Part shown: one piece after another, positions 1 through 64,000 of the stretch | Numbering within the stretch: position 1 is the stretch's first letter | Layout: each line of letters starts with the position of its first letter | Assembly (NCBI GenBank): GCA_007375645.1 | Contig: VMER01000001.1 | Location: 337,576 to 401,575, forward strand | DNA length: 64,000 nucleotides | Source of the DNA: Parcubacteria group bacterium LiPW_15 | GTDB taxonomy: Bacteria; Patescibacteriota; Minisyncoccia; UBA6257; 2-01-FULL-56-20 | Reading direction: 5' to 3' | Notes under the pieces: model-generated | What the model was told of the DNA's origin: nothing | Seen by the model: only the letters and a program-made list of their open reading frames with translations | The model's database searches: none | Position numbers and translations under genes: made by a program

Positions 1-247
1 GACCATTAAAGCGACTAGGATATGTTAAGCGATAAGGCTCGGCTTGTCAACTGGTTCCGCTTTCCCGTTTTTGAGGAACGGCGTTCGCTCTCTCCGGCGG
101 ATAGCGCCGCCTGAATCTCACGATAATTTCTCCGCAATAGCGGAGACCCGAGCAAATTATCGCTCCGATGCCTCCTCGTCAAACGGGAAAGCTCCACGGG
201 AGCAGAGAAAAACGCGCGGTACATGGGAATCCGAAGGCCCGAGCAAA

Positions 248-271
248 GAAAAAACCGCCCGGGAGGGCGGC
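248..271 (-). terminator. intrinsic terminator after CDS 278..655
   Basis: hairpin ccgccc-ggga-gggcgg followed by a T-run on the minus strand. Confidence 0.6.
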
Positions 272-277
272 GACCGT

Positions 278-655
278 TCATTTCATGGGAAAGCGAACGT
301 GCAACCTGGTGAACTTTTCTGCCGGAACCTCATCGCACTGCTTTGAGGTATATTCCTCTGTTCTGGTCTTGAATCCCCGCTTGTCCAACAAATCCTTCAC
401 AGAGTAAAGTGCCCGAATGCCTGGGCCGTAATCGTTGCGGCACACGGTGCTGGCCGCAACCCCACCTCTCGCTGCCGCAGCCTCCAGCCGCCATTTAATG
501 TCCTTCAAGAAACCCTCTCTGCAACTGCGAAATTGCTCCACTTCGATTCTTGTATTGCGCTTTCTGTGCGGAACCTTCGCGGTTTTGCGACGCTTACGCT
601 CCTCTCTTACCAATTTTGCCATGGCGCGAAGCGAAGCAATGTCGATTTTGGTCAT
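278..655 (-). CDS. hypothetical K/R-rich small protein
   Basis: 125 aa ORF with RBS AAGGGGGA upstream of ATG and a terminator downstream. Confidence 0.5.
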   Translation of the reverse strand: MTKIDIASLRAMAKLVREERKRRKTAKVPHRKRNTRIEVEQFRSCREGFLKDIKWRLEAAAARGGVAASTVCRNDYGPGIRALYSVKDLLDKRGFKTRTEEYTSKQCDEVPAEKFTRLHVRFPMK

Positions 656-789
656 ACGACTTCCCCCTTCTGTGAATATTCTAAGGAGACTCTATCTCCC
701 GCAATATTCAATGTCAATCCGTTTTTTTATTTTAACCCAAACAAAAACATCCCTCCGCCAGCTGGCGGATCGGAGTGCTTTTTATTCGC

Positions 790-1779
790 TTACGGCAAAC
801 ACTGTTGGTGGATTGCGACAATCGCACCCTCTTCAATATCAAAGTAAGCAATATGGGAATTAGAACCACTATTGAGATCGGAGATCATTGTTGCGGCAGA
901 AATCGGAACGATTGCCATACCACTGGCACTACTACAAACAAATGCAAATGCCTTGGTAGAGCTATTAACCGACACATCTCGCAACTTTGGATTGTCGTTC
1001 AGAAAAAATGGACCTCCCAAATCACTTCCCGGCACCCACCTTGGATTCCTGGCCAGAAAATCCAAGGTTACGGTTTTGCCGTCGGCGGAAACCGCAACCA
1101 CGGCAGCCGGTTGATCCTTATATGTTTCGCCTGGCACAGGGAACTTAAACGTGGAAAGGATCTGGTCGAGAATAACTTTTGATTCCTCGTATGATATCAC
1201 TCCCGGAACAGCGAGAACCCTTGCCCTAACTTCCGGGGTCACATTGTTGGATAAAATTTGTACTTCACTTTTAGTGACAACCAGCGTTTTGCCCCCGGGA
1301 AACGGGAAATAATACGATGTCTGTCCGCAACCCTCAGCCCCCATATAAGACCACACTCCGTTCAGCGCGCCCGAGGAATAATTACCATCCGCCCTATACG
1401 GCGGATTAACCGCGCCGGGGACAACGCTCATGGATACGTTAAAATCGTTCAGTGTTTTCGACAACGCCGAGTCCCCTCTCATATCACAACCGCCGTCGCG
1501 ATTTTCAAATGGAATAGTGTGTGAAAGAATTACCGCTCCGCCCGATACAGACAAAGCCAGTTTTTCCGGATACTCGAAAGAAAAGCCATAAGTGTCATCA
1601 ACGTAAATTTTCCAGCCGGCAATCGGTGTGGATGTCGGAGTCACTGAAAGCCCGTCGAGATTCGGGGCAATCGGCGCCTGACCAGATTGTTTCCCTATAT
1701 AATACGCGCCACCGGCTACCGCCAAAACTCCGATGATTATTAATATGGCTATCGGTGCAAATCCTCCGTTGTTTTTCAT
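790..1779 (-). CDS. hypothetical secreted/membrane-anchored protein (N-terminal TM helix)
   Basis: 329 aa ORF; hydrophobic N-terminus IAILIIIGVLAVAGGAYY. Confidence 0.6.
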   Translation of the reverse strand: MKNNGGFAPIAILIIIGVLAVAGGAYYIGKQSGQAPIAPNLDGLSVTPTSTPIAGWKIYVDDTYGFSFEYPEKLALSVSGGAVILSHTIPFENRDGGCDMRGDSALSKTLNDFNVSMSVVPGAVNPPYRADGNYSSGALNGVWSYMGAEGCGQTSYYFPFPGGKTLVVTKSEVQILSNNVTPEVRARVLAVPGVISYEESKVILDQILSTFKFPVPGETYKDQPAAVVAVSADGKTVTLDFLARNPRWVPGSDLGGPFFLNDNPKLRDVSVNSSTKAFAFVCSSASGMAIVPISAATMISDLNSGSNSHIAYFDIEEGAIVAIHQQCLP

Positions 1780-1807
1780 ATGTTTATTTTAGCGCGTTAG
1801 CCCGAAC

Positions 1808-1837
1808 AAAAACACCCCGATTTCTCGGAGTGTTTTT
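1808..1837 (-). terminator. bidirectional intrinsic terminator downstream of rpsJ
   Basis: caccccga-tttc-tcggagtg hairpin flanked by A-run and T-run. Confidence 0.6.
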
Positions 1838-1850
1838 GTAGGTCGTATTC

Positions 1851-2180
1851 CTAGATTAGCTTGATGTCGACATCCACGCCTGCGGGAAGATTAAGATTCG
1901 AAAGTGATTCTATTATCTTCGCGCTGGGATTCAAGATATCGATAAGACGCTTGTGGACCCGGAGCTCGAACTGCTCTCTGGAGTCCTTATGGACAAAAGT
2001 AGAGCGGTTCACCGTATACTTCTTCATTTCAGTCGGAAGCGGTATCGGCCCGACTATTTGCGCATCGTTCTTCTCGGCAGTCTCAATGATCTGCCGGGTA
2101 GAGTTGTCGATGAGCTTGTGGTCGTAAGCGCGGATGCGCAAGCGAAGCTTCTGGGAAAATTCTTCTTTCTTTTTTGCCAT
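1851..2180 (-). CDS. rpsJ: 30S ribosomal protein S10
   Basis: 109 aa; clear similarity to S10 (RIRxxAxDHxLID...HKRLIDI). Confidence 0.95.
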   Translation of the reverse strand: MAKKKEEFSQKLRLRIRAYDHKLIDNSTRQIIETAEKNDAQIVGPIPLPTEMKKYTVNRSTFVHKDSREQFELRVHKRLIDILNPSAKIIESLSNLNLPAGVDVDIKLI

Positions 2181-2264
2181 TAATTAGGCTGTAATTAACT
2201 ATCGATTTAAGAGCTGCTTGCCCCGTGACCGCCCATCGGGCGGTTTTACGGGGCTTCATTCTTA

Positions 2265-3464
<1,200 letters not shown>

Positions 3465-3516
3465 TCGTTTTTATTAATTTTTTAAACGGGGTGACCTAAA
3501 CCCCGCAGTGTTTCTC

Positions 3517-3544
3517 ATTGTAGCGAAAAGACAACGTATGTCAA
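3517..3544 (-). promoter_or_regulatory. sigma70-like promoter for tuf (-35 TTGACA, 16-17 nt spacer, -10 TACAAT)
   Basis: minus-strand read cccTTGACAtacgttgtcttttcgcTACAATgag about 55 nt upstream of the tuf ATG. Confidence 0.6.
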
Positions 3545-3589
3545 GGGTTTTGCTGGTAAAACCTGCCTTTCGACCCTAAGCTCTACAAA

Positions 3590-5023
3590 TCAAACCCTTA
3601 GGGCCTCGCGGAAATCCTTTACCGCTTGCAAAGGATTATCGAAATACCTGTCTATAAGTCTGGCGGCTAACTCCGGCGTGGTCTTCAATTTCTCGGTTAG
3701 CGCATAAACCGCCGGAAATAATCTCGTGTTTAAAACATTGTCCAAAATCCGCTTCCTAAGCCCCCGCTCCAACTCCTCGCCGATCATCTCTACAGTCGTC
3801 GCCCCAGGCATGGCCAAGTGTGCCAAATTTTCCATAAGCGCATTCATGCGGGCAAAAAGGACCAGCTGATACGGAAGCGGCATCTTGTGCTTTATGAATA
3901 TTTTTATAAACCCGACGAACCAGAAACCAAGACCGGCAAATTCTGTTTGCTCCAGATAATCTTCAACATCTTTCCGGATAAGACCCTTAAAACGCGCGTC
4001 TGCCCGACACATGCGAACTGCCACCTTGATAGATTCTTCCACATTTCCGGCATACACCGCCAAGATAAAATCTTTTGTCTCTTCACAATCCCTGCCTTCA
4101 AAATGCCCCAAAAGACCGTAGTCCAAAAGCGCCAAGCGCCCGTTCGGCAACAAAAGCACATTCGCCGGATGCGGATCACCATGGAAGTAAAAATCCGATT
4201 CGTGCATCCAATCGTAAAGGACCGCATTCATAAATCGTTTCATAGAAGAAACTGCGTCGTACTCCGGATTGTTCTTAATAAGTTCCAGCTTGTTCATCGG
4301 CACGCCATCTATAAAGTCCATAGTGATGACATTATCCGACAAAAATTCCTCATGAATATCCGGAATTACGATCGCGTGGGTATAAGGATTTTTCCCATTT
4401 TGCATCCGCCGCACATATTTTTTCACCGTTCTTAGATTTTCCGCCTCTCTTCTAAAATCGGTCTCCTGGAACATCCAATCCTCTATCTGAGAAACAACTA
4501 CATCCATTCGAATCTGTCGAAGACTGCGAGAAAATATTTTTGTGAGCCTAAGAAGCGATTTGATTATTGCGAGATCCGATTTTATGGTCCGTTGAATATT
4601 GGGCCGGCGGATCTTCACTGCCACATCCTCGCCCGTCGTGAGCTTCGCCCTATAAACCTGAGCGATAGAAGCCGAGGCGATGGGTTGGGTATCAAACTCT
4701 TTAAACAACTCCTCGGGATATTTTTTAAAATCAGCTAAAAATATCGCCCGCACAGTTTCTTCGGAGATGGGCGGAACCTTGTCTAGAAGGCCGGCCAACT
4801 CCGCAGAATCTTCTTTGGAAATTAACTCGTAGCGGGTACTGAGCAATTGTCCGAACTTTATAAACACCGGCCCCAATTCCTCGCAGGCCAGGCGGATGCG
4901 CCTCCCTAAAATAGCTTTGCGGTTGCCGGTGAATTTGTACCAAACAAAATATTTGCCGCAAACCAAAAGCACCCTTGGAATGCGCAAAGTTGTTCCTTGT
5001 TCTCTAGCGACGCGGTTTGTCAT
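3590..5023 (-). CDS. ABC1/UbiB-family (ADCK-like) atypical protein kinase
   Basis: 477 aa; FIKFGQLLSTR, ASIAQVYRA, FHGDPHPANVLL motifs typical of the ABC1 kinase family. Confidence 0.85.
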   Translation of the reverse strand: MTNRVAREQGTTLRIPRVLLVCGKYFVWYKFTGNRKAILGRRIRLACEELGPVFIKFGQLLSTRYELISKEDSAELAGLLDKVPPISEETVRAIFLADFKKYPEELFKEFDTQPIASASIAQVYRAKLTTGEDVAVKIRRPNIQRTIKSDLAIIKSLLRLTKIFSRSLRQIRMDVVVSQIEDWMFQETDFRREAENLRTVKKYVRRMQNGKNPYTHAIVIPDIHEEFLSDNVITMDFIDGVPMNKLELIKNNPEYDAVSSMKRFMNAVLYDWMHESDFYFHGDPHPANVLLLPNGRLALLDYGLLGHFEGRDCEETKDFILAVYAGNVEESIKVAVRMCRADARFKGLIRKDVEDYLEQTEFAGLGFWFVGFIKIFIKHKMPLPYQLVLFARMNALMENLAHLAMPGATTVEMIGEELERGLRKRILDNVLNTRLFPAVYALTEKLKTTPELAARLIDRYFDNPLQAVKDFREALRV

Positions 5024-5038
5024 ATCTCGACTGTTTTG

Positions 5039-5377
5039 TTATTTACAGTCTGCGCAAAAATAATATTTTTTACCAGCCTTGTTCTCGCCGACCACCCCAA
5101 CCGTGCCCTTGGAAATTGTTTTCCCGCAAGAAGCGCATTCCATATCCTGAGCGAACTGGGCCCGGTGGAAACTCACAATATCTTCGAATTTATTTTTTTT
5201 ATCCCCCGCGCCGAATATCTCCCGCGAAAGATCATGGATTATCTCCACGCTGTCCTCTATCGCCTTGCGAGCCAAATTGGAAACGCTCTCTCGGTTCTCC
5301 TTGGCTTTCTGCTTCATCTTTTCGTAGGTTTTCCGGGAAACCCGAAAATTAATGATGTAGTCCTTGTTTTCGTCCAT
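5039..5377 (-). CDS. small ribbon-helix-helix (CopG-like) protein with C-terminal CxxC...CxxC zinc ribbon
   Basis: 112 aa; N-terminus INFRVSRKTYEKMKQKAKE..SVSNLARKAIED (RHH-like); C-terminus CASCGK...FCADCK. Confidence 0.6.
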   Translation of the reverse strand: MDENKDYIINFRVSRKTYEKMKQKAKENRESVSNLARKAIEDSVEIIHDLSREIFGAGDKKNKFEDIVSFHRAQFAQDMECASCGKTISKGTVGVVGENKAGKKYYFCADCK

Positions 5378-5506
5378 CGCTTTTAAAATGGTTTATATTA
5401 ACCGACACTTACATTGTATTACAACGTATATCCCGGTCAAGCCGCTGCGGAACTCCTCCCCTAAAAGAAAATAAACTGTGCTTTAAAAACCAAGTTCGGA
5501 AATAAA

Positions 5507-6279
5507 TTACACTCTTACAATCTTACAGTTATTGAAGGCGTGTAAAATGTCGTTTTTTATAAGTTCGAATGTTTCTGCCCCCACCCCATCGCTTGCAGTA
5601 ACGCCATTTCCATACAACACCACTTTCACATTTTTACCTACATCGAAGATCGCGATGTATCCCCTTAATCTCAAAGTCTCATAAGACTTCCCCTTATTTT
5701 GAGGCCTTAGCATCTTACCGAATAAATTTAGGGATGGATTATAAGCGTTGAATACATAAGACATGACAACCGCCGAAAGTTTCAGCCAGATGCGACTGAA
5801 GCCATCTCCGACATCGCTATGAGTCAGGCATCCTCCTTTGTAGAGGGTTCCGGAATATTGGCCAAGTTTGATAGAGCCTATTTTTTGGAACCTTGTTCGG
5901 TCATCTCGCAAAAAGAATGCGGATCGCCGTATCGCCTCAACCAACCTTCCTGATCCGCAACCGCAAGATTAAAATGATCATGTAAATTCCACGCTTGTCC
6001 CTCCTCCAATTTGACCGTATATCCGCCAAGCCAAGATTGGTACTGTGGCTTTTCGGAAACAAACCGGGAAGAGACACCGTTTTCAACCCTCCCAACCGTA
6101 AAATAATTTGCTCCTTTGGAAATTTTAAGTCCGAATTTCTGCCAGGTTCGTGTCATCTCGCACCCCATAATTCCATCGATCCAAAGGTCGGGAATTTCCG
6201 TAAAAACAAGCTTGTAGCCGATCTCGCTTTCGGCTTGTTTTAATTTATTCAGAATTATTAGGTCAGAAATGAATTTCAC
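5507..6279 (-). pseudogene. hypothetical protein gene split into two ORFs (5878..6279 and 5507..5944) by a frameshift at an A6 run (plus-strand T6 at 5881..5886)
   Basis: the two overlapping ORF frames join exactly at CCAAAAAATAGG; A7 instead of A6 gives one continuous protein of about 257 aa. Confidence 0.5.
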
Positions 6280-7010
6280 GTTTTTGCCAGCAAAACCTGG
6301 GTGGCTTCCATGGGTTGCAATTTCTCCGGCTTGCCAACCATAAATTCGTCAAAAGCTTTCCAAACGCCTTCGCATTGCCCGTAATCATGGGAAAGAATTC
6401 TGCCGCCGGGCAGCATCCTCGGATAGAAAAATTCCAGGGCTTTTTTTGTAACGCTATAAAGATCCACGTCCAAATGGACAAAAGAAAATTTCAGATCTTT
6501 AACAGCCTCCCCTGTTTCAGGGAACAATCCCGGATATATTTGAATAGCCGGATACCTAGAAAGCCTGGCTCTAACTTCTTTTTCGCCAGCGAGAAACATT
6601 CCTTTCTTGAATCTTCCGTCCCGCCCACTAACCTCATCCGGCAACCCTTCGAAAGTGTCAAAAAGATGGAGCGGGGTTTTATTTTTCACCTCGCAAATCA
6701 CTTTTGCAGAGGCCCCGCGGAATACACCGACTTCGGCAAATGCGCCGCCGTGATCGGCCATAATGCGAGCCTGCTCCCAAATGTTAAGAAGTTCGCCCGG
6801 GCTGAACAACACCGGCTTTCTGCCGGTGAAAAAACTGCCGATCATTGACCCCTCTTCCTCGCGATAAATTTCGGATACAAGATCAAACGCCTTCTTTTCA
6901 AGCGGATTGCGTTTGTAATATTTTAGTTTACCAAGCTCAACGCGCGACATGATGCGCTTTAAAAACATTCCCCAGCGAGTATTTGAAATTTGATTATCGA
7001 TTCCCGGCAT
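6276..7010 (-). CDS. class I SAM-dependent O-methyltransferase, TylF/MycF-like family
   Basis: 244 aa; GAFAEVGVFRGASAKVI, LHLFDTFEGLP, FVHLDVDLY...LPGGRILSHDY; 4-nt ATGA overlap with the downstream ORF. Confidence 0.8.
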   Translation of the reverse strand: MPGIDNQISNTRWGMFLKRIMSRVELGKLKYYKRNPLEKKAFDLVSEIYREEEGSMIGSFFTGRKPVLFSPGELLNIWEQARIMADHGGAFAEVGVFRGASAKVICEVKNKTPLHLFDTFEGLPDEVSGRDGRFKKGMFLAGEKEVRARLSRYPAIQIYPGLFPETGEAVKDLKFSFVHLDVDLYSVTKKALEFFYPRMLPGGRILSHDYGQCEGVWKAFDEFMVGKPEKLQPMEATQVLLAKT

Positions 7011-7017
7011 TATTGTT

Positions 7018-7052
7018 ATTTATAAGCAAAGAACACTGTAGCGACCGCAAAA
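7018..7052 (-). promoter_or_regulatory. putative promoter with extended -10 (TGcTTATAAAT) ending about 7 nt before the methyltransferase ATG (leaderless transcript suspected)
   Basis: minus-strand read TTTTGC-17nt-TGCTTATAAAT-aacaata-ATG. Confidence 0.35.
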
Positions 7053-7138
7053 ATCAGAGCAACAGAGAAATTTCATATCTTCGTCTAAAAATTATCTACT
7101 ATCCGTTGGCAGACGTAAAGATAAAAAATGGCCCGCCG

Positions 7139-7170
7139 CCTACATGGCATTGGGCCCGAACGAAAGAACG
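7139..7170 (-). terminator. intrinsic terminator after small CDS 7179..7475
   Basis: GGCCC...GGGCC hairpin followed by ATTTTTTAT on the minus strand. Confidence 0.45.
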
Positions 7171-7178
7171 TGCTACCG

Positions 7179-7475
7179 CTACCGCTTTTGCTTGTCCGAG
7201 ACCGGCGCCGGCTGAGAAACGCCAGTGGGATCCAGCCTCCTCAGAAGCTCAGCCTCCAGAATGCCCCTTAGCACCCCCTGCGGGGCATGCTGACACGCCG
7301 AAGCGAAATCAGCTACCAACTCCCGACCGGACATAGTTTCCGGAACTGCAAAATCACGACCCATATACCCTCCAATCTTTTCACATCCGTCCTTTGGATG
7401 TGACCGAAATATAACAACCTCGGAAATGTCCGTCAAACAAAAATCCCGCCTATCCATAGATGGGCGGGATTCCAT
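7179..7475 (-). CDS. hypothetical small protein (GC-rich 3' half)
   Basis: 98 aa ORF; RBS AAGGGG 8 nt upstream; own terminator. Confidence 0.35.
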   Translation of the reverse strand: MESRPSMDRRDFCLTDISEVVIFRSHPKDGCEKIGGYMGRDFAVPETMSGRELVADFASACQHAPQGVLRGILEAELLRRLDPTGVSQPAPVSDKQKR

Positions 7476-7500
7476 TGTTTATCCCCTTGATCGCTACTTT

Positions 7501-9606
7501 TTACTTTCTCTTTCCGGAAACTATCTCAGCCTCAATATTTTTCGGAACGGGCTCGAAATGGTCGAATTCCATCGTGAACGAACCTCTCCCCTGAGACATG
7601 GAACGGATCTCCGTCGCGTAACCGAACATTTCGGAAAGCGGGATCTTCGCGTCCACGATCTTGATGGTTCCCCTGTCGCTAAGTTGTTCGATCTTTCCGC
7701 GCTTCGCGTTTACGTTGCCGGTCACTTCTCCCATGAAATCCATCGGCACAAGAATCTGTACTTTCATGATCGGTTCCAAGATAACGGCCTTCGCGCGCTT
7801 AGTAGCTTCCTGGAGCGCCATGGAAGCGGCCATTTTGAAAGCGGCTTCGGAAGAGTCCACTTCGTGGTAAGAACCGTCGAAGAGGGTGACTTCCACGTCT
7901 ATCATCGGATAGTGAGCGACAACTCCGCGGTCCAATGCTTCTTTAACTCCTTTTTCGATAGGCGAAATAAATTCCTGAGGAATAACGCCTCCTTTGATGG
8001 CGTTGATAAATTCAAAACCTTTGCCGCGCTCAAGCGGTTTGACCGAAAGCCAACAGTGTCCGTACTGACCGCGTCCGCCGGACTGGCGGATATATTTTCC
8101 TTCCGCCTCCGCTTCTCCCAAAATTGTTTCCTTGTAGGCAACCTGCGGACGGCCGACATTCGCATCCACGCCGAATTCACGCTTCATGCGGTCCACGATA
8201 ATTTCCAAGTGTAATTCACCCATACCGGAGATGATGGTCTCTCCCGTGTCGGGATCTCCATGAACTTTAAAGGTCGGATCCTCTTCGGCCAAGCGGCGCA
8301 AAGCATTACCCATTTTTTCCTGGTCAACTTTGGTCTTCGGCTCAATTCTGATTCCGATGACCGGTTCCGGAAAGCTGATGGATTCCAAAACTACCTGATT
8401 CTCGGGATCAGTGATGGTGTCCCCGGTCGTGGTGTCTTTAAGGCCGACGATAGCAGCGATTTCTCCGGCATAAACTTCGTCCACTTCTTCGCGGTCATTG
8501 GCGTGCATACGAACAATACGTCCGACACGTTCCTGAACGCCCTTGGTGGTGTTCATAATATAAGAACCTTTTTTCAAAACTCCGGCATAAACCCTGAAAT
8601 ACGCGAGAGAACCGATGTAAGGATCGGCGGCAATCTTGAAAGCCAAACCGGTAAACGGTTCAGCGTCGGATGCCGCTCTAAATATTTCTTCCCCAGTCGA
8701 AACGTTATGCCCCTTAGTCGGCGGAATATCCAGCGGAGACGGGAGGTAATCCACAACCGCGTCCAACATAAACTGAACGCCTTTATTTTTTAAAGCTGTT
8801 CCGCAAAGAACCGGAACAATTTTGTTCTCAATCGTGGCCTTCCTCAACGCGTGCTTCAGCTCAGCCAAGGTGACTTCTTTGCCTTCCAAATATTTAGCCA
8901 TCAAGGCATCTTCCGTATCTACAATTTTCTCAACGGCATCGTGGCGATATTTTTCTACCTCGGACTTCATATTTTCCGGAATCGGAATCTCGATAACTTT
9001 CTCGCCGCGTTCACCCTGGAACTCGTAAGCTTTGTTAGCCAAGAGATCCACAAGACCGCTCACATCGGACTCGGAACCTATCGGAAGCTGTATGGGAACA
9101 GCCGTCTTAGTCAGGCGTTCGTGTATGGAAGCGAGGCTCTTCAAAAAACTCGCGCCCATTCTGTCGAGCTTGTTGATAAAGCAAACGCGCGGAACTTTAT
9201 AGTCGTCGGCGTAATGCCAGTTGGTTTCGGATTGCGGTTCCACGCCGGAAACTCCGTCGAAGACCACAACCGCGCCGTCCAAAACGCGCAAAGACCGCTT
9301 TACCTCAACGGTAAAGTCGATGTGGCCGGGAGTGTCGATAAGGTTGATGCGATGTTCAAAATTTTTGTCTCCTTTCGCGTAGGTCGGGGTCCAGAAAGCG
9401 GTCGTCGCAGCGGAAGTAATAGTGATGCCGCGCTCTCTCTCCTGTTCCATCCAGTCCATAACCGTGGTTCCCTCGTGCACTTCTCCGATCTTGTGGGAAA
9501 CGCCGGTATAAAAAAGCACGCGCTCGGAAACGGTCGTCTTTCCGGCATCAATATGCGCGATAATCCCAATATTCCTGACTTTTTCGATAGGATATTGTCG
9601 GGGCAT
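7501..9606 (-). CDS. fusA: elongation factor G
   Basis: 701 aa; [17 protein letters not shown] and EF-G domain IV/V signatures. Confidence 0.97.
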
Positions 9607-9611
9607 GGCAG

Positions 9612-10079
9612 TTAGCGAGCAAAGTGGGCGAAAGCGCGGTTCGCTTCGGCCATCCTGTGGGTGTCTTGTTTCTTCTTGATAGCGGTGCCTTCGTTTTTGG
9701 AGGCGGCGATTATTTCGTTCGCGAGCTTCTCGGCTATCGGCTTACCCTTTCCGGAACGGGCGGCATCAACCATCCAACGCAAAGCCAAAATGAATTTACG
9801 GGAAGGAGTAACTTCGCGAGGAACCTGGTAGTTCGCGCCACCAACGCGGCGGGAGGCGACTTCTAATATAGGAGAGGCGTTCTCCACGGCTCTTTCAAAA
9901 ACAACTATCGGCTCTTCCTTGGTTATTTCTTTGATTATCGCGAAAGCGTCATAAACATCGCGCTCGGCAACGGATTTCTTTCCGTCACGCATTATATAGT
10001 TAATAAGCCGGCTCACGTCTATGCGGCCATGAACTGTGTCTCCTTTATAGTGCTTCTTGTAAACTCTCTTTTTGCGCAT
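9612..10079 (-). CDS. rpsG: 30S ribosomal protein S7
   Basis: 155 aa; S7 family similarity ([23 protein letters not shown]-like). Confidence 0.95.
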
Positions 10080-10109
10080 TTAATTAAAAATTAGTTATTG
10101 GAAGTTATT

Positions 10110-10535
10110 CTACTTCTTCGCTCCTCCCTTGGCTCTTTTAGCTCCGTACTTGGAGCGCTGTTGCTTTCTTCCTTCCACGCCGGAAGTATCCAAGACTCCG
10201 CGCACAACATGGTAGCGGACACCCGGAAGATCTTTTACGCGGCCTCCGCGAATAACAACGATGGAGTGCTCCTGGAGGTTGTGGCCCTCTCCTCCGATGT
10301 AGGCAGTAGTTTCCATGCCGTTAGTCAAACGAACGCGGCAAACTTTACGCAAAGCGGAGTTCGGTTTCTTCGGAGTGGTGGTGAAAACTTTAAGACATAC
10401 TCCCCTCTTAAATGGAGACGGGGAATTCACGGGCTTATTTTTGAGGTGGTTAAAATAATACGAAAAAGCCGGAGACTTGGTCTTCGTCTTTAGAACTTTC
10501 CTTCCGCGTTTTACGAGCTGATGGATTGTAGGCAT
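10110..10535 (-). CDS. rpsL: 30S ribosomal protein S12
   Basis: 141 aa; [12 protein letters not shown]...[11 protein letters not shown] signature. Confidence 0.95.
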
Positions 10536-10582
10536 GAAAATATCTCTCTAAGGCAAGAGTACTTAGAATAATATCTTGAACG

Positions 10583-10611
10583 ATTTTAAGCAATAGCAGG
10601 CTCAAAGTCAA
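10583..10611 (-). promoter_or_regulatory. putative str-operon promoter (-35 TTGACT, 17 nt spacer, -10 TAAAAT)
   Basis: minus-strand read tccTTGACTttgagcctgctattgctTAAAATcg, about 50 nt upstream of rpsL. Confidence 0.5.
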
Positions 10612-10618
10612 GGATTAC

Positions 10619-10755
10619 GCTCTCTCGTTTTCGGGGACCGGCGTTCAATTTGCTCCTGCGGCAAATTGCCGCCTGTATCTCGGCATTTTGACCCCACCTA
10701 AGACGGGGTTCCTAGCTCAAAATGCCTCCGATAACTCCCCGCGAAACGAGAGAGC
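10619..10755. ncRNA. unassigned structured element (about 137 nt multi-stem fold closed by an 18 bp stem)
   Basis: stem P1 gctctctcgttttcgggg/ccccgcgaaacgagagagc; internal hairpins gcggc-aaatt-gccgc and ggcattttg[acccc..ggggt]caaaatgcc. Confidence 0.35.
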
Positions 10756-10879
10756 TCCATTCGGGTGAAGGGGAAAAAGCACGAAATAGCCTCCTTGGTG
10801 GACGAACATGCCCGAGCTAATCAGGTCGCTACATTTGGGAAGAAAGGGAGATGGCGAGGAATAGCCTCCATTAATTTAG

Positions 10880-10935
10880 AAAAAAAGCCCCCGCTGCCTC
10901 GTCTCGCTAAAGTTCTGCGAAGCGGGTCGGCGGGG
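10880..10935 (-). terminator. intrinsic terminator (long imperfect GC hairpin plus T-run) after CDS 10943..11542
   Basis: ccccgccgacccgc...gcagcggggg followed by cttttttt on the minus strand. Confidence 0.5.
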
Positions 10936-10942
10936 TACAAGA

Positions 10943-11542
10943 TCACTTCTTGGCCGGAATATCTATGACCGTCTCGAAGATGAGCGTGCTGAAAGCACCC
11001 GGCCAGATGCGTTCGGTTGCCACCGGAATTCCCTTTTGGCCAAAGTATTCGAGAGAGATGAAGGGTTCGAATTTTCCGCCTCTTAGCTCCTGCCGAAATA
11101 GCCAGATATCGAAACCGATCCTGCGAAACGGTTCCAGGTCCTGCCCATCCTCGGTCAGCACCGTTAACGAGTACCGCGAGGTTCTTCCCCTCACGAGACG
11201 CCTTGATCGGCCTAAGGCATCGCCTTTTCCTGATTCGCTAAAGGCCAACAAAGCACTAACGCCGGGGCGGACGTAGTACCGTGAACATGTATTCGCGGTG
11301 ATCCATCTGTCGAAGACATGAAAGACGCCGTAGCCAGCTCCGCGAGGATCGTCCATCATACCGAAGCCGCCGATTCCCCGAAGACCGAATATCTCCACTC
11401 CTCTCGGATTGAAGATCGAAAGGTCGTGGAAATACTTTTGCTGATGAACCGCTTCCGCGGCGCTCTCGGGCGCCTCTATCGAAGCACACGACCGGATAAG
11501 GTTCAGGTACGGGATTTCCTTCCCTTTTGTTTTAACCCACAT
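10943..11542 (-). CDS. hypothetical protein on a GC-rich islet
   Basis: 199 aa from the ATG preceded by a GGAAGGAGAG RBS; high GC3. Confidence 0.55.
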   Translation of the reverse strand: MWVKTKGKEIPYLNLIRSCASIEAPESAAEAVHQQKYFHDLSIFNPRGVEIFGLRGIGGFGMMDDPRGAGYGVFHVFDRWITANTCSRYYVRPGVSALLAFSESGKGDALGRSRRLVRGRTSRYSLTVLTEDGQDLEPFRRIGFDIWLFRQELRGGKFEPFISLEYFGQKGIPVATERIWPGAFSTLIFETVIDIPAKK

Positions 11543-11616
11543 CGCACACTCTCCTTCCAAACGACTACCTGAATTAAACTCATTTGAAGTCTTTTTGTAA
11601 ATAATGAAAACTTTGA

Positions 11617-11651
11617 GAAAAAATAAATGGCCCGCGCGTGATGCGCGGGCC
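11617..11651 (-). terminator. intrinsic terminator after CDS 11661..12161
   Basis: ggcccgcgcg-tgat-gcgcgggcc perfect hairpin followed by a T-rich run on the minus strand. Confidence 0.7.
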
Positions 11652-11660
11652 GTCGCTGGT

Positions 11661-12161
11661 CTACTTCTCGATCGGCGGACGGAACATGATTCCCGGAAGG
11701 AGTTGATAGGCGTAGTTGCCCCTCTTCCCGATCCGTTCGACATAACCGGATCGATGCCAGTATGTGAGGACGCTGTACACCGGCGACTTCATGCTCAGAC
11801 CGCTCCGTTCGCCCGCCAAGGTTTCGACCTCGGCAAGTACTTCCGGACCGCGCATGAAACGATGTCTATTGGCGTGAAACACCGTCCAGCACTTGTCGGC
11901 GATGAAAGACAAGGGGCGATGCTTCTCAAGCCTCATCCCCTCGACGATGCGATAGCGGCCAAATCCTACGCGGGCGAAGCAACCTTCCCTGGTCTTGATA
12001 CTCAAGACCTCGGCGATCTTTCGCCTCTTGAGAGAGGTACGCCTCCAAATGTCCTCGACGGAAACCTCGGACTTTCCCTCTCCGGAAAAAAGGTCGATGA
12101 CCCCTTGAACGGTCTGAGTCACGGCCGAAAATGGAATGGCCACGCCTTTTGGTGCCCCCAT
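11661..12161 (-). CDS. hypothetical protein with C-terminal winged-helix-like segment, on a GC-rich islet
   Basis: 166 aa; high GC3; SMKSPVYSVLTYWHRSGYVERIGKRGNYAYQL resembles a wHTH. Confidence 0.55.
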   Translation of the reverse strand: MGAPKGVAIPFSAVTQTVQGVIDLFSGEGKSEVSVEDIWRRTSLKRRKIAEVLSIKTREGCFARVGFGRYRIVEGMRLEKHRPLSFIADKCWTVFHANRHRFMRGPEVLAEVETLAGERSGLSMKSPVYSVLTYWHRSGYVERIGKRGNYAYQLLPGIMFRPPIEK

Positions 12162-12239
12162 CAGCGTTCTCCTTCTTTCGAAAATTTCAAAACCTCCAAG
12201 ACCTGGCTATCTTATACAATAGGCGGCCACAACGGTCAA

Positions 12240-12869
12240 CTATAAACTAAGCCCGGTAAATAAAGTGAATAGAGCGCCGATGATCGGCCGCAATATCGAA
12301 AATCCGAAAAAGATAAAAAGGAAGATCAAAATCATTCCATTCCGTTCCAAGGCCGTCAGAAATTTAAAGGTCCTCTCCCCTTGCGGAAGTATCGCCATCA
12401 AAACCTTCGAGCCATCAAGCGGCGGAATCGGCACCAGGTTAAAAACTCCGAGCGAAACATTCGCAAAAGCTATGCCCGCGAAAAGCGCCGGCAATATATC
12501 GTTCGGCGTCATCCCATAAAGATAACTAAATCTGACCGCGAGCCCAAAGATAAACGCCAAAAGAAAATTACTTAATGGTCCGGCCGCCGCGATCTTTGCC
12601 GCACCCGTGCGCGGATTTTTTAAATTCATCGGGTTATACGGCACGGGCTTCGCCCAACCGAAAAGCACCGGCGAATTTGTAAACACCAAAATGAGCGGCA
12701 AGAGAACCGAACCGAAGATATCAATGTGACTTAGCGGATTCATAGTGAGCCGTCCGGCGTTCCGCGCCGTCGGGTCGCCCAATTTTTCCGCTACAAACCC
12801 GTGCGATACTTCGTGTATCATCACGGAAAATACGAGAACCACCAATCCGAAAAGATGAACCAGATCCAT
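12240..12869 (-). CDS. site-2 protease family (M50) zinc metallopeptidase
   Basis: 209 aa polytopic membrane protein with HEVSHG (HExxH) and NLVPIPPLDG motifs. Confidence 0.85.
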   Translation of the reverse strand: MDLVHLFGLVVLVFSVMIHEVSHGFVAEKLGDPTARNAGRLTMNPLSHIDIFGSVLLPLILVFTNSPVLFGWAKPVPYNPMNLKNPRTGAAKIAAAGPLSNFLLAFIFGLAVRFSYLYGMTPNDILPALFAGIAFANVSLGVFNLVPIPPLDGSKVLMAILPQGERTFKFLTALERNGMILIFLFIFFGFSILRPIIGALFTLFTGLSL

Positions 12870-13020
12870 TTGATATATTGTATCTCAATAATCTTCCGGT
12901 ACCAATTGGCCAAAATGAAAAATCGTTGTATATTCAATAAAACGCGCTTCCCGATAGGATAGTAAGCTATCCAACGGGACAGGCTCCGCTCAAACAATTT
13001 GGCTTTTTATCCCGTCAATT

Positions 13021-13092
13021 GCCCCCGTGGTGAAATGGATATCATAACTGGCTTCGAACCAGTAGGTGGGAGTTCGATCCTCTCCGGGGGCA
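13021..13092 (+). tRNA. tRNA-Arg (anticodon TCG)
   Basis: hand-folded cloverleaf; anticodon loop CTTCGAA; T-loop TTCGATC; no encoded CCA. Confidence 0.8.
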
Positions 13093-13119
13093 CATGAATA
13101 GTTGAGCAATCTACGGGAC

Positions 13120-13162
13120 GAACCAAGGGGTTGCAGGTTCGAGTCCTGCCGAGCGCACACCA
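13120..13162 (+). other. tRNA 3'-half-like fragment (T-arm GCAGG-TTCGAGT-CCTGC plus acceptor-like strand plus CCA) with no matching 5' half
   Basis: ...GGTTCGAGTCCTGCCGAGCGCACACCA lies immediately after tRNA-Arg; no complementary acceptor 5' strand found. Confidence 0.4.
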
Positions 13163-13227
13163 AACAAGAAATGCCCACAAGGGAGAGTTTTGTTTTATGT
13201 GCACAAAGCGTGCCGCTCAAGGGGATC

Positions 13228-13812
13228 TCACGCGCCCGCTTCGCCGCTCTCCGCGGGCAGGATCATTTTAATTTCTTCGAATTTGACGCCGCTCGGAAAA
13301 GTTAGCTGCGAAGGAATGCTCCCCGCCTCCACGAATCCCAAACTCTTATAAAAATCTATCGCTTTTTTATTCGCGGCTTGCACGGTTAAAAATATATCTT
13401 TCCCCGTTCCAAAATATTCGGAAATCTTGCCCCACATCTTCCGGGCCAACCCTAGGCCTTGATATGTCGGTAAGACATAGATCGCTCCGAGTTCATTACT
13501 TTCCGAATGTTTGACGCACCAGGCATAACCCACAACGGCATCGCCGTCTTTTATGACTAGCGCTTTTTCGTTCTCCGGCATGGCGCGCAATTCTTCGGCA
13601 GTTCCGACTATAGCCCTATCCGAAAACGACTTTTTAAAATCATTAAAATACCACTGAATGTCTTCGCGAGTTATGCCAGTTCCTTTGTCTGCATAGGTAT
13701 CCAGCCAGGTTTCGTATTCTACGCTTCTTAATCCCGCAGCGTCTTTGGGTAAAGCATCAGAGATACTAATCTTTTCTCCTTCAAACTTTTCGCCGTTTTC
13801 CATTTTAGGCAC
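13228..13812 (-). CDS. GNAT family N-acetyltransferase
   Basis: 194 aa; YVLPTYQGLGLARKMW...KAIDFYKSLGFVE acetyl-CoA-binding motifs. Confidence 0.8.
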   Translation of the reverse strand: MPKMENGEKFEGEKISISDALPKDAAGLRSVEYETWLDTYADKGTGITREDIQWYFNDFKKSFSDRAIVGTAEELRAMPENEKALVIKDGDAVVGYAWCVKHSESNELGAIYVLPTYQGLGLARKMWGKISEYFGTGKDIFLTVQAANKKAIDFYKSLGFVEAGSIPSQLTFPSGVKFEEIKMILPAESGEAGA

Positions 13813-13814
13813 TT

Positions 13815-13890
13815 TGGTGCACCCACAAGGGATCGAACCTTGGACCGTCTCCTTAAGAGGGAGCTGCTCTACCAGCTGAGCTATGGGTGC
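13815..13890 (-). tRNA. tRNA-Lys (anticodon CTT), CCA encoded
   Basis: reverse complement folds as GCACCCA-TA-GCTC..; anticodon loop CTCTTAA; T-loop TTCGATC. Confidence 0.85.
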
Positions 13891-13907
13891 GATAGTTTAG
13901 CTTTTAC

Positions 13908-13936
13908 ATTCTACATTCTAGATTCTAGATTCTCAA
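13908..13936 (-). promoter_or_regulatory. putative tRNA-Lys promoter (-35 TTGAGA, 17 nt spacer, -10 TAGAAT) built from heptamer direct repeats (TACATTC)2(TAGATTC)2
   Basis: plus-strand tacattctacattctagattctagattctcaag at 13903..13935; the -10 element lies about 22 nt upstream of the tRNA 5' end. Confidence 0.45.
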
Positions 13937-13940
13937 GCCT

Positions 13941-14255
13941 TTACGCGACTTTTCCGGGCTCTTCCGGAGGGCACTCCATTCCCAGGGCGGCAAAAACCAA
14001 ATTCGCGGCTTCTTCGTACTTCCCGGCGCGGGCAAGCGCGCGGATATTTTCATGCTCCGGAGAATCAATTTCGTCGCTTATCTTTTTGCTGATTTTCGTC
14101 GACAACTCAAGTATCGCGTCCCTGTCTCCGCCGGACATATCTTCTTTATGAATCCTTATAAACTCCTGCAAGACTATCCTCTGCAGAGGATTCCTGTGTT
14201 CAATCTCCAACCTATATCTATATTTGTCTACCTCGGAATTTGCGACTTCACCCAT
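13941..14255 (-). CDS. hypothetical small protein
   Basis: 104 aa ORF. Confidence 0.4.
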   Translation of the reverse strand: MGEVANSEVDKYRYRLEIEHRNPLQRIVLQEFIRIHKEDMSGGDRDAILELSTKISKKISDEIDSPEHENIRALARAGKYEEAANLVFAALGMECPPEEPGKVA

Positions 14256-14277
14256 GCTTTTATTCTAACAGAATACC

Positions 14278-14286
14278 TGTTATAAT
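14278..14286 (+). promoter_or_regulatory. extended -10 element (TGtTATAAT) 6 nt upstream of the recG GTG start (leaderless or near-leaderless transcript suspected)
   Basis: cctgTTATAATccccgcGTG. Confidence 0.4.
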
Positions 14287-14292
14287 CCCCGC

Positions 14293-16440
14293 GTGTTAAC
14301 ACTCGCCACTCCCCTGGCTCAGATCAGAGGTATCGGACCGAGCGTTCTCTCCAAGCTAAAAAATTTGGAGATATTTACGGTTGGCGATTTGCTTTGGCAT
14401 TTCCCCTTCCGCTACGAAGATTTTTCTAAAGTTTATAACATTGCCGAACTGGAGCCCGGCCAGCAAGCCACGATCAAAGGCATCGTAGAAAATGTTTCCG
14501 TACGCCGCGCCTGGCAGCGAAAAATGTATGTAACCGAAGCGATAATTTCCGATGACACGGGTTCTATTCGCGCAGTCTGGTTCAATCAGCCGTATTTAAA
14601 AAATATTCTGGTGACCGGACGCCACGCCAATTTCGCCGGCAAAGTTTCCTTTTCCGATGACCAGGAAATATATTTGAGCCATCCGACTTTCGAGATGATC
14701 CAAAACGAAGAAGAAGGCACCCGCCACACCGGCCGCCTAGTCCCTATTTACCCGGAAACCCGCGGCGTGACCTCCAAAATGCTCCGCACCTATATTCAGC
14801 AGATTCTCTTGGGACTCAAACGTCCCGCAGAATGGATCCCGGAGGACATTTTGGAAACCTTATCGCTTCCGGAAATAAAATCGGCTCTCCAAGGCGCGCA
14901 TTTCCCGGAGCATATCGATGACGCATATCTTGCCAAACGCCGCTTCGCCTTTGAAGACTTATTTTTGTTACAGATCTGGAATCTCAGTCAAAAACTGAAA
15001 CTCGCCGAACAAAAAGCACCTGCGCTCGCCACGGATATCGAATGGCTAAAATCAAATCTCACCGAACTTCCCTTTGAGCTCACTCAAACCCAGAAAAGAT
15101 CTCTTTGGGAGATAGTCAAAGACATCGGCGAAGAACGCCCGATGAATCGTCTGCTCCAAGGAGACGTGGGTTCGGGTAAAACAGTTATCGCGGCCTTGTC
15201 TGCTCTCATCGCTCACAAGAACGGCTATGTGACGGCTTTTATGGCTCCGACCGAAGTTCTCGCCAAACAACATTTTGAAACTCTCAAAAAGCTTTTTAAA
15301 AACGTGGACCATGCCGACCAGCCGGCAGTAGCTCTTTTGACCGGCTCCGAAGCGAAGATATTTTATGAAAACGACTTGGAATCCGACACGACCAAATCCG
15401 CTCTCACCCAAAAGATAAAAAAAGGCGAAGTTGGAATCGTAATCGGCACGCACGCCCTCATATCCGAAAAAACTTCCGCCTCTTTCGGCGGTAAGGGCCT
15501 GGGACTCGTGATAATCGACGAACAGCACCGCTTCGGCGTTAAGCAAAGAGCGAAGCTCGCCGATCCGAAAAGAGGATTTATCCCCCACTTCCTTTCCATG
15601 TCCGCAACCCCGATCCCTCGAACTGTGATGCTCACCATTTTCGGCGACTTGGATGTTTCCGTGATCTCCGAACTTCCGGCTGGACGTAAAAAAATAATCA
15701 CCGAGATCGTTCCGCCCGAAAAACGCCCCTCGACCTATAAACTTATCCGCGAAAAGATAAAAGAAGGCCGACAGGCATTCGTAGTCTGTCCGCGCATCGA
15801 CCCCTCTGAAGAAGAACCCGCCGCGGCACGCGAAAAAACCCGAAAAAAAATCGAGTTGAAATCCGTTAAGGAGGAATACGAAAAACTTTCTAAAACAATT
15901 TTTCCGGATCTAAAGGTGGCCATGCTCCACGGCCAGATGAAACCGAAGGAAAAAGAACAGATCATGAAGGACTTTCATTCCGGCAAAACCCAAATTTTGG
16001 TTTCAACTTCGGTCATCGAAGTCGGCGTGGATGTTCCAAATGCCGCCATTATGATGATTGAAGGTTCCGACCGATTCGGCTTGGCTCAGCTCTATCAGCT
16101 CCGGGGCCGTATCGGCCGCGGCGAACACGAATCTTTTTGCTTACTTTTGACCGACTCCGAAAACGAGGAAACTCACGCGCGCCTCAAAGCCATCACCGAA
16201 GCCCAAAACGGATTTGAACTCGCGGAGCGCGACCTGCAGCTCAGAGGCCCCGGACAATTCATGGGTGAGGAGCAAACTGGTTTTCCGGACATCGCTATGC
16301 AGTCTTTGCAAAACGTGGAACTCGTAAAATCTTCGCGCGAAGCGGCGGCAAAAGTATTGACTGCCGACAGAAGCCTAGCCACTCATCCTTTGCTCGCGGA
16401 AAAGCTGGACGAATTCATAAAGAAAATCCACGCGGAATAA
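14293..16440 (+). CDS. recG: ATP-dependent DNA helicase RecG (GTG start)
   Basis: 715 aa; wedge domain and helicase motifs (GDVGSGKT, DEQHRFG, QLRGRIGRG). Confidence 0.95.
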   Translation: MLTLATPLAQIRGIGPSVLSKLKNLEIFTVGDLLWHFPFRYEDFSKVYNIAELEPGQQATIKGIVENVSVRRAWQRKMYVTEAIISDDTGSIRAVWFNQPYLKNILVTGRHANFAGKVSFSDDQEIYLSHPTFEMIQNEEEGTRHTGRLVPIYPETRGVTSKMLRTYIQQILLGLKRPAEWIPEDILETLSLPEIKSALQGAHFPEHIDDAYLAKRRFAFEDLFLLQIWNLSQKLKLAEQKAPALATDIEWLKSNLTELPFELTQTQKRSLWEIVKDIGEERPMNRLLQGDVGSGKTVIAALSALIAHKNGYVTAFMAPTEVLAKQHFETLKKLFKNVDHADQPAVALLTGSEAKIFYENDLESDTTKSALTQKIKKGEVGIVIGTHALISEKTSASFGGKGLGLVIIDEQHRFGVKQRAKLADPKRGFIPHFLSMSATPIPRTVMLTIFGDLDVSVISELPAGRKKIITEIVPPEKRPSTYKLIREKIKEGRQAFVVCPRIDPSEEEPAAAREKTRKKIELKSVKEEYEKLSKTIFPDLKVAMLHGQMKPKEKEQIMKDFHSGKTQILVSTSVIEVGVDVPNAAIMMIEGSDRFGLAQLYQLRGRIGRGEHESFCLLLTDSENEETHARLKAITEAQNGFELAERDLQLRGPGQFMGEEQTGFPDIAMQSLQNVELVKSSREAAAKVLTADRSLATHPLLAEKLDEFIKKIHAE

Positions 16441-16467
16441 AAAAGACCCGGTTCGTGGCCGGGCCCG
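16436..16467 (-). terminator. intrinsic terminator after CDS 16479..16793 (also lies 3' of recG)
   Basis: gacccgg-ttcgtgg-ccgggc hairpin followed by tttttt on the minus strand. Confidence 0.6.
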
Positions 16468-16478
16468 GACATCCCTTC

Positions 16479-16793
16479 TTAGGAAACCAGGTAGTGGAAG
16501 TACTGGAGCCTCTCGATCGTGCTGACCAGTCGGATTCGACACACCCCGCAATCCTTAAAGTGTTGCGTGATTGTCGCGGAAGACATGTCCTCGGCCGAAA
16601 CCCCGTTCAGGTTTAGACAGGTTACATTTTCCAGAAGCAAAGAAATGATGTGGGGCGGGATTTCGCCCTGCCATGGCGCAGTTTCCTTCCCTATCCCGGG
16701 ACCATCGTTCCTCAGCCACCAGGGCCAAGTTCTTATCTCTTCGCTCACCGAACGAAGAGATTTACCGAGAAATCCTTTTGAATTTTCGCTCAT
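16479..16793 (-). CDS. hypothetical small protein
   Basis: 104 aa; strong RBS AGGAGGT 5 nt upstream of ATG; terminator downstream. Confidence 0.5.
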   Translation of the reverse strand: MSENSKGFLGKSLRSVSEEIRTWPWWLRNDGPGIGKETAPWQGEIPPHIISLLLENVTCLNLNGVSAEDMSSATITQHFKDCGVCRIRLVSTIERLQYFHYLVS

Positions 16794-16849
16794 CTGACAC
16801 CTCCTGGGGGTCGCTTATTTCAGTTTATCCCCAAAATAGTAGCGGTCAA

Positions 16850-17896
16850 CTAGCCCCGGGTTAAGAAAAAAATGACAAGTCCCAAGGCGCTTGCAATCGC
16901 GGAAATTATCCAAAAACGCATGGTGATCCTGGATTCGTGCCAGCCGATGGCTTCAAAGTGATGGTGTATGGGCGAGGACAAAAATATTTTTTTACCGTTT
17001 CGTAATTTTTTACTTATGAGCTGGGTTATCACCGAGAGCGATTCTACAACGAGGATCAACCCGAAAAGCGGCAAAAGCAAAGTGGTGTTGGTAAGCATCG
17101 CGATTATGCCCATGGTGATGCCAAGCGCCATGGAACCGGTATCACCCATGAAAAATCTAGCCGGATAAATATTGAACCAGAGAAAGGCCAAGAGACTCCC
17201 CACAAGCACGGCCGCGAAGGCGGCCAGATCATAACGGCCGAGCACAAAGGCCACCGCTGCAAAAGAAATAAATGCGAAAAGAGACACCCCGCCCAGAAGC
17301 CCGTCTAAGCCGTCGGTTTCGTTCGCGGAAAAAGCCGTGGCGATAATAACAAACATAAAGAGCGGTATGTACCACGGACCGATCGATATCGCACCCAAAA
17401 ACGGAACATTTAAAGTATTGAACTCCAGTTTAAAATAGAACCACCATGCCCCGACAAGGGAGATAAGAAAATAGAGAAAAAGCTTGTGACGAACCTTGAG
17501 TCCTCCGCCTTTGCCGCCACCGATACGCCTCGCGCCCATCCAATCGTCTAAAAGTCCGATAATTCCGGCAATTATAAGCGCGGCCAAGGGCAGATAGGTT
17601 TCCGCTCTATTTATAAAATTAAAATCTTTCCAAAATCCGTCGAAAAAATAATGTAGGATGAAAAAGAGAATCGCAAGAAAGACCACGGTGCCCCAGATGA
17701 TGACTCCGCCGCCGTTCGGCGTTCCCTCTTTCTTGCTGTGCAGGGCAGAGTAAACCGGAGCTTCTTCGGAAGTTCTGATCTGTTTTCCAAAACCAATTTT
17801 TCCCAAAAACTTAAGCCAGATCGGCGTAAAAATGAGGGCCACTACGAACCCCGCCGTGGCAAGCAGGATTATCCTAATTGCTTGTTCTAAAATCAT
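16850..17896 (-). CDS. mraY: phospho-N-acetylmuramoyl-pentapeptide transferase
   Basis: polytopic membrane protein with MraY family motifs (NETDGLDGL, GDTGS); start taken at the internal Met MILEQ.. Confidence 0.85.
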   Translation of the reverse strand: MILEQAIRIILLATAGFVVALIFTPIWLKFLGKIGFGKQIRTSEEAPVYSALHSKKEGTPNGGGVIIWGTVVFLAILFFILHYFFDGFWKDFNFINRAETYLPLAALIIAGIIGLLDDWMGARRIGGGKGGGLKVRHKLFLYFLISLVGAWWFYFKLEFNTLNVPFLGAISIGPWYIPLFMFVIIATAFSANETDGLDGLLGGVSLFAFISFAAVAFVLGRYDLAAFAAVLVGSLLAFLWFNIYPARFFMGDTGSMALGITMGIIAMLTNTTLLLPLFGLILVVESLSVITQLISKKLRNGKKIFLSSPIHHHFEAIGWHESRITMRFWIISAIASALGLVIFFLTRG

Positions 17897-18860
17897 TTGT
17901 AAACCAGGTAAAAAGTTTCTCGGTATCGCCAAACCTGTCAGCGCTGCCAAGTACAATAATACCTATTGTTCGCTTTCCATACAAGAAAACGGAAATAAGA
18001 TTGCCATTCGCTTCCAAGGTGTAACCGGTCTTTCCGCCGTAAAAATCCCGACGGCTGACAAATTGATTGGTACTCGTAAAATTCCTGACCTTTCCGGTCT
18101 CGGCATCCTTTATGGAAACTTTCGCGTTTTCCGTGGTCTTCCATATTTCCGGACGTTCCGAAGTGACGCCCCGAACCAATTTTAAAAGATCATCAGCGGA
18201 AGACTGGTTGGAAACGGAAAGTCCGGAAGGGTCGTCAAAATTCGTGTTATCCATCCCCCAGCCCTTGGCTTTATCGTTCATTTCTCTCAGGAAAGTTTCA
18301 TAGCCATAGCTCCGAGCCAAGGCATTCGCCGCAGTGTTCCTCGAAGCCACAAGCATCACTTTCAACAGATCTCGTGTTTTATAAGTTTCACCCGCCGTAA
18401 AAATCGGATTGTCGCCATCCGCGAAATCTTCCTTAGCCAAAACAATTTTGGAATCCAGATCCAACCGCTCATAGACCACAACCGCGGTCATAAGCTTGCT
18501 TAAAGACGCGATGGGCCATCGTTTCGCCGAAGCGATATCCAGATACTTCTCGCCGGACTGAACATCAAAAATTATTGCGGATTCCGAACCTATTTCCGGC
18601 AACGGATCGTTCGTCACCCGGTAAAACGGCGGTTTCGGTGAAAGTTGGGCGGTTTCTCCAAGCATTGCACTCGCCGTAGAAACCGAATTGTCCGCCGGCG
18701 GAACCGGCGCGCCGGATTCCTCTGCCCTCAATATTCCCGTCGCCTCTCCGATATTGGCAACCGAAACAACATCGATCTTTTCCGCAAAACCGCGGCTGCC
18801 CAAAAGAACCACTATAACTACCGCGAAAAAAGTAACGATTTGAAGGCGATATTTCATCAT
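17874..18860 (-). CDS. D-alanyl-D-alanine carboxypeptidase (S11 family PBP)
   Basis: 328 aa; signal/TM then SxxK (ASLSKLMTA), SRN and KTG motifs. Confidence 0.85.
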   Translation of the reverse strand: MMKYRLQIVTFFAVVIVVLLGSRGFAEKIDVVSVANIGEATGILRAEESGAPVPPADNSVSTASAMLGETAQLSPKPPFYRVTNDPLPEIGSESAIIFDVQSGEKYLDIASAKRWPIASLSKLMTAVVVYERLDLDSKIVLAKEDFADGDNPIFTAGETYKTRDLLKVMLVASRNTAANALARSYGYETFLREMNDKAKGWGMDNTNFDDPSGLSVSNQSSADDLLKLVRGVTSERPEIWKTTENAKVSIKDAETGKVRNFTSTNQFVSRRDFYGGKTGYTLEANGNLISVFLYGKRTIGIIVLGSADRFGDTEKLFTWFTNDFRTSN

Positions 18861-19435
18861 TGCGGATTTTCGCTTGGCATTTCTTCCGTTACCGCCGCCT
18901 CAGCCACCGGCGTGAGAAGCGAGCGGAACTTTTCATAATCCGGCAGATCCTTGACCGACTTTATTCCCAAATGTTCCAAAAGAGCGAAAGTCGGCTGATA
19001 AAGATAAGCCAAAGAATGTTCCGATCCGATGGAGCGTTCCACTAGCCCGCGGATCAAAAGACTTCTTAAAATAAAACTGGAGTTCACTCCGCGAATATAT
19101 TCGAGCTTGCTTCGCGATATCGGCCCAAGATAGGAAACTAAGGAAAGAACCTCAAGGCTTGCCGGAGTCAGCTCCTCGGAAAGCTCCGCCTTCACGAAAT
19201 CCTCAAGCGCCGAGTTCAATTCCGGCTTGGTTGTCAACTGAACTCTATCGCCCAAAGTCACAAGCGAAAGTCCGCGGCTCTCTTCAAGAAGTCTTTTCTC
19301 GAATTCAGCGGCCAACATCTCGGCCTCTTCATCCTTCAATTTTAAAACTTCCGCGATTTTTTTGACGGACATCGGCTCTCCATGAACGAAAAGGAGCGCT
19401 TCAAGCGCGGCCAGATTTTTTTCCGGATTTTCCAT
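18857..19435 (-). CDS. scpB: segregation and condensation protein B
   Basis: 192 aa; ScpB tandem winged-helix similarity. Confidence 0.9.
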   Translation of the reverse strand: MENPEKNLAALEALLFVHGEPMSVKKIAEVLKLKDEEAEMLAAEFEKRLLEESRGLSLVTLGDRVQLTTKPELNSALEDFVKAELSEELTPASLEVLSLVSYLGPISRSKLEYIRGVNSSFILRSLLIRGLVERSIGSEHSLAYLYQPTFALLEHLGIKSVKDLPDYEKFRSLLTPVAEAAVTEEMPSENPQ

Positions 19436-19472
19436 ATTTTAAGGAGTTCCGGCAGAAGCCGGAGATTCAGAA

Positions 19473-19637
19473 GAGTTCATCCCCGAAATAGGCAGTTTGC
19501 CAATTTTGAAAGAGATTTGAGCGAAAAGCGTTTAGCCCGACGAAGAAATAATAGTGTAAACGTTATTACTAGGAGGGATAAGCGCTTTGGAGCCGAATCT
19601 GGTCAAAAGTGGTAATTGGTTATTTCGGGGATGAACT
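19473..19637. repeat. 19 bp perfect inverted repeat (agagttcatccccgaaata / tatttcggggatgaactct) enclosing 127 bp in the scpA-scpB spacer
   Basis: the two IR arms were read directly; the 3' arm overlaps the last codons of scpA. Confidence 0.7.
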
Positions 19638-20333
19638 CTGTATCATTATATCAGAAAAATTGTCCCCTTGCTCCAAACGCACAAGCTGTTCACGGGCAAG
19701 ATGCAGTATGGCCAAAAAGATGACGATAATCTCCGATTTTGTTTTGGCTTCGGAGAGCTTTCCAAGGCTTGTCTCCCCCACCTCCTTCACCCGCGCCACA
19801 ACTTCTCTTATTTTTTCCTCGAGAGATATTATCTTTTCGCGGATAGTCTTGGTTTCTTCCGAAAGCTTCCGGACCGCGTCGGATATGCGCGACAAAGCTC
19901 CGACCAAAGAATCGTTTGTTACCTTTCCCCCGGGATAGAAAACTTTGACCATCTCCAAACTCCCAAGATATTGGCGCGGATGGGAAATGTTTTTGGAAAG
20001 CCAAAGCGTTTCAAAATTCTTTTTGGCCGTTTTAAATTCCTGATAAAGCGCCAGCCTGCGCTCCAAATCTTTTATATCCGCCTCTTCCTCTTCGTTAAGC
20101 GTTAGGTCGGGCAAAAGAGATTTGGATTTTATTAAGATCAGCTTGCTCGCGACGGAAATGAAATCCGCGAGCATCGTAAAATCTATTTTTTCCGCCTGTT
20201 CCAAATATTTCAAAAAATCGTCGGTTACTTCCGCCAAACTTATCTCCGAAACGGGGAGCTTCTTCTCCTCAATAAGCTCCAAAAGCTTTTCTAGGGGTCC
20301 TTGGAACTTCTCGGTTTTGTACTCGTAAGACAT
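19620..20333 (-). CDS. scpA: segregation and condensation protein A
   Basis: 237 aa; ScpA family similarity. Confidence 0.9.
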   Translation of the reverse strand: MSYEYKTEKFQGPLEKLLELIEEKKLPVSEISLAEVTDDFLKYLEQAEKIDFTMLADFISVASKLILIKSKSLLPDLTLNEEEEADIKDLERRLALYQEFKTAKKNFETLWLSKNISHPRQYLGSLEMVKVFYPGGKVTNDSLVGALSRISDAVRKLSEETKTIREKIISLEEKIREVVARVKEVGETSLGKLSEAKTKSEIIVIFLAILHLAREQLVRLEQGDNFSDIMIQSSSPK

Positions 20334-20363
20334 TAATTAGAATGATAACCCCGTAATCGGAGT

Positions 20364-20399
20364 AAAAAAAGAGGCCCGGGCGCTTACGCGCACGGGCCA
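20364..20399 (-). terminator. intrinsic terminator after GC-rich CDS 20407..20718
   Basis: ggcccgggcgc-ttac-gcgcacgggcc hairpin followed by a T-run on the minus strand. Confidence 0.65.
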
Positions 20400-20406
20400 C
20401 AGGACT

Positions 20407-20718
20407 TTAGGAGCAGACCAGGAGGCCGTCCGTGACGACCATCCCTGGCCCGCACAGCCTGAACCGGTGGTAACCGGTCGAGGAGCAGTGAGCGGCGCGG
20501 ATGTGCCGCTTCGCCTTCGAGGGACTGTCAGCGAGGCCTTCCATAACCTCCTCGCGGGCGGGCGCGAGCTCGCGCCGAAGCGCGACCCGCGAAGCGATGC
20601 GCTCCGCTCGTCTCTCGGCCTTCGCCTCCGCCCCGAAGGGCGAGCTGCGATACCCCGCGCGACCCTTGTCGCGCAGGATCTTCATCCAGGTCTTGCCGAT
20701 CGGGCGGGTCTTGGCCAT
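20407..20718 (-). CDS. hypothetical protein on a GC-rich islet, downstream gene of a two-gene cassette (Cys-containing C-terminus)
   Basis: 104 aa from the internal ATG MAKTRPIGKTW; very high GC3; 15 nt after the upstream gene. Confidence 0.55.
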   Translation of the reverse strand: MAKTRPIGKTWMKILRDKGRAGYRSSPFGAEAKAERRAERIASRVALRRELAPAREEVMEGLADSPSKAKRHIRAAHCSSTGYHRFRLCGPGMVVTDGLLVCS

Positions 20719-20732
20719 GTTCGCGGCTCCTT

Positions 20733-20987
20733 TCAGATCATGTCGTCGAGGTGAAGGTCGTCGATGAGGCTGCTGCCACCGAAGCTTCGAACGAGCTCGC
20801 GAAGTGACTTGCGACTGACGGCGACGTGAAAACGATGCCACGGCATCGTCCCCAGGAAACTCGTGTTCGGAACGTGCTCCAAAAGAGCTTCGGCGATCTC
20901 CGCCTTCGCGATCTTCTCGTTCAGGCTGGCTCGAACGTCCATCCGTTTCACGGGCTTCTTCCTTCTGCCATCGAAAAACTTGGGCAT
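20733..20987 (-). CDS. hypothetical small protein on a GC-rich islet, upstream gene (possible RHH-like N-terminus)
   Basis: 84 aa; high GC3; KRMDVRASLNEKIAKAEIAEALL resembles a ribbon-helix-helix. Confidence 0.5.
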   Translation of the reverse strand: MPKFFDGRRKKPVKRMDVRASLNEKIAKAEIAEALLEHVPNTSFLGTMPWHRFHVAVSRKSLRELVRSFGGSSLIDDLHLDDMI

Positions 20988-21085
20988 CTAGGTCTCCTCT
21001 CAGCGGGCTTTTGAAGAGCTGATTTCGAGCTTGCATTATAGCAAATCAGCAGAATTTGTCAACCAAGTAGTGAAGCTTTATCCCT

Positions 21086-22375
21086 TTATTTCGGCGCCAA
21101 GGCGCCGTCAGTATATATATTTTTCGGGTCCCAGATCATCCATCCCGCGTAAGCGGCAGAAGAGGTTCCGTTCTCTAAGGAGTCATAAACCGCCTGAAAT
21201 TCCTTTTTGACCATCGCCGCATCGTAAGTCGCGCCCATATTGAAGTCTTGTATCCAAGGTCGAAGTTTCCCAAGTTTCTCGGGCGCGATAGCCGGCGTAG
21301 AAGTGGTTTTTGGGGTTGTAAGTGCGAGCCATTTTTCTAAAGCCTTATCCAGCGAATATTTCATCACTTCGTAAGGGTGAGCCCCGGGATTTTGAATGCC
21401 GATGAATCCGGGCGCGTAGTGGGACGGGTAGACCATCGGCGCCACATAATCAAAATATTTATACGCATCCTCAATGACCTGCCCGATGCCAAGGTCATCC
21501 CTGTTTACCGTGGCAAGTCCAAAAAGGTCCGCAGAAATTTTTATAGAACCCATCTTCTCCCTTAAATATGAATAAAAAATGGCAATAACTTTGTGCCGAG
21601 GAGTTTTCATGTCCCAATACGGATAGCTGATGTTCCCGATACTGCCGTCGGAGGCGAAGCGGATATAGTCGAAATTTATTTCGTCAAAACCCCGGCCGAT
21701 CGCCTCCTTGGCGATGGAGATAACATAATCCCAAGTTCCTTGCCCCGCCGGATCCATCCAGGCAAGCTTTTTATTGTCCAGCCAAAGTCCGCCCGCAGTT
21801 TTATTATGAAGCGCCCATTCCGGTTTTAACTTCGCGAGCATCGGGTCCTGAAAAACCGTAACCCTGCCGATAACGTAGATGCCCGCGTCATGAAACTTTT
21901 TAATAACCAGATTCGGGGACGCCATCCGCAAGTCCCTCATCGCCCCGCTCTCTTTAACGAGCGGAATGTCCATCGCGTAGGAAACATAGCCGGAATAATC
22001 TTTAATATCTATAACTACGGCATTCAGTTCCGTGCGTTTTATAAGCGAGATGATCCTGTCTACGGTTTTCGTACTGCCGGCTGACCACCCAGTTAAATAG
22101 ACCGCTTTGACCACGGTCGGCGGATTCGGGAGCTGTGGCTGCGGCGGCAGATCGGTCGAACCCTTGGGTACAAAATAAGCGTCGGTGGAAGTCGGCGTGC
22201 TCGTAGCTTCGGTCTGTCCGTCTAAAATTCCCACTCCGTTTTCTCCGGAAATAACTTCCGAAACCTGAGCGCCCAAACCGCCCTTGGCCTCAGGTTTGAT
22301 AACAATCCCTCGAGGTATCAAAAAGACACTGGAACCCAAACCCAAAATTAATATTGCGAAAATCGCCCTCCTCAT
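21086..22375 (-). CDS. putative secreted glycoside hydrolase-like protein (GHL10/DUF4015-like)
   Basis: about 430 aa from the internal Met MRRAIF; N-terminal TM/signal; family call is from memory only. Confidence 0.5.
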   Translation of the reverse strand: MRRAIFAILILGLGSSVFLIPRGIVIKPEAKGGLGAQVSEVISGENGVGILDGQTEATSTPTSTDAYFVPKGSTDLPPQPQLPNPPTVVKAVYLTGWSAGSTKTVDRIISLIKRTELNAVVIDIKDYSGYVSYAMDIPLVKESGAMRDLRMASPNLVIKKFHDAGIYVIGRVTVFQDPMLAKLKPEWALHNKTAGGLWLDNKKLAWMDPAGQGTWDYVISIAKEAIGRGFDEINFDYIRFASDGSIGNISYPYWDMKTPRHKVIAIFYSYLREKMGSIKISADLFGLATVNRDDLGIGQVIEDAYKYFDYVAPMVYPSHYAPGFIGIQNPGAHPYEVMKYSLDKALEKWLALTTPKTTSTPAIAPEKLGKLRPWIQDFNMGATYDAAMVKKEFQAVYDSLENGTSSAAYAGWMIWDPKNIYTDGALAPK

Positions 22376-22411
22376 ATGTATTAAACATTCTAACCGAGAA
22401 ATTGGGATTAA

Positions 22412-22438
22412 CAAAAAAAGGGAGAGCTTTCGCCCTCC
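22412..22438 (-). terminator. intrinsic terminator after CDS 22460..22699
   Basis: gggagggcgaaagctctccc hairpin followed by ttttttt on the minus strand. Confidence 0.6.
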
Positions 22439-22459
22439 CTCGGTGGCCCGCGCGGACCA

Positions 22460-22699
22460 CTATGTCGCCACGATACCCCACTCCCTGTTGCCCTTGGCGA
22501 ACACCGAAATGATGTTCAGCCCTTTTTCGTTGGAAACATAGTCGATGGCCTCCTCCAGGGCGCGCGCCCAACCATCTCCATTGGCAGTCTTGGCCTTGGG
22601 AACAAAACACTCCGCCTCGTCGTGAAGAAGAACGAAACTGCCGGTCTGAGAAATGTGCAAAAGAACGAAAACGTCGTGGATCCGCACGGGACGAGTCAT
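22460..22699 (-). CDS. hypothetical small protein (possible HicB/UPF0150-like fold), GC-rich
   Basis: 79 aa from the ATG preceded by a GAGGAGG RBS; HDEAECFVPKAKTANGDGWARALEEAI; weak resemblance only. Confidence 0.45.
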   Translation of the reverse strand: MTRPVRIHDVFVLLHISQTGSFVLLHDEAECFVPKAKTANGDGWARALEEAIDYVSNEKGLNIISVFAKGNREWGIVAT

Positions 22700-22794
22700 G
22701 GAAAACCTCCTCAATTATTCCTCGCTCTTTGTATACCAAATCCAACCCTATGGCAAATTTTGCTTATATTCAAAATACATTATACTTTCCATAA

Positions 22795-23898
22795 ATGGCA
22801 CTGGCTTTATATCGCAAGTATCGCCCCAAAGATCTCGCCTCCTTGGTGGGCCACGAAACCAATGTAGAGGTTTTAAGGAACGCCGCGCGCTTGGGTCGGC
22901 TCGGCCAAAGCTACCTTTTTTACGGGCCCCGGGGAACCGGCAAAACTACGACCGCAAGACTTCTCGCAAAACTTTTAAATTGCGAAAAGCGGGCCAAGGA
23001 CCCGGAATTTAGAAAACTCGGCGAACCCTGCAACGAATGCGATGCCTGCAGAGATATTGATTCTGGCAGCGCCCTGGATGTGATAGAGATCGACGCGGCC
23101 TCCAACCGCGGAATAGACGAAATAAGAAATCTTAAAGAAAATGTCCGCCAAGCCCCAGTTCGCCACGCCAATAAAGTTTATATAATAGACGAGGCACACA
23201 TGTTGACCGGTCCGGCTTTCAATGCGCTCCTCAAAACCCTCGAAGAACCTCCGGCGCATGCCGTCTTTGTTTTGGCCACCACGGAATTCGAAAAGCTTCC
23301 GCCGACCATAACTTCCCGCACCCAACGCTTCCTTTTCAAAAAACTGCCAAAAACCGCGATACTCGAAAAGCTTGAGCGCATAACTAAAGCCGAAAAAATG
23401 GATGTCTCCCCCGACGCCCTGGAACTCATCGCCTCCGCGAGCGAAGGGAGTTTGCGCGACGCCGAATCGCTTTTGGACCAGATCGCCGGCATGGCCAAAA
23501 AAATAGACCTCGACATGGCTGAGCGGGTTATCGGACGGGCGTCTTTAAGCCGGGTGGAAAAAATGTCTTCCCTCGCGCTCTCCGGCGCGTCCAAAGAAGC
23601 GGTAGCTTATATCGCGGAACTAAAAAATGAAGGTTTAAATCTCGTGCAATTCACCCGCGACCTTATCCACTATATAGAAAAAGCTTTGACTCTTTCCCTA
23701 AATCCGGATCTCGAAAAAAATCTTTCCGAAGAGTTTACCGTGGAAGAACTTGGGCGCATGAAAAAGACCGCGAAATTAGCCTCTCCGGCCGCGACTGTAC
23801 CGCTTTTACGATCTCTCATCCGCGCCTACGGCGAAATGCGCTATAGCCCGTTCGCCTCGATTCCCCTGGAACTCGCGCTCTTGGAACCGAAACCGTAG
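22795..23898 (+). CDS. dnaX: DNA polymerase III subunit gamma/tau, short form (domains I-III only)
   Basis: 367 aa; GPRGTGKTT, zinc module CNECDAC, DEAHML. Confidence 0.9.
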   Translation: MALALYRKYRPKDLASLVGHETNVEVLRNAARLGRLGQSYLFYGPRGTGKTTTARLLAKLLNCEKRAKDPEFRKLGEPCNECDACRDIDSGSALDVIEIDAASNRGIDEIRNLKENVRQAPVRHANKVYIIDEAHMLTGPAFNALLKTLEEPPAHAVFVLATTEFEKLPPTITSRTQRFLFKKLPKTAILEKLERITKAEKMDVSPDALELIASASEGSLRDAESLLDQIAGMAKKIDLDMAERVIGRASLSRVEKMSSLALSGASKEAVAYIAELKNEGLNLVQFTRDLIHYIEKALTLSLNPDLEKNLSEEFTVEELGRMKKTAKLASPAATVPLLRSLIRAYGEMRYSPFASIPLELALLEPKP

Positions 23899-23902
23899 CG
23901 AA

Positions 23903-24631
23903 TCAAACCCGGCCGTTTAAATACGCTTTCCTCCTTGCCTCCGGAAATCTTTCTATGGCATAGCGAAGCATCGTGCGCGGCATTTTTTTGTAGCGCTTTT
24001 TCAAAAAGTCTTCTTCCGCCTTCTGCGACACTCTCTTCCCCACCTCCCGAAGCATCCAACCGACGGCTTTATGTATCAAGTCATGCTCATCGCGCAAAAG
24101 TATTTCCGCGATGCGGAAGGTATCTTTATATTCTCCCCGAACAATGAATCCGAGGGTGGACAGTATAGATATCCTCCGCTCCCAAAGGTCTTTAGACCCG
24201 GCAAATTTATATAACGGTTGGCGCGAGCGATTCAAAAAATACGAACCCAGGATCCTCGGCGCGGAGAGATCCACAAGGTCCCAATTATTTATATATTTCG
24301 CGTTTTTTAAATAGATTCCGGCAATTTTTTCTTTATCTCCGCCAGATTCATATTTGGAAACCAAGAGCAAAACTGCCGCCAATCTTTCTTCGTGGATCCT
24401 GGAACGCAAAAGTTTCAGCGCTTCCGGAAGTTTTACGTCTTTATATTTTTTGACTACACCCCTGGTCGCGGGAACCATCACGCCTATGAATTTATCCCCC
24501 TCTCCGTATTCCCCCTTCCCCGTCTTAAAAAATCCGGCCAACAATTTGGCTTTTTTTGGATCGGCGTGCGCGCGCAAATCCCTCCGAATATCTTCGGCAA
24601 AAATTTTCCGGCTTTGCGAACGCACGAGCAT
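23903..24631 (-). CDS. DNA alkylation repair protein (AlkD/AlkC-like HEAT-repeat glycosylase family)
   Basis: 242 aa; family similarity including the DLWERRISIL segment. Confidence 0.75.
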   Translation of the reverse strand: MLVRSQSRKIFAEDIRRDLRAHADPKKAKLLAGFFKTGKGEYGEGDKFIGVMVPATRGVVKKYKDVKLPEALKLLRSRIHEERLAAVLLLVSKYESGGDKEKIAGIYLKNAKYINNWDLVDLSAPRILGSYFLNRSRQPLYKFAGSKDLWERRISILSTLGFIVRGEYKDTFRIAEILLRDEHDLIHKAVGWMLREVGKRVSQKAEEDFLKKRYKKMPRTMLRYAIERFPEARRKAYLNGRV

Positions 24632-25177
24632 TTAAAGCTTTGTAAAAGAATCGAGAACGCTAAACGTCGAAGAATTGTCAGGGCCGGTTATGCCTAAAAG
24701 CACATCTTTAGTTATCGGTACATACATTACCGCCGCCCCATTAAGTTTTCCGTAAACAAGCGCGTCAAAGTTTTGAGTGTGTTTCACAAACGATTCCGCC
24801 GGAGTTCCTATCCTTTTGTCTACTGCCGCCTTAAGCGCATAAATATCCTTATAGGAATTCTTCTGAAGATAAACTTTCACCGCGCCTTGGCCGTTCGCCG
24901 GTCCGAAAGAAGCCAGGGTATACTGATCCGACGATTCGGACGATATCCAGGCGGAAGGATATTCCAAAGAGAAACCAACGTCTTTGTTCGTGTAGGTCTT
25001 GTACGTCTCAGTGGCCGACCTGGGCATATAAATATTTACCTGCGCAGGAGTGGACCCCAGGAAAAAACCCAGCCGCACCCCGATATAAAATGTAACCAGA
25101 GGCAAAAGCACAAAAACCGACCCGGCAAGTATTTTTGAATACCAGGTTACGCTGTTCCACTCTATTTTCTTTTTCAT
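24632..25177 (-). CDS. hypothetical membrane-anchored protein
   Basis: N-terminal TM helix; start taken at MKKKIEW. Confidence 0.5.
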   Translation of the reverse strand: MKKKIEWNSVTWYSKILAGSVFVLLPLVTFYIGVRLGFFLGSTPAQVNIYMPRSATETYKTYTNKDVGFSLEYPSAWISSESSDQYTLASFGPANGQGAVKVYLQKNSYKDIYALKAAVDKRIGTPAESFVKHTQNFDALVYGKLNGAAVMYVPITKDVLLGITGPDNSSTFSVLDSFTKL

Positions 25178-25237
25178 TCTTAAATTATAACAGAAATGGA
25201 AATTTGGGTTTGCCAAACAGCATTTTAAAACCTATCT

Positions 25238-26299
25238 TTGGAAGTAATGATTCAAGGTTTTTGGAAAAAATTGAAACGGCCTGTTTTCGCATTGGCCCCG
25301 ATGGCGGATGTGACCGATGAGGCCTTTCGCCGGATAGTCGCCAAATATGGGAAGCCGGATGTCACTTGGACGGAGTTTGTGTCCGCCGACGGCTTGTGCT
25401 CCAGGGGTATTGATAAGCTTTTGCCGGATTTGTGGTTTAGCGAATCCGAACGGCCGATAGTCGCCCAGCTTTTTACTTCCCAGCCGGAACATATAAAAAA
25501 AGCCGCGGCCTTGGTTCAAAAACTAGGTTTTGACGGCATCGATATAAATCTAGGCTGCCCGGATAAGTCAGTCGAAAAACAAGGCGCCGGGGCAGCACTC
25601 ATAAAAGATCCGAAGCTCGCCCAAAAAATAATTTTGGCGGCAATGAAGGGCGCGCCAAAGATACCTGTATCCGTTAAAACCCGCGTCGGCTATAACACGG
25701 AGATATTGGATGAATGGCTCCCCCATCTTTTAAAGACCAAACCGGCGGCTTTGACCGTCCACTTTCGCACCCGAAAAGAAATGTCCAAAGTCCCCGCTCG
25801 CTGGGAACTCGCCGAAAAAGTTTTGAAATTGCGCGATAAATATTCTCCCCAGACCCTCGTCCTCGGAAACGGAGACGTGAAAGATATGGAAGACGCAAAA
25901 GAAAAAGTAAAAAAATATAAAGTAGACGGGATCATGTTCGGCCGGGCGATATTCGGCACGCCGTGGCTAATGGCCAAGCGTTCCGTAAAAATTACCGAGG
26001 AAAAAAGATTGAAAATACTTTTAGAACACACCAAGCTTTTTGAGAAACTGTTCGGAGGAATAAACCCCCACACCTATCCAAATGGTAAACCAAAAAATAC
26101 CGAATTCGTAGGCAAGAGAAACAACAACGCAATAGGTGTGGGGGTGAAAAGATTTGAGGTTATGAAAAAGCATTTCAAGGCTTATGTTTCCGGTTTTGAT
26201 GGGGCTAAAGAACTGAGGATGGAACTTATGGGAACAAAAAACGCAAAAGAGGTTGAGATAATAATTAAAAAACACCTATCGTTGACTTCGGACGCTTAA
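25238..26299 (+). CDS. dus: tRNA-dihydrouridine synthase
   Basis: 353 aa; Dus family TIM-barrel motifs (LAPMADVTD, catalytic Cys region). Confidence 0.9.
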   Translation: MEVMIQGFWKKLKRPVFALAPMADVTDEAFRRIVAKYGKPDVTWTEFVSADGLCSRGIDKLLPDLWFSESERPIVAQLFTSQPEHIKKAAALVQKLGFDGIDINLGCPDKSVEKQGAGAALIKDPKLAQKIILAAMKGAPKIPVSVKTRVGYNTEILDEWLPHLLKTKPAALTVHFRTRKEMSKVPARWELAEKVLKLRDKYSPQTLVLGNGDVKDMEDAKEKVKKYKVDGIMFGRAIFGTPWLMAKRSVKITEEKRLKILLEHTKLFEKLFGGINPHTYPNGKPKNTEFVGKRNNNAIGVGVKRFEVMKKHFKAYVSGFDGAKELRMELMGTKNAKEVEIIIKKHLSLTSDA

Positions 26300-26349
26300 G
26301 GCTCTAGCATACCGGCAGGACTTCGAATAAAAAGGAAGGAGGGCGCCGC

Positions 26350-26973
26350 TTGAATACGCAAGGAGTCTTCGTGCTCCTCTCCTCGCTCGTCTCAATTCCC
26401 ATGTCGGCCTGGTACGCGCGCCTTGCCTGGGTCGGTAAGAGTGCGCCGCCCCTTTCCACTTGGACCATCTTTACCATAACGGTAACTCTGAGTCTCCCGA
26501 GCTATCTGTCTTCCGGGAACCGTGACGCGCTAGGCGCCATCTCGAACATCACCGACCTATTCGCCGTCTGGTCGGCGCTTATCGCGATACTGTTCGGGCA
26601 AAAGCGCCAAGCGCTGAAACTCACCAAAGCGGATATCTTCTGCCTCCTTGCCATCGTTAAGGTCTGTGTCGCCTGGGCATTCGTGTGGTACTTCTGGAGC
26701 AAGGAAACCGCCGGCCTTACCGCCTTCTGGTATATCCAGGGAATCATGGTCATCGCCTACTGGCCAACGATCACGAGGCTCTGGAAATCCAAAGAGCTGA
26801 CCGAACCTTTCGGCCCATGGCTTGGCGTCATACTCTCCATGAGTCTTGGACTGGGCGCCGCCCTAACCGGCAACGATCGCTTCCCCGCCGCCATTTATCC
26901 CCTGCGCGCCGTGGTGATGGTCTCCATCGTAATCGCCATCATCGTCTACAAACGACGCAAGCTCTCCCGTTAG
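26350..26973 (+). CDS. hypothetical polytopic membrane protein (TTG start)
   Basis: 207 aa; multiple hydrophobic helices; RBS AAGGAGGG upstream. Confidence 0.55.
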   Translation: MNTQGVFVLLSSLVSIPMSAWYARLAWVGKSAPPLSTWTIFTITVTLSLPSYLSSGNRDALGAISNITDLFAVWSALIAILFGQKRQALKLTKADIFCLLAIVKVCVAWAFVWYFWSKETAGLTAFWYIQGIMVIAYWPTITRLWKSKELTEPFGPWLGVILSMSLGLGAALTGNDRFPAAIYPLRAVVMVSIVIAIIVYKRRKLSR

Positions 26974-27049
26974 CCCGCCCCGACCCACCCGGTCGGGGCA
27001 ATTTTTATGCCGCTTGACCAATCTTCGCTCATCGATTATATTTAGATAT

Positions 27050-27340
27050 ATGTCTAAATACAAGACCAAAAGGTCGCCGTTCTCGGAAATGCTTTCTGCC
27101 CTCTCCGACCCGAGCCGTCAGAAGATAATCGATATCTTAAAGGACGGGGAAATGGCCGCCGGAGACATCGCCAAGAACTTTGAGTTCACAGCGCCGACCC
27201 TCTCTCATCACTTGGACACTCTGCGCAAATCCGGGCTTATAAGCTCCAGACGCGACGGCCAAAGGATCCTCTACTCCGCCAATATGTCCGTTCTTGAAGA
27301 AACTGCCGAAAAAATTATTAAACTACTAAGAAAAAAATAA
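27050..27340 (+). CDS. ArsR/SmtB-family (SdpR-like) transcriptional regulator
   Basis: HTH region LSDPSRQKIIDIL..AGDIA..F..TAPTLSHHL..L..SGLI. Confidence 0.75.
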   Translation: MSKYKTKRSPFSEMLSALSDPSRQKIIDILKDGEMAAGDIAKNFEFTAPTLSHHLDTLRKSGLISSRRDGQRILYSANMSVLEETAEKIIKLLRKK

Positions 27341-27341
27341 A

Positions 27342-28022
27342 ATGAACCCGATAAAATTCGAATTCAAAAAAGAAATACTGCCTCTCGCGATACTTGCTCT
27401 TTCGCTTGTAGCGAGCTTTTACTTCTACGCTCACTTTCCCGCCGAAGTTGTCGGCCACTGGAATTTTGAAGGTGTCCCGGACGGAATGACTAGCCGCGGC
27501 TTTGCTTCCTTCGGCATTTTCGGAATACTCGCGGGTATATATCTGTTATTTCTCTTTCTCCCCATGCTCGATCCAAAGCGGGAAAGATACGCGGAGTTCG
27601 CCGGCATTTACTCGAAGTTCAGGACGGCGATACTCTTAATACTCTTTATAGTCCACCTGGCCTCCGGACTCTATAACTTGGGATACCCAATAAAGATCGG
27701 CTTGGTTGTGCCGATATCTATCGGAGGGCTCTTTGTTTTCCTTGGTAATTACATGGGAAAACTAAAGCAGAATTGGTTTGTGGGCATCAAAACCCCGTGG
27801 ACGATATCTTCGGAAAATGTCTGGAACAAAACCCACCGCTTCGGCGGCCGCGCCTTCGTCATTTTCGGAGTGATCATGATAATCACTCCGTTCCTTCCGA
27901 AAGCCGCCGCTCTTCCCTTGTTTGCCGCCGGTATCGCCCTCCTGGTCTTCGGAACTTTTATTTACTCCTACATCATCTTTAAGAAAGAGCAGAAAAAGAA
28001 ACTTGCCGAGCCGATAGTGTAA
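27342..28022 (+). CDS. SdpI/YhfL-family membrane protein
   Basis: 226 aa; KTPWTISSENVWNKTHRFGG motif; immediately follows the ArsR-like gene. Confidence 0.7.
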   Translation: MNPIKFEFKKEILPLAILALSLVASFYFYAHFPAEVVGHWNFEGVPDGMTSRGFASFGIFGILAGIYLLFLFLPMLDPKRERYAEFAGIYSKFRTAILLILFIVHLASGLYNLGYPIKIGLVVPISIGGLFVFLGNYMGKLKQNWFVGIKTPWTISSENVWNKTHRFGGRAFVIFGVIMIITPFLPKAAALPLFAAGIALLVFGTFIYSYIIFKKEQKKKLAEPIV

Positions 28023-28031
28023 TAAAAATCC

Positions 28032-29879
28032 CTAGACAGAGATCCCCATTTCCGCGGATAGCTTTTCCGCCTCCGCGATCAACGCGCCCAAGCTCGTCTG
28101 GATTCCATCTGCCCAAAATTTTTCATCCGCCGGATTCAAGCCGAACGGCTCCAAAAGCTCCGTAACAGTTTTGGTCGAACCGGACCTCAGAAGCTCCAGG
28201 TATAGCGGCTCAAAACGTTCACCCAACTCCTTCCGTTTGGCATACAAACTCTGCGTCAAAAGCTCGCCGAAAGCATAGCCATAGACATAGAAAGGGCGAT
28301 GAAAATGGCTGATGTACGCCCACAGATGTTCGGTGTTTGCATAGGTAAAGATCTCTCCGTCTTCGCCGTAAAGCGATTTTATGGTCTCCATCCAAATGCC
28401 ACTCACCTCCTCAACCGAAAGTTTCCCGGGCTCCTTCCACTCTTTGAGATCCTTGTCCATCCCGTGGAGTCTGCGCTCAAAATTAGAAAACCCTATCTGC
28501 CGGACTATCGTATTCAATATTCCTTCGATCTTTTCCATAAGCAGCGCGAGTTGGGACTTTTTATCTCCCTGCGCCGCAAGGCGTTCTTTTAAAAAATTGA
28601 ATGTGGTCATTTCTCCGAAGACGGAGGCGGTCTCGCAATATGCAATGGGCGGATGCGCCATCAGCGCCCCTTGCGCGGCACCGGCCAAAATACCGTGCAC
28701 TCCGTGGCCGAGTTCGTGAGCCAAAGTAGTCACGTCCCGGTTGGAGCCGAGATAATTCAAGAAAGTTAAGGAGGCGGGTTCATTGCCGGGCAAAACTAGA
28801 GAAGAATTATAAGCTCCGCCGCGCTTGCCTTTAACCGCTGGAGCGTCAATTCTCTTTTTGGAAATAAAATCCTTGACCAGTCCGGCAAGAGTCGGGCTAA
28901 AACTCTCGTAAGCCGCGAGTACGGTCGCGATGGCTTCTTCAAATGGGACTATCGAGGTATCGGCAAAAGGCAAAGGCGCGTTCCTGTCGCTCCATTTTAA
29001 TTTATCGAGCCCCAAATGAGCCGCTTTTAAGCGATAAAATCTTTTATTGAGCGGACCGGCAACATCTTCCACGGCTTTGTGCAGGGCATCAACCGTTTCA
29101 TCCGCCACGCGATTCAACTTATTGCGGGCCTCCATCGAATGCTTGTATTTTCTCTCCATCCTCTCTACCGCGGCGGAACCAATTACCATATATAAGGTTT
29201 GTGCCGAATATTTCGCGAAAGGCCCGATCAAGCCCTCATCTATGACCTTGAGCGCTCCCTCCCTTTCCGCTGCGTCTTTTGACGCCGAAAGCAGGTTGAG
29301 CATCTCTGTCAGCGTTTTTTTCTCGCCGTTAAAAGCGAATTCCAAGTCCGCTTCCAGTTCATCAAAAAATTCACTCCAAGCTTCCTCTCCGAACGGCGCT
29401 CGCTTCGTAAGCGCGGACTCCACCGGCTCGCTTAAAAGATGTGGTTTAAAAATGCGCTGATAATCTATCCAGGGGCGATGCTTGGCCGCAAAAGGATCGG
29501 TGACATAAAATTTCTCCAAAGTCGAGTCGCTAAGCGCCACCAATTCAATATCGAAAAATGCCAGATATTCCCCGCTGGCTTGGCTAATAAGCCTGTTTAC
29601 CTCGGCCGCCTTGGCCTTAATGGCCGGACTCCCAGTATCCCGGCTTTGCTCCAAAAAAAGATAGGTCTGGATCTTATCGGAAAGCATTTTTATCTCCGTA
29701 TAATCCGCGATAGCCTTCCCCAATTTTTCCGCAAGCTTGCCTTTATACTCCGCGTTAAAATCTTTGATCTTTTGGATCAACAAAGCGTCGTCCTCGCCGA
29801 GTTTGGGATCATCCACTCCGCTATATAAAAACTTTAAGTCCCAGCGCACATCTTCCGCTCCTGATTTAATTTCGGCCAT
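28032..29879 (-). CDS. pepF: M3-family oligoendopeptidase F
   Basis: 615 aa; HELGHGVH zinc motif and M3B similarity. Confidence 0.9.
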   Translation of the reverse strand: MAEIKSGAEDVRWDLKFLYSGVDDPKLGEDDALLIQKIKDFNAEYKGKLAEKLGKAIADYTEIKMLSDKIQTYLFLEQSRDTGSPAIKAKAAEVNRLISQASGEYLAFFDIELVALSDSTLEKFYVTDPFAAKHRPWIDYQRIFKPHLLSEPVESALTKRAPFGEEAWSEFFDELEADLEFAFNGEKKTLTEMLNLLSASKDAAEREGALKVIDEGLIGPFAKYSAQTLYMVIGSAAVERMERKYKHSMEARNKLNRVADETVDALHKAVEDVAGPLNKRFYRLKAAHLGLDKLKWSDRNAPLPFADTSIVPFEEAIATVLAAYESFSPTLAGLVKDFISKKRIDAPAVKGKRGGAYNSSLVLPGNEPASLTFLNYLGSNRDVTTLAHELGHGVHGILAGAAQGALMAHPPIAYCETASVFGEMTTFNFLKERLAAQGDKKSQLALLMEKIEGILNTIVRQIGFSNFERRLHGMDKDLKEWKEPGKLSVEEVSGIWMETIKSLYGEDGEIFTYANTEHLWAYISHFHRPFYVYGYAFGELLTQSLYAKRKELGERFEPLYLELLRSGSTKTVTELLEPFGLNPADEKFWADGIQTSLGALIAEAEKLSAEMGISV

Positions 29880-29917
29880 ATATTTATTTGTACTTCAAGA
29901 ATATGATGGCCAACGGC

Positions 29918-30934
29918 TTAAAGCAAATTCGGCTTGTCGAAATAATAACGTTCCGCCTGGCGGGTGACCCGGACGAGCGTTTGAAGCGCTTGGACGGGAT
30001 ATTTTCCCGAGGCAGTCTCGTCGGAAAGCATCACCGCGTCGGTTCCGTCCAAGACCGCGTTAGCCACGTCCGATACTTCGGCGCGCGTGGGCCGGGGATT
30101 GTTTATCATCGAAAGCAGCATTTGGGTGGCCACGATCGAAGCCTTGCCGTGCCAATCCGCGTGGCGAATGAGATTCTTCTGGATAAACGGGAGTTTCTCC
30201 TCCGCGACTTCTATCCCCAGGTCCCCTCTCGCCACCATTATACCGTCGGACGCCTGGATTATCTCATCGATGTTTTTTAGGGCCAGCGCGGTTTCGATCT
30301 TCGCGATAATCTTCGCCCTACCCCTTACAAGTTTCTTGAGCTTTAAAACATCTCCGGCGGTTTGTACAAAAGAAATGGCGATATAGTCCGCACCTTCCCT
30401 AAGGCCGAATTTCACGTCTTTGATATCTTTTGAGGTCAGTCCGGAAGTAGTGAGTTTGGTGTGCGGAACATTCACGCCCTTCCTCGAATAAAGCGTTCCT
30501 CCCCTTTCTACCCGCGCGTAGATCTTGTCGCCCTGTATTTTTTGAACCATTAGCTTCATCTCTCCGTTCGCAAGATAGATAAGTTCTCCTTTTTTAATAT
30601 CCGCGTGCAGATAAGGCTCGTCCACAAAGATTATTTCCTTGTCGTTCTTTATTTTGGTGGAAAAGATAACTATATCTCCCTCTCTAAGTTCCCGGGATTC
30701 GCCGGGGAGTTCACCCACGCGAATGCGGGGACCTTGAAGATCCTGCAGTATCGCCACCTCGCGCCTTTCTTCCTTGGCGGCTTTTTTTAGCTTTGCGGCG
30801 CGCGATCTAAATTCCTCATAGGTGCAGTGCGAGAAATTGAACCTGGCAATATCCAAGCCCTCTTTCACGAGTTTTTTTATAATTTCGGGAGAATCCGAGG
30901 CCGGACCGATGGTAGCTATTATTTTTGTTCTCAT
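29918..30934 (-). CDS. pyk: pyruvate kinase (short form lacking C-terminal regulatory domain)
   Basis: 338 aa; IIATIGPAS, FSHC, MVARGDLGIE motifs. Confidence 0.9.
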   Translation of the reverse strand: MRTKIIATIGPASDSPEIIKKLVKEGLDIARFNFSHCTYEEFRSRAAKLKKAAKEERREVAILQDLQGPRIRVGELPGESRELREGDIVIFSTKIKNDKEIIFVDEPYLHADIKKGELIYLANGEMKLMVQKIQGDKIYARVERGGTLYSRKGVNVPHTKLTTSGLTSKDIKDVKFGLREGADYIAISFVQTAGDVLKLKKLVRGRAKIIAKIETALALKNIDEIIQASDGIMVARGDLGIEVAEEKLPFIQKNLIRHADWHGKASIVATQMLLSMINNPRPTRAEVSDVANAVLDGTDAVMLSDETASGKYPVQALQTLVRVTRQAERYYFDKPNLL

Positions 30935-30998
30935 ATTTTTAGAAATTAAAATCCGGTTGACCCGGTTTTTATTTACAAGACAATTCTAACAAAAAAGT

Positions 30999-31259
30999 TT
31001 ACGGATGAAAAGCGGGTTTGGATTTTATTAGATCCAGCTTTTTGCTTCTTTCCCAGCTTTTGATTTCCGCCTCCCGCTTCAGGGCGGAACTTCTGGTCGG
31101 GTGTTTTTCGGTATAAACGATTTTCTTGGCTCCGTGCGCCGAGGTATATCCCCCGCCCTTTCTGTCTTTATGCTCCACAAATCTCCGTTTTAAGTCGGTC
31201 GTAATTCCCGTATACAAACTGCCATCAGCGCATTTGAGAATGTAAACAAAATATAACAT
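30999..31259 (-). CDS. GIY-YIG nuclease superfamily protein (UPF0213-like)
   Basis: 86 aa; YFVYILKCADGSLYTGITTDLKRRFVEH. Confidence 0.85.
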   Translation of the reverse strand: MLYFVYILKCADGSLYTGITTDLKRRFVEHKDRKGGGYTSAHGAKKIVYTEKHPTRSSALKREAEIKSWERSKKLDLIKSKPAFHP

Positions 31260-31266
31260 CCGATTC

Positions 31267-32160
31267 CTATTCTTTTATCAGAATAATGCCCGCGATAAGA
31301 ACAAGAAATAAGAAAAGTTTTTTTATAACTTTTTTCCGATGAAGATCCTCTTTGAAAAACTGCGGGAAGAAGCCATGACCGATCCAAGCGTAGACCAGAA
31401 TAAAAAAGGGCGATGCCATTGTAATACCTTTTACTACGCTTATTGAAGTGAGTGAGATCGCGGAACTTTCCGTAAACTGCCCAAGAAAGGTGAAGAGTTC
31501 CTCAAGCAGGAAGAGGGGTGAAAGCTTTACGAAAAGAGGAAACATCGCGCCAATATTTTTCCTGGCTTTCCCCGAAATTAAAACAGAAACTCCAAGAACT
31601 AAGCCTATCATCGCCTCCCCGCCGATCGCCGTGCTTACGCTTACTCCGCTTTTAAACAAAAGTTTCAGAAAAATACCTTCAAATGCCAGAAGGAGCGCTG
31701 CCGCACCTATGTACCACATAGCCTTACTGAACTGAAAACGTTTATGCGCATGGTGCAAAGCGAGGGCAATGACGCTGACAACCACCAGCAGGATGCCCGC
31801 ATATTGGGTAAAATTCAAAACCTCACCCACGATAAGAAAAGCGAGAACTGGTATGAAAACCCTGCTAATAGCGAAGAACGAAACCACAACGGACGTATCA
31901 TCAACCTTGAGGCCGCGATAATATGGGTAAAGATAGCCGACTCCGACGAAACCAAGCAGAATGAAAATTGGGATCGTGTGGAGCGGAGGAAGCGCCGGCG
32001 GAGAGAACGCGAAAAGGATAGGCACGAAAACAAGGTTGAAAAGCGAAGTGTAAAAGATAAGCGTTAGGGGGTGCTTGAATTCCTTATTATCCAAGAACTC
32101 ATCAAAAATCTCCGCAACCGCATAGAAAGCCGGAGCCAGAAAGGCATACAAAAGCCACAT
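31267..32160 (-). CDS. DMT/EamA-like transporter
   Basis: about 298 aa; roughly 10 TM helices; start taken at the internal Met MWLLYAF. Confidence 0.65.
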   Translation of the reverse strand: MWLLYAFLAPAFYAVAEIFDEFLDNKEFKHPLTLIFYTSLFNLVFVPILFAFSPPALPPLHTIPIFILLGFVGVGYLYPYYRGLKVDDTSVVVSFFAISRVFIPVLAFLIVGEVLNFTQYAGILLVVVSVIALALHHAHKRFQFSKAMWYIGAAALLLAFEGIFLKLLFKSGVSVSTAIGGEAMIGLVLGVSVLISGKARKNIGAMFPLFVKLSPLFLLEELFTFLGQFTESSAISLTSISVVKGITMASPFFILVYAWIGHGFFPQFFKEDLHRKKVIKKLFLFLVLIAGIILIKE

Positions 32161-32302
32161 TGAGAAAATTATATCACTAAACGAATTATCCGCGCAGCAC
32201 ACCAAAAACACCTGCCGCGAAGAGCAAATGTTTTGGTGTTCTGCGATTGGAACCTTAATCTAGCATTCTTAGTCCCCCCTTTTTTTCTCCCGTGGCGGTT
32301 CG

Positions 32303-33490
32303 TTAATGCTGAATCCAATTCCCATCGTCATCGTAATTCTGTGATCCACTTATCCCGCAGGCATTCCACACTAGATCAAGTGCGGGTTTTAGAGTTGTGT
32401 GGACAGGTTCATCGTACGTCCCAAAAGTAACTTCGGGGCAATAAAGATTTTTCTCACGTATCGGATGAACATCAGATGTAGATTTAAAAGTGGTGCTAGA
32501 AAAAGACATCCCTTTCACGTCAGTTAGGGTAATAAACACGAATATCGGAGGATTGATCTCCAATGAATGTAGGGCATTGAGATAATTCTTGGTGTAGTTA
32601 ATGATTTGTTCCTCAATAACATAAATTGGAATTACGCTCTCTCTTTCCGTCTTGCTGCGCGCCAAGATAGATGTTTCGACTGCCTCGATCGCGCCGTTTC
32701 GAAATAATTGAACGTAAGATCGCGCAATTTCTTTTTGGCCCGCCCCGGTATGTGCAATTACTCCGGCTACATTGATTTGCGGACGGAACCAAGCATCTGT
32801 AAACATGGGCCGCAAATTATTTAAATCGCTGTAAAGTTGAAAAAGCTTTTCTGCGGGTATGTTGAGAGTTGTAGAGAATGATTCGAGGGGGACAAGGTGT
32901 AAAATAATCTTGCTTCCTCCTACAACAGTGATTGGCGCATTGTTGGCTTCTATTTCCATTGTCCGTTCCATCCGAAAATCTTTTATACGTCTTGAAACAG
33001 TTTCGGATAAGGTAAACTGTTCGCGCAATTCGGAAACATCGAGTGAATACTTACCAGCGGCTCCTCGAGCATAAAACTTGTCGTGACCTGCAAAAATAAC
33101 CCTATGAGGTTTAATCCAGCTTTGCTTTACGCGGACGATAACCAGATATTTGGAATTATCAATTGGGATTGATCTAATGGAGTACTGAATTCTTGGATCC
33201 AGACCATTCTGGATCATTCCATCCATTCGCCTTACTTCAGCGTCGACATCAGGAATTTCAACACCCAGTATTTCCACTGGCAATCCGGCATCTTCCTTGA
33301 TGCCATAAATTAAGTCTCCTCCGATGGTGTTCGAAAAGGATGACACATCAGCAAGAAACTCTTTTTTTGAGGCATCATTTCCTCCTGGCAATTCTTGTTT
33401 ATATTCAATTGACTTACCCTCGGCAACGGAGTTGGAGATTAGTGAGTTAATATCTGCTATCTCAATGTCCTCAAGTTTTTTAGCAATCAT
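32303..33490 (-). CDS. Schlafen/AlbA_2-like putative nucleic-acid-binding protein (divergent recG-C-terminal-like family)
   Basis: 395 aa; N-terminal EGKSIEYKQEL..ADVSSFSNTIGGDLIYGI matches the AlbA_2 signature; region is low GC (about 40%). Confidence 0.7.
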   Translation of the reverse strand: MIAKKLEDIEIADINSLISNSVAEGKSIEYKQELPGGNDASKKEFLADVSSFSNTIGGDLIYGIKEDAGLPVEILGVEIPDVDAEVRRMDGMIQNGLDPRIQYSIRSIPIDNSKYLVIVRVKQSWIKPHRVIFAGHDKFYARGAAGKYSLDVSELREQFTLSETVSRRIKDFRMERTMEIEANNAPITVVGGSKIILHLVPLESFSTTLNIPAEKLFQLYSDLNNLRPMFTDAWFRPQINVAGVIAHTGAGQKEIARSYVQLFRNGAIEAVETSILARSKTERESVIPIYVIEEQIINYTKNYLNALHSLEINPPIFVFITLTDVKGMSFSSTTFKSTSDVHPIREKNLYCPEVTFGTYDEPVHTTLKPALDLVWNACGISGSQNYDDDGNWIQH

Positions 33491-33613
33491 ATATAAATCT
33501 TATTCCGAATAGGACGGTTTTTAAATACTTCGCTCAGATACCTCACGCCTAAAACCACACTATGTCAACGCGTCTCGAGCACGTTCAACCTGGCGACAGA
33601 ACTGGGAACGTTT

Positions 33614-34232
33614 TCAATGTGAAATCAGTTTTTTAATCTCTTCAAAAAATTGTTCATTATTCTTGAAAATTAACGATTTCATACCAAGATTTTCTTGTTT
33701 GTCATCTATAAAAACGCTGTCTTCTGGTTTCACTTTGAGTTTTTCGAGAATTGACATAAAACACTTCTTATCTGGTTTTTTTAGTCCGTCGTCGCACGAT
33801 ATTTCCAGCGCATCAAAATCTCTATAATATTTCTTAGGTATAAGAACATTTTTGGATAAATGAAATTGGGTTGAAAGAACGCCCAATACATACCCTTTAA
33901 CCTTTAGATCTAAAATAAATTTATATAATATTTCGTTTTCAATTACATTCTTTGCATAAAGATTCTCGAATAGCTCCTCAACTTTTTTCCCCGGAACACT
34001 CAGCACTTGTGAGTAAAGCATTAACGTTTCCTCTTTCGATATTTCTCCGATAGAAGATTTTCGATATATATCAATAGTGTCTTTAAAAATCTCATCTGGG
34101 GATTTGTTAACGCCCTCTAATAAAAAACAAGCTTCTTTATATGAGGTGAGAAGGTTTTTTTTCTTCTCTTTTCTTTATATCTTTTGGAAATAAAAGAACG
34201 CCGCCAACATCAAATATCAAAGCTTTTATCAT
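33614..34232 (-). pseudogene. HAD-superfamily hydrolase disrupted by a frameshift in an A8 run (plus-strand T8 at 34155..34162)
   Basis: N-terminal 31 aa ORF MIKALIFDVGGVLL (motif I) ends in a stop; the C-terminal ORF carries motifs III/IV (K..DD); A7 would restore about 206 aa. Confidence 0.6.
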
Positions 34233-34343
34233 TGCTGGCCTCCTCGGTCGCGGATATTTGAAAATCCTTACCCCACAAGCGTCCCAGAGGATTCCCTAAG
34301 TTTATCAAAACGACGCTCCTCGGACGGGAAATCCTGCTAGGAA

Positions 34344-35192
34344 TTAAATCTTCTCAGCTACAAATGCTCCGTAGATGGCTATTTTCCTTTCGAATAAACT
34401 TTTCTGATAGAAAGAAGAAAGATCGCGAGGAAACCCGAACTTTGATTGGATATACTTTATGGGATAGGCGAATAGGCTCTGTCGATATATTTTCTCGCTG
34501 GATTTCTTTATCTTGTCATGCAGGTCGTGGAAAACTATTTTTTTAAATCCTGCCTGCGCCAAATCCTCTGAAAATCCTTCCTTCGTTGCGAAATCCGGCA
34601 CCGCCCAGCCTTCAACGCATTTGGCATAGATATTGCCCTCTTCCGCGCTTAAATTCTCTTTGGTTCGGAATGCGTCTATCACGCAGATTTTCCCGCCGGG
34701 TTTCGTAATGCGATAGGCCTCATTCAGAAAATCTATCTTCTTGTGAGCGTGGCAAATAGACTCGATGCCGAATACTTTTGAGAATGTTGCGTCTTTGAAA
34801 TTCGTGTGGATATAATCTTGCTGCGAGAAATTCAGGAGGCGCTCCACGGCTGATCGCGAAGCTCTCTCAGTGGCTATCTTCAACTGCACCCCTGAAAGAG
34901 TGATACCTTCAACTCTCGCGCCCGTTCGTTCTGCGATGTACATACTGGTGCCTCCGACACCGCAACCTGCGTCCAAGACGGTGTCGCTCGGATCTATGGC
35001 TAATTCATTTACGACGAATTTGTTCGTATTCGTGATAGCTTCAGGCAGGTTCTTGGTGTCCTCGTACCAAAGTCCATAATGCAGTGCTGTAGGCGACCAG
35101 AAGTGGGTGTACGTGAATTGGTGCGTGTCGTAGTATTTGATTATATCCTCGTTCGAAATAAGCATCTTACCCAAGTTTTGAATAGTAGGCAT
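34344..35192 (-). CDS. class I SAM-dependent methyltransferase
   Basis: 282 aa; motif I VLDAGCGVGG. Confidence 0.8.
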   Translation of the reverse strand: MPTIQNLGKMLISNEDIIKYYDTHQFTYTHFWSPTALHYGLWYEDTKNLPEAITNTNKFVVNELAIDPSDTVLDAGCGVGGTSMYIAERTGARVEGITLSGVQLKIATERASRSAVERLLNFSQQDYIHTNFKDATFSKVFGIESICHAHKKIDFLNEAYRITKPGGKICVIDAFRTKENLSAEEGNIYAKCVEGWAVPDFATKEGFSEDLAQAGFKKIVFHDLHDKIKKSSEKIYRQSLFAYPIKYIQSKFGFPRDLSSFYQKSLFERKIAIYGAFVAEKI

Positions 35193-35260
35193 AAAACTAT
35201 TCTACCAGAAACCCAAAGCTAGTTTTAACGCTCCTCGGACGCCTAGAGCTCTGCTCAAGG

Positions 35261-35335
35261 TGGCTGCGGGACCTGGATTCGAACCAAGATACTCGCCTTC
35301 AGAGGGCGATGTCCTACCATTAGACGATCCCGCAA
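35261..35335 (-). tRNA. tRNA-Gln (anticodon CTG), CCA encoded
   Basis: reverse complement folds as TGCGGGA..; anticodon loop CTCTGAA; T-loop TTCGAAT. Confidence 0.8.
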
Positions 35336-35361
35336 TTTGTTTGCGCAGCCTGCTACCATTA

Positions 35362-35381
35362 CCTGCCTGCCGGCAGGCAGG
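35362..35381. repeat. perfect 20 bp palindrome CCTGCCTGCCGGCAGGCAGG (copy 1 of 3)
   Basis: exact match to copies at 51029 and 58962. Confidence 0.9.
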
Positions 35382-35444
35382 GATGACCCGGCAATTGCGT
35401 ATTAACGCACATCAATATTACCCAAATAAGCGTTTTTTGGCAAC

Positions 35445-35472
35445 AAAAAAGGCCTCCGCTTTCGCAGAGGCC
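35445..35472 (-). terminator. intrinsic terminator after CDS 35480..35860
   Basis: ggcctc-cgctttcgc-agaggcc hairpin followed by ttttttgttg on the minus strand. Confidence 0.65.
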
Positions 35473-35479
35473 GTTCGCC

Positions 35480-35860
35480 CTAATAGCTACCGAAAAGGCT
35501 CGCTCGCCCCGCGACCTCGAGAGTCTTGGTGATCTCCTTTGCCGTCTTGGCATCCCGCTTCCGGACGACCTCGAACATCTTCTCGAGGACTTCCCGAGGA
35601 CCCAGAATGTGGATGTCTTTCCGCTCCACCGGATAGAAGGGCTGGGACTTGCCCGATGGCCAGTAGCCCTTCTCCGGCCAGACGAGATACAGCGCCTTGT
35701 CGGGCTCGTCGTATTCTTCGACGACACCGATGACATTCCATACGTCCACCCAGACGACGTCGCCGCCTTTGAGCTCGACCCATACGTCCGCCTGGACGAC
35801 TTCGCCGCCCCTGAGCTCGGCCTCCACGACTTCCTGTTTTTCTTTGATCTCTTCCACGAT
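35480..35860 (-). CDS. hypothetical GC-rich protein with an internal tandem repeat (..EVVQADVWVEL / KGGDVVWVDVW..), probable GTG start
   Basis: about 125 aa; GGAGG RBS; imperfect roughly 39 nt tandem DNA repeat. Confidence 0.45.
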   Translation of the reverse strand: MVEEIKEKQEVVEAELRGGEVVQADVWVELKGGDVVWVDVWNVIGVVEEYDEPDKALYLVWPEKGYWPSGKSQPFYPVERKDIHILGPREVLEKMFEVVRKRDAKTAKEITKTLEVAGRASLFGSY

Positions 35861-35922
35861 GCACCTCCTAGTTCTCGCCGGATTATAACAAAAAAACAAC
35901 CTCCGTCAAAGCTGTTTTTTTG

Positions 35923-36849
35923 TTACGACCTCAGATATTTCCTGACCGCGATGAAACTCGAAACCATTGCCACGCCCACGCCGAAAACCAGTTGATACAG
36001 GAAAAGTTTGAAGATGTTGGCGTAGATGTATCCGTTAAAACTGAAACCGGGCAGGGCCACCTCGGAGGAAGCGGATTGCGAGAATATCCAAGGCACCAAA
36101 CCCACAAGCACAAGCATGGCTACGGTACTGATAACCGCGGAAAAGAATCCGGCGATTAGTCCTTCTATAAGATATGGACCGCGCACGAAAACATTGGAAG
36201 CCCCCACGAGGCGCATAACGCCTATCTCGTCCCGGTTGGAATAAATTGCCAAACGAACGGTGTTATAAACCACCAGGCCGGCTATCAAGGTCAAAATTAT
36301 TGTGAGAAGCAATCCGGCGCGGTTTACCCCGCTTATGAGAGAAGAAAGTTTTTCGATAGCCGTTTGACTCTGCGCAAAATTAACTTTTTCAATGTATTGA
36401 ACAAGCGCGTCGGCCTTCAGATATTGGTCAATCTTCTCATATTGATCAGGGCTGTAGGCTTTAATGTTTAAGGAACCCTGAAACGGGTTCGCGCCCAGCT
36501 GGTCCAAGGATTGGATGATTGCCGGGTCATTCGCGTGTTCCGCTTTAAAAATTTCGAGCGCCTTATCGCTTGAAATATATTCGACGCTCTTTACCTCTGG
36601 AAGTCCCTCTAGGGCCGTCTGAATACTTAAAATATTGTCTTCCGGAGCCGTGTTTTTAAAATAAACGCTGATATCTATCTTGTCTTTCAAAAAAGAAACC
36701 GCTTTGTCGGTCGCCACGTTCGCCAAGATAAGCCCCGAAAACACCATGAGCGACAAAGTCATAATAGCGATCATCGCGGTGGACAAAAGACCGTTCCGCC
36801 AGAAATTCTTGAAACCGTAATGAATTATTCTCGAAAGTATTGTGAACAT
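35923..36849 (-). CDS. ftsX: cell division ABC transporter permease FtsX
   Basis: 308 aa; FtsX topology and family similarity. Confidence 0.9.
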   Translation of the reverse strand: MFTILSRIIHYGFKNFWRNGLLSTAMIAIMTLSLMVFSGLILANVATDKAVSFLKDKIDISVYFKNTAPEDNILSIQTALEGLPEVKSVEYISSDKALEIFKAEHANDPAIIQSLDQLGANPFQGSLNIKAYSPDQYEKIDQYLKADALVQYIEKVNFAQSQTAIEKLSSLISGVNRAGLLLTIILTLIAGLVVYNTVRLAIYSNRDEIGVMRLVGASNVFVRGPYLIEGLIAGFFSAVISTVAMLVLVGLVPWIFSQSASSEVALPGFSFNGYIYANIFKLFLYQLVFGVGVAMVSSFIAVRKYLRS

Positions 36850-36879
36850 AAAAGGTCAAGTTTATTTTAACACAAAGCC

Positions 36880-37563
36880 TTAAACCAAAATGTACTTCCC
36901 TCTCTCTTCGTCGCGGATAATGCGCCCGCGATCCAAGGTCACCACGCGACGGTCCAAATTATTCACGATCTCTTTATCGTGAGTCGCGAGTATCAAAGTC
37001 GTGCCCAGCTGATTTATTTTTTGGAGAAGGTTGATAATTTCCCAAGTGTTGAAAGGATCCAAGTTTCCTGTCGGCTCATCGGCGATTATAACTTCCGGCC
37101 TGTGCACCATCGCCCGAGCGATAGCCACTCTTTGTTTTTCACCGCCCGAAAGTTCATGCGGAAAATTGGCAAGCTTGTCGGAGAGACCCACCATATCCAA
37201 AACCTGAGGCACCAGCTCTTTTATCTCCTCCTGCGAACGGCCAGCGGCTTCAAGCGCAAAGGCAACGTTCTCGTAGGTGTTCTTCATGGGCAATAGTTTG
37301 AAATCCTGGAAGACAACGCCTACATGGCGCCTGAAAGGAGGCAATTCTTTGGAACCCAGTTTATTGACCTCGTACTGGCCGAAAAACACCCGCCCTTTGG
37401 AAGGTTTTTCCTCGCCGGTCAAAAGTTTGATTATCGTGGTTTTCCCGGAACCTGACTTCCCCACCAGACACACGAACTCTCCCGGATCCACCTTGAAGGT
37501 TATATCCTCCAGAGCCGGGGCGCTGCCGTTATAAAGCTTCGAAACGCTTTGAAAAACAATCAT
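36880..37563 (-). CDS. ftsE: cell division ABC transporter ATP-binding protein FtsE
   Basis: 227 aa; Walker [18 protein letters not shown], Walker [12 protein letters not shown]. Confidence 0.95.
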
Positions 37564-37653
37564 TGGACTGGTTTGTAATTGGTGGTGAGTAGTAAGTAAA
37601 TACCCAAATGAGCAAACAAATACAAGGTGAAACCTTGTCTATTGATAGTACCA

Positions 37654-38688
37654 CTAAGCAGGCAGTTTTTCAATTTCTGCTTCAATAAATTTATCCAAAT
37701 CTCCCGCAAGCACTTCGTCCACCCTTGCAGTTTCTTCCTCTGTTCTGTGGTCCTTCACCATTTGATAAGGATTTAAAACGTAAGAACGGAGTTGGTTTCC
37801 CCATTCCGGCTTAACATTTATCCTTAGCTCCTTTATCTCTTTCACTTTATTCGCCTCCATAAGCTGTAAAAGTTTGGCTTTTAAAAGATTCAGGGCCTTT
37901 TCCCGATTCTGCGCCTGGCTACGTTCCGCCCGGCTCGCAGCCACAATGCCCGTCGGAATATGCGCAACCCGGACGGCGGTCTCCACCTTATTCACATTCT
38001 GTCCCCCGGGGCCTCCGGCGCGTGAAAATTCAAATTTCAGATCAGCATCCGGGATCTCCAATTTCTGCGCGTCTACTTGCGGAAGATCTGGCAAGACTTC
38101 AACCAAAGCAAAGGAGGTGTGCCTAAGTTTCTTCGGAGAAAATGGAGAGATCCTCACAAGCCGATGCACACCGGATTCTCGACGCAGATAACCATAGGCG
38201 TTCGCTCCCGCAATTTCCAAAGTCGCGCTCCGGATATTATCGTCCAGAACCTTTGTCTTCCAGCCGCGGCGCTTGGCATAGCCCTCATACATTTTAAAAA
38301 GCATAGTGGCCCAATCTTCCGCATCTTCGCCGCCGGCTCCGGGGAAAATAGAAATTATCGCAGACTGTTTGTCGTGCGTACCCGTAAAAAGTTCCCGGAG
38401 CTCCAGACTCCTGAATATTCTTCGGGCTTCAAAAAAATCTCCTTCGCTTCCCGCTTCCGCTTTTTGCACGGCGGAAAGGACTTCCTCATAGCGAGCCATT
38501 ACGTCCTGCAGCTCGCCCATCTCTTTTATTTTTTGATCCGCCGCTTCGCGGTTGGACCAGAATCCGGGCTCGGACATCTCTGCTTCAAGTTCCGTGAGTT
38601 TCTGCCGTTTTTCGAAAACTCCAAGTTTTTCGCCCAAAGCGGCGACTTCATTTTTCAGATCCTCGATTGTTTCGAGCTCGTGAGTCAT
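37654..38688 (-). CDS. prfB: peptide chain release factor 2 (contiguous ORF, no programmed frameshift)
   Basis: 345 aa from MTHELE; SPF tripeptide motif; GGQ motif. Confidence 0.9.
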   Translation of the reverse strand: MTHELETIEDLKNEVAALGEKLGVFEKRQKLTELEAEMSEPGFWSNREAADQKIKEMGELQDVMARYEEVLSAVQKAEAGSEGDFFEARRIFRSLELRELFTGTHDKQSAIISIFPGAGGEDAEDWATMLFKMYEGYAKRRGWKTKVLDDNIRSATLEIAGANAYGYLRRESGVHRLVRISPFSPKKLRHTSFALVEVLPDLPQVDAQKLEIPDADLKFEFSRAGGPGGQNVNKVETAVRVAHIPTGIVAASRAERSQAQNREKALNLLKAKLLQLMEANKVKEIKELRINVKPEWGNQLRSYVLNPYQMVKDHRTEEETARVDEVLAGDLDKFIEAEIEKLPA

Positions 38689-38698
38689 TGATCTTTTC

Positions 38699-38772
38699 TG
38701 GAGCCGATGGAGGGAATCGAACCCACGTTTATGCTTTACGAAAGCACCGTTCTGCCATTGAACTACATCGGC
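38699..38772 (-). tRNA. tRNA-Thr (anticodon CGT), CCA encoded
   Basis: reverse complement folds as GCCGATG-TA-GTTC..; anticodon loop TTCGTAA; one U-U mismatch in the T-stem. Confidence 0.7.
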
Positions 38773-38869
38773 AATATTTACTTCCCTGAGTTTAGCCGAA
38801 ACCGATAAAAAACTCCAGATAATCAAAACCTCCGCGGAAGCGGAGGTTTTGATGCTGAAAAAATCATTC

Positions 38870-39346
38870 CTATCCCAGCTTACTCGCAACGTAATTGGTA
38901 AATTCCTGTTCGGTCGGCGGAATGCCACCACTGTCTCCCATGTATTTTTCGTATATACCCTCCAAGACTCCTTCCAGCTTGGCCCGAGCTTCGGCCTCAC
39001 GAGCCTGTTGCTCAACACCGACTGGCTTGTGAAAGCCCATACCTTGTTTCTGAAGATATTTTTCAACGAGAGCATCAATTATCTTCTCTTTTTTTGTCTT
39101 AGTCTCTGTCGGCAATTCTTCTTTCTGCCCATCCAATAAATTTGCGACATAACCAGTAAGCTCCTGTTCGGTCGGCGGAACACCGCCGCTCTCTGTCATA
39201 TATTTCACAAAAATGCCCTCGAGAATACTTTTAAGCTTTGCCCTATCACCAGCCTCACGGCTATATTGCATATCTATCGCGGCATCAGAAAGACCCGCCC
39301 CTGGGAGGCCCCTACCCTGCTCGTGAAGATATTTATCAACGAGCAC
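38870..39346 (-). CDS. hypothetical protein made of two (plus a partial third) roughly 70 aa tandem repeats
   Basis: 158 aa; repeats IDALVEKYLQKQG..GGIPPTEQEFTNYVASKL and LVDKYLHEQG..GGVPPTEQELTGYVANLL; GTG start. Confidence 0.55.
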   Translation of the reverse strand: MLVDKYLHEQGRGLPGAGLSDAAIDMQYSREAGDRAKLKSILEGIFVKYMTESGGVPPTEQELTGYVANLLDGQKEELPTETKTKKEKIIDALVEKYLQKQGMGFHKPVGVEQQAREAEARAKLEGVLEGIYEKYMGDSGGIPPTEQEFTNYVASKLG

Positions 39347-39487
39347 ATCGATTATCTCTTCTTTTTTTTCTTTCTACCGAAGATTTTTCCGTATTGTTCA
39401 TATTTTTATTATACATCCTCCAGTTCGGGAGGAAATGTTTATTGTTCTTAGATTATATCACTTCCTGGCGAAAAGTCAAGGTATCGC

Positions 39488-40324
39488 CTATCCCCCGAAA
39501 GACACGAGGGTTTCTCTTGAATCCTCATTTTCGGGGAGTCCGGACGGATTATCTTTTTTTAAGATCAGCTTTCCGGTGCCTGATTTCGGCGCATCCTTAA
39601 ATTCCAGGTTAGCGGAAAATCGCACATAATCCGTGGTCATCCAATTGCCTTGCGCCGTGGCTATTCCGGTCGCAACGGTTTTCCCATACGGGTCGACCAA
39701 AAGGATCGGAAAGCTCGCTTCAAAAAACCATGTGCCCTTGGCCACGCCCTCAACTTTTAAGGGCGATAGGACCACGCTCCCCCGGAACGGGGTTTCTACG
39801 AAAACCGGCGATTCCTCAAGCTTCCCCGATCTTATCTCAAGATATTTTGATTTGCCCATGGAAGGAGAAGTTGTCATCGGATCTCCTGCGCGTCTCTCGG
39901 CATAATTTGCGATTAAAATCCCGTTTCTTATTTCCATAGTCTGCGGCGCAATGCGGTCACCCAAAAATATCGCGTTAGTCCCCTCATAATTGTCGTCCTT
40001 TTTAAGCGCCGCAACCGCGTAATAAAAAGTTCCGCTGCCTCCCGTGGTTTGGGTGATAAAAAAGCCCACATCTTCCGCTCCATCGCCGTTCAAATCCCCC
40101 TTGGCTTCGTTTCCAAAATAATCAGTAACTATCTTCGCGGCTGAACCGGGAGCGGCTGCCACACCCATGCCGCCAAGCTTGGTTGTGATTCCGCCAACCT
40201 CATAAGAGATGTCTTGATAATTCTCACCGCCGGAAATTTTTGTTTCCATTTTTCTTCCGAACAAAACAAAAGCCGCAACTCCGACGATCAGAACGACAGC
40301 TAAAATTATTAATGTTTTTTTCAT
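39488..40324 (-). CDS. secreted/membrane-anchored protein with C-terminal Ig-like (Gmad2-like) domain
   Basis: 278 aa; N-terminal TM; C-terminal GTWFFEASFPILLVDPYGKTVATG segment. Confidence 0.5.
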   Translation of the reverse strand: MKKTLIILAVVLIVGVAAFVLFGRKMETKISGGENYQDISYEVGGITTKLGGMGVAAAPGSAAKIVTDYFGNEAKGDLNGDGAEDVGFFITQTTGGSGTFYYAVAALKKDDNYEGTNAIFLGDRIAPQTMEIRNGILIANYAERRAGDPMTTSPSMGKSKYLEIRSGKLEESPVFVETPFRGSVVLSPLKVEGVAKGTWFFEASFPILLVDPYGKTVATGIATAQGNWMTTDYVRFSANLEFKDAPKSGTGKLILKKDNPSGLPENEDSRETLVSFGG

Positions 40325-40505
40325 TCTATTTTTTTATTTTTCTTCTTCCTCCCCGAAACCCACGCACCGCCGACAACGCAGGCCAAGAGGGCGATAAAAA
40401 ATCCTATTTCTGCGTCGCTCATAATAAGTTAATTATAGACCCTTGCTTCTCCCGCGGAAAGCGCAGCTGGCGGGCGGCAAACCGACATTGCTGTTTCATA
40501 ATCGG

Positions 40506-41207
40506 TTAATCGGAGAATTTGTTTAGTTTTTTATCAAAAAAATACTTTTTAAAAACTAATATACCTACCCAGATCGCAAAAATAATGAAAACGTATTTAA
40601 TTCCGACAATTTTGAGAGCAGATTCGCCCAACGTGTAAACCAACGCCCCCCAAAACATGTTCCAAAAAATAATTCCGATCGCAGAATACAAAGAGAACTT
40701 ATCGAATGGAACCCTCAATATTCCTGCCGCCGTAGCGGTGAGGGAAGCCAAATTTGGCTCCCAATAACTTAAGAAAACAACGTTCAGTCCCTGTCTCATG
40801 AGTTTTTCCTTTGATTTTTCAATCGACTGAGAAAGGCCGAACCTAACGAGTAACTTATACCATCCGTATTTACCCACCCAATAGTTAAGCGTATAAGAAA
40901 TAAAAAAGGCTAAACAAACAATAAGTACAACTTCCGTTGCCCTTGGTATATCCTTGCCCGCCGAAATAACGCCGAGAAAAATTATAAAACCTCCGGGAAA
41001 ATACTGACCTAACAACAGAAAACCCTCAATAAGAGCTCCGACAAAAACAATCCACAAACCATACTTAGAAAACCACTCTTTGACTATCGCAAGCATTTGA
41101 TCGTCTGAGGGCAAATTAAAAGCCTTCCAGAGAATATACATTGATAGATATATACCCATCAGCACTAACGGTATTGATAAAAATTTTAAAATTTCTTTTA
41201 TTCGCAT
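40506..41207 (-). CDS. DedA/TVP38-family membrane protein
   Basis: 233 aa; DedA family similarity. Confidence 0.8.
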   Translation of the reverse strand: MRIKEILKFLSIPLVLMGIYLSMYILWKAFNLPSDDQMLAIVKEWFSKYGLWIVFVGALIEGFLLLGQYFPGGFIIFLGVISAGKDIPRATEVVLIVCLAFFISYTLNYWVGKYGWYKLLVRFGLSQSIEKSKEKLMRQGLNVVFLSYWEPNLASLTATAAGILRVPFDKFSLYSAIGIIFWNMFWGALVYTLGESALKIVGIKYVFIIFAIWVGILVFKKYFFDKKLNKFSD

Positions 41208-41360
41208 GTTTGTAAATGGTTTTAAATATCAATCTGGCGGGCAACTCGGGTTAAGTGCCCAAACGCTCCAAGCCCCACAAGAATTCTTTGGGGGTCAGAC
41301 AACCCACTTATTTTGAGGCATGTGGGTCGAGTCTTTATGCGAAGGAAGTGCTTACTTAGA

Positions 41361-41963
41361 TTATTCATCCAGGAGCTTATAACCATAACCGCTTTCACTA
41401 CCGGTTCTTACTATGCGATAAAAATTGTATTCCATTTCTCCGCCAGGGTGTCGCACGCCGATACCAAAAACATATGGTTCGGCAGAACTCAAAGTTCCTG
41501 ACTCATACGCTCGTATGACCGATAATAGATCTTCTTCGGATGGGTAGAGCGGCATGGCGCGCCCAGGGTGAGTGTGCACATCACCTAGAAATCCAAATTC
41601 CTTATGCTGGGGAGTGTCTCGCTGAATTTTCTCTACCTGTTTCTTAATAAGTGCTAAGCTGTAGGCAACATTATCAATCTCTTCTTCGTAGGTGCGATGT
41701 CCATCCTCGGCTGTTTCTTGATAAACACCTTTGATTTGAAGATGGACCGATCCATCTGGATTAACTTGTTTTGCTCCGAGTAGCACGCCGAATCGCTCTC
41801 TGCCACTCCTACCATCCCCTAAGGATATAGCGGGCAAGTATTCAACCGCTTCAGGAGCAATTTCAAAAGAAACTCGCAAATTTTCTTTGAGCAGGTCTAT
41901 TCTTGGTTCTTGTTCTTGCCGGAACTTCTCTGCCTGGTGCATGGGAACATTATGGCTTGCCAC
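41361..41963 (-). CDS. JAB/MPN-domain (JAMM-like) metalloprotease family protein
   Basis: 200 aa; HTHPGRAMPLYPSEED fits the H-x-H-x(n)-S-x-x-D JAMM motif. Confidence 0.65.
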   Translation of the reverse strand: MASHNVPMHQAEKFRQEQEPRIDLLKENLRVSFEIAPEAVEYLPAISLGDGRSGRERFGVLLGAKQVNPDGSVHLQIKGVYQETAEDGHRTYEEEIDNVAYSLALIKKQVEKIQRDTPQHKEFGFLGDVHTHPGRAMPLYPSEEDLLSVIRAYESGTLSSAEPYVFGIGVRHPGGEMEYNFYRIVRTGSESGYGYKLLDE

Positions 41964-42250
41964 GAGTCAAAATGGAAATAGGTCGCCCTGCAACCATAAG
42001 CACTCGGATCGGGTCCGATACTGAATACTTACGGCGGAGGCGGTAACCGAATATTTTATATTCTAGTTGCCACCTCTCGCCTCAGCTAAAACAAATTGCC
42101 TTCGACCACTTGTTTTACTCTTCGGCGGAGGGTGCAGGCCGCGGTTACTCGGCATTGCTGTTTTCTAAATTCGCGTTATTCATTAAGAAAACAGGGAAGA
42201 TTCTAATCACGAGGCTCTTTCTAACTCACCGCATTTCCCCAAGAACAAAG

Positions 42251-42336
42251 CGGTGGGGGTGAGATTCGAACTCACGATACCATTTCTGGTATAACGGTTT
42301 TCAAGACCGTCTCCTTCAACCACTCGGACACCCCAC
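42251..42336 (-). tRNA. tRNA-Ser (anticodon TGA), type II with long variable arm
   Basis: reverse complement folds as GGTGGGG-TG-TCC-GAGTGGTTGAA-GGA..; anticodon loop CTTGAAA. Confidence 0.75.
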
Positions 42337-42473
42337 CGCTCTGCACGGGATTGCAATAATCATAAGATGAAATCTCTTGCCCATAAAGACCGGCTTAAAC
42401 TTGTTCGCAAGCCTAGGTAGAGTCAATCGGAACCAACTCTTAAGAAGAGCTGGTTGCCATACTGGGGTTCGGA

Positions 42474-43085
42474 CTATTTTTTGTTTGGTTTCTGGAATAC
42501 CAAACGCAAAAGAATCCCCTCTTCCCAATGCTCATCACTTTCTTCTGTGTGAAGATTTGTTTCGGGTAAGGCTTGCTTCCACTTCTTCTCAAAATCTTTA
42601 GGGAGTCTTTCTGCAATAAAAGGACCGATACGAGCTATACCGCCAGGTTTTAACACTCTATAAATTTCTTGTAATATATGCTCAAATCCTGCGTCGACAT
42701 ACCAACTCACGGAATACAGCCCCAATACTTCATCAATGCTATTATCTTGAAACGAAAGCTCTTGGCCGATGGCAGCAACAGATTTTCTCTGCCACTCCGG
42801 ATTAGTAATTATTACTTTACGATACTTTTCATTTTTGTAATCTGGATTGACTGAAATCACGTTCGCATCAATACCAAGCTCCTTTAACTCTCGCGAAAGG
42901 CGTTCTGTCGGGCCAGAACCTAAATCCATAACGGTTTTGCCAGAAAGTTCTTCTCGCCGAAAACCAAGGGTTTTCTCATATTCGTCAAGACCCCTACCCT
43001 CTATAGGACGAGTTTCTTTGGTGGTATCCTCAAACCATTGAGATTTTTGTTGCTCCGGTTTTTCCATGGGCATATGTAAATGCAA
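42474..43085 (-). CDS. class I SAM-dependent methyltransferase
   Basis: 203 aa; motif I VMDLGSGPT; LKPGGIARIGP. Confidence 0.75.
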   Translation of the reverse strand: MHLHMPMEKPEQQKSQWFEDTTKETRPIEGRGLDEYEKTLGFRREELSGKTVMDLGSGPTERLSRELKELGIDANVISVNPDYKNEKYRKVIITNPEWQRKSVAAIGQELSFQDNSIDEVLGLYSVSWYVDAGFEHILQEIYRVLKPGGIARIGPFIAERLPKDFEKKWKQALPETNLHTEESDEHWEEGILLRLVFQKPNKK

Positions 43086-43101
43086 ATATTATAAACAAAT
43101 T

Positions 43102-43177
43102 TGGTGGACCGTACCGGATTCGAACCGGTTGCCTCCACATTGCAAATGTGGCGCTCTACCAATTGAGCTAACGGCCC
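43102..43177 (-). tRNA. tRNA-Ala (anticodon TGC), G3:U70, CCA encoded
   Basis: reverse complement folds as GGGCCGT-TA-GCTC..; anticodon loop TTTGCAA. Confidence 0.85.
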
Positions 43178-43228
43178 GCGAAAACTAGGCGCCGGACAGG
43201 CTTATTAAAACACCCGGGCGGCGTTATT

Positions 43229-43690
43229 TCAATCGATAAGTTTCGGGTGCCGATACACGGCGATCACCTTCCTCCCCGCCGCTGCCTCCCCTTCGAAATC
43301 AAGCTTATGCTTTACGGGTTCCCCGTTTTTCGAGTTGTTGCTTATTGCCATATCCCCTCCCCAAAAAAATCCCGCATGCCCGTGCCTTCCGTCGGCAGTC
43401 TGAATCTCCTCCCAAAACAAAACATCCCCTTGTGAGGGTTCCTCAACCTTCTCCCATCCGCTCGATTCCATATCCCTCAAAAGACCGCTAACAGTTGTGT
43501 GAATTTCTTTTATAAGCCCGGCCATTAAGAGAATCGAAGAAACATAAAAAGCACAGGAAAGATCTCCATTTTTTAAAATATCTTTTTCCTCTCCATCCAC
43601 CAGAGCGTAACAGTTCCTATAGGTATTGGCACCCAAGCTGTTTTCGATGGATTTTAAATATGTCTTTTTTTTGAGTAGTTTTATCATTTT
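43229..43690 (-). CDS. putative CHAP/NlpC-P60-like cysteine peptidase domain protein
   Basis: about 153 aa from MIKLLKKK; conserved Cys (SCAFYVSS) and His (GHAGFF) spacing; weak call. Confidence 0.4.
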   Translation of the reverse strand, partial: KMIKLLKKKTYLKSIENSLGANTYRNCYALVDGEEKDILKNGDLSCAFYVSSILLMAGLIKEIHTTVSGLLRDMESSGWEKVEEPSQGDVLFWEEIQTADGRHGHAGFFWGGDMAISNNSKNGEPVKHKLDFEGEAAAGRKVIAVYRHPKLID

Positions 43691-43708
43691 CTTTGCAGGG
43701 TGGACCCG

Positions 43709-43889
43709 GGGAGATATCTCACGCGCTCGTTCCACTCGCTTTTCAGAACCCACGGTTCTGAATAATCTCCTCCACGGGGAACCGAGCGCGGTTCCCCGAC
43801 CCCCTCCGCTGTTCGATTCTCCCTTAATCATAGAATTAAATCAACCGACCATAAAGGCCGATTTGATTTAATTTGTGGACCCGGGGAGA
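43709..43889 (+). mobile_element. miniature tRNA-3'-end-associated element, copy A
   Basis: 15 bp direct repeat gtggacccggggaga at 43709..43723 and 43875..43889 (the tRNA-Ala(CGC) 3' end); conserved core at 43768..43823; nested-palindrome hairpin. Confidence 0.55.
43768..43823 (+). repeat. conserved core of the miniature element: TCCTCCACGG-ggaaccgagcgcggttcc-CCGACCCCCTccgctGTTCGATTCTCCC
   Basis: shares CCACGG..G(N)TTCCCCGACCCC..GTyCGAkTC with copies B (57205..57259) and C (50750..50843, minus strand); the last 13 nt are an inverted copy of the tRNA-Ala(CGC) T-arm. Confidence 0.6.
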
Positions 43890-43946
43890 ATCGAACTCCC
43901 GCCTCAGCAATGCGAATGCCGCGTTATGCCACTTAACTACGGGCCC
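43876..43946 (-). tRNA. tRNA-Ala (anticodon CGC), G3:U70, no encoded CCA
   Basis: reverse complement folds as GGGCCCG-TA-GTTA..; anticodon loop TTCGCAT; T-arm GGGAG-TTCGATT-CTCCC. Confidence 0.8.
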
Positions 43947-43998
43947 AGAGAACGAAAACACTATATCAATTCCACATATTTTGGACAAGCCGACAGCC

Positions 43999-44817
43999 TT
44001 AGATCATCAATATCTCCACGATAAAAAGGGCTATCTCCACGACAATCAAAATTATCACCCAGATCTCCAGATAATTACTCTTCTGGGAGGAGAGATAGTT
44101 TAGAAGCGTGACGTTGTTTTCCGACAAAAAATCTATCTTTTCGTTCAAGACGTCGAATCTATCCCGGAGTTCATATTCTGTCCGCAATCGATTATAGAGC
44201 TGTTCTATTTCTTCTTTTTTCCAAGTCTCATCCGGCTTATCAAAAAGAGAGAGTCTCGAAACCGTGGTCTGTTTGACGGAAAGAACATTCCCGACCTGAC
44301 GCAAAACATCGCTTTGGTTAAAAGCCGCTTTCTTGCCGGACTTCATTCCGGCCACCACCTGCCCGAGTTCATGCAACCTCACATCTATCTCTTCCTCGTA
44401 TCTGTCGAGCGCCACAGATTGCGCCGAAACATAGGAGATTATCTTTATCTTTTCCACATCAAGGGTTTTAAGGAAGAGTTCTTCAAAAGTGGTTTTCTCT
44501 TCTTCGGCTCCGACGAATATTTCGAGTGAATCCGTGTGGCGATGGATTAGGGCTCCCTTCTCAATATACTGGTCGATTTCATTCAAGAATTCCCGAATAA
44601 GCGATTCGGTCGCATTCCAAAAACTTACGGCTCCGAAACGGGTCACGACCGCGTATTTATCTTCACCAAGCTCCGCAACAAGCGGATGATCGCGGTTCAA
44701 GAATTTATATTTTTTAACGTTCTCCAATATTCTCCTTACCTCAATCTTGTCTCCCACGTAGCGGGTTTCGAGTTTATATTCCCTTATCTTTGTCGGCTTC
44801 GCTTTGGCTCGAGGCAT
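43999..44817 (-). CDS. DUF155 (RMD1/YagE-like) family protein with C-terminal TM helix
   Basis: 272 aa; family call from memory only. Confidence 0.45.
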   Translation of the reverse strand: MPRAKAKPTKIREYKLETRYVGDKIEVRRILENVKKYKFLNRDHPLVAELGEDKYAVVTRFGAVSFWNATESLIREFLNEIDQYIEKGALIHRHTDSLEIFVGAEEEKTTFEELFLKTLDVEKIKIISYVSAQSVALDRYEEEIDVRLHELGQVVAGMKSGKKAAFNQSDVLRQVGNVLSVKQTTVSRLSLFDKPDETWKKEEIEQLYNRLRTEYELRDRFDVLNEKIDFLSENNVTLLNYLSSQKSNYLEIWVIILIVVEIALFIVEILMI

Positions 44818-44976
44818 GTTGTAACCATTATAACCAATCCTGATTTTTATCGGTAGACAACGGTCTAATTTTAGGCTTTAATGGAATGGTCGATTTTCGG
44901 GCTGTAAAACCTTTCGGTTTTTCATCCCGGGCATTCGCAGAAAATGATTATGTAAAAAATCATTATCTCCTCGTTA

Positions 44977-45047
44977 CGGGCTGTAGTATACCGGTAGTAC
45001 ATGCGCTTCGGGTGCGTAAAGACTGGGTTCGATTCCCAGCAGCCCGA
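44977..45047 (+). tRNA. tRNA-Pro (anticodon CGG), no encoded CCA
   Basis: folds as CGGGCTG-TA-GTAT..; anticodon loop TTCGGGT; T-arm CTGGG-TTCGATT-CCCAG. Confidence 0.75.
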
Positions 45048-45248
45048 CAACTACAATTTCATGTTTTGTCGAACCGGCGTCGCCCTTCCCCTGCGGAAGG
45101 GCGCGCCTGTATCTCGGATATAAAAATCCGCCACAACGGCGGAACCGGGCTTTTTATTCCTCCGATGACTTCGCCAAAACATGAAATTTCCGCGGAGACA
45201 AACACACGCGTTCTATGGCATATAAAAAGAATGGGAATCGAACAGCGG

Positions 45249-45647
45249 TTATTTCTTTTGATGTTTCCGCTTATGTAACGCCTTGGATTTTTGGGTCAGA
45301 GCAAAAACCGAAAGAACCATTATATACGCGGCAACGGCTTCCGAAGAAACCTCGTAGGCATCCCCCAGGATAAAAGTGAAGCCCATAAGTATAAGAATGA
45401 TGACGGTCCAGGCAGCCACGAAAAGTTCGCCGGGGTGGCGATCCTCGGCGTGCATATCATACCAACGATCGAATTCTTTTGTGCCCACATACAATCCCAA
45501 AATACCTATATAGATTATGCTCATCGGTCCGATCAAGCGCTCGAAGCGGTTATGCAGAAAAAAATTCGCACAAATGAACATGAGAAATACGTAAGTCCAA
45601 ATGTTCGTAAGAACCCGCCAAATCTTTTCGTCTTTAAATACGCTCAT
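45249..45647 (-). CDS. hypothetical membrane protein
   Basis: 132 aa; 3-4 predicted TM helices. Confidence 0.5.
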   Translation of the reverse strand: MSVFKDEKIWRVLTNIWTYVFLMFICANFFLHNRFERLIGPMSIIYIGILGLYVGTKEFDRWYDMHAEDRHPGELFVAAWTVIILILMGFTFILGDAYEVSSEAVAAYIMVLSVFALTQKSKALHKRKHQKK

Positions 45648-47101
45648 TTCACGTAATGTCTTTTCTTCATTTCTCCTTCGATCCCCGCTTCGAATTCCTC
45701 GGTTTTCTTTTTGGATTTTTCTTTGAGCTCCTCAAGTTGTTTTTCTGAGTAAAGTGCAAGCTCTTTCACCCGCTCTTCCAAATATTCTTTGTCATTCTTT
45801 TTTGGATCATCCAAAACTTCATCGAGAAGCGCCGCGAGTATCTGGCCAACTTTCGGAGAAGGAGCAAGCCCCGCAATGCGCATTACTTCCGATCCGTCTA
45901 CCTTAAGCATTTTGGCCGATACCGGATCGCGCCGCACTTTGTCTATCATGAACTGCAAATGCCTGAGTTTATAAGGCACAGCCTTGGGCACGCCCGACCC
46001 GATGCGATCCGCCTCGCGAACCTTTAAAAGATCGTCTATAGAATCCTCGCCGACACGGGCGATAAAGCGTCTTACCCCGGCTTCGCTTACTTCGCCGACG
46101 TTATAGTAGAACAAATGATAGCGCACCAAGTGCGCGACCTGTTCGGTCAGTTCTTTTGAAAATCGCAATTTATCCATTAGCCCCACGCACATCCTCGCGC
46201 CGATGGAATCATGATTATAAAAAGTGGAATGGAGTCCCTCCCCCTTTTTAGAGCGGGGTTTGCCGACGTCATGAAAGAGTGAGGCTAAGCGGACAGCGAG
46301 CGAATATCCCTGTTTCGCGGAGTAACCCAGAGCCCGCACATTGTGTTCAAAAACCGTATAGATGTGATGGAGGTTTTGGCCCACTCCAAGCCCTTCGCGC
46401 AACTCCGCGCAAACATAACGCAACATGTCCAGTTGTTCCAAAAGCACGATCCCGTCCGCAGCTCTATCGGCCATAATTATCTTCACAAATTCGTCGCGCA
46501 GCCGTTCTTCGGCAATCGCCTCCAAAAGACCTGCCTTCTCTTCTATCGCCCGCCGGGTCGCATAGTCTATTTGAAAATCCAATTCGGTCGCGAACCTGAC
46601 CGCCCTCATCATGCGCAACGCGTCTTCATCAAAGCGGGCCACCGGATTGCCGACGGTACGGATAACTTTTACGCGCAGATCCTCCTGTCCCCCGTAAGGG
46701 TCAATTATCTTTTTGCCTTCCGCGTCCATAGCCATCGCGTTTATCGTGAACGATCGGCGCGAAAGATCTTCCTCCACCGTTTTCGCAAAGCGAACTTCAT
46801 CCGGATGGCGCTTATCCGAATATTTGCCTTCTATTCTATAAGTCGTGACTTCCACTATCTTCAGACGAGGGTCTTCGGATTCGGTTTTTACACCGACCGT
46901 GCCGAATTTGTTTTCATAAACGCTGTCCGGAAAAAGAGCTTGGATCTCCTCCGGCGTGGCGTTCGTGGTTATATCCCAATCTTTCGGTTCTCGGCCGAGC
47001 AAAACATCGCGCACGCAACCGCCCACAAGATATGCCTCGAAACCAGCCTTCTCAAGCGTTATGGCAATGCCTTTTGCTATGTCCGGTACGACATATTTCA
47101 T
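45644..47101 (-). CDS. cca: CCA-adding tRNA nucleotidyltransferase with HD domain
   Basis: 485 aa; GGCVRD..D.D nucleotidyltransferase head and HD motif. Confidence 0.9.
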   Translation of the reverse strand: MKYVVPDIAKGIAITLEKAGFEAYLVGGCVRDVLLGREPKDWDITTNATPEEIQALFPDSVYENKFGTVGVKTESEDPRLKIVEVTTYRIEGKYSDKRHPDEVRFAKTVEEDLSRRSFTINAMAMDAEGKKIIDPYGGQEDLRVKVIRTVGNPVARFDEDALRMMRAVRFATELDFQIDYATRRAIEEKAGLLEAIAEERLRDEFVKIIMADRAADGIVLLEQLDMLRYVCAELREGLGVGQNLHHIYTVFEHNVRALGYSAKQGYSLAVRLASLFHDVGKPRSKKGEGLHSTFYNHDSIGARMCVGLMDKLRFSKELTEQVAHLVRYHLFYYNVGEVSEAGVRRFIARVGEDSIDDLLKVREADRIGSGVPKAVPYKLRHLQFMIDKVRRDPVSAKMLKVDGSEVMRIAGLAPSPKVGQILAALLDEVLDDPKKNDKEYLEERVKELALYSEKQLEELKEKSKKKTEEFEAGIEGEMKKRHYVK

Positions 47102-47105
47102 TAGC

Positions 47106-49067
47106 CTAGCGGACTTCGATTTGAAACTTTCTTTTTAGGTTGGAAATTATCTTTTCTACTTCCGCGTTCACCTCCTCATCGCCCAAAGTTTTTTCATCCG
47201 AACGGAAAACTATCCTAAAAGTCAGGCTTTGTTTCGGTCCGAATTTTTCATCCCAGTACTCATCCACCAGATCTACGTCATCAATAAGCTTCTCATTCAC
47301 GAGAGATATTTCTTCCACGATATCGCCGATACTGACCGCCCTGTCCGAAACCATAGAAATATCCCGGATAACTTCCGGATATTTCGGAAGCGGCTTGTAC
47401 TCATGTTCTTCGGAGATCATTTTAGAAAGAGAATCCGCGTCTACTTCGGCTGCCGCGGCAACCCACTGCTTAGCGCCGGGCACGGAAGAAAATTGGCGGA
47501 TAAAACCCATATCTCTTCCGTTCACGATTAACTTCAGCAGGTTTTTACCGGAAGGCTCAAAGAAGAAATCCGTGATGCCGAGAGAACGAAGAAGTTCGCT
47601 CAGAGAGCCTTTTATCTCCAATACCCCGCCTTTGTCCTTCTTGCCGGCGGCCAAAACCCCCAAAACGAGTTTTTCCGAAGTTTTTCCGCCGACTAGGGCG
47701 AAAGTTTTTCCGAGTTCAAAGATGCGGATCTTCTCAAAAAATCTGCTGTTCCATTCCGCGTTCTTTAAAAGCCACGCGGTTAAATTCTTGCGCAGATATT
47801 TTCGGTTCTCGGCTATCGGATTTTCGAGTTCCAGCGCGGACGCACTTGCGCCAAAAAAGGAATCTTTAAAGTCATTGTCTTCTTTTTCTCCGTAGAAAGA
47901 AGGATTGTAAACTTCATCCAAGCCCATTCGCGTCAGAAACTCTTTGACATTATTGCCGAACGAAAATTCCAGGTCGTCTGCGATCGGTTTTATAGCCACG
48001 CGCGGAGATTCGCTCTTTAAGCGTCCGTACCCCAAGAATCTTGTGAGCTCTTCGGCCAGATCCTCAAACTCCGAAACGTCCGTTCTCCAGGCCGGAACGC
48101 GAAACTTCTTGCCGGCCGGCTCGAATCCCAGCGCTTCAAAATATTTTTTCGCTTCTTTCAAGTCTGTCTTCTCTCCGGTTAGCTTTTCATAAGAAGCAAC
48201 GTCAAAGTTCACCAGCCTGTCGGAGACCTTCTTCGGATAAACATCCACGCTGTCTTTTAGCTTCGCGCCCAGGGCCGCGAGCATGATTGTCGCGAAATCC
48301 ATTCCAATTTCCGAGAGCGCCGGACTAAGATCGTGGGCGAAGCGCAGGCTCGCGTCAGTCTGTAGTTTTATCTCGCGCGAGGTCTTAAAAATATTGGTCG
48401 GATCGAAATTCGCGGATTCCACTATAATCTTTCTGGTTTTCGCGGTAACTCCGGCCTCCTTGCCCCCCTTAATGCCGGCGATCGCAAGCGGCTTCTTTTC
48501 ATCCGCGATCAAAAGCACTTGAGAGTTCAATTCGATATGCTTTCCGTCCAGGGTCGTGATCTTCTCTCCCTTCTTCGCCCGGCGAACGATTATTTTTCCT
48601 TTCACCTCGTCCGCATCAAAAGCATGCATCGGCTGTCCGGTTACGAGCATCGCATAATTCATCACGTCCACTACGGCGTTGATAGATTGGATGCCGCAGC
48701 TTTTCAAGATGCTTTTGAGCCAAGTTGGTGAGATTCCGATTTTTTTAAGTTCAAAATATCTTCCCGAGTATCTTCGGCAAAGGTCCTTCTCTTCCACCCG
48801 AACGCCGAAAAGCCCGCGATTCATCGGCGTGTTAACCAGTTTTTTGACCGGCACCTTAAACGCCAAGCCAAGGCTGGTTGAGAGCTCGCGTGCTATACCG
48901 ATGTGCGAAGACGCATCCGAATAGCGGTTAGCGGGCAGCTTAATATCTAAAGTATCGCCCTCGATGCTTTCAAGCTCAAAGGAATGCATATTTAAAGCCT
49001 CCGACACCTTTGTCTTAGCGGGCAGTTTCGGCAACAATTTTTTTAGAAGTGAATAAGAGAATTTCAT
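47106..49067 (-). CDS. pheT: phenylalanine--tRNA ligase beta subunit (short form)
   Basis: 653 aa; B3/B4, B5 and catalytic-like core similarity. Confidence 0.9.
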   Translation of the reverse strand: MKFSYSLLKKLLPKLPAKTKVSEALNMHSFELESIEGDTLDIKLPANRYSDASSHIGIARELSTSLGLAFKVPVKKLVNTPMNRGLFGVRVEEKDLCRRYSGRYFELKKIGISPTWLKSILKSCGIQSINAVVDVMNYAMLVTGQPMHAFDADEVKGKIIVRRAKKGEKITTLDGKHIELNSQVLLIADEKKPLAIAGIKGGKEAGVTAKTRKIIVESANFDPTNIFKTSREIKLQTDASLRFAHDLSPALSEIGMDFATIMLAALGAKLKDSVDVYPKKVSDRLVNFDVASYEKLTGEKTDLKEAKKYFEALGFEPAGKKFRVPAWRTDVSEFEDLAEELTRFLGYGRLKSESPRVAIKPIADDLEFSFGNNVKEFLTRMGLDEVYNPSFYGEKEDNDFKDSFFGASASALELENPIAENRKYLRKNLTAWLLKNAEWNSRFFEKIRIFELGKTFALVGGKTSEKLVLGVLAAGKKDKGGVLEIKGSLSELLRSLGITDFFFEPSGKNLLKLIVNGRDMGFIRQFSSVPGAKQWVAAAAEVDADSLSKMISEEHEYKPLPKYPEVIRDISMVSDRAVSIGDIVEEISLVNEKLIDDVDLVDEYWDEKFGPKQSLTFRIVFRSDEKTLGDEEVNAEVEKIISNLKRKFQIEVR

Positions 49068-49071
49068 TTTA

Positions 49072-49431
49072 TTATTGTCTTTCCTCTACTTTTCTCATTA
49101 AATCGGCATTTATAACCGCGTTGGCTTTGTTCCCGATAAACCGCACGAACGATCCGCGGGAAGTTTTTTCCGGATCGATCTCGGCCGCCATTCCTTCGGC
49201 AAAAACCGTGTCCTTGTATGCCTGAAAATCCTCAATGGTCACGCTTCCATCTTTTACCTTTGCCCAGATATCCATATCCGCCTCGGTGAGCTCTTCCGGA
49301 TTTAATTCGGCTTTTCCATGCGCGAAGAAATATCCCGTAGGAAGCTCCCCCGCCATTTCCTGGCGCTGCAATTCTTTTACCTCGTCAATGAAGCCCGCAA
49401 GTCCATTTTTTTTCTCAAAATTTTTTTCCAT
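49072..49431 (-). CDS. hypothetical protein between pheS and pheT
   Basis: 119 aa ORF tightly packed between pheS and pheT. Confidence 0.5.
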   Translation of the reverse strand: MEKNFEKKNGLAGFIDEVKELQRQEMAGELPTGYFFAHGKAELNPEELTEADMDIWAKVKDGSVTIEDFQAYKDTVFAEGMAAEIDPEKTSRGSFVRFIGNKANAVINADLMRKVEERQ

Positions 49432-49433
49432 TT

Positions 49434-50414
49434 TTAGAATTGTTTCAGGAATCTTAGATCGCCGGAATAAAAGAGACGGATATCCGGCACGCCGTATTTT
49501 ATCATCGCAAGCCTGTCTATACCCACGCCGAAGGCGAATCCCTGCCAGTCCTTGGGATTATAATGCGCGTATTCAAAAACCCTCGGATGCACCATGCCGG
49601 CGCCCATTATTTCGAGCCACTTCCCTTTAAGTTTTATATCCACCTCTACTCCCGGCTCTACGAACGGGAAATAACTGGGCCGGAATCTAAATTCGATCTT
49701 CTGCCCGACAAAGAATTTTTTGAGGAATTCTTCGATTATAAACTTAAAATTTCCAAGATTTACATCTTTACCGACCATTAGGCCCTCGAGCTGATAAAAA
49801 TTAACTTCGTGGCTCATGTCGGTCGCCTCATAACGAAAACACCTGCCCGGCACAACTATTTGGAAAGGAGGCGTGGATTTTTCCATAAACCGCATTTGCA
49901 TCGGCGAAGTGTGAGTTCTAAGAAGCATTTTTTGCTTATCGCCTTTTCCGCTCTTTAGCCAAAAAGTATCCCACATCTCCCGTGCGGGATGGTTCGCTGG
50001 AATATTTAAGGCATCAAAATTATAATATTCGGTTTCCGCTTCCGGCCCGGTCACTACGGAAAAATTCATACCTGCAAATATTTTTGAAGCATCCGCCATA
50101 ACCCGGCTCAGTGGATGCAGGTGCCCGCGGGAAACCTTTTTACCAGGTGCGGTAATATCCGCGACCATTTCCCCTGCTTCGCCAAAATTAGCGGTTTTAT
50201 CCGCGAGCATATTTTCAAGTTCCACCCGAAGCACATTGGCCTCCGAACCCAAAACTCTTCTCTCTTCAACGGGTAGTTCCTTAAGAGAACGCAAAATTTC
50301 AGTGAGCTCGCCCTTGCGGCCAAGATAATTAAGGCGTATCTGTTCAAGCGCTTCCCGGGTAGTAGCGGAGTTTATTGCTTCCCTTGCGGACGAGCCGATC
50401 TCTCCCAAATTCAT
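49434..50414 (-). CDS. pheS: phenylalanine--tRNA ligase alpha subunit
   Basis: 326 aa; class II aaRS motifs (FQIVVPGRCFRYE, GFAFGVGIDRLAM). Confidence 0.95.
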   Translation of the reverse strand: MNLGEIGSSAREAINSATTREALEQIRLNYLGRKGELTEILRSLKELPVEERRVLGSEANVLRVELENMLADKTANFGEAGEMVADITAPGKKVSRGHLHPLSRVMADASKIFAGMNFSVVTGPEAETEYYNFDALNIPANHPAREMWDTFWLKSGKGDKQKMLLRTHTSPMQMRFMEKSTPPFQIVVPGRCFRYEATDMSHEVNFYQLEGLMVGKDVNLGNFKFIIEEFLKKFFVGQKIEFRFRPSYFPFVEPGVEVDIKLKGKWLEIMGAGMVHPRVFEYAHYNPKDWQGFAFGVGIDRLAMIKYGVPDIRLFYSGDLRFLKQF

Positions 50415-50460
50415 GAGTTTATTTTAACAGAAGTTTAGGCTCTCTTAAAGACGGCGTCTG

Positions 50461-50532
50461 TGGCTGGGGTGAGAATCGGACTCACGACCCGACGCTTATG
50501 AAACGTCTGCTCTACCACTGAGCTACCCAGCC
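50461..50532 (-). tRNA. tRNA-Met/Ile2 (anticodon CAT), elongator type, no encoded CCA
   Basis: reverse complement folds as GGCTGGG-TA-GCTC-AGTGGTA-GAGC..; anticodon loop TTCATAA. Confidence 0.8.
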
Positions 50533-50621
50533 ATTTGAGTGAATCAAATACATTTTTAGCATCAAATCACGTTTTTGACAATCCGCACTTTAGATATATA
50601 ATAACGAAGCAATTAATTACC

Positions 50622-50694
50622 GCGGGAGGATTAGGGAATGGTTTCCCGGGGAGCCCCATAAGCTCTTGAAGCTGGTCCGATTCCAGCTCCCGCA
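50622..50694 (+). ncRNA. non-canonical tRNA-like gene (perfect 7 bp acceptor stem GCGGGAG/CTCCCGC, T-arm GCTGG-TCCGATT-CCAGC, irregular D/anticodon region)
   Basis: 73 nt; acceptor and T-arm fold by hand, but no canonical anticodon arm; its 3' end is the direct-repeat target of element C. Confidence 0.45.
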
Positions 50695-50964
50695 ACAAGA
50701 AACAAAAACACCCCGAGGGGTGTTTTTGTTTTGATGTTGGAATCGGACGTGAAGGGGGTCGGGGAAACGGCGGTTGCTCGCGCAAGTAAACAAACGTCTT
50801 TCCGCCGATAGGCGGGGCCGTGGCGGAAATACTGCAATTGGTAGCGAGGATAAAATGGCATTGAACATTTTAGCCGAGCGAACCAATTGATGGCTTGTCC
50901 TTCAAACCGCGGGGTGTTAGAAAATTCGCAAAGCGAATTTTGTCTGCTTCCAGCTCCCGCAACA
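50681..50964 (-). mobile_element. miniature tRNA-3'-end-associated element, copy C
   Basis: 17 bp direct repeat ttccagctcccgcaaca at 50681..50697 (the tRNA-like 3' end) and 50948..50964; conserved core at 50750..50843 on the minus strand, with a roughly 45 nt expansion of the hairpin; spacer homologous to copy B. Confidence 0.55.
50704..50731. terminator. bidirectional intrinsic terminator / centre of a 22 bp nested palindrome
   Basis: aaaaacaccccgaggggtgttttt. Confidence 0.65.
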
Positions 50965-51028
50965 GCTTCAGTTTTCAATTTCGCGAAGACAGCGTCAACC
51001 GCTTCCAGCGAGCGGTTGCGCCTGAATC

Positions 51029-51048
51029 CCTGCCTGCCGGCAGGCAGG
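51029..51048. repeat. perfect 20 bp palindrome CCTGCCTGCCGGCAGGCAGG (copy 2 of 3)
   Basis: exact match; lies in a roughly 900 bp ORF-poor region. Confidence 0.9.
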
Positions 51049-51201
51049 TCGTAGCAAAAATCTGCCATTCGGCAGAACCAATCTTTTTGCTCCTCCAATG
51101 TCCTCCGCAAAATCGAAAACTTCCGCCGTGGAAGTAAGAGAAAAAAATATACAAAAAAAGCCGGTGTCCGCCACATACGTGGTTTCGTGTCCGGCTGCGC
51201 T

Positions 51202-51447
51202 TCACTGGGAAGCAGAGGTGGAATTCGGATTAAGCTTCGCCCGCAGCTCCGCGAGGAGCTCGACCGGATTGACGCCCCTGGCGTCCTTCGGTAGCAGGGC
51301 GCAGGCAGCCTCAACCAGCTTCTCCTCGAATGGGGTTCTTGTGTGGTTGGGGCTGGACTCATGGATTTCCCGGAGCGTCTTCAGAACGACGGTCATGAGC
51401 TTATCGTTCCCGAGCGATCGCAGATCGATTTCGTCCTTTTTGGGCAT
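51202..51447 (-). CDS. hypothetical small GC-rich protein
   Basis: 81 aa from the ATG preceded by a GAGAGGAG RBS. Confidence 0.4.
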   Translation of the reverse strand: MPKKDEIDLRSLGNDKLMTVVLKTLREIHESSPNHTRTPFEEKLVEAACALLPKDARGVNPVELLAELRAKLNPNSTSASQ

Positions 51448-51576
51448 CGCTACCAATCTCCTCTCGTCCCAAATTAGAGAACTTCGCACATTGTACGCTT
51501 TTCCGTGAAACATCGCAATAGCAGGTTTGCATCCGCCCTCCCGCAGTGTTTTAATTTCAACAATATAGCTCGGAAA

Positions 51577-52866
51577 ATGATGCCTGACCGGAAAAAACAA
51601 ATAGCTATTTTGGGATTCGGGAATGAAGGACGCGCCGTCTTTAAGTTTTTGAAACGAGAGAAAGAGTTGGAAGATAAAAATGTCTGGATATTGGATAGAT
51701 CCGAAAAGGTAAAAATCCCCAAAGGCATTAAGTCCCAGTTAGGGAAGGATTATCTGAAAAACCTGGCGCGCTTTCTGACCATCTATCGCTCCCCCGGCGT
51801 GCCCTACATGGCCAAAGAGCTTGTTGTCGCGCGGAAGAAAGGGGTCCGTTTTTCTAGCGCCACCAAACTTTTTTTTGAAAAATCTCCCGCGCCGATAATC
51901 GGCGTAACCGGAACCAAGGGCAAAGGAACCACTTCCACGCTTCTTAAAAAAATACTTAAGGCGGCGCACAAAGACGTTTACCTCGCAGGAAATATCGGAC
52001 TCCCGGCGGTAGAGATCCTTCCAAAGCTCAAAAAAACATCTTGGGTTATTTTGGAGCTCTCAAGTTTTCAGCTACAAGATTTGGAGATATCGCCCACAGT
52101 ATCCGTAGTCCTTGAAGTGTTCCCCGATCATCAAGATTCGCATAAAAATTTGGCGGAATACTATTCCTCCAAGGCAAATGTCGCAAAGCATCAAAAACCG
52201 ACTGACGCCGTTTTCTTTTTTGGCGACAAGGAAAAAAGCCGTTGGGTAGCGTCTCACGGCAAGGGCGAGAAAATGCCGGTCTTGCCGGACGGCTCCCTGG
52301 AACTGGATGAAGAAGAGCTTAAAGTGAGAGGTCCGCATAATTTTAGAAACGCGGTCCTTGCTCTAGCGGTCGCCGAATATCTGGGCATTCCCAAAAAAAT
52401 AGCGGTCCGAATAATAAAGAGTTTCCGCGGGTTGGAACACCGCTTGGAGTTCGTGCGCGCTATCGGCAACGTTAAATTCTATAACGATTCTGCCTCCACC
52501 AACCCGCACACTTCCGCAGCAGCTCTTCGCTCCTTCGCGCCCCATGAGGCCGCAATCATCATGGGCGGCTATGATAAGGGTTTGAATTACTCCCCTGCCG
52601 CGAAAGCGATAAAAGAAGCCCGGCCGAAACTTGTTGTGCTCTTAGGAGCAAACTCCCAAAAAATATATAAGGCCATAAACAAAACCGGAGTAAAAATTAA
52701 ATTCGCAAAAAAATTAGACGCGGCGGTTCGTTCCGCTTACGCGGCAGTCAAAGAAAAAGATGTGCCGGGGGCGGTAGTATTTTCTCCGGGCGCCGCGAGC
52801 TTCGATATGTTCAAGAATTATGCGGATCGCGGGAAGCAATACAAGGTAGTAGTCGGCAGTTTGTAG
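51577..52866 (+). CDS. murD: UDP-N-acetylmuramoylalanine--D-glutamate ligase
   Basis: about 430 aa; Mur ligase motifs (GVTGTKGKGTT). Confidence 0.9.
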   Translation: MMPDRKKQIAILGFGNEGRAVFKFLKREKELEDKNVWILDRSEKVKIPKGIKSQLGKDYLKNLARFLTIYRSPGVPYMAKELVVARKKGVRFSSATKLFFEKSPAPIIGVTGTKGKGTTSTLLKKILKAAHKDVYLAGNIGLPAVEILPKLKKTSWVILELSSFQLQDLEISPTVSVVLEVFPDHQDSHKNLAEYYSSKANVAKHQKPTDAVFFFGDKEKSRWVASHGKGEKMPVLPDGSLELDEEELKVRGPHNFRNAVLALAVAEYLGIPKKIAVRIIKSFRGLEHRLEFVRAIGNVKFYNDSASTNPHTSAAALRSFAPHEAAIIMGGYDKGLNYSPAAKAIKEARPKLVVLLGANSQKIYKAINKTGVKIKFAKKLDAAVRSAYAAVKEKDVPGAVVFSPGAASFDMFKNYADRGKQYKVVVGSL

Positions 52867-52953
52867 AAATTAATAATGGCGCCGATCAATTGAAAAACAC
52901 CTACGGCTAAATTATTATAGATTCAGCCCCAAGCAGGGAGAAAGGAATCTGAG

Positions 52954-53142
52954 ATGTGCTCGAGAGATGACGACTATGAGTTCTGGAGAAGAGAGAACCT
53001 CTGCTCGATAGAGAGAGCAGCCGGGTTCGGAAACGAAAGCGCGCAACAGGTGCTCCGAGAATTGGAGCAGAGGCCACCCACACCCGTCATCGGCACCGCA
53101 GATCCCAGGACCCCCGATTCGCCCGAGGCCGAAAAAGGCTGA
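52954..53142 (+). CDS. hypothetical small GC-rich protein
   Basis: 62 aa; RBS AGGA upstream; GC-rich hairpin plus T-run downstream. Confidence 0.3.
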   Translation: MCSRDDDYEFWRRENLCSIERAAGFGNESAQQVLRELEQRPPTPVIGTADPRTPDSPEAEKG

Positions 53143-53242
53143 ACAGAGCGACTCGCTCGAATGGGCCGGCGTTACGCGCCGACCCATTTCTTTTACTTAT
53201 TCGCCCCTATAAATTGATCCCAAAACTTTATATACTATTCTC

Positions 53243-53539
53243 ATGCCCTCGCCCATAAATAAGAAGGTTTTGCAGTCCATTTCCGGGCTCGCCCGACTGG
53301 AACTGCAGGAAAAGGAGTCCGAAAAGATATTGGAAGATCTCCGAAATATTTTGGACCACTTTAATGAACTTCAGGAATTGGATACATCTTCGATAGTTTC
53401 GGAAGTTATTCCCGAACGGGACCGCAAGATATTCCGCGAAGACGACGAAAGGATTGGCACCAATCTGGGCGCCGGAAAAGAATTATTCCCCCGAACCGAG
53501 GACGGCTTTCTTGCCATCCCGCCTGTTTTTAAAGATTAA
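53243..53539 (+). CDS. gatC: aspartyl/glutamyl-tRNA amidotransferase subunit C
   Basis: 98 aa; GatC family similarity. Confidence 0.9.
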   Translation: MPSPINKKVLQSISGLARLELQEKESEKILEDLRNILDHFNELQELDTSSIVSEVIPERDRKIFREDDERIGTNLGAGKELFPRTEDGFLAIPPVFKD

Positions 53540-53540
53540 A

Positions 53541-54992
53541 ATGGAAGACCTTAAGGATCTTACAATCAAAAGTTTTGGCGAAGGTCTCCGAGAAAAGAAA
53601 TTCTCGGCCATGGAGGCAACGCTTGCCTACTTTGAAAATATCAAGAAAATGGACCCGTCGCTCGGCGCATATCTGCATTTGATGGAAGAATCCGCCGCAA
53701 CCCAAGCGGAAAAAATTGACCTCGCTCTTCAAAATGGCGAAGAGTTGGGCCCGCTTGCCGGAGTGCCAATGGCAATAAAGGACAACATCCTTATAAAGGG
53801 ACACCCGGCCACGGCCGCTTCCAAGATGCTAAAAGATTATGTCGCAAGCTACGATGCGAGCGTGATAAATAATTTAAAAAGATCCGGGGCGGTTTTTCTC
53901 GGAAAAACGAACATGGATGAATTCGCGATGGGATCTTCCACGGAAAATTCCGCTTTTCGATTGACCAGAAACCCTCGAGACATGGAGCGCGTTCCGGGAG
54001 GATCTTCCGGAGGTTCCGCGGCGGCCGTAGCCGGAGATCTGGCCTTGGCGGCGCTCGGAAGCGACACCGGCGGCTCGATCCGCCAACCCGCAGCGCTTTG
54101 CGGCGTTGTAGGCCTCAAATCGACCTATGGGACTGTTTCCCGCTCGGGACTCATCGCTATGGCCTCCTCCTTGGACCAGATCGGTCCCATAACTAAGACG
54201 GTCTCGGATGCGGCACAAGTTTTTATGGCCATTCAAGGGTCGGATCCGCTCGACAATACCAACGCAGGAATCGCGTATGATCCAAAGGAGATTCTTGAAC
54301 CCTCGCTCGAAAAAGTTAAAAAACTGCGGGTCGGGGTACCAAAGGAATTTATGGTGGACGGGTTGGAAGATAAGGTTCGTTCCGGGATAGAACAGGCTGT
54401 AGAAAAAATAAAGAGTCTCGGCGTGGAAGTAAAAACTATCTCTCTCCCGAACGCGAAATACGCCCTCTCTACCTACTACATAATCATGCCGGCCGAAGTC
54501 AGTTCCAACCTCGCGCGTTTCGACGGAATCCGCTATGGCGCGCGCGACGATGAGAACAAAAAACAAAGCCTTCTGGATATATATCTATCCGAACGCGGCC
54601 GAGGCTTCGGGGCGGAAACAAAACGCAGAATAATACTCGGAACTTTCGTTCTCTCCTCAGGTTACTACGACGCCTATTACGAAAAAGCGCAAAGAGTTCG
54701 CGCCTTGATGCGCAAAGATCTGGACGAAGCTTTTAAGGAAGTCGATGTGATAATCGGCCCGACAACCCCAACCACCGCATTCAAGATCGGCGAGAAGACC
54801 AGCGACCCCCTCTCTATGTATCTTTCCGATATTTTCACAATTCCCGCCAACATGGCGGAAATTCCGGCTATTTCTATCCCGGTAGAAAAATTCAAGGAGG
54901 GAGAACTTCCGGTGGGATTCCAGCTTATGGGGCGGCGTTTCCGAGAAGCGGACATCTTAAGTCTCGGACAATATTACGAAAAACTAAACTAG
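53541..54992 (+). CDS. gatA: aspartyl/glutamyl-tRNA amidotransferase subunit A
   Basis: 483 aa from MEDLKDL; amidase signature GGSSGGSAAAVA and Ser-cisSer-Lys triad region. Confidence 0.95.
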   Translation: MEDLKDLTIKSFGEGLREKKFSAMEATLAYFENIKKMDPSLGAYLHLMEESAATQAEKIDLALQNGEELGPLAGVPMAIKDNILIKGHPATAASKMLKDYVASYDASVINNLKRSGAVFLGKTNMDEFAMGSSTENSAFRLTRNPRDMERVPGGSSGGSAAAVAGDLALAALGSDTGGSIRQPAALCGVVGLKSTYGTVSRSGLIAMASSLDQIGPITKTVSDAAQVFMAIQGSDPLDNTNAGIAYDPKEILEPSLEKVKKLRVGVPKEFMVDGLEDKVRSGIEQAVEKIKSLGVEVKTISLPNAKYALSTYYIIMPAEVSSNLARFDGIRYGARDDENKKQSLLDIYLSERGRGFGAETKRRIILGTFVLSSGYYDAYYEKAQRVRALMRKDLDEAFKEVDVIIGPTTPTTAFKIGEKTSDPLSMYLSDIFTIPANMAEIPAISIPVEKFKEGELPVGFQLMGRRFREADILSLGQYYEKLN

Positions 54993-55033
54993 GCGCTAAT
55001 CAAAAATCCCCGGATATCCGGGGATTTTGTTAA

Positions 55034-55954
55034 TTACGGAGTAGCTGGCGTCGTCGTGGCAACTGGCGGAGTTGAAGTGGGCGCGGATTGCAACTCGGAG
55101 CCATTGACCATTTGAACTGTCACATCGTAGGCGCCGGGAATATGCGTCCCTGCTAGCTCCGCAGTCGCGCCGATAAGCGGCTTCAGGGTGAAATCAAGTT
55201 TCGCGTCCTTGGAATTTTTAACCGAGAGAACGACGCCGTTAACTGTTGTCAGGTTATAAACCCCCTTAGCCTGCCCGACCAATCCTCTGAGAGAAAAAGG
55301 TTTTGCCGCTAGAGTGCCGGTAGAGCTTTGCGGAATAACAAAAAGAGTAAGTTGATCGGTAAGATCTTTTATCGCCATCTTAGCGGCATCTAACTCTGTG
55401 GCACTGGTGGCGCCAGTACCCTGGAGTTCGGCAAGCTGAGCAGTAAGCGCGGCATTAGCCGCGATAAGCTGGTCTGATGTTCCCGACAACTTCCCGGCGT
55501 TACTCATAAAATAGACGATCGAACCTACGAGCGCCAAAACAGCCACTCCGGCAATTATCCAAGGCAAACGTCCACCGGAAGATCTTGGCGAACCGCTCCC
55601 CATTATGTCTTGGGCAACGGCAGATTTGCCGGCATCTTTAGCCGCAGAAGCGGCGGGCCCGGCGGTAGACATACCGGCGGGATTGCTCATAAAATCAAAA
55701 CTCATTGCTTCTTTTTTTGGTTCTGCTTTCACCTCTGTCTTCGCGAGCTCCGCGGGCTTAGCGGCCTGGCTCGTGAAGGAACCGAAGGCCGAGGTGGTCG
55801 TGGAAACGGGCGAGGCGGGCTTTGCGCCCTTAACGCCCTCTTCGATATCTGCATCCGGCCAGCCGGCATCTTTTAATATTTTTCTGATGTCGGATTCGGA
55901 AACTCCGGCCATCATCTGCCCTTTTACGTAATCAATGAGTTGTTGGTTTGCCAT
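55034..55954 (-). CDS. hypothetical membrane-anchored protein
   Basis: 306 aa; central TM helix; Ala/Thr-rich. Confidence 0.5.
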   Translation of the reverse strand: MANQQLIDYVKGQMMAGVSESDIRKILKDAGWPDADIEEGVKGAKPASPVSTTTSAFGSFTSQAAKPAELAKTEVKAEPKKEAMSFDFMSNPAGMSTAGPAASAAKDAGKSAVAQDIMGSGSPRSSGGRLPWIIAGVAVLALVGSIVYFMSNAGKLSGTSDQLIAANAALTAQLAELQGTGATSATELDAAKMAIKDLTDQLTLFVIPQSSTGTLAAKPFSLRGLVGQAKGVYNLTTVNGVVLSVKNSKDAKLDFTLKPLIGATAELAGTHIPGAYDVTVQMVNGSELQSAPTSTPPVATTTPATP

Positions 55955-56004
55955 ACACTCATTCTAAGGCTTGCCTAGGCGCTTACAAGCTGGTCTTATC
56001 CACA

Positions 56005-57027
56005 TCACAAAGGCAATTCAAAACCCCCTTCGTATGACGCAGGAACTATGCCGCTCCTTCTAATAAATCCCCCAAACCACTCCGCCTCGAACGCGGATTC
56101 AATATTGGCCGGCTGACTTTTCACGCTTACAATCGGCAAGAATTCGTAAACTATTTTAGTTTCGAATATTTTCATGGAGACCATAAGCCCCTCTTGCGTC
56201 TCTTCGGAAAAATACTGGTCAAAAATAAAATTGCCGAGCGAATAAAATATCGGTCTATTCTTGTATATCTCGAATTCCTGCACTACGTGAGGGTGAGAAC
56301 CGATAACAGCGGTTGCTCCGGCATCAACAAGCTCGCGCCCCAGTTGTTTTTGGAATGCATTGGATGAAGACGAATACTCCTCTCCCCAATGCATAAAAAT
56401 AAATATAAGTTCGTCGGAAGACGATATTCTTTCCGCGGCGACATCGGAAAGAGTCTGATCTTTCTTAAAACTCGGATAGGTCGCGTTATATCCAAAAAAT
56501 GCGAGATTCTTGCCGTTTTGTTCCAATCGCCTGACATAAAACGCGTCTCCGGAAATCGGATGACCGAAAGAATTTATCCCCTCCTCCGATAGACGGGCCA
56601 CGGTTTCCTCGTAACCCCTGGAACCGAAGTCAACGGTGTGATTGTTTGCCAAAGAAAGCAGGTTGAAGCCGGCCGCTTTCAACACTCCGGGCGAGCTTGT
56701 GGGAAATGCAAACTTAAAGGAGTAGGACATAGTTCTCGGCGCGCCGAGAACTATGGGCCCCTCCAGATTCCCAACGACGATATCATATTGCCCCAGGAGA
56801 TCCTTAACCTTCTCGAAAGGATAATCCTCCCCGTATCTTTCACCCAAAAGTTGCACATTCCGACCGAGCATTATGTCTCCGGCAAATATCAAAGAAAGCG
56901 GTTCCTCTTCTTTTGTCTCCATCACCCCTTCGTCCAATTGCGGCGATTCAATCTGAATTTCTACGGCCGGAATAAAAAATAGACCTGTCGCCAGAAGTAT
57001 CGCGCCAAAGAGATAGGCTGCCCTCAT
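56005..57027 (-). CDS. CapA/PgsA-family metallophosphoesterase (poly-gamma-glutamate capsule synthesis-like)
   Basis: 340 aa; NHTVDFG, GSHPHVVQ motifs. Confidence 0.8.
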   Translation of the reverse strand: MRAAYLFGAILLATGLFFIPAVEIQIESPQLDEGVMETKEEEPLSLIFAGDIMLGRNVQLLGERYGEDYPFEKVKDLLGQYDIVVGNLEGPIVLGAPRTMSYSFKFAFPTSSPGVLKAAGFNLLSLANNHTVDFGSRGYEETVARLSEEGINSFGHPISGDAFYVRRLEQNGKNLAFFGYNATYPSFKKDQTLSDVAAERISSSDELIFIFMHWGEEYSSSSNAFQKQLGRELVDAGATAVIGSHPHVVQEFEIYKNRPIFYSLGNFIFDQYFSEETQEGLMVSMKIFETKIVYEFLPIVSVKSQPANIESAFEAEWFGGFIRRSGIVPASYEGGFELPL

Positions 57028-57144
57028 CCCACAATCTTAAACCCAGGACCCGCGCATATCAAAACTCCCTTTCCCGTTCGAGCCGCTAGATTAAATGCTT
57101 ATTTCTAAATACCATGCCAGAGCCAACTTTAAATATCTTTCAAA

Positions 57145-57322
57145 GTCGGCCGGAATCAAACAAAATTTGCTTCTCAAATTTTCTAACACCTTGTGGTTTT
57201 AGTATTTCCACCACGGGGAAACTTCCGTTTCCCCGACCCCTTTCCCGTTCGAGTCCGGCTGGATACAGAGCAACCAAAAAATGCCCGATGGGCATATTTT
57301 GGTTGCTGCGCGGTCGGCCGGA
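57145..57322 (+). mobile_element. miniature tRNA-3'-end-associated element, copy B
   Basis: direct repeat gtcggccgga(N)tc at 57145..57157 and 57313..57325 (inside the tRNA-Asp 3' region); conserved core at 57205..57259; nested palindrome. Confidence 0.55.
57275..57300. terminator. bidirectional intrinsic terminator between element B and tRNA-Asp
   Basis: aaaaaatgcccgatgggcatatttt inside the outer stem gcaaccaaaa/ttttggttgc. Confidence 0.65.
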
Positions 57323-57383
57323 CTCGAACCGGTAACCCCCGCCGTGACAGGGCGGTGCTCTAACCAAATTGAGCTACGACCGC
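57309..57383 (-). tRNA. tRNA-Asp (anticodon GTC), no encoded CCA
   Basis: reverse complement folds as GCGGTCG-TA-GCTC..; anticodon loop CTGTCAC; T-arm CCGG-TTCGAGT-CCGG. Confidence 0.8.
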
Positions 57384-57429
57384 ATTAGAACCTAGATATA
57401 ATAGCTAAAAATACAGCCTTTAAGCAAGG

Positions 57430-59487
57430 CTATCCGATGAGCCTTAGGAATTCCTTTTCGCTTAGGATTTTGACCCCCAGCTCTTTAGCCTTCTTATACT
57501 TACTCCCCGGCTCGGCACCGGCCACGAGATAAGAGGTTTTGGAGCTAACCGATTCGGAAACGTCTCCCCCAAGTTCTCTTATCTTTTGTTTCGCAAGCTC
57601 GCGAGACATGGAATCCATGGAACCGGTGATGACAAAAGAAAGGTCTTTCAGTTTTTCGACTTTCACCGAAGGCGGCGCGAGAACAATCACTACCCCGGCG
57701 GCTTCAAGCTTTCCCAAAAGATGAGTATTCCTTTTTTCCTTGAACCATTCGTAAATGCTTTCGGCGACTTTCGGACCAATATCTTTTATCTCTTGTAATC
57801 GCTCCAGCGAAAGTCCGCCGTAAAAGTTCAAAAATTTGGAAATGCTCAAGCGCCCACTCTTCTTCTCCGGAAATATATTCGCAAGGGTTATCGCAGTTTC
57901 TTCGCCCACATGAATTATTCCTAAGGAGTAAATAAAGCGTGAAAGAGGGACTGATCTTTTCGCTTCGACTTCTTTTATAACATTTTCCGCCGACTTTTCA
58001 CCGAAACGAGGCAGGGCTTCCACATCTCCTTGTTTCAGGGTAAAAATGTCCGCCGCATCGACTATCAAGCCCTCGTCCAATAATCTATCTATTATTTTTG
58101 GACCCAAACCGTCCAAATTAAATCCTCCGCGGGATATAAAATGATAAAGCTGCTCCCTGTGTCGCGCGCCGCAATACTTGTTGGAACATTTATAAGCCAC
58201 CCCGTCACGAATGACCCCGGACCCGTCTACGGGACAGTTCTCCGGCATCTTGAACTTTTTTTCCTTGCCGGTCCGGAACTCCGGCAAAACCTTGGTTATT
58301 TGCGGGATAACGTCTCCGGCCCGGGAAACGATAACTGTGTCGCCAACCCTTACCCCAAGCCGTTCTATCTCATCCGCATTATGAAGGCTCGCGTGGGTTA
58401 TGGTCACGCCGCCCACGTTCACCGGACGCATCACCGCGACCGGCGTCAGCGCCCCAGTACGACCGACCTGAACCTCTATCGCCTCCACAATGGTCGTGGC
58501 TTCCCTCGGAGAAAACTTGTAGGCGATTCCCGCGCGCGGAGTTTTGCCGATTATCCCCGCTTCTTCGTATGTGGCGTTGTCGTTTATGGAAATAACTATG
58601 CCGTCTATTTCATAAGCAAGGCGCTCTCTCATTTTTAGAACGTCTTTATGAAATTCGAATATCTCTTCTATATTTCTCGCAACTATGCCGTGCGGATTGG
58701 TTTTGAGCCCGTATTTATTGAGTTCGGCGTATTCCTCGGATTTTGTTCTGTATCCGGGAGTAACAACATCGTAGGCGTAAAAATCCAATTTCCTTGAGGC
58801 GGTTATCTTCGGATCCAATTGCCGTATGGAACCGGCGGCGACATTGCGAGGATTCGCATAGGGTTTTTCTCCTTTTTTCTCCTGCTCGCGGTTCAGCCTC
58901 GCAAATTCTTTTTTGGTCAGGAAGGTTTCCCCGCGAACGATGAGGCGCTTGGGATATCCGCCCTGCCTGCCGGCAGGCAGGTCCCCTCTCTCGAGTCTTA
59001 AGGGTATCGCGTCAATAGTTTTCAAATTTTCCGTGACATCTTCGCCGATCATGCCGTCTCCGCGCGTGGACCCGGAAACAAAGAGGCCATCTTCGTAGAT
59101 AAGCTCCATCGCGAGACCGTCCATTTTTAGATCGCAATAAAATCCGTTTTTTGCGAAACTAGTTTTGGGTCCGAAATAATTTTTTAGACGCGTGAGCCAT
59201 TCCTGAATATCCTGCGGGGAAAATGCGTCGTTTAGGGAGATCATCCGCGTTCCGTGCCTGACTTTTTTAAAAGCGGAAAGCGGCTTTCCCCCAACCCGTT
59301 GAGTCGGTGAATCTTTGGCAATAAATTCCGGATAGCGCGATTCCAGATCAAAAAGCTCCTTCTTTAAAGAGTCCAGGGCCCCTTCGGAAATAAGAGATTT
59401 ATCCAAAACATGGTACGCGTAGCGGTACTTATTTATTTCCGTCTTTAGTTTTTCGATACGCTTCTTGGCCTCATCCTTAGCCGTCAT
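57430..59487 (-). CDS. ligA: NAD-dependent DNA ligase
   Basis: 685 aa; adenylation KxDG region, OB fold, Zn finger, HhH and BRCT; carries an in-frame 7 aa insertion LPAGRQG encoded by the 20 bp palindrome. Confidence 0.95.
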   Translation of the reverse strand: MTAKDEAKKRIEKLKTEINKYRYAYHVLDKSLISEGALDSLKKELFDLESRYPEFIAKDSPTQRVGGKPLSAFKKVRHGTRMISLNDAFSPQDIQEWLTRLKNYFGPKTSFAKNGFYCDLKMDGLAMELIYEDGLFVSGSTRGDGMIGEDVTENLKTIDAIPLRLERGDLPAGRQGGYPKRLIVRGETFLTKKEFARLNREQEKKGEKPYANPRNVAAGSIRQLDPKITASRKLDFYAYDVVTPGYRTKSEEYAELNKYGLKTNPHGIVARNIEEIFEFHKDVLKMRERLAYEIDGIVISINDNATYEEAGIIGKTPRAGIAYKFSPREATTIVEAIEVQVGRTGALTPVAVMRPVNVGGVTITHASLHNADEIERLGVRVGDTVIVSRAGDVIPQITKVLPEFRTGKEKKFKMPENCPVDGSGVIRDGVAYKCSNKYCGARHREQLYHFISRGGFNLDGLGPKIIDRLLDEGLIVDAADIFTLKQGDVEALPRFGEKSAENVIKEVEAKRSVPLSRFIYSLGIIHVGEETAITLANIFPEKKSGRLSISKFLNFYGGLSLERLQEIKDIGPKVAESIYEWFKEKRNTHLLGKLEAAGVVIVLAPPSVKVEKLKDLSFVITGSMDSMSRELAKQKIRELGGDVSESVSSKTSYLVAGAEPGSKYKKAKELGVKILSEKEFLRLIG
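58962..58981. repeat. perfect 20 bp palindrome CCTGCCTGCCGGCAGGCAGG (copy 3 of 3), inside the ligA coding sequence
   Basis: exact match; ligA remains a continuous ORF across it. Confidence 0.9.
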
Positions 59488-59527
59488 AGGCTTATTTTAA
59501 CTCAATCCGAGGCCGCTCGCGAGGCGA

Positions 59528-59983
59528 TTAGAAAGTCAGACCAAAAGCGCGGCTGGAGTTTCCGGAAGTGCCCAAGGATTTAAAGGTGGTGCTTGATGCG
59601 CTTTCCCCCGGAGTACAATTTGCCATTGGGGCGCCATTCATATCGAAACAATACTGAGTTGTTATCGCTTTTGCGTTGTTCCCGAGCGTCAGAGTTTTCC
59701 CGTTCCAGGTCATCTGATTCGGAGCCGGACAAGGAGTTTTTCCCGCATCGTTCGCGCAAAACCAGTTATAAAGCGTCCATTCAATACCCGCATCCGCTGC
59801 GTAAATTGCTTTGCCGGAGTTGGCAAGGTCGGTAGCCTGGCGTATTTGATAGAGCATTAAAAGCCCGGCAATAGTCGTCGCACCTAATATCGCGCCACCC
59901 AAAGCCATGACCGTTAAGATCATCACCTGCCCTGACCTGTGCTGAGTTTTATCGAAACAGCGAATTGAATCTCTCTTAGTCAC
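59528..59983 (-). CDS. hypothetical membrane-anchored protein (possible pilin/pseudopilin-like)
   Basis: 151 aa; N-terminal hydrophobic helix; two Cys pairs; no canonical prepilin G-F-x-x-x-E. Confidence 0.4.
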   Translation of the reverse strand: MTKRDSIRCFDKTQHRSGQVMILTVMALGGAILGATTIAGLLMLYQIRQATDLANSGKAIYAADAGIEWTLYNWFCANDAGKTPCPAPNQMTWNGKTLTLGNNAKAITTQYCFDMNGAPMANCTPGESASSTTFKSLGTSGNSSRAFGLTF

Positions 59984-60068
59984 AAGTTAATTATACCTCA
60001 TTGCCAGAGAACAGAAACAAAGACGGGCCTTCATGCCCGCCTTTGTTAAGATTCGCACTTGTTTTCCC

Positions 60069-63000
60069 CTACTGCTTACACGTCGGATCGATCGGATTAC
60101 ATTCGATTATAGAGGTTACGGTCACACCAATGTTCGCGATGGTCTTAACCCCGCCCCTCAGACACTCCAGGATATATTGTCCGGTCTTTGTGGGCGTTAC
60201 TTTCTGAATAGCGCCGCAAGAACTCGCAGCCGGACAAGAGGACGGAACCGAACCCAGGGAAACTTTGGTGCCGCTTGTTGTATCGTAAAGCACACATCCG
60301 GTTACGCCGGAATCGCAACTCCAGGTGAGAGTCGATGAGCTTCCCTTGGAAATGATCTTCGGATTGGCTGACATTGTGCAGGAAGTCGGAGCGGTACAGC
60401 CCTGACCGATAGTCGTGCATTGGTTCTCCCCGGGACCACCGACTATTAAACATGCATTGTTCTGACACTCCAAATGTATTACTCCAGCGCCGCCGCAACC
60501 TGGATCGCCCGTACAAAGATTGGTTCCCGCGCCGGCAACGTTAACGCAAGATTGTGTAGCCGGATCGCAAGCTGCATGGAATGGGTCGCCTCCTCCCACG
60601 CCTCCACAATCCGCGCTTGCACTGCATCTGTCCGGACCTCCACCGGTCACGTTTGCACAAGAATTATTTACGCATTCTTTATGCGTTCCCCCGCCCGGAG
60701 GAGTGGAGCAGCCACTACAATCGGTAACTCCGCAGCCGGGAATAGATGTACAAGCACCCGCGACACAGCCGTTATGAGGACTCGTCTGGCCCGCCGGACA
60801 AGAAGCCGGTACACAGGCGTTGCCGTTTTTAACATATCCGCTTCCGCATCTGGCTTCGCACTTCACCTGAGGGGTACAAGCGCTTACAAGCGTGGTCGGC
60901 GTATCGACAGTGAGTCCGCTTGTGTCTCCGGAACAATACAGGGAATTCGCGGGAAGGCTGCCGGTACAAACATATTCCGCCGATACGCACAATCCTCCTT
61001 CATTGACGCAACCATCTTCATTTGAGCCGCCTCCATCTACTAATACGCAAGAATTATTGGCGCAGGCAAGGTGGCTTCCTCCGCTACAGGATTCACCCAC
61101 GCTACCGCAACCGTCTTGATTCGCGCCACCGCCGTCCAGCATGGCACAGGAATTACCCACGCACCCAAGATGATATCCCCCGCTACAGGACTGATCTACG
61201 CCGGTGCAGCCGTTCTCATTTGCGCCACCACCCGGCAGCACGGCGCAGGAATTGCCGACACACGCAAGATGATTTCCTCCCCCGCCGCAAACCTGACCGG
61301 CGTTATTGCATCCATCCAAATTGCCCACGGCGCCGCGAACGCGCACGCAAGAACTGCCCAAACATTCCAAATGACTGCTCCCGCTCGAACAGGAAAGAAT
61401 AAAATCCGCGGTTCCGCCGGGACTAATCGTTTGCGAAGCGGGACCCGAAAGAACACATGGCTCATACCCGCTTATCGTATATTGGCCATCTGTCGCCTTG
61501 TAGCTTACAAAATAATCCGAGCCCGAACTTCCGCTTTGATTGTCTCCCGGCACAACGTTGTTAACGGTCAGAGCCGTGGCGTTATCCGCCGGAGTCGGAC
61601 CGCTCATTGTCCAATTCGCAGGATATCCGTTTTTGTATGTAACTCGAACCGAACCTCGACAGTCTTTAATAGCAACCAATGCGTTGGATTGACCCCAGCC
61701 GGAAAAACTCGCCCTGGTATCAACTTCCTGGCGATAACCCTTGACCGGAATACCGGATCCATCATCAGCGCAGGAATGCGGAGTTTGTCTCGAACCATTA
61801 CCGGCTGCATCGGTCCCCATCCACTCCGGGTTAAGATGGCTGAAAGAACGCGCAATAGTCGGATAAAGATCATATTCCTCGGCAATTCTGGAAAGCTCTG
61901 CCGTGCTGTTCGGCTTACCGCCGGTCACACTAGCCACCGCATTTTCGTCTTGCCAACCAAAAGCGTTGGGAACAATAGTAAGTTGCACGTTATGCGAGAC
62001 CGCAGAAACGGTAACTGGCGTGAATGCTACTAATCCTTGGAACCCTCCGCTAACCTGTGCAGTCCCGGGAGCAATGCCGGTTAAGGTGGCGCTATCATCG
62101 GTTTCTGAAGTCCTTTTGATAACACTAAAGTTGTTGGAATCGATGTTCGCCCCGGCACCCACCGGCATACTCACAGATCCGTTCGTATACCAGGCATGAT
62201 AAACCAAACTTCCACCGACTCCAACAGAGCTATTGGTCGGCGTAATCGTTAGACTCCCCGTTCCACAATTATGAGACGGCTCACAACTCGAAGGTTCGCT
62301 GCCGGGAACACTTATACAAGAAACTCCATCCAGAGAGCAGGCATAGTGCTGATCGCCCGGAGGAAGAGTGACTGTCACCACATCCTGCGCGGAACCGGCA
62401 AAATCTCCATACGGATCTCTGCAAGTTATCCCAAAGGTAGTGGTCCGATCGATCGCAGGATAGCTGGCGCTTCCGCTCGCACCGGCTCCCGAACCCGAAA
62501 GAGGCGCGGATTGGCCGGAATTCCAACCAGCGGTGGCCGGAGAAGAAAACTTTGTGCACTCGTAATCGGCCCCGTTCAATCTTGGATCGTTACTCGTAAC
62601 CCCATACGTAATATTTCCGGAAACTCCGGTTGTCCCCGCACCTGGCCTGGCCTCAACGCTTATCGTCGGAGCCATTCCCGCGACATCAACCACTGTCGAA
62701 CAAACTCCTGAGCCGGCCACATTCGAACAGGTCATGGTATAAGTCGTCGGAAGCTGGGTAGAAAAAGAAACACTCCCGCCGGAAGGAGGATTAACGGTGC
62801 CCGGAGAATTGCCGCAAACTCCACTTCCATAAGGTCCAGAGCAGGAAGCCGCGATCGAACAGCTCGTTGGATTGCCATTGCCAGTCCAAGATAGAGTTCC
62901 GGAAACAGAAGTGTTGCTCGGACTTAGCACTCCCGAACTCGGATTTGCGGAAATAGAACAGGAAGCGGTCGGGGGTTGGAGTACATTTACGGTTGCCCTA

Positions 63001-63455
63001 ACGGTCGGACTGTCGCCGTTTGCATTACTGCAGTACATATCCACCCAATGAGTGCCGGGAGAAGCCCAAGACCACGGCGAAGAACCAGGAGTACTCAGCG
63101 TATACGGGAAAGATCCGTCCGGAGTTCCGTGGCAAACCGTGGCTCCCCTCGATGCGCTCCAAGACACGAGCACGTTTTCACCGGCATTAACCGTCCCCGG
63201 ATCAATGGTCAGCGAGGTTACCGGCAAACAAGAAGGCGAGGCCGCGCAGCTTGCTTGATCGGCATAGAGGCCACTGGGCGTAGGCCAAGTATCCGAATAA
63301 GTACAGGCATAATCGTCGATCGCGGCACACTTCCAACCATCGTATGGGCCTTCCCCCGGTGCGACAGCCGCATTGGCGCTAGCCGCAAAAAAAAGTGTAA
63401 GTGCGGCAAAGGCGAAAAGGATAATATTTATTTTTTTCATTTTATTTTTGGGCAT
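60069..63455 (-). CDS. giant secreted Cys/Gly/Ser/Thr-rich surface protein with tandem roughly 30 aa Cys repeats
   Basis: 1128 aa; N-terminal signal peptide; repeats of C(V/A)GNSC(A/V)xLxGGGAN(E/Q)xGC..SCSGGxHL. Confidence 0.8.
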   Translation of the reverse strand: MPKNKMKKINIILFAFAALTLFFAASANAAVAPGEGPYDGWKCAAIDDYACTYSDTWPTPSGLYADQASCAASPSCLPVTSLTIDPGTVNAGENVLVSWSASRGATVCHGTPDGSFPYTLSTPGSSPWSWASPGTHWVDMYCSNANGDSPTVRATVNVLQPPTASCSISANPSSGVLSPSNTSVSGTLSWTGNGNPTSCSIAASCSGPYGSGVCGNSPGTVNPPSGGSVSFSTQLPTTYTMTCSNVAGSGVCSTVVDVAGMAPTISVEARPGAGTTGVSGNITYGVTSNDPRLNGADYECTKFSSPATAGWNSGQSAPLSGSGAGASGSASYPAIDRTTTFGITCRDPYGDFAGSAQDVVTVTLPPGDQHYACSLDGVSCISVPGSEPSSCEPSHNCGTGSLTITPTNSSVGVGGSLVYHAWYTNGSVSMPVGAGANIDSNNFSVIKRTSETDDSATLTGIAPGTAQVSGGFQGLVAFTPVTVSAVSHNVQLTIVPNAFGWQDENAVASVTGGKPNSTAELSRIAEEYDLYPTIARSFSHLNPEWMGTDAAGNGSRQTPHSCADDGSGIPVKGYRQEVDTRASFSGWGQSNALVAIKDCRGSVRVTYKNGYPANWTMSGPTPADNATALTVNNVVPGDNQSGSSGSDYFVSYKATDGQYTISGYEPCVLSGPASQTISPGGTADFILSCSSGSSHLECLGSSCVRVRGAVGNLDGCNNAGQVCGGGGNHLACVGNSCAVLPGGGANENGCTGVDQSCSGGYHLGCVGNSCAMLDGGGANQDGCGSVGESCSGGSHLACANNSCVLVDGGGSNEDGCVNEGGLCVSAEYVCTGSLPANSLYCSGDTSGLTVDTPTTLVSACTPQVKCEARCGSGYVKNGNACVPASCPAGQTSPHNGCVAGACTSIPGCGVTDCSGCSTPPGGGTHKECVNNSCANVTGGGPDRCSASADCGGVGGGDPFHAACDPATQSCVNVAGAGTNLCTGDPGCGGAGVIHLECQNNACLIVGGPGENQCTTIGQGCTAPTSCTMSANPKIISKGSSSTLTWSCDSGVTGCVLYDTTSGTKVSLGSVPSSCPAASSCGAIQKVTPTKTGQYILECLRGGVKTIANIGVTVTSIIECNPIDPTCKQ
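60960..61390 (-). repeat. tandem coding repeats (about 90 nt unit, 4 or more copies) inside the giant protein gene
   Basis: repeated GCG..GNSCA..GGGANxxGC protein motif; extent approximate. Confidence 0.5.
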
Positions 63456-63903
63456 AAGCGATTATGACCTTTGTCCCAAATCCGATATTTTCAAAAGTTA
63501 TGTTTAATTCCTGCGCGCCCTTGCTCGCATAGTAAAAAGTGTTCATGGCCAAGGGATCCGCCTCATGAGCCACCATCCACCCATTCTCTCTTAAGTATGC
63601 CCCGTAATCGGCGACCATCTGAATCAAAGGACGCCGGGAAGTAAACGTGGTTGCCGGCTGGTTAACCTTCTGGGCCCTGTAATCCAAGGCGTAGCTATCC
63701 AGGATCCTCGCCTGCGGATCCAAGATCAGAGCCCGATCAAAACCGGCGACAACCTCCCCCTCCGGCGAGGTTTTAATCGAATATGGCATGCGGGAAGAGT
63801 AGAGCAGATACCCGCCCACAATAGCGGCGACGGCGACCAACCCTATAATTATTTTGACGAGGGTCGACTTGCTTTTTTCTAAATGTTCTTTTTGCCCGAT
63901 CAT
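63442..63903 (-). CDS. hypothetical membrane-anchored protein
   Basis: 153 aa; N-terminal TM; overlaps the giant protein gene start by 14 nt. Confidence 0.5.
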   Translation of the reverse strand: MIGQKEHLEKSKSTLVKIIIGLVAVAAIVGGYLLYSSRMPYSIKTSPEGEVVAGFDRALILDPQARILDSYALDYRAQKVNQPATTFTSRRPLIQMVADYGAYLRENGWMVAHEADPLAMNTFYYASKGAQELNITFENIGFGTKVIIAYAQK

Positions 63904-64000
63904 ATTTTTATTTTATTTTTTGCTTATGACCTTATTTATTTTAAATCTACGCGAGAACCGGGACGCGACTCGTATCCATTAGACTTATTATAGCATTTTG

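What the first reader, a model, noticed from the sequence alone, without database searches (positions are those of the whole stretch)
20364..20987. GC-rich two-gene cassette (84 aa RHH-like plus 104 aa) with its own GC-hairpin terminator; candidate toxin-antitoxin-like module
The two small genes have very high GC3 (region about 62% GC against about 50% background) and a 15 nt spacing. The first gene has an RHH-like N-terminus (KRMDVRASLNEKIAKAEIAEALL). The terminator is ggcccgggcgc-ttac-gcgcacgggcc. The long 209 aa ORF in the track is an artefact of the GC-rich frame. The organisation (small DNA-binding gene followed by a small partner, foreign composition, inserted between scpA and a glycoside-hydrolase-like gene) is typical of type II TA or other selfish two-gene cassettes, but neither protein matched a family by eye.
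Basis: partly seen in the sequence, partly recalled or inferred. Interest (0 to 1): 0.55.

Follow-up and report, generated by a model that had tools for sequence, protein, structure and literature searches.

The report
Hypervariable orphan-gene slot upstream of scpA
The GC-rich two-gene unit is real, but relatives show a strongly expressed slot between two housekeeping genes whose small, family-less genes are swapped, lost or replaced between close strains, so it does not behave like an obligate toxin-antitoxin pair.

Summary
On the minus strand lie a perfect extended -10 sigma-70 promoter, an 84-aa gene (g1a), a 14-nt spacer with AAGGAG, a 103-aa gene (g2) and a hairpin terminator. The region is 63.5% GC against 48.5% for the window, with GC3 of 0.74 and 0.87. 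The 209-aa ORF is a frame artefact.

The toxin-antitoxin and RHH readings are not supported. Neither protein matches Pfam, NCBIfam, PADLOC, PHROGs or PDB. An exhaustive search of 1.84 billion representative proteins found only two relatives of g2.

The genome is Parcubacteria LiPW_15. Seven related contigs carry the same DUF4015-to-scpA junction:
- A sister strain (flanks 98-99% identical) has another 75-aa first gene plus g2.
- A species with 79% ScpA identity has g2 alone.
- Four relatives have a 134-193-aa acidic protein alone.
- A 49% relative has the two core genes 1 bp apart, an empty site.

Promoter and terminator are conserved while the cargo turns over. Cargo dN/dS is 0.4-0.6 against 0.04-0.08 in the flanks. 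Every cargo allele keeps high GC3, partly mirroring the codon bias of EF-Tu and S10.

Best reading: a lineage-specific, highly expressed accessory slot with fast-evolving orphan binding proteins. Function is unknown, possibly conflict-related.

The parts
20334..21085 (-). The whole slot: everything between the stop of the DUF4015 gene (21086..21088) and the ATG of scpA (20333..20331). A more distant relative has nothing here.
   Evidence: In L004 the DUF4015 stop and the scpA ATG are 1 bp apart. The same junction is occupied by different cargo in L001, L002, L003, L009, L010 and L012.
21035..21062 (-). Sigma-70 consensus promoter TTGACA-N16-TATAAT with an extended -10 (TGC before TATAAT).
   Evidence: It matches 12 of 12 consensus positions with TG. 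It is one of only two perfect matches in 64 kb. It is present at this junction in L001, L003, L010, L012 and L002, and the promoter region is 83-88% identical to L003, L010 and L012 and 100% to L001.
21018..21050 (.). Inverted repeat GCTGATTT (21050..21043) and AAATCAGC (21025..21018) bracketing the -10 box and the start of the 5' UTR. It is a possible operator.
   Evidence: Coordinates were checked. The arms are 8/8 complementary here and in L001, about 7/8 in L010 and L012, weaker in L003, and absent in L002. Any function is inferred only.
20994..20999 (-). Shine-Dalgarno sequence GAGGAG, 6 nt upstream of the g1a start codon.
20733..20987 (-). g1a: an 84-aa orphan protein (GenBank TSC60527.1, LiPW15_405). 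It has a basic N-terminal half and an acidic C-terminal tail, SLIDDLHLDDMI.
   Evidence: ORF and GC3 of 0.74. The only match among 5.8 billion proteins is itself. No family hit. In sister strain L001 it is replaced by a 75-aa protein with 29% identity that shares only the C-terminal 18 residues.
20727..20732 (-). Shine-Dalgarno sequence AAGGAG for g2, inside the 14-nt intergenic spacer.
20407..20718 (-). g2: a 103-aa orphan protein (GenBank TSC60526.1, LiPW15_404). It has pI 10.7 and is predicted helical over residues 7-74. It lacks the 11 residues that follow Met-Ala in its homologues.
   Evidence: GC3 of 0.865. An exhaustive phmmer search found only P0002 (sister strain) and P0004 (42% identity, E = 5e-9). 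Alignment, AF2 model, synonymous-only differences, best-scoring frame.
20364..20398 (-). Intrinsic terminator: an 11-bp GC-rich stem with one mismatch, a GTAA loop and a T7 run.
   Evidence: Predicted folding energy -22.8 kcal/mol, z = -3.96. It is 93-97% identical to the terminator that follows the different cargo in L009, L010 and L012.

Best explanation
What it is (shown). This is an autonomous, strongly expressed accessory transcription unit. It consists of a consensus extended -10 promoter, small ORFs each led by a Shine-Dalgarno sequence, and an intrinsic terminator. It was inserted between the DUF4015 glycosidase-like gene and scpA in the ancestor of a narrow Parcubacteria clade. Since then it has behaved as a hypervariable slot. 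The promoter and terminator are inherited with the backbone. The coding cargo is replaced, deleted or added between close relatives. Cargo proteins evolve roughly 5 to 15 times faster at the protein level than the flanking genes.

In this genome the cargo is two clade-restricted orphan genes. g1a (84 aa) has a basic N-terminal half and an acidic LxDDLxLD tail. g2 (103 aa) is very basic and predicted helical.

How it most likely works (inferred, not shown). Both products are probably abundant, small, highly charged cytoplasmic proteins that act by binding rather than by catalysis. g2 would bind nucleic acid or an acidic partner. The acidic C-terminal peptide is the only feature shared by the first-gene alleles, and it may act as a docking or neutralising peptide. 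The rapid allele turnover fits a gene at a conflict or symbiosis interface, such as phage, host or an addiction-like interaction. It does not fit a housekeeping role. It is not a demonstrable toxin-antitoxin system.
For: Anatomy.

Identity of the genome: Parcubacteria group bacterium LiPW_15.

States of the slot in relatives:
- L001, with flanks 98-99% identical, has the same promoter, g2 and terminator, but an unrelated-looking 75-aa first gene and a g2 that is 11 residues longer at the N-terminus.
- L002 (ScpA 79% identical) has promoter, g2 homologue and terminator only.
- L003 (ScpA 90%) and L010 and L012 (93-96%) have the same promoter with a single acidic 134-193-aa protein and no g2. 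L009 (93%) shows the 3' part of that gene and the terminator; its 5' end is cut off.
- L004 (ScpA 49%) and L005 (35%) have no cassette.

Conserved frame, variable cargo: promoter regions are 83-88% identical and terminators 93-97% identical across cargo types, while the cargo shows no DNA similarity.

Rates of evolution:
- Flanking genes have dN/dS of 0.04-0.08.
- g2 between the window and L002 has dN/dS of 0.63.
- g1c between L010 and L012 has dN/dS of 0.42, at a dS of 0.27 that equals the ScpA dS of 0.25.
- g1c between L009 and L012 has dN/dS of 0.17.
- g2 between the window and L001 has 3 synonymous and 0 non-synonymous differences.

Composition: all cargo alleles have GC3 of 0.74-0.88 against 0.51-0.62 in the flanks. 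The codon shift correlates with that of EF-Tu plus S10, r = 0.57, p = 2e-6.

Charge: g2 has pI 10.3-10.7. The g1c proteins have pI 4.6-5.3 with a basic N-terminal half and an acidic C-terminal half.

Neighbours: all are housekeeping genes (DUF4015, ScpA, ScpB, D-Ala-D-Ala carboxypeptidase, DnaX), with no integrase or transposase.
Against: - No experiment or homology gives a function. The binding and conflict reading rests on size, charge, expression signals and evolutionary rate only.
- dN/dS of 0.4-0.6 could equally mean relaxed constraint on nearly useless ORFs.
- The structure models are of low confidence: pLDDT 61 and 60.
- Homology between g1a or g1b and the g1c proteins is not statistically established: hhalign E = 0.018 and 0.08, and shuffle z about 2.
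- The g1a/g1b replacement rests on a single 1,156-bp metagenomic contig.
- The origin of the GC3 bias is only partly explained.
Confidence: 0.55

Rival explanations
1. Type II toxin-antitoxin or addiction module. g1a would be a labile antitoxin whose C-terminal acidic peptide neutralises the basic toxin g2. The inverted repeat around the -10 box would be the autoregulatory operator.
For: - Two small co-transcribed genes lie 14 nt apart.
- An 8/8 inverted repeat brackets the -10 box.
- The unit is inserted between core genes and is absent in more distant relatives.
- The first gene differs between sister strains while g2 is conserved, and its conserved part is the C-terminal tail.
Against: - There is no match to any toxin, antitoxin or defence family in Pfam, NCBIfam, PADLOC or PHROGs, and no PDB match.
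- g2 stands alone under the same promoter in L002.
- The acidic g1c protein stands alone in L003, L010 and L012 and in the part of the slot seen on L009.
- g1a is itself basic, pI 9.9.
- The operator-like repeat and promoter stay conserved where g2 is absent.
- Consensus promoter, consensus Shine-Dalgarno sequences and expression-type codon bias are unusual for toxin-antitoxin loci. This last point is from my own knowledge.
Confidence: 0.12
2. Anti-defence (acr-aca-like) operon. The variable first gene would be an inhibitor of a host or competitor immune system. The conserved downstream g2 would be a repressor that tames the very strong promoter through the inverted repeat.
For: - The architecture matches published acr-aca operons: a strong promoter with inverted repeats, a small variable orphan gene upstream and a conserved small gene downstream (PMC6765145, PMC9410906).
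- g1 is replaced between sister strains while g2 is 100% conserved.
Against: - No helix-turn-helix or other DNA-binding domain is detected in g2.
- The locus sits between core chromosomal genes with no mobile-element genes nearby.
- No relatives were found in 2.9 million viral contigs, or in the phage and plasmid collections.
- g2-only and g1c-only states exist.
Confidence: 0.1
3. Functionless remnant. An old foreign insertion brought a promoter that scpAB now depends on, because the insertion split the former DUF4015-scpA operon. The promoter and terminator are kept for that reason. The GC-rich stretch between them drifts, and its open frames are by-products of the scarcity of stop codons in GC-rich DNA.
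For: - In L004 the DUF4015 gene and scpA are contiguous, which implies co-transcription.
- Only 30 nt separate the terminator from the scpA ATG in the window.
- Promoter and terminator are conserved while the cargo is not.
- Cargo dN/dS is high, 0.4-0.6.
- Antisense frames are open as well.
Against: - Every cargo ORF in every locus has a consensus Shine-Dalgarno sequence at the correct distance.
- Codon periodicity is strong, and GC3 is maintained over dS greater than 0.8.
- dN/dS is below 1 in all pairs, with values of 0 and 0.17 in the two closest pairs.
- The sense frame is the best conserved.
- Gene callers in other projects call the same ORFs.
Confidence: 0.15
4. Not protein-coding in these frames. 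It would be a structured GC-rich non-coding RNA, or a gene on the other strand.
For: - It is a GC-rich island with its own promoter and terminator.
- The L003 transcript folds far better than shuffled sequences, z = -5.3.
- Long antisense ORFs exist.
Against: - Rfam gives only sub-threshold terminator-like hits.
- Folding z-scores are -1.7 and -0.9 for the window and L002 transcripts.
- There is no sequence conservation between cargo types.
- Shine-Dalgarno sequences, GC3 periodicity, synonymous-only differences and the frame test all favour the annotated frames.
Confidence: 0.03

Closest known systems
Chromosomal accessory-gene hotspots, also called flexible genomic islets, between conserved core genes
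   Same: A fixed position between two core genes (DUF4015 and scpA) carries different accessory content in close relatives and is empty in more distant ones. The cargo is clade-restricted and evolves fast.
   Different: The slot is tiny, 0.4-0.75 kb, with one or two genes. It has no integrase, tRNA or repeat boundaries. Its own consensus promoter and terminator are conserved as a frame around the changing cargo. All cargo alleles share an unusual GC3-rich codon usage.
Type II toxin-antitoxin operons
   Same: Two small co-transcribed genes with a short spacer, a palindrome at the promoter, a patchy distribution and a variable first gene with a conserved C-terminal peptide.
   Different: There is no family membership for either protein. 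Each gene occurs without the other in relatives. The first protein is basic. Expression signals and codon bias are those of a very highly expressed unit.
Anti-CRISPR plus aca operons (PMC6765145, PMC9410906)
   Same: A strong promoter with inverted repeats, a small hypervariable orphan gene upstream and a conserved small gene downstream.
   Different: No helix-turn-helix domain is detected in g2. There is no mobile-element context and no viral relatives. Single-gene states of the slot exist.
Integron platform (Pc promoter driving exchangeable promoterless cassettes)
   Same: A conserved promoter upstream of exchangeable small promoterless ORFs.
   Different: There is no intI gene among the neighbours. 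No attC-like recombination site was found: the only conserved downstream element is the terminator. There is a single cassette position rather than an array.

Membership tests
Type II toxin-antitoxin system | Two adjacent, co-oriented, co-transcribed small genes | tested here: met
   g1a and g2 are 14 nt apart, with one promoter and one terminator.
Type II toxin-antitoxin system | The toxin belongs to a recognisable toxin fold or family | tested here: not met
   g2 has no hit in Pfam, NCBIfam, PADLOC, PHROGs or by PDB sequence search. Foldseek against the PDB gave 0 matches, on a low-confidence model.
Type II toxin-antitoxin system | The antitoxin has a DNA-binding domain (RHH, HTH, AbrB or Phd) | tested here: not met
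   g1a has no family hit. The AF2 model (pLDDT 60) shows a helix at 18-38 with no preceding strand. No Foldseek match reaches E below 0.09.
Type II toxin-antitoxin system | The two genes co-occur as an obligate pair in relatives | tested here: not met
   g2 is alone in L002. g1c is alone in L003, L010 and L012 and in the part of the slot seen on L009.
Type II toxin-antitoxin system | Toxicity of one product and neutralisation by the other; autoregulation at an operator | not testable with these tools
   Only an 8/8 inverted repeat around the -10 box is seen, and it is partly conserved.
RHH (CopG/Arc/MetJ) DNA-binding proteins, for g1a | An N-terminal beta-strand followed by two helices, detectable by profile or fold search | tested here: not met
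   No Pfam or NCBIfam match at E up to 1. No relevant PDB sequence hit. The model lacks the strand and is of low confidence.
acr-aca anti-defence operon | The downstream conserved gene encodes a helix-turn-helix (or other DNA-binding) repressor | tested here: not met
   No helix-turn-helix or other DNA-binding family is detected in any of the three g2 homologues.
acr-aca anti-defence operon | Location in a phage, prophage, plasmid or other mobile element | tested here: not met
   The flanking genes are DUF4015, ScpA, ScpB, a carboxypeptidase and DnaX. No relatives were found in viral contigs, phage records or plasmid records.
acr-aca anti-defence operon | Inhibition of a defence system | not testable with these tools
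   This needs an experiment.
Integron gene cassette | An intI integrase next to the promoter, and an attC site 3' of the cassette | tested here: not met
   The neighbours are housekeeping genes. No conserved imperfect inverted repeat other than the terminator is present.
Insertion sequence, MITE or other transposable element | Terminal inverted repeats and a target-site duplication at the borders | tested here: not met
   No terminal inverted or direct repeats were found at the slot borders. The MITE-like elements seen in L002 and L010 are separate inserts and are absent from the window.
Known structured RNA (Rfam) | A match at or above a family's gathering score | tested here: not met
   The best hit is suhB/mmgR at 23 bits against a gathering score of 41, and it lies on the terminator hairpin.

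The most novel reading that the evidence does not exclude
The slot could be a previously undescribed kind of 'expression socket' in a CPR symbiont. A vertically inherited consensus promoter and terminator would bracket small genes that are exchanged between strains and selected to keep an extreme GC3-rich codon usage. The cargo would consist of new families of abundantly made effector or anti-defence proteins used at the interface between the symbiont and its host or phages. In that reading, g1 alleles are specificity variants and g2 is their partner or regulator.
Probability: 0.12. Interest if true: 0.75.

Novelty: new variant of a known kind. Interest (0 to 1): 0.42.

Why it matters
CPR/Patescibacteria genomes are small and largely syntenic, and their biology as symbionts is poorly understood. 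This locus is among the most strongly signalled for expression in the window, yet it is among the least conserved. Such a locus is a natural place to look for genes that mediate conflict or host interaction.

It also shows two things about method. A GC-rich 'foreign-looking' island need not be a recent import. Comparing the same junction in relatives can overturn a toxin-antitoxin call that was made from operon shape alone.

If the maintained GC3 bias reflects selection for expression, the slot gives a rare handle on codon optimisation and promoter strength in an uncultivated lineage.

Tried and rejected
Profile and sequence searches that found nothing:
- All cargo proteins were searched against Pfam, NCBIfam, PADLOC and PHROGs. 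Nothing approached any curated threshold.
- PDB sequence searches with single proteins and with profiles gave nothing credible.
- tblastn of g1a against plasmids and of g2 against plasmids and phages gave no match.
- Scans of viral contigs with g2, the g2 alignment, the g1c alignment and a promoter pattern found no relative.

Structure:
- AF2 models of g2 and g1a had pLDDT 61 and 60. Foldseek against the PDB was uninformative.

Homology between cargo families:
- g1a and g1b were tested against g1c, and g1c against g2, by BLASTP, hhalign and shuffling.
- Only motif-level similarity was found (KAEI..AL.EH..N, EL.R.F and L.DDL.LD). It is not significant.

RNA hypothesis:
- Rfam and folding z-scores are inconsistent between alleles.

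Transposon hypothesis:
- No terminal repeats or target-site duplication were found.

Paralogues and extra loci:
- No paralogues are present elsewhere in the window.
- Exact-sequence look-ups for P0001 and for the window's ScpA are not on record.

Literature:
- The search for LiPW/Parcubacteria returned 0 papers and the search for CPR hypervariable loci returned nothing applicable.
Full report
**1. The observation**

The region is real and stands out. Window 20364..20987 is 63.5% GC against 48.5% overall. It is the GC maximum of the 64 kb, with z = 3.8 for 624-nt windows.

On the minus strand the following lie in order:
- A sigma-70 promoter matching 12 of 12 consensus positions, with an extended -10 (TTGACA-N16-TGcTATAAT), at 21062..21035. 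It is one of only two perfect matches in the window.
- An inverted repeat, GCTGATTT and AAATCAGC, bracketing the -10 box.
- GAGGAG, then 6 nt, then the ATG of an 84-aa ORF. This is g1a, 20987..20733.
- A 14-nt spacer containing AAGGAG.
- A 103-aa ORF. This is g2, 20718..20407.
- A GC-rich hairpin followed by T7 at 20398..20364. Predicted folding energy is -22.8 kcal/mol, z = -3.96.

GC by codon position is 0.58/0.39/0.74 for g1a and 0.635/0.567/0.865 for g2. The neighbours have GC3 of about 0.54, and all window ORFs of at least 100 aa have GC3 of 0.527 +/- 0.075.

The 209-aa ORF is a frame artefact. Its 5' half has the wrong periodicity and it is not preserved in a sister strain.

g2 is 103 aa, not 104. 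The spacer is 14 nt, not 15.

**2. Identity and homologues**

The window comes from Parcubacteria group bacterium LiPW_15. The genes are LiPW15_405 and LiPW15_404, both annotated as hypothetical.

Neither protein matches any model in Pfam, NCBIfam, PADLOC or PHROGs. Neither matches the PDB. g2 has no match in plasmid or phage records or viral contigs, and g1a none in plasmid records.

Homologue searches gave the following:
- The word-index search of 5.8 billion proteins returned only g1a itself for g1a.
- The same search returned one sister-strain sequence for g2.
- An exhaustive phmmer search of g2 against 1.84 billion representatives of 15 billion proteins found just two relatives. These are P0002 (the sister strain) and P0004 (101 aa, 42% identity, E = 5e-9).

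**3. The same junction in relatives**

This comparison decides the interpretation.
- **L001** is an ENA contig whose flanks are 98-99% identical to the window.
  - It has the same promoter, g2 and terminator.
  - Its first gene is a different 75-aa ORF, 29% identical overall. Only the last 18 residues are similar, with pairwise E = 0.006.
  - Its g2 carries 11 extra residues after Met-Ala.
- **L002** is a Logan contig with ScpA 79% identical. It reads DUF4015 gene, consensus promoter, GAAGGAGG, g2 homologue, hairpin terminator, scpA. It has no first gene at all.
- **L003** (a GTDB genome, ScpA 90% identical) and **L010 and L012** (JGI contigs, ScpA 93-96% identical) have the same promoter. It is followed by a single acidic ORF of 134-193 aa, here called g1c, and no g2. 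L009 (JGI, ScpA 93%) shows the 3' part of the same gene; its 5' end is cut off. The ORF carries motifs such as YFDDLDLDDDLDLD and YLDDLDLNFF. In L009, L010 and L012 it is followed by the same terminator as in the window, 93-97% identical.
- **L004** (ScpA 49% identical) has the DUF4015 stop codon and the scpA ATG 1 bp apart. **L005** (35% identical) has another gene abutting scpA. Both are empty sites.

So the unit is an insertion restricted to a narrow clade. Within that clade the promoter and terminator are backbone, while the cargo changes.

The independent assemblies come from at least five projects. This rules out a chimeric artefact for the GC island as such. The g1a/g1b replacement, however, rests on one short contig.

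**4. Are the ORFs real genes?**

Yes, on current evidence.
- Every cargo ORF in every locus has a consensus Shine-Dalgarno sequence at the correct distance.
- GC3 periodicity is strong in the annotated frames.
- The three differences in g2 between the window and L001 are all synonymous. All three change the amino acid in the antisense ORF.
- tblastx of the window g2 against the L002 g2 scores 68 bits in the sense frame and 45 bits or less in other frames.
- dN/dS is below 1 in all pairs.
- Rfam finds only a sub-threshold terminator-like hit.
- Folding z-scores are inconsistent between alleles: -1.7, -0.9 and -5.3.

**5. Evolutionary behaviour**

Between species, the flanking genes have dN/dS of 0.04-0.08 at dS of 1.3-2.1.

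The cargo behaves differently:
- g2 between the window and L002 has dN of 0.50 and dN/dS of 0.63.
- g1c between L010 and L012 has dN/dS of 0.42 at dS of 0.27. That dS equals the ScpA dS of 0.25 between L010 and L009, a contig 98.5% identical to L012 across the slot. This indicates vertical descent with very fast protein change.
- g1c between L003 and L012 has dN/dS of 0.39.

The gap between g1a and g1b is 29% identity, yet the flanks of these two strains have dS of about 0.04. Point mutation cannot produce that. It must be an allelic replacement, with breakpoints in the 5' UTR and at codon 3 of g2.

Homology between g1a or g1b and g1c is suggested by collinear motifs but is not significant. 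hhalign gives E = 0.018 and 0.08, and shuffling gives z of about 2.

**6. Composition**

All eight cargo genes examined keep GC3 of 0.74-0.88 in genomes whose flanking genes have GC3 of 0.51-0.62. Two examples from the pooled cargo:
- Lysine is AAG:AAA = 47:2 in the cargo, against 44:73 in five neighbouring genes.
- CTC is the dominant leucine codon in the cargo.

Relative to bulk genes, the cargo's codon shift correlates with the shift seen in EF-Tu plus S10, with r = 0.57 and p = 2e-6. The shared preferences are AAG, AAC, ATC, CAG, CAC, TTC, GTC and CGC.

Part of the 'foreign' signal therefore looks like extreme optimisation for high expression in this host. That fits the consensus promoter and Shine-Dalgarno sequences.

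Several preferences go beyond that explanation and remain unexplained: GAG, GAC, CTC, CGG and TCG. GC-biased gene conversion at a recombination-prone site, or a high-GC donor pool, are possibilities I could not test.

**7. What it is and how it probably works**

*Shown.* It is an autonomous, strongly signalled accessory transcription unit at a fixed chromosomal slot. Its cargo consists of clade-restricted orphan proteins that turn over rapidly. In this genome the cargo is g1a plus g2.

*Inferred.* The products are small, highly charged cytoplasmic proteins.
- g2 has pI 10.3-10.7.
- g1a and g1b have a basic N-terminal half and an acidic tail.
- The g1c proteins have pI 4.6-5.3 with a basic N-terminal half and a strongly acidic C-terminal half.
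- The g2 model is helical over residues 7-74, with its best confidence at residues 31-50.

Proteins of this kind act by binding. The most economical model has two parts. g2 binds nucleic acid or an acidic partner. The conserved acidic and hydrophobic C-terminal peptide of the first-gene alleles is a docking or neutralising element.

Rapid replacement between near-identical strains suggests diversifying pressure, as seen at conflict or host-interface loci. Relaxed constraint is the null alternative.

**8. Comparison with known systems**

*Type II toxin-antitoxin.* The operon shape and the palindrome fit. Three defining features were tested and not met: a toxin family, an antitoxin DNA-binding domain, and obligate co-occurrence of the two genes.

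*acr-aca operons* (PMC6765145, PMC9410906). These share the strong promoter with inverted repeats, the variable first gene and the conserved second gene. Here, however, no helix-turn-helix domain is found, there is no mobile-element context, and single-gene states of the slot exist.

*Integron cassettes.* These share the idea of a fixed promoter with exchangeable ORFs. Here there is no intI gene and no attC site.

*Closest general category.* This is a chromosomal accessory-gene hotspot. The present case is an unusually small variant, framed by its own promoter and terminator.

**9. Verdict**

- The insertion and cassette reading is supported.
- The RHH and toxin-antitoxin readings are not supported.
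- Function is unknown. My committed reading is a highly expressed, fast-evolving pair of binding proteins in a hypervariable slot, with confidence of about 0.55. Most of that confidence lies in the descriptive part.
- Interest is moderate. The locus is ordinary in being made of hypothetical CPR genes. It is unusual in its conserved expression frame, its strain-level cargo swapping and its maintained codon bias.

Noticed in passing
window 50575..50735 (+): The only other perfect TTGACA-N16-TATAAT promoter in the window is here. It precedes a 72-nt tRNA-like RNA at 50622..50693, with acceptor stem GCGGGAG/CTCCCGC and a T-arm GCTGG-TCCGATT-CCAGC, followed by a hairpin terminator. Rfam gives only tRNA-Sec at 33.5 bits, below the gathering score of 47 (E = 6e-5). 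ARAGORN and the general tRNA model do not call it. Its 3' motif CCAGCTCCCGCAACA recurs at about 50941..50955.
   Followed up: partly
L002 2010..2140 and 2568..2714; L010 1..135: MITE-like inserts of about 130-145 bp, with terminal inverted repeats of roughly GGTAGTAGAATTTCGCT / AGCGAAATTTCACTACC, sit on either side of the cassette in relatives. None is present in the window.
   Followed up: partly
window 35480..35899 (-) and 26350..26973 (+): These are the two other GC3-rich ORFs in the window, with GC3 of 0.75 and 0.74. The first is a small orphan ORF downstream of an FtsX-like gene. The second is a 207-aa multi-pass membrane protein. No similarity to g1 or g2 was detected.
   Followed up: partly
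window 20710..20718 (-) compared with L001 687..730 and L002 2209..2250: The window's g2 lacks the 11 codons that follow Met-Ala in the L001 homologue and that are also present, one residue shorter, in L002. The junction lies between short CCAA(G/A) repeats. This suggests a slippage deletion or the right-hand recombination breakpoint.
   Followed up: partly
L003 3436..3840: The 134-aa cargo protein contains tandem acidic DDLDLD repeats encoded by repeated GACCTCGAC units. Its transcript folds much better than shuffled sequences (z = -5.3), unlike the other alleles.
   Followed up: no
window 20334..20363 (-): Only 30 nt separate the terminator's T-run from the scpA ATG, and there is no obvious Shine-Dalgarno sequence. 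The motif TTATCATTCTAWTTAATG is shared with L002. scpAB may depend on read-through from the cassette promoter, or on a near-leaderless start.
   Followed up: no

Follow-up and report, generated by a model that had tools for sequence, protein, structure and literature searches.

The locus

The window analyzed here is a stretch of 64,000 nucleotides from the Parcubacteria group bacterium LiPW_15 (contig VMER01000001.1, positions 337,576 to 401,575), in which a gene for a 395-amino-acid (aa) prokaryotic Schlafen (pSlfn) lies beside a frameshifted gene for a HAD-type hydrolase. The features are as follows, all on the minus strand.

32303 to 33490, minus: complete coding sequence of the 395-aa prokaryotic Schlafen, ATG start (open reading frame list)
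33041 to 33490, minus: N-terminal helix and Schlafen/AlbA_2 nuclease domain, residues 1 to 150
33398 to 33421, minus: catalytic-motif codons E24-G-K-S-I-E29-Y-K31, Ex4(E/D)xK, kept in 51/51 aligned members
32306 to 33040, minus: residues 151 to 395, a 30-residue linker helix and an alpha+beta C-module, the proposed sensor/regulator
33491 to 33613, minus: 123-nt intergenic region upstream of the Schlafen gene (from coordinates)
33614 to 34232, minus: HAD-IA-type hydrolase gene, TIGR02247-like, with one frameshift (three-frame translation, Pfam, TIGR02247)
34155 to 34162, minus: A8 homopolymer (T8 on the plus strand), site of the HAD frame shift (sequence read)
35261 to 35334, minus: tRNA-Gln(CTG), a possible but unproven island anchor (ARAGORN, Rfam)

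The genes are co-directional, in the order tRNA-Gln, SAM methyltransferase (MTase), HAD remnant, Schlafen gene, EamA transporter, small GIY-YIG protein, pyruvate kinase (Pyk), and PepF; FtsX, FtsE, and PrfB are encoded on the opposite side of the locus. In the database, the 395-aa protein has an exact counterpart (P0001, on a 481,644-bp contig), which NCBI lists as “MAG: ATPase AAA [Parcubacteria group bacterium LiPW_15].” Its gene presumably has its own promoter and ribosome-binding site in the 123-nt intergenic region, where no significant sigma-70-like site was detected; promoter and terminator scans were at chance level, and an Rfam scan of the region returned the tRNA-Gln alone. The window holds no CRISPR array (spaced repeats are absent) and no cas gene. 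Within ±10 kb of the Schlafen gene, no convincing defense gene was found with PADLOC or Pfam, the PADLOC matches being of the generic ABC/AAA-ATPase and SAM-MTase kind and Pfam indicating FtsE, DnaX, and similar proteins. A restriction-modification-like pairing of the MTase with the Schlafen gene was ruled out, since the MTase is of the CMAS/Methyltransf_11 small-molecule type (Pfam) and is not conserved beside family members.

The GC content is 48.5% for the window and 39.3% for the 2038-bp segment that spans the Schlafen and HAD genes (z = −3.3 versus all 2038-bp windows), which ranks among the 10 lowest of 1240 windows, the minimum in the window starting at 32451. By tetranucleotide usage, the segment is the most atypical 2-kb stretch in the window (z = 3.4). 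The preliminary description, made from the letters alone, had given a 395-aa protein, a low GC content (about 35 to 40%), and a frameshifted HAD hydrolase, and all three stand. The low GC holds for the segment as a whole within an uneven trough: the Schlafen gene itself is only moderately deviant (41.9% GC, z = −2.0; GC3 of 39% versus a gene mean of 53%, standard deviation 7.7), and the signal is mostly due to the HAD remnant, where AT is highest within the island (30.9% GC, GC3 of 29%).

The HAD gene has an ATG at 34232 (minus strand) and motif I (MIKALIFDVGGVLL), followed by a stop just past the A8 run, and the remainder of the protein resumes in the next frame, to 33614. There is accordingly no contiguous HAD-IA reading frame with motifs I to IV, the frame being broken at the A8 run. 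Joined, the two frames give 206 aa that match TIGR02247 end to end (2-202 versus 2-207/211; E value, 5e-21), and the break is therefore a single indel in the A8 run of an otherwise full-length protein; Pfam Hydrolase/HAD_2 matches the C-terminal open reading frame. The indel would be either a 1-nt insertion or a homopolymer assembly error, the one assembly being compatible with both.

With a frameshifted HAD gene adjacent, no recognizable promoter, and an AT-rich patch around it, the Schlafen gene could be read as a functionless passenger, heading to decay in this genome like its neighbor. However, its open reading frame is full length, has the same MI.K.L start as all homologues, and retains every family-invariant residue, and we consider this fate improbable.

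The Schlafen domain

Pfam PF04326 (SLFN_AlbA_2) matched residues 24 to 148 (E value, 1.1e-13; 52 bits versus a cutoff of 25.3; 115/118 profile positions), and the AlbA_2/Schlafen signature that had been noticed by eye (E-GKSIEYK) lies at residues 24 to 31. The Ex4(E/D)xK motif (E24-GKSI-E29-Y-K31) is present in 51/51 aligned relatives and is the hallmark of 5,930 catalogued prokaryotic Schlafens (PMC13056530). A PDB sequence search with the single 395-aa protein gave no matches; the family profile alone reached solved relatives, the best being CbCash (PDB 9ylu; E value, 3.9e-6), then SLFN13, SLFN14, SLFN12, and SLFN5. Residues E17/D22/K24 of CbCash, which coordinate Mg2+ at the scissile phosphate and whose mutation abolishes tRNA cleavage (PMC13462974), fall column for column on E24/E29/K31, as does the ESASIEFK motif of rat SLFN13; a catalytic role of the Ex4(E/D)xK residues has been demonstrated (PMC13462974, PMC13056530). 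In the same alignment, the nearly invariant E66 falls on the acidic pair (GVDD) of SLFN13 and may supply a third carboxylate. The Schlafen three-dimensional fold was found in the window protein.

No GHKL/HATPase_c_4, AAA/ATPase, helix-turn-helix (HTH), or DUF5929 domain was detected (Pfam at E ≤ 1 returned PF04326 alone; NCBIfam returned nothing). Since no such domain is detectable, “ATPase AAA” and “ATP-binding protein,” as the databases have it, are unsupported names carried over in annotation, and the family is systematically misannotated. These labels, together with “helix-turn-helix domain-containing protein” and “putative DNA-binding domain,” would suit a noncatalytic nucleic-acid-binding or regulatory protein, comparable to AlbA_2-HATPase_c_4-wHTH proteins. 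Such a protein is very unlikely here: HATPase_c_4, HTH, and ATPase domains are missing even at that permissive threshold, all family members keep the E-(E/D)-K triad, as a protein that only binds would not be expected to do, and the C-module is combined interchangeably with enzymatic killer domains, as described below.

A portable C-terminal half

Residues ~150 to 395, which the preliminary description had left unassigned, indeed match no family model in Pfam, NCBIfam, PHROGs, or PADLOC, and PADLOC v2 has no model for the 395-aa protein. The protein has 928 homologues, the best 120 of which are all full length (~385 to 395 aa; 42 to 59% identity; 99 to 100% query coverage). When residues 150 to 395 alone were searched against 1.84 billion representatives, 4,370 clusters (at 50% identity) were recovered, 2,781 of them with an E value of <1e-10, and nearly all contain proteins of ~390 aa with the module at ~150 to 390. 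The module alone was modeled by AF2 with very high confidence (pLDDT, 90.9; pTM, 0.89) as an alpha+beta domain preceded by a helix of 30 residues, and it is about 235 to 245 aa long. The linker helix carries a conserved “FRxxR” (F172/R176), and the invariant residues include H198, P201, G243, Q261, R264, E269, E293, P315, W375, N376, and G379, several of the polar ones being kept across phyla and also in the PNP fusions described below. No close solved fold and no Rossmann-like match was found for the module; its weak fold neighbors include the small-molecule binders AdoMetDC and Bet v1/SRPBCC. Mean pairwise identity is 58% in the nuclease versus 42% in the C-module, and the nuclease is likewise more conserved than the accessory part in pSlfn5 (PMC13056530). 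Judged from the alignment, the invariant polar residues hint at a conserved-ligand or catalytic site more than at an arms-race protein interface, so the role of the module could be other than sensing phage proteins.

The same module occurs behind other enzymatic domains. In P0207 (661 aa), a Pkinase domain (E value, 5e-18; PADLOC PD-T4-6, E value, 4e-25) precedes it, and P0250 (508 aa) joins it to PNP_UDP_1 (E value, 1e-26; PADLOC CBASS “PN-superfamily effector,” E value, 6e-16), a fusion also found in P0274 and, at 80% identity over the full length, in P0270. The C-half of the PNP fusion is 70 to 72% identical to Slfn-fused proteins, and its PNP half is 60 to 72% identical to PNP domains on TIR, SEFIR, AAA_16/STAND, NACHT, and FGE-sulfatase modules; by these identities, the fusion is a recent effector exchange. 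Plasmid matches of the module alone were genes named “TIR” in the Bacillus cereus group and “restriction endonuclease” in haloarchaea. WP_012477848 (B. cereus AH820) consists of TIR_2 (E value, 9e-30) and the module (hhalign, 99.9%; E value, 1.6e-33), and TIR-module proteins form a stable 388-aa subfamily; WP_204749912 (Haloterrigena) consists of Mrr_cat and a divergent module copy (98.6%; E value, 1.3e-15). The C-domain of the TIR fusion, used as a query within a word-index limit, retrieved close B. cereus-group relatives alone and no further effector types. Fusion genes have SMEK, HEPN, and XerS as neighbors at one locus, SIR2 and an integrase at another, and AbiTii and SIR2_2 at a third.

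One constant module is thus found with five enzymatic “killer” domains (Schlafen, TIR, PNP, Ser/Thr kinase, and Mrr) in defense-island contexts, and the simplest reading is that it would be the sensing/regulatory half of single-protein immune systems with swappable effectors. The four partners other than Schlafen (PNP, TIR, kinase, and Mrr) belong to the standard repertoire of immune effectors, with PADLOC matches to PD-T4-6 and the CBASS PN effector. Shedu, Avs/NLR-like, and CBASS effectors resemble this arrangement in that one module is constant and its partner varies; here, in contrast, the putative sensor is constant and the effector variable, and there is no STAND/NTPase module or signaling nucleotide synthase.

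Family members elsewhere

Among 185,579 species genomes, 399 pattern-detected relatives were found, without phylogenetic coherence and 38 to 46% identical to the query regardless of phylum. Bacterial carriers belong to Acidobacteriota, Planctomycetota, Chloroflexota, many Patescibacteria lineages, Nitrospirota, Bacteroidota, Cyanobacteria, Bacillota, Pseudomonadota, and others, and archaeal carriers include Thermoplasmata, Halobacteriota, Bathyarchaeia, and methanogens; the family lies mostly in uncultured soil and groundwater lineages. It is present on 17 plasmids and 11 predicted viral contigs; no Enterococcus plasmid was among the plasmid matches, and no member was found in isolated phage genomes.

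No partner gene is conserved across 78 reference-genome loci. The commonest neighbor cluster, a DNA methyltransferase, occurs at 11/78 loci and at varying offsets, and 135 immediate neighbors fall into 105 Pfam families, each at ≤4 loci. These immediate neighbors are mostly housekeeping genes, with a few restriction-modification/MTase, PIN, and HNH genes, and the family therefore has no strong defense-island signal. Of all pSlfns, 69.6% colocalize with known defense genes within ±10 kb and 30% lie outside islands (PMC13056530); the weak signal seen here matches the latter portion.

Many copies stand alone between housekeeping genes, as in the window, with flanks that include MiaB, KsgA, TsaE/D, RarA, and AMMECR1. 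Such surroundings would fit an RNase for housekeeping or the stress response, acting in the turnover or quality control of tRNA and rRNA and binding a cellular metabolite through its C-domain, as would the invariant polar residues, which suggest a small-ligand site, and the weak resemblance to AdoMetDC and Bet v1/SRPBCC. A cellular role of this kind is nevertheless quite improbable, given the sporadic distribution, the copies on plasmids and integrative conjugative elements (ICEs), the swapping of the effector for TIR, PNP, kinase, or Mrr in defense islands, and the absence of the gene at this locus from the nearest relative of the LiPW_15 genome.

Other copies lie in or beside mobile DNA. One is in a type IV secretion system (T4SS) conjugative element with a divergent XRE gene, some are in integrase- or recombinase-flanked cassettes, one has PIN, Y1-transposase, and PD-(D/E)XK neighbors, and one has an Mrr endonuclease two genes away; next to an orthologue on a conjugative Legionella longbeachae plasmid, a small serine recombinase overlaps the start codon. 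These contexts, with the 17 plasmids and 11 predicted viral contigs and with the decayed gene and AT-rich patch that adjoin the window copy, would also be expected of a toxin serving addiction or competition among mobile elements (plasmid, ICE, or prophage), of which the window copy would be a remnant. However, no antitoxin-like small gene is conserved alongside, and many copies are solitary among housekeeping genes, so we regard a toxin of this kind as unlikely. The toxin reading also overlaps with the defense reading, as the two differ in beneficiary and not in mechanism, and defense genes commonly ride mobile elements.

On the basis of composition and phyletic pattern, the Schlafen gene was most likely acquired horizontally by this genome as a stand-alone cassette; the preliminary description had proposed such an acquisition, and the atypical composition and patchy, mobile distribution support it. 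Neither an integrase nor an att site was found at the island, and the 3′ end of the tRNA-Gln occurs only once in the window. A 14-nt exact repeat pair was ruled out as the att site of the Slfn/HAD segment, as it flanks the MTase gene instead. An exact-sequence look-up of the MTase, used as an empty-site test, returned nothing. The nearest available relative (Pyk 80% identical, from metagenomes) keeps the GIY-YIG-pyk order, with synteny otherwise lost, and has a NERD-family gene and a racemase in place of EamA, Slfn, HAD, and MTase; the locus is therefore variable, with no clean empty site.

Relation to characterized Schlafens

The closest parallels are the prokaryotic Schlafen defense proteins RorSlfn5 and EcoSlfn7 (Perez Taboada et al., Nat Microbiol 2026, PMC13056530). 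Like them, the window protein is the product of one gene, with one Schlafen/AlbA_2 domain that bears Ex4(E/D)xK and an accessory domain thought to sense infection; in both cases, the accessory domain has diverged more than the nuclease, and the genes are patchy, spread horizontally, and lie in part outside defense islands. The accessory domains of pSlfn5 and pSlfn7 are Ig-like and DUF262, respectively, whereas an alpha+beta module C-terminal to a long helix is found here, and the host here is a CPR bacterium. A “TBP-like” class with an accessory domain in the ECOD TBP-like group makes up 1.5% of pSlfns (PMC13056530), and the window family may correspond to this class or to an “unannotated” one.

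CbCash (Nat Commun 2026, PMC13462974) likewise places a regulatory domain after a Schlafen domain of one lobe, but its sensor is a Csx15 Rossmann-like cA4 domain, and it is encoded in type III CRISPR loci. The mammalian tRNases SLFN11, SLFN13, and SLFN14 differ in having two AlbA_2-like lobes per chain plus linker and helicase domains; the one-lobed window protein would have to oligomerize to form a tRNA clamp. The Enterococcus lactis Schlafen (PLoS Biol 2026, PMC13552941), compared by description only, also pairs a Schlafen domain with a C terminus without a known domain. It provides broad abortive-infection defense and lies beside a small serine recombinase (PMC13552941), as does the L. longbeachae plasmid orthologue of the window family.

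The window protein has every testable pSlfn feature (domain, motif, fold, and fusion) and the hallmarks of none of the characterized subclasses. It lacks the C-terminal immunoglobulin-like beta-sandwich of pSlfn5, the DUF5929 of pSlfn-DUF5929 (Pfam, E ≤ 1), the second domain of AlbA_2-HATPase_c_4(-HTH) proteins (PF04326 alone), and the Csx15 Rossmann-like cA4-binding domain and type III CRISPR neighborhood of Cash, its neighbors being housekeeping genes. It is therefore a new pSlfn member, set apart from the characterized subclasses only.

Proposed function

We propose, with a probability of roughly 65%, that the gene is a self-contained single-protein anti-phage/abortive-infection system of the prokaryotic Schlafen type. 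The single-gene anti-phage reading follows from a constant module with swappable immune effectors, the module being fused to four other killer domains, and no rival explanation fits the conserved catalytic triad and the effector-swap pattern as well. The stand-alone defense gene suggested in the preliminary description gains support from the intact catalytic motif, the portable C-module, and the lack of a conserved partner gene.

By analogy with the systems above, we infer RNase activity, a tRNA substrate, a sensor role and a trigger for the C-module, and an anti-phage phenotype. The N-terminal domain would act as an endoribonuclease that depends on Mg2+, with tRNA loops the most likely target of its E24/E29/K31 triad. 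The C-module would hold the nuclease inactive until an infection-associated cue is detected and would then switch it on, probably through altered oligomerization, as for RorSlfn5 and CbCash. Cleavage of tRNA loops would shut down translation and lead to abortive infection.

More tentatively, and at somewhat less than even odds, the module may be a very widespread and previously undescribed effector-agnostic immune sensor with a conserved-ligand site, through which the same infection cue is wired to different effectors by lineage. The invariant H198, Q261, E269, and W375-N376 would mark the binding site for that ligand, and the output would be tRNA cleavage (Schlafen), NAD+/nucleotide depletion (TIR and PNP), phosphorylation (kinase), or DNA cleavage (Mrr).

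Prokaryotic Schlafens were shown to be anti-phage tRNases only in 2026, and a trigger is known for just two Schlafen accessory domains (Ig-like and Csx15). The family described here is large and easily recognized, is misannotated as “ATP-binding protein,” and is missing from PADLOC v2. The analysis adds that its “unassigned” half is a large, portable, effector-agnostic module, that the misannotation is systematic, and that there are cultivable carriers, namely B. cereus group plasmids (with both the Slfn and TIR versions), Burkholderia, Ralstonia, Legionella, and haloarchaea. Orthologues from cultured strains include those of Terracidiphilus gabretensis S55, Granulicella sp. dw_53, Nostoc sp. 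FACHB-280, and Thermodesulfatator autotrophicus S606 and those on plasmids of B. cereus NW6 (WP_267999270.1), L. longbeachae F1157CHC (WP_085663073.1), and P. ginsengisoli (WP_052400546.1). Five effector classes on one C-module offer an experimental handle, as a trigger found once would be testable across effectors. CPR bacteria are episymbionts with small genomes, and the Schlafen gene is one of few candidate immune genes in a Parcubacteria (CPR) MAG. If the module is indeed an effector-agnostic sensor, this CPR carrier would show single-gene immunity operating in bacteria with ultra-small genomes.

The features listed here lie around the Schlafen/AlbA_2 gene (Slfn gene) and the adjacent frameshifted HAD hydrolase remnant or elsewhere in the window.

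32193-32245: inverted repeat (15 nt, 93% complementary, 23-nt loop) in the gap separating the Slfn stop codon from the EamA GTG start
34313-34326 and 35228-35241: exact 14-nt direct repeat, reading CGTCCGAGGAGCGT on the minus strand
35359-35899: GC-rich patch (55-60% GC versus 48% for the window), directly upstream of tRNA-Gln
60069-63455, minus strand: 1,128-aa open reading frame (ORF)

The HAD remnant (33614-34232; GC content, 31%; GC1, 45; GC2, 18; GC3, 29) is much poorer in GC than either the host or the neighboring Slfn gene, which suggests that it came from a separate, lower-GC donor and was not coacquired with the Slfn gene. The 14-nt repeat occurs just twice in the window: one copy (34313-34326) precedes the HAD start by approximately 80 nt, and the other (35228-35241) precedes the methyltransferase start by approximately 36 nt and lies 20 nt downstream of tRNA-Gln. 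A shared leader or promoter element is one possible reading of the repeat; a scar left by serial insertion beside the tRNA is another. Upstream of the Slfn gene, at approximately position 33545, is AGGCGTGAGG, which bears a weaker resemblance to the repeat. On the other side of the gene, the inverted repeat overlaps the GTG start of EamA and is a possible terminator or attenuator dividing Slfn from EamA.

In the nearest relative (L112, 2366-3435, a metagenomic locus with Pyk 80% identical), a NERD (nuclease-related domain) gene abuts the small GIY-YIG gene, the two overlapping stop-to-start. As this NERD gene takes the position of EamA/Slfn in the window, the site upstream of GIY-YIG-pyk appears to be a variable slot for nuclease-type cargo. 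Within 10 kb of the Slfn gene on either side (window 22000-45000), PADLOC returned a strong match to the MADS component mad3 (E value, 8e-31) from one housekeeping-looking gene, with further genes matching mad8 and mad2. These matches probably reflect generic ATPase or methyltransferase similarity, because Pfam assigned only FtsE/ABC, DnaX/AAA, and SAM-methyltransferase types there.

Elsewhere in the window, the GC-rich patch carried long overlapping ORFs on both strands, among them a 139-aa ORF (35480-35899, minus strand) without a Pfam match. Positions 59500-63500, which contain the 1,128-aa ORF, ranked second within the window for atypical tetranucleotide usage (z, about 3.0 to 3.2).

Among relatives, one metagenome-assembled genome (L009) encoded two distinct Schlafen-type genes spaced 1.6 kb apart (3784-5376 and 7001-8254), one for an AlbA_2-HATPase_c_4-Fic-like_C protein and the other belonging to the family of the window protein. 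An uncharacterized 240-aa gene and a serine recombinase come next, and RhuM is close by. Homolog P0002 (391 aa, 59% identical to the query) was encoded as an identical protein on 19 of the contigs examined. Its downstream neighbors differed between L092 and L094 (a Mrr-type endonuclease cassette on one and a bestrophin-like gene on the other), hinting at very recent movement of the gene.

Two further loci were plasmid borne in cultured strains. On Legionella longbeachae plasmid pLLO-F1157CHC (L107, 6421-8122), a small serine recombinase gene ran at its end 8 nt into a Slfn family member, the arrangement that served as a marker for defense discovery in PMC13552941. On Bacillus cereus AH820 plasmid pAH820_272 (L109, 4491-6765), a gene fusing TIR to the C-module (the C-terminal half of the Slfn protein) was directly followed by a SMEK-domain gene and then by XerS and a HEPN-domain gene, together forming a compact defense-like cluster. 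This plasmid-borne cluster from a cultured strain is a good entry point for experiments.

What the first reader, a model, noticed from the sequence alone, without database searches (positions are those of the whole stretch)
35336..35900. tRNA-Gln flanked by palindrome copy 1 and a GC-rich terminator-bounded gene with tandem repeats
Immediately upstream of tRNA-Gln on its strand lie the 20 bp palindrome (35362), a GC-hairpin terminator (35445-35472) and a GC-rich CDS of about 125 aa. That CDS contains an imperfect roughly 39 nt tandem duplication (..EVVQADVWVEL / KGGDVVWVDVW..). Together with the low-GC Schlafen-like/HAD island on the other side of the methyltransferase (32303-34340), the tRNA-Gln neighbourhood looks like an accessory hotspot.
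Basis: seen in the sequence. Interest (0 to 1): 0.5.

Follow-up and report, generated by a model that had tools for sequence, protein, structure and literature searches.

The report
tRNA-Gln locus with selfish-element palindrome scar
Next to a glutamine tRNA gene in a tiny-genome (Patescibacteria) bacterium lie a real small gene of unknown function and a 20-base palindrome that splits a leftover copy of the tRNA's start, and this same palindrome recurs letter for letter across many bacterial phyla and phages, often beside a small nuclease gene.

Summary
tRNA-Gln(CUG) is at 35261-35334(-). The 20-nt palindrome is at 35362-35381. A strong terminator is at 35451-35472. The GC-rich 125-aa CDS is at 35480-35857(-), and its tandem duplication is 42 nt, not 39.

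The CDS is a real gene. It has its own promoter, RBS and terminator. It belongs to a small unannotated family of about 24 clusters, mostly on short unclassified metagenome contigs. The predicted fold is an SH3/KOW-like barrel plus a long helix. Its place between ftsX and tRNA-Gln recurs in two relatives, so it is not a fresh foreign insert. Its excess GC is a family trait.

The palindrome sits inside a decayed 31-nt duplicate of the 5' end of tRNA-Gln. The layout [tRNA 1..X]-hairpin-[X+1..N]-(small GIY-YIG nuclease gene)-[complete tRNA] recurs in several phyla and in phage contigs. The window holds the version without the nuclease gene. The exact 20-mer occurs in more than 120 genome stretches and 35 viral stretches. 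It is also read in frame as LPAGRQ inside LigA (this window), FtsK and GatB.

Genes beyond tRNA-Gln differ in every relative, but there is no integrase and no att repeat. The "accessory hotspot" reading is therefore partly supported. How the palindrome spreads is unknown.

The parts
35261..35334 (-). tRNA-Gln(CUG), the complete gene
   Evidence: ARAGORN; Rfam RF00005, 60.8 bits
35335..35342 (-). 8-nt spacer (AAACAAAT) between the tRNA fragment and the complete tRNA. It occupies the position held by a GIY-YIG ORF in related cassettes.
   Evidence: Alignment A4; architecture comparison
35343..35361 (-). Decayed duplicate of tRNA-Gln positions 13-31 (TAATGGTAGCAGGCTGCGC). The first 9 nt are identical to the real tRNA.
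   Evidence: With the palindrome deleted, a blastn match to a tRNA-Gln spans the junction, E = 2.9e-5; 0 of 507 control junctions do so.
35362..35381 (.). 20-nt perfect palindrome CCTGCCTGCCGGCAGGCAGG (copy 1). It is inserted between positions 12 and 13 of the tRNA-Gln 5' fragment.
   Evidence: As RNA it forms an 8-bp stem with a CCGG loop, about -15 kcal/mol.
35382..35393 (-). Decayed duplicate of tRNA-Gln positions 1-12 (TGCCGGGTCATC). It matches the window's tRNA at 9 of 12 positions. By eye it matches the L139/L211 tRNA-Gln allele at 10 of 12.
35415..35443 (-). Promoter-like site TTGCCA-17-TAATAT. It would start the pre-tRNA-Gln transcript about 15 nt before the fragment, putting the fragment and palindrome in the 5' leader (inferred).
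   Evidence: Consensus scan, 9 of 12 matches. No functional evidence.
35441..35472 (-). Intrinsic terminator of the 125-aa gene: stem-loop at 35451-35472 and T-run at 35441-35450
   Evidence: -22 kcal/mol, z = -3.9
35480..35857 (-). CDS of 125 aa (ORF125). Predicted fold is an SH3/KOW-like beta-barrel (residues about 34-84) plus a long C-terminal helix (87-123). It belongs to a small unannotated family found mostly on unclassified metagenome contigs; three members lie beside Patescibacteria-type prfB-ftsE-ftsX clusters.
35738..35821 (-). 42-nt (14-codon) tandem duplication inside the CDS. It copies the family's first conserved strand motif (GDVVW). The upstream copy lies outside the region that family members match.
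   Evidence: TRF; 35 of 42 identical, all 5 differing codons nonsynonymous, 0 of 2000 shuffles; family matches start at residue about 29
35864..35869 (-). Ribosome-binding site AGGAGG, 6 nt before the GTG start
   Evidence: Read from the sequence
35882..35909 (-). Sigma-70-type promoter-like site TTGACG-16-TATAAT with an extended -10 TG. It matches 11 of 12 positions and lies upstream of ORF125.
35885..35925 (-). 18-bp A/T-rich hairpin after ftsX, probably the ftsX terminator. It overlaps the ORF125 promoter.
   Evidence: -18.9 kcal/mol, z = -7.6
35923..36849 (-). ftsX, the last gene of the conserved prfB-ftsE-ftsX block. Synteny with the closest relative ends at its stop codon.
   Evidence: Pfam
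31267..35192 (-). Variable cargo downstream of tRNA-Gln: SAM methyltransferase (34344-35192), N-terminally truncated HAD remnant (33614-34021), Schlafen/AlbA_2 protein (32303-33490) and EamA transporter (31267-32211)
   Evidence: Pfam; GC profile; absent from L157, L139 and L211
30999..31259 (-). Stand-alone GIY-YIG nuclease gene of the YhbQ/UPF0213 type (here called type B). It lies directly next to tRNA-Gln in L157 and L161. It is not the palindrome-linked subtype.
   Evidence: Pfam
58962..58981 (.). Palindrome copy 3, read in frame as DLPAGRQG inside a length-variable surface loop of the NAD-dependent DNA ligase gene (57430-59487, minus strand)
51029..51048 (.). Palindrome copy 2, in a noncoding stretch next to tRNA-Met that also holds a tRNA-like element and a duplicate of that element's 3' end

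Best explanation
This is a tRNA-Gln(CUG) locus in a Patescibacteria genome. It has three layers.

1. ORF125 is a resident, independently transcribed gene. It encodes a small cytoplasmic protein with a predicted SH3/KOW-like barrel and a long helix. Its most likely role is binding RNA or a partner in the transcription or translation machinery; this is inferred from the fold only. A recent 14-codon tandem duplication added a probably disordered N-terminal copy of its first strand.

2. The palindrome lies inside a 31-nt decayed duplicate of the tRNA's own 5' end, just upstream of the complete tRNA. This is the nuclease-less form of a recurrent cassette: [tRNA 1..X]-20-nt hairpin-[X+1..N]-(about 80-aa GIY-YIG nuclease ORF)-[complete tRNA]. 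The cassette is best read as a selfish GIY-YIG element that targets tRNA genes and restores the gene it splits. In the window the nuclease ORF has been lost, or the short form was moved in trans. The fragment and hairpin are probably transcribed as the pre-tRNA leader and removed by RNase P (inferred).

3. The DNA beyond the tRNA is a variable cargo slot, but not an integrase-type island.

Shown: the anatomy, the protein family, the synteny, the cassette architecture, the link between the palindrome and GIY-YIG genes, and the cross-phylum spread.

Inferred: mobility, nuclease specificity, transcription and processing, and the function of ORF125.
For: ORF125:
- Expression signals are present.
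- 24 homologous clusters share a conserved core, PKxGDVVW..GVIG..YD..L.L.WP..F.PV..DI.VLSP.EVLEKM.
- The AF2 model built from the alignment is confident, pLDDT 85.5.
- The same genomic slot is occupied in L139 and L211.

Palindrome and cassette:
- The flanks of copy 1 align in register to tRNA-Gln positions 1-12 and 13-31.
- With the palindrome deleted, 14 of 170 junctions align across the junction to a tRNA, against 0 of 507 controls. The matched tRNA is usually the one just downstream.
- The full cassette with the exact palindrome occurs in L038 (WWE3, tRNA-Lys), L107 (tRNA-Gly), L119 (Chitinophagales, tRNA-Leu), L202 (viral) and L126 (a Patescibacteria relative, tRNA-Ser).
- Variant or different hairpins fill the same position in L211, L040, L078 and L215.
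- 7 of 10 GIY-YIG ORFs in palindrome loci lie within 160 nt of a palindrome; 0 of 20000 permutations reach this.
- The palindrome-linked nucleases are only 36-46% identical to each other, while the 20-mer is identical.
- A perfect compensatory variant, CCTGCCTACCGGTAGGCAGG, occurs in L216.
- The exact 20-mer occurs in at least 120 genome stretches across many phyla, including isolates and long-read assemblies, and in 35 viral stretches. About 0.5 is expected by chance in the genome collection (my estimate).

Variable slot.
Against: - No palindrome-linked (type A) GIY-YIG gene is in this window. The window's GIY-YIG gene is the other subtype.
- Most palindrome copies are solo. Only about 8 of about 170 lie next to a GIY-YIG gene and about 14 of 170 lie in tRNA fragments. 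The nuclease may therefore be one passenger among several rather than the driver.
- The insertion position X in the tRNA varies from 11 to 31. No target motif and no target-site duplication was found.
- No empty-site or filled-site pair was found, so mobility is not demonstrated.
- A 20-nt insert cannot by itself keep a reading frame. The in-frame copies (LigA, FtsK, GatB) need extra bases or selection that remains unexplained.
- Six other ORF125 family members were looked up on short contigs. The five with 100-430 nt of downstream sequence show no tRNA there, so the link to tRNA-Gln is limited to one lineage.
- The ORF125 function rests on weak fold similarity only.
Confidence: 0.55

Rival explanations
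1. This is a classical integrase-mediated genomic island integrated at tRNA-Gln. ORF125 and the methyltransferase/HAD/Schlafen block are its foreign cargo, and the palindrome is part of an att site.
For: Composition is atypical on both sides of the tRNA. Gene content differs among relatives.
Against: No integrase or recombinase domain was found in the ORFs of 30999-35857. No repeat of the tRNA 3' end occurs anywhere in the window. The duplicated piece is the 5' end and lies upstream of the tRNA. The ORF125 slot is shared with L139 and L211. The excess GC is a family trait.
Confidence: 0.08
2. The palindrome is a host cis-element, such as the binding site of a dimeric regulator, a processing or stability hairpin, or a replication or segregation signal. 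Host selection keeps it, its closeness to GIY-YIG genes and tRNA fragments is secondary, and it is not mobile.
For: The sequence is strictly conserved across phyla while neighbouring proteins diverge. A compensatory variant keeps the dyad symmetry. Copies are depleted from long ORFs: 33% lie in ORFs of at least 200 aa, against 71% of random positions.
Against: A host signal should not sit inside loops of LigA, FtsK and GatB, inside decayed tRNA fragments, or in phage genomes. No conserved flanking context was found. None of 120 close LigA homologue clusters has it, so it looks like a lineage-specific gain.
Confidence: 0.15
3. The palindrome spreads on its own as a minimal REP- or MITE-like repeat, driven by an unidentified enzyme or by break repair. 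It merely accumulates where it is tolerated: tRNA pseudo-fragments, 5' leaders of small selfish genes, and surface loops.
For: Most copies are solo. One viral contig has at least 6 copies and no GIY-YIG gene. Real genes always read it in the benign LPAGRQ frame, as expected if selection filters insertions.
Against: Hairpins appear at the same place in the cassette even when their sequence differs (L040, L211, L215). This points to a role within the cassette rather than passive accumulation. The 7 of 10 proximity to GIY-YIG ORFs is far above chance.
Confidence: 0.17
4. The features are artefacts. The palindrome is a library or assembly artefact, and the GC-rich ORF is a chance open frame.
For: Many carriers are low-coverage MAGs. 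GC-rich DNA gives long ORFs in several frames.
Against: The palindrome occurs in isolates, long-read assemblies and contigs with coverage up to 1883x. A second assembly, L001, is identical to the window across copy 1. Reading frames and tRNA folds are preserved around it. Taxa are non-random: all isolates found are Bacteroidota. ORF125 has 24 homologous clusters and a confident fold.
Confidence: 0.03

Closest known systems
Freestanding GIY-YIG homing endonucleases in tRNA gene clusters (phage T4 SegB; PMC2330249, PMC13096335)
   Same: A small GIY-YIG nuclease gene lies among or beside tRNA genes and behaves as a selfish cassette. It also occurs in phage contigs (L202, L215).
   Different: The nucleases here are about 80-aa single-domain UPF0213/YhbQ-like proteins with no separate DNA-binding domain. 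The cassette duplicates the tRNA 5' end and carries a conserved 20-nt palindrome. The palindrome also occurs alone and inside protein genes. Activity is untested.
REP/REPIN elements with RAYT transposases
   Same: Short GC-rich palindromes are scattered through a genome, mostly outside genes, and are linked to a single small nuclease-type gene.
   Different: REPs are species-specific, carry a conserved 5' GTAG and often occur as inverted pairs. Their enzyme is a Y1 HUH transposase. Here the same 20-mer occurs across many phyla and phages as single copies, and the linked gene is a GIY-YIG nuclease.
Rickettsia palindromic elements (in-frame insertions in protein genes; from my own knowledge)
   Same: A palindromic repeat is inserted in frame in conserved housekeeping genes and tolerated as an extra surface peptide.
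   Different: RPEs are about 100-150 bp and restricted to one genus. This element is 20 nt, always translated as LPAGRQ in the verified genes, and found across phyla.
Integrative elements that target tRNA genes and restore them with a duplicated tRNA segment
   Same: A partial tRNA duplicate flanks the inserted DNA, and the functional tRNA is kept.
   Different: Those elements use tyrosine or serine integrases and usually duplicate the 3' end. Here the 5' end is duplicated, no integrase is present, and a hairpin splits the displaced fragment.
KOW, Tudor and Sm SH3-like barrels (NusG/Spt5 KOW domains), compared with ORF125
   Different: There is no sequence-level match to KOW or any other Pfam family. 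A 37-residue C-terminal helix follows the barrel. The protein is free-standing and about 100-125 aa.

Membership tests
Intrinsic (Rho-independent) terminator | GC-rich stem-loop followed directly by a U-run, just after a stop codon | tested here: met
   9-bp stem with 7 G-C pairs, then TTTTTTGTTG, starting 8 nt after the ORF125 stop. Energy -22 kcal/mol, z = -3.9.
Integrase-type tRNA-linked genomic island | Integrase or recombinase gene next to the tRNA | tested here: not met
   Pfam scan of the seven ORFs between 30999 and 36849 found methyltransferase, HAD, SLFN_AlbA_2, EamA, GIY-YIG and FtsX, and no integrase.
Integrase-type tRNA-linked genomic island | Direct repeat of the tRNA 3' end at the far boundary | tested here: not met
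   The 25-nt 3' end of tRNA-Gln matches only itself in the window, allowing up to 3 mismatches.
Integrase-type tRNA-linked genomic island | Atypical composition and variable presence among relatives | tested here: met
   HAD stretch GC is 0.30, z about -3.9. The block is absent from L157, L139 and L211.
KOW domain family (NusG/Spt5/L24), for ORF125 | Match to the KOW sequence motif or Pfam model | tested here: not met
   No Pfam family at E <= 0.1 for ORF125. No KOW hit in any of 25 family members.
KOW domain family (NusG/Spt5/L24), for ORF125 | SH3-like five-stranded barrel fold | tested here: inconclusive
REP/RAYT (REPIN) system | Conserved 5' GTAG tetranucleotide and paired inverted copies | tested here: not met
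   No conserved flank beyond position -1, which is A in 41% of copies. The copies are single.
REP/RAYT (REPIN) system | Linked Y1 (HUH) transposase gene | not tested
   No dedicated search was made. Unbiased clustering of ORFs within 1.5 kb of palindromes recovered GIY-YIG and four-helix-bundle proteins, and no transposase cluster.
MITE | Terminal inverted repeats plus a target-site duplication of fixed length | tested here: not met
   The 20-mer is itself two 10-nt inverted halves. However, 74 of 128 copies have no flanking direct repeat and 38 have 1 nt. tRNA fragments rejoin exactly once the 20 nt are removed.
Freestanding GIY-YIG homing cassette | GIY-YIG ORF next to the element | tested here: not met
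   Not met at the window's tRNA-Gln, where an 8-nt spacer stands in place of the ORF. Met in related cassettes L038, L107, L119, L202, L126 and L211.
Freestanding GIY-YIG homing cassette | Site-specific cleavage of the cassette-free allele, and copying into it | not testable with these tools
   Needs biochemistry or strain-level presence/absence data.
Group I intron in a Patescibacteria tRNA gene (PMC13011429) | Match to the group I intron covariance model, splitting a tRNA at the anticodon loop | tested here: not met
   No Intron_gpI hit at gathering or permissive thresholds around any palindrome copy. The 20 nt lie in the D-arm of a fragment.

The most novel reading that the evidence does not exclude
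CCTGCCTGCCGGCAGGCAGG, with close compensatory variants, is the cis-acting core of a previously undescribed, ultra-small mobile element. A subfamily of about 80-aa stand-alone GIY-YIG nucleases recognises it as a dyad or hairpin. It spreads both with the nuclease gene, into tRNA genes that it rebuilds, and alone. It has crossed at least ten bacterial phyla and their phages. It survives inside essential genes because all six reading frames lack stop codons and one frame encodes the harmless peptide LPAGRQ.
Probability: 0.3. Interest if true: 0.85.

Novelty: new variant of a known kind. Interest (0 to 1): 0.62.

Why it matters
If the cassette reading holds, a 20-nt sequence kept letter for letter from Patescibacteria to Bacteroidota, Planctomycetota and phages would mark a very small and widespread selfish element.

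- It would give a testable target for the large, uncharacterised UPF0213/YhbQ class of single-domain GIY-YIG proteins.
- It would explain odd "hypothetical" peptides (LPAGRQ, PACRQAG) and extra loops in housekeeping proteins of uncultured bacteria.
- It would explain tRNA pseudo-fragments upstream of tRNA genes that confuse annotation.

Separately, ORF125 defines a small unannotated protein family with a confident predicted fold.

For genome annotation the practical point is this. The tRNA-Gln flank is variable, but it is not an integrase island. High GC alone misled the "foreign gene" call.

Tried and rejected
- **Single-sequence AF2 of ORF125** gave pLDDT 39.5 and was unusable. It was replaced by the alignment-based model.
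- **Word-indexed homologue search** for ORF125 found only the query itself. The exhaustive HMMER search was needed.
- **Family libraries** (Pfam, NCBIfam, PHROGs, PADLOC) and a **PDB profile search** gave nothing significant for ORF125.
- **Six other family members** were looked up. All were on contigs under 2.2 kb, with no tRNA in the 100-430 nt of downstream sequence available for five of them. The idea of a general link between ORF125 and tRNA-Gln was dropped.
- **Exact look-up of the methyltransferase** returned no record.
- **Target-site duplication and target motif** for the palindrome: none found beyond an A bias at position -1. A modest excess of nearby direct repeats, 17 of 155 against 9 of 310, is unexplained.
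- **The palindrome as a spliced mini-intron** was rejected for LigA, because removing 20 nt would shift the frame (sequence).
- **Exact insert length in LigA and GatB** could not be fixed, because the host loops vary in length.
- **Group I intron or known RNA families** around the copies: no Rfam support.
- **Literature search** for the 20-mer, its halves and its peptides found nothing relevant. Searches for GIY-YIG/tRNA cassettes returned only T4 SegB-type precedents.
- **The window's own GIY-YIG gene as the driver** was rejected, because it is the other subtype.
- **Sequencing or assembly artefact** was rejected.
Full report
**1. What is there**

The window is about 48.5% GC and has the look of a Patescibacteria (CPR) genome. 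It has ten tRNA genes in 64 kb. Its LigA and FtsX best matches are Patescibacteria MAGs from groundwater and sediment.

In the direction of transcription they run as follows:
- ftsX at 35923-36849 (Pfam).
- An 18-bp A/T-rich hairpin at 35885-35925 (-18.9 kcal/mol, z = -7.6).
- A promoter-like site TTGACG-16-TATAAT with an extended -10, matching 11 of 12 positions, at 35909..35882.
- AGGAGG, then 6 nt, then a GTG start.
- A 125-codon CDS at 35480-35857.
- A strong intrinsic terminator, with its stem at 35451-35472 followed by a T-run.
- The 20-nt palindrome at 35362-35381.
- tRNA-Gln(CUG) at 35261-35334.

The tandem repeat in the CDS has a period of 42 nt, which is 14 codons, not about 39. The copies match at 35 of 42 positions. 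All five differing codons are nonsynonymous. None of 2000 shuffles reaches this match. A Logan assembly of run SRR8863432 (L001) is identical to window 35274-43177. It covers the palindrome and the CDS.

**2. The GC-rich CDS is a real gene, not a newcomer**

A word-indexed search of 5.8 billion proteins found only the protein itself. Exhaustive HMMER against 1.84 billion cluster representatives found 24 further clusters at E <= 1e-3, seven of them at E <= 1e-10. These proteins are mostly 75-144 aa, with one 294-aa outlier. Matches start at about residue 29 of the query, just after the upstream copy of the duplication.

The alignment shows a conserved core: PKxGDVVWIxGWGGVIG..YD..L.L.WP..F.PV..DI.VLSP.EVLEKM. 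No Pfam, NCBIfam, PHROGs or PADLOC family matches, and a PDB profile search gave nothing significant.

The gene's position is informative. In metagenome loci found through FtsX, L139 (FtsX 66% identical) reads ftsX, then NAD kinase on the opposite strand, then a family member, a terminator and tRNA-Gln(CUG) on the same strand. L211 reads prfB, ftsE, ftsX, NAD kinase, then two tandem family members, then tRNA-Gln further on. The slot between ftsX and tRNA-Gln is therefore shared by three lineages.

Family genes are GC-richer than the rest of their contig in 7 of 9 cases, by about 0.03 to 0.13. The window's excess is +0.11, which fits this pattern. High GC is therefore not evidence of recent import.

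The link to tRNA-Gln is not general. Six other members were looked up, and all sit on contigs under 2.2 kb. The five with 100-430 nt of downstream sequence show no tRNA there. Two loci carry tandem paralogues.

I take ORF125 to be a small cytoplasmic adaptor that binds RNA or a protein partner. Confidence in that function is low.

**3. The palindrome splits a copy of the tRNA's own 5' end**

On the tRNA's strand, the 12 nt before the palindrome (TGCCGGGTCATC) align with tRNA-Gln positions 1-12. The 19 nt after it (TAATGGTAGCAGGCTGCGC) align with positions 13-31, and the first nine are identical. Eight more bases lead to the complete tRNA.

A promoter-like site, TTGCCA-17-TAATAT, lies about 15-20 nt upstream of the fragment. 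The fragment and hairpin would then form the pre-tRNA leader. This is inferred.

To test whether this is general, I deleted the 20-mer from 170 copies found elsewhere and compared the rejoined flanks with tRNAs. Fourteen junctions align across the join, against 0 of 507 control junctions. The match is nearly always to tRNA positions 1..N, with N between 20 and 46. It is usually to the tRNA that lies just downstream in the same locus.

**4. The recurrent cassette**

A jackhmmer search of all ORFs in the palindrome loci found small GIY-YIG domains. Seven of 10 such ORFs in the genome and viral palindrome loci lie within 160 nt of a palindrome. None of 20000 permutations reaches this.

Reading the loci gives one layout: [tRNA 1..X]-palindrome-[X+1..N]-GIY-YIG ORF of about 80 aa-[complete tRNA]. 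The ORF ends 0-20 nt before the tRNA. This layout occurs in:
- L038 (curated WWE3 genome, tRNA-Lys)
- L107 (tRNA-Gly)
- L119 (Chitinophagales, tRNA-Leu)
- L202 (viral contig)
- L126 (a Patescibacteria relative of the window, tRNA-Ser)

These are shown.

The same layout carries other hairpins in four loci:
- L211: tRNA-Gln, with a 38-nt palindrome-like nested hairpin.
- L040: tRNA-Val, with an unrelated 34-nt GC-rich hairpin.
- L078: tRNA-Met, with a 19-nt variant.
- L215: viral, tRNA-Arg, with a 20-nt variant.

These are shown. Versions without the nuclease ORF, like the window's, occur in L031, L084, L005 and L016.

The linked nucleases form a subtype with the C-terminal motif EARKREKYLKSGxGRE, which I call type A. 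They are related to UPF0213 proteins of known structure, 1ywl and 1zg2. They are only 36-46% identical to one another, while the 20-mer is identical.

The window's own GIY-YIG gene (30999-31259) belongs to the other subtype, with the motif REAEIKSW. It is not linked to the palindrome, although it sits directly beside tRNA-Gln in L157 and L161.

A phage tRNA-Met carries the palindrome as a long variable arm (L195). One phage tRNA region has three palindrome-like hairpins, one of them a perfect compensatory variant (L216).

**5. Spread of the palindrome**

By my estimate about 0.5 would be expected by chance in 596 Gb.

Carriers include:
- many Patescibacteria classes
- Bacteroidota, including the cultured isolates Winogradskyella echinorum, Flagellimonas yonaguniensis, Longitalea luteola, Aquiflexum lacus, Agriterribacter humi and Aestuariivivens sediminis
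- Omnitrophota and Planctomycetota
- Thermodesulfovibrionales and Bdellovibrionales
- Elusimicrobia, Verrucomicrobia, Ignavibacteria and Chloroflexi
- MAGs labelled Gammaproteobacteria

Long-read assemblies and high-coverage contigs are among them. The 20-mer also occurs in 35 IMG/VR stretches, one contig holding at least six copies. Relatives of the window carry it (L126 three copies, L139 one) or one-mismatch variants (L143, L157).

The flanks share nothing except an A bias at position -1, and there is no consistent target-site duplication.

Copies are depleted from long ORFs: 33% lie in ORFs of at least 200 aa, against 71% of random positions. All six reading frames of the palindrome lack stop codons. 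In genes verified by Pfam it is always read as LPAGRQ. These genes are LigA (this window), FtsK, GatB, a sortilin/BNR protein and a PMT_2 glycosyltransferase.

In LigA the peptide lies in a loop whose length varies widely among 120 homologue clusters, and none of them has it. E. coli LigA shows an 8-residue gap exactly there. Removing 20 nt would break the frame. In these genes the palindrome is therefore translated, and the true insert must be 21 or 24 nt, or insertion was accompanied by a small deletion. The variable loops prevented a decision.

Full-text searches for the sequence, its halves and its peptides found nothing relevant.

**6. The "hotspot" claim**

Gene content around tRNA-Gln differs in every relative.
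- L122: FtsX is 99% identical in protein and 90% in DNA. Similarity stops at the ftsX stop codon, and a small membrane-protein gene follows. L123 has the same arrangement.
- L157: ftsX is followed after 43 nt by an inverted tRNA-Gln, then the type B GIY-YIG gene, then an SDR gene.
- L139 carries ArsR, thioredoxin, ArsP and DUF2703 genes after tRNA-Gln. L211 carries a type A GIY-YIG gene and Mrr_cat.

The window's cargo is a SAM methyltransferase, an N-terminally truncated HAD followed by about 320 nt of noncoding DNA, a Schlafen/AlbA_2 protein and an EamA transporter. It includes the lowest-GC DNA of the window.

There is no integrase and no repeat of the tRNA 3' end. The region is variable, but it is not a classical island.

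**7. Verdict**

The most interesting result lies in the palindrome. It is a strictly conserved, cross-phylum 20-mer tied to a cassette built from a tRNA fragment, a hairpin, a GIY-YIG gene and a complete tRNA. I could not find this cassette described in the literature.

Its anatomy and statistical associations are shown. Its mobility and the role of the nuclease are inferred.

Noticed in passing
window 58962-58981 (in ligA, 57430-59487, minus strand): Palindrome copy 3 is translated in frame as DLPAGRQG in a hypervariable loop of NAD-dependent DNA ligase. E. coli LigA has an 8-residue gap exactly there. None of 120 close homologue clusters carries the peptide.
   Followed up: yes
window 50540-51130: Palindrome copy 2 (51029) lies in a noncoding stretch beside tRNA-Met. 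A tRNA-like element with a CAU anticodon is at 50622-50693 on the plus strand. It gives a weak tRNA-Sec model hit of 33.5 bits, below threshold, and ARAGORN does not call it. Its 3' end is duplicated in degenerate form at 50935-50964.
   Followed up: partly
window 50739-50954 and 57149-57256; also L139 2354-2456 and L157 4163-4242: A conserved noncoding element of about 100 nt occurs next to tRNA-Met and, inverted, next to tRNA-Asp. It recurs beside tRNAs in relatives. The copy at 57241-57265 ends in a T-arm-like GTTCGAGTCCGGC. No Rfam family matches, including group I intron. It may be related to the intron-bearing tRNA genes reported for Patescibacteria (PMC13011429).
   Followed up: partly
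window 33614-34343: The HAD ORF matches only the C-terminal half of the HAD profiles, so the N-terminal catalytic motif is missing. About 320 nt of noncoding DNA follow it. It looks like a decaying gene, and it is the lowest-GC DNA of the window (0.30).
   Followed up: partly
window 20301-20700: This is the highest-GC stretch of the window (0.68 in 300-nt windows), higher than the ORF125 peak. It was not examined.
   Followed up: no
window 56719-56764: A 46-nt near-palindrome with 23-nt arms, 83% complementary and no spacer. It is unrelated in sequence to the 20-mer.
   Followed up: no
window 37654-39078: The longest ORF call for prfB (474 aa, TTG start) runs across tRNA-Thr (38699-38772). The true start must therefore lie further downstream. 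The Logan gene call of 424 aa also overlaps the tRNA.
   Followed up: no
L061 3861-4142 (Thermodesulfobacteriota MAG): The palindrome plus a type A GIY-YIG domain lie in frame inside a gene that, by eye, looks like a type I restriction specificity subunit (hsdS), between its two repeated halves. The whole is one 714-codon open frame.
   Followed up: partly
L195 2284 and L216 (viral contigs): In L195 a phage tRNA-Met carries the exact palindrome as a long variable arm, and ARAGORN still calls it. In L216 a phage tRNA region downstream of a GIY-YIG gene has three palindrome-like 20-mers, one of them the perfect compensatory variant CCTGCCTACCGGTAGGCAGG.
   Followed up: partly
L211 5001-5842 and L210 504-1264: ORF125 family genes occur as tandem paralogue pairs in two loci. 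The window instead has an internal 14-codon duplication.
   Followed up: partly
Palindrome loci (for example L109 2243-2662): ORFs that resemble, by eye, the 'four-helix-bundle / 23S rRNA intervening-sequence' protein type recur within 1.5 kb of palindromes in 5 loci. Apart from GIY-YIG, this was the only recurrent neighbour family not obviously phage-derived or a spurious high-GC frame.
   Followed up: no
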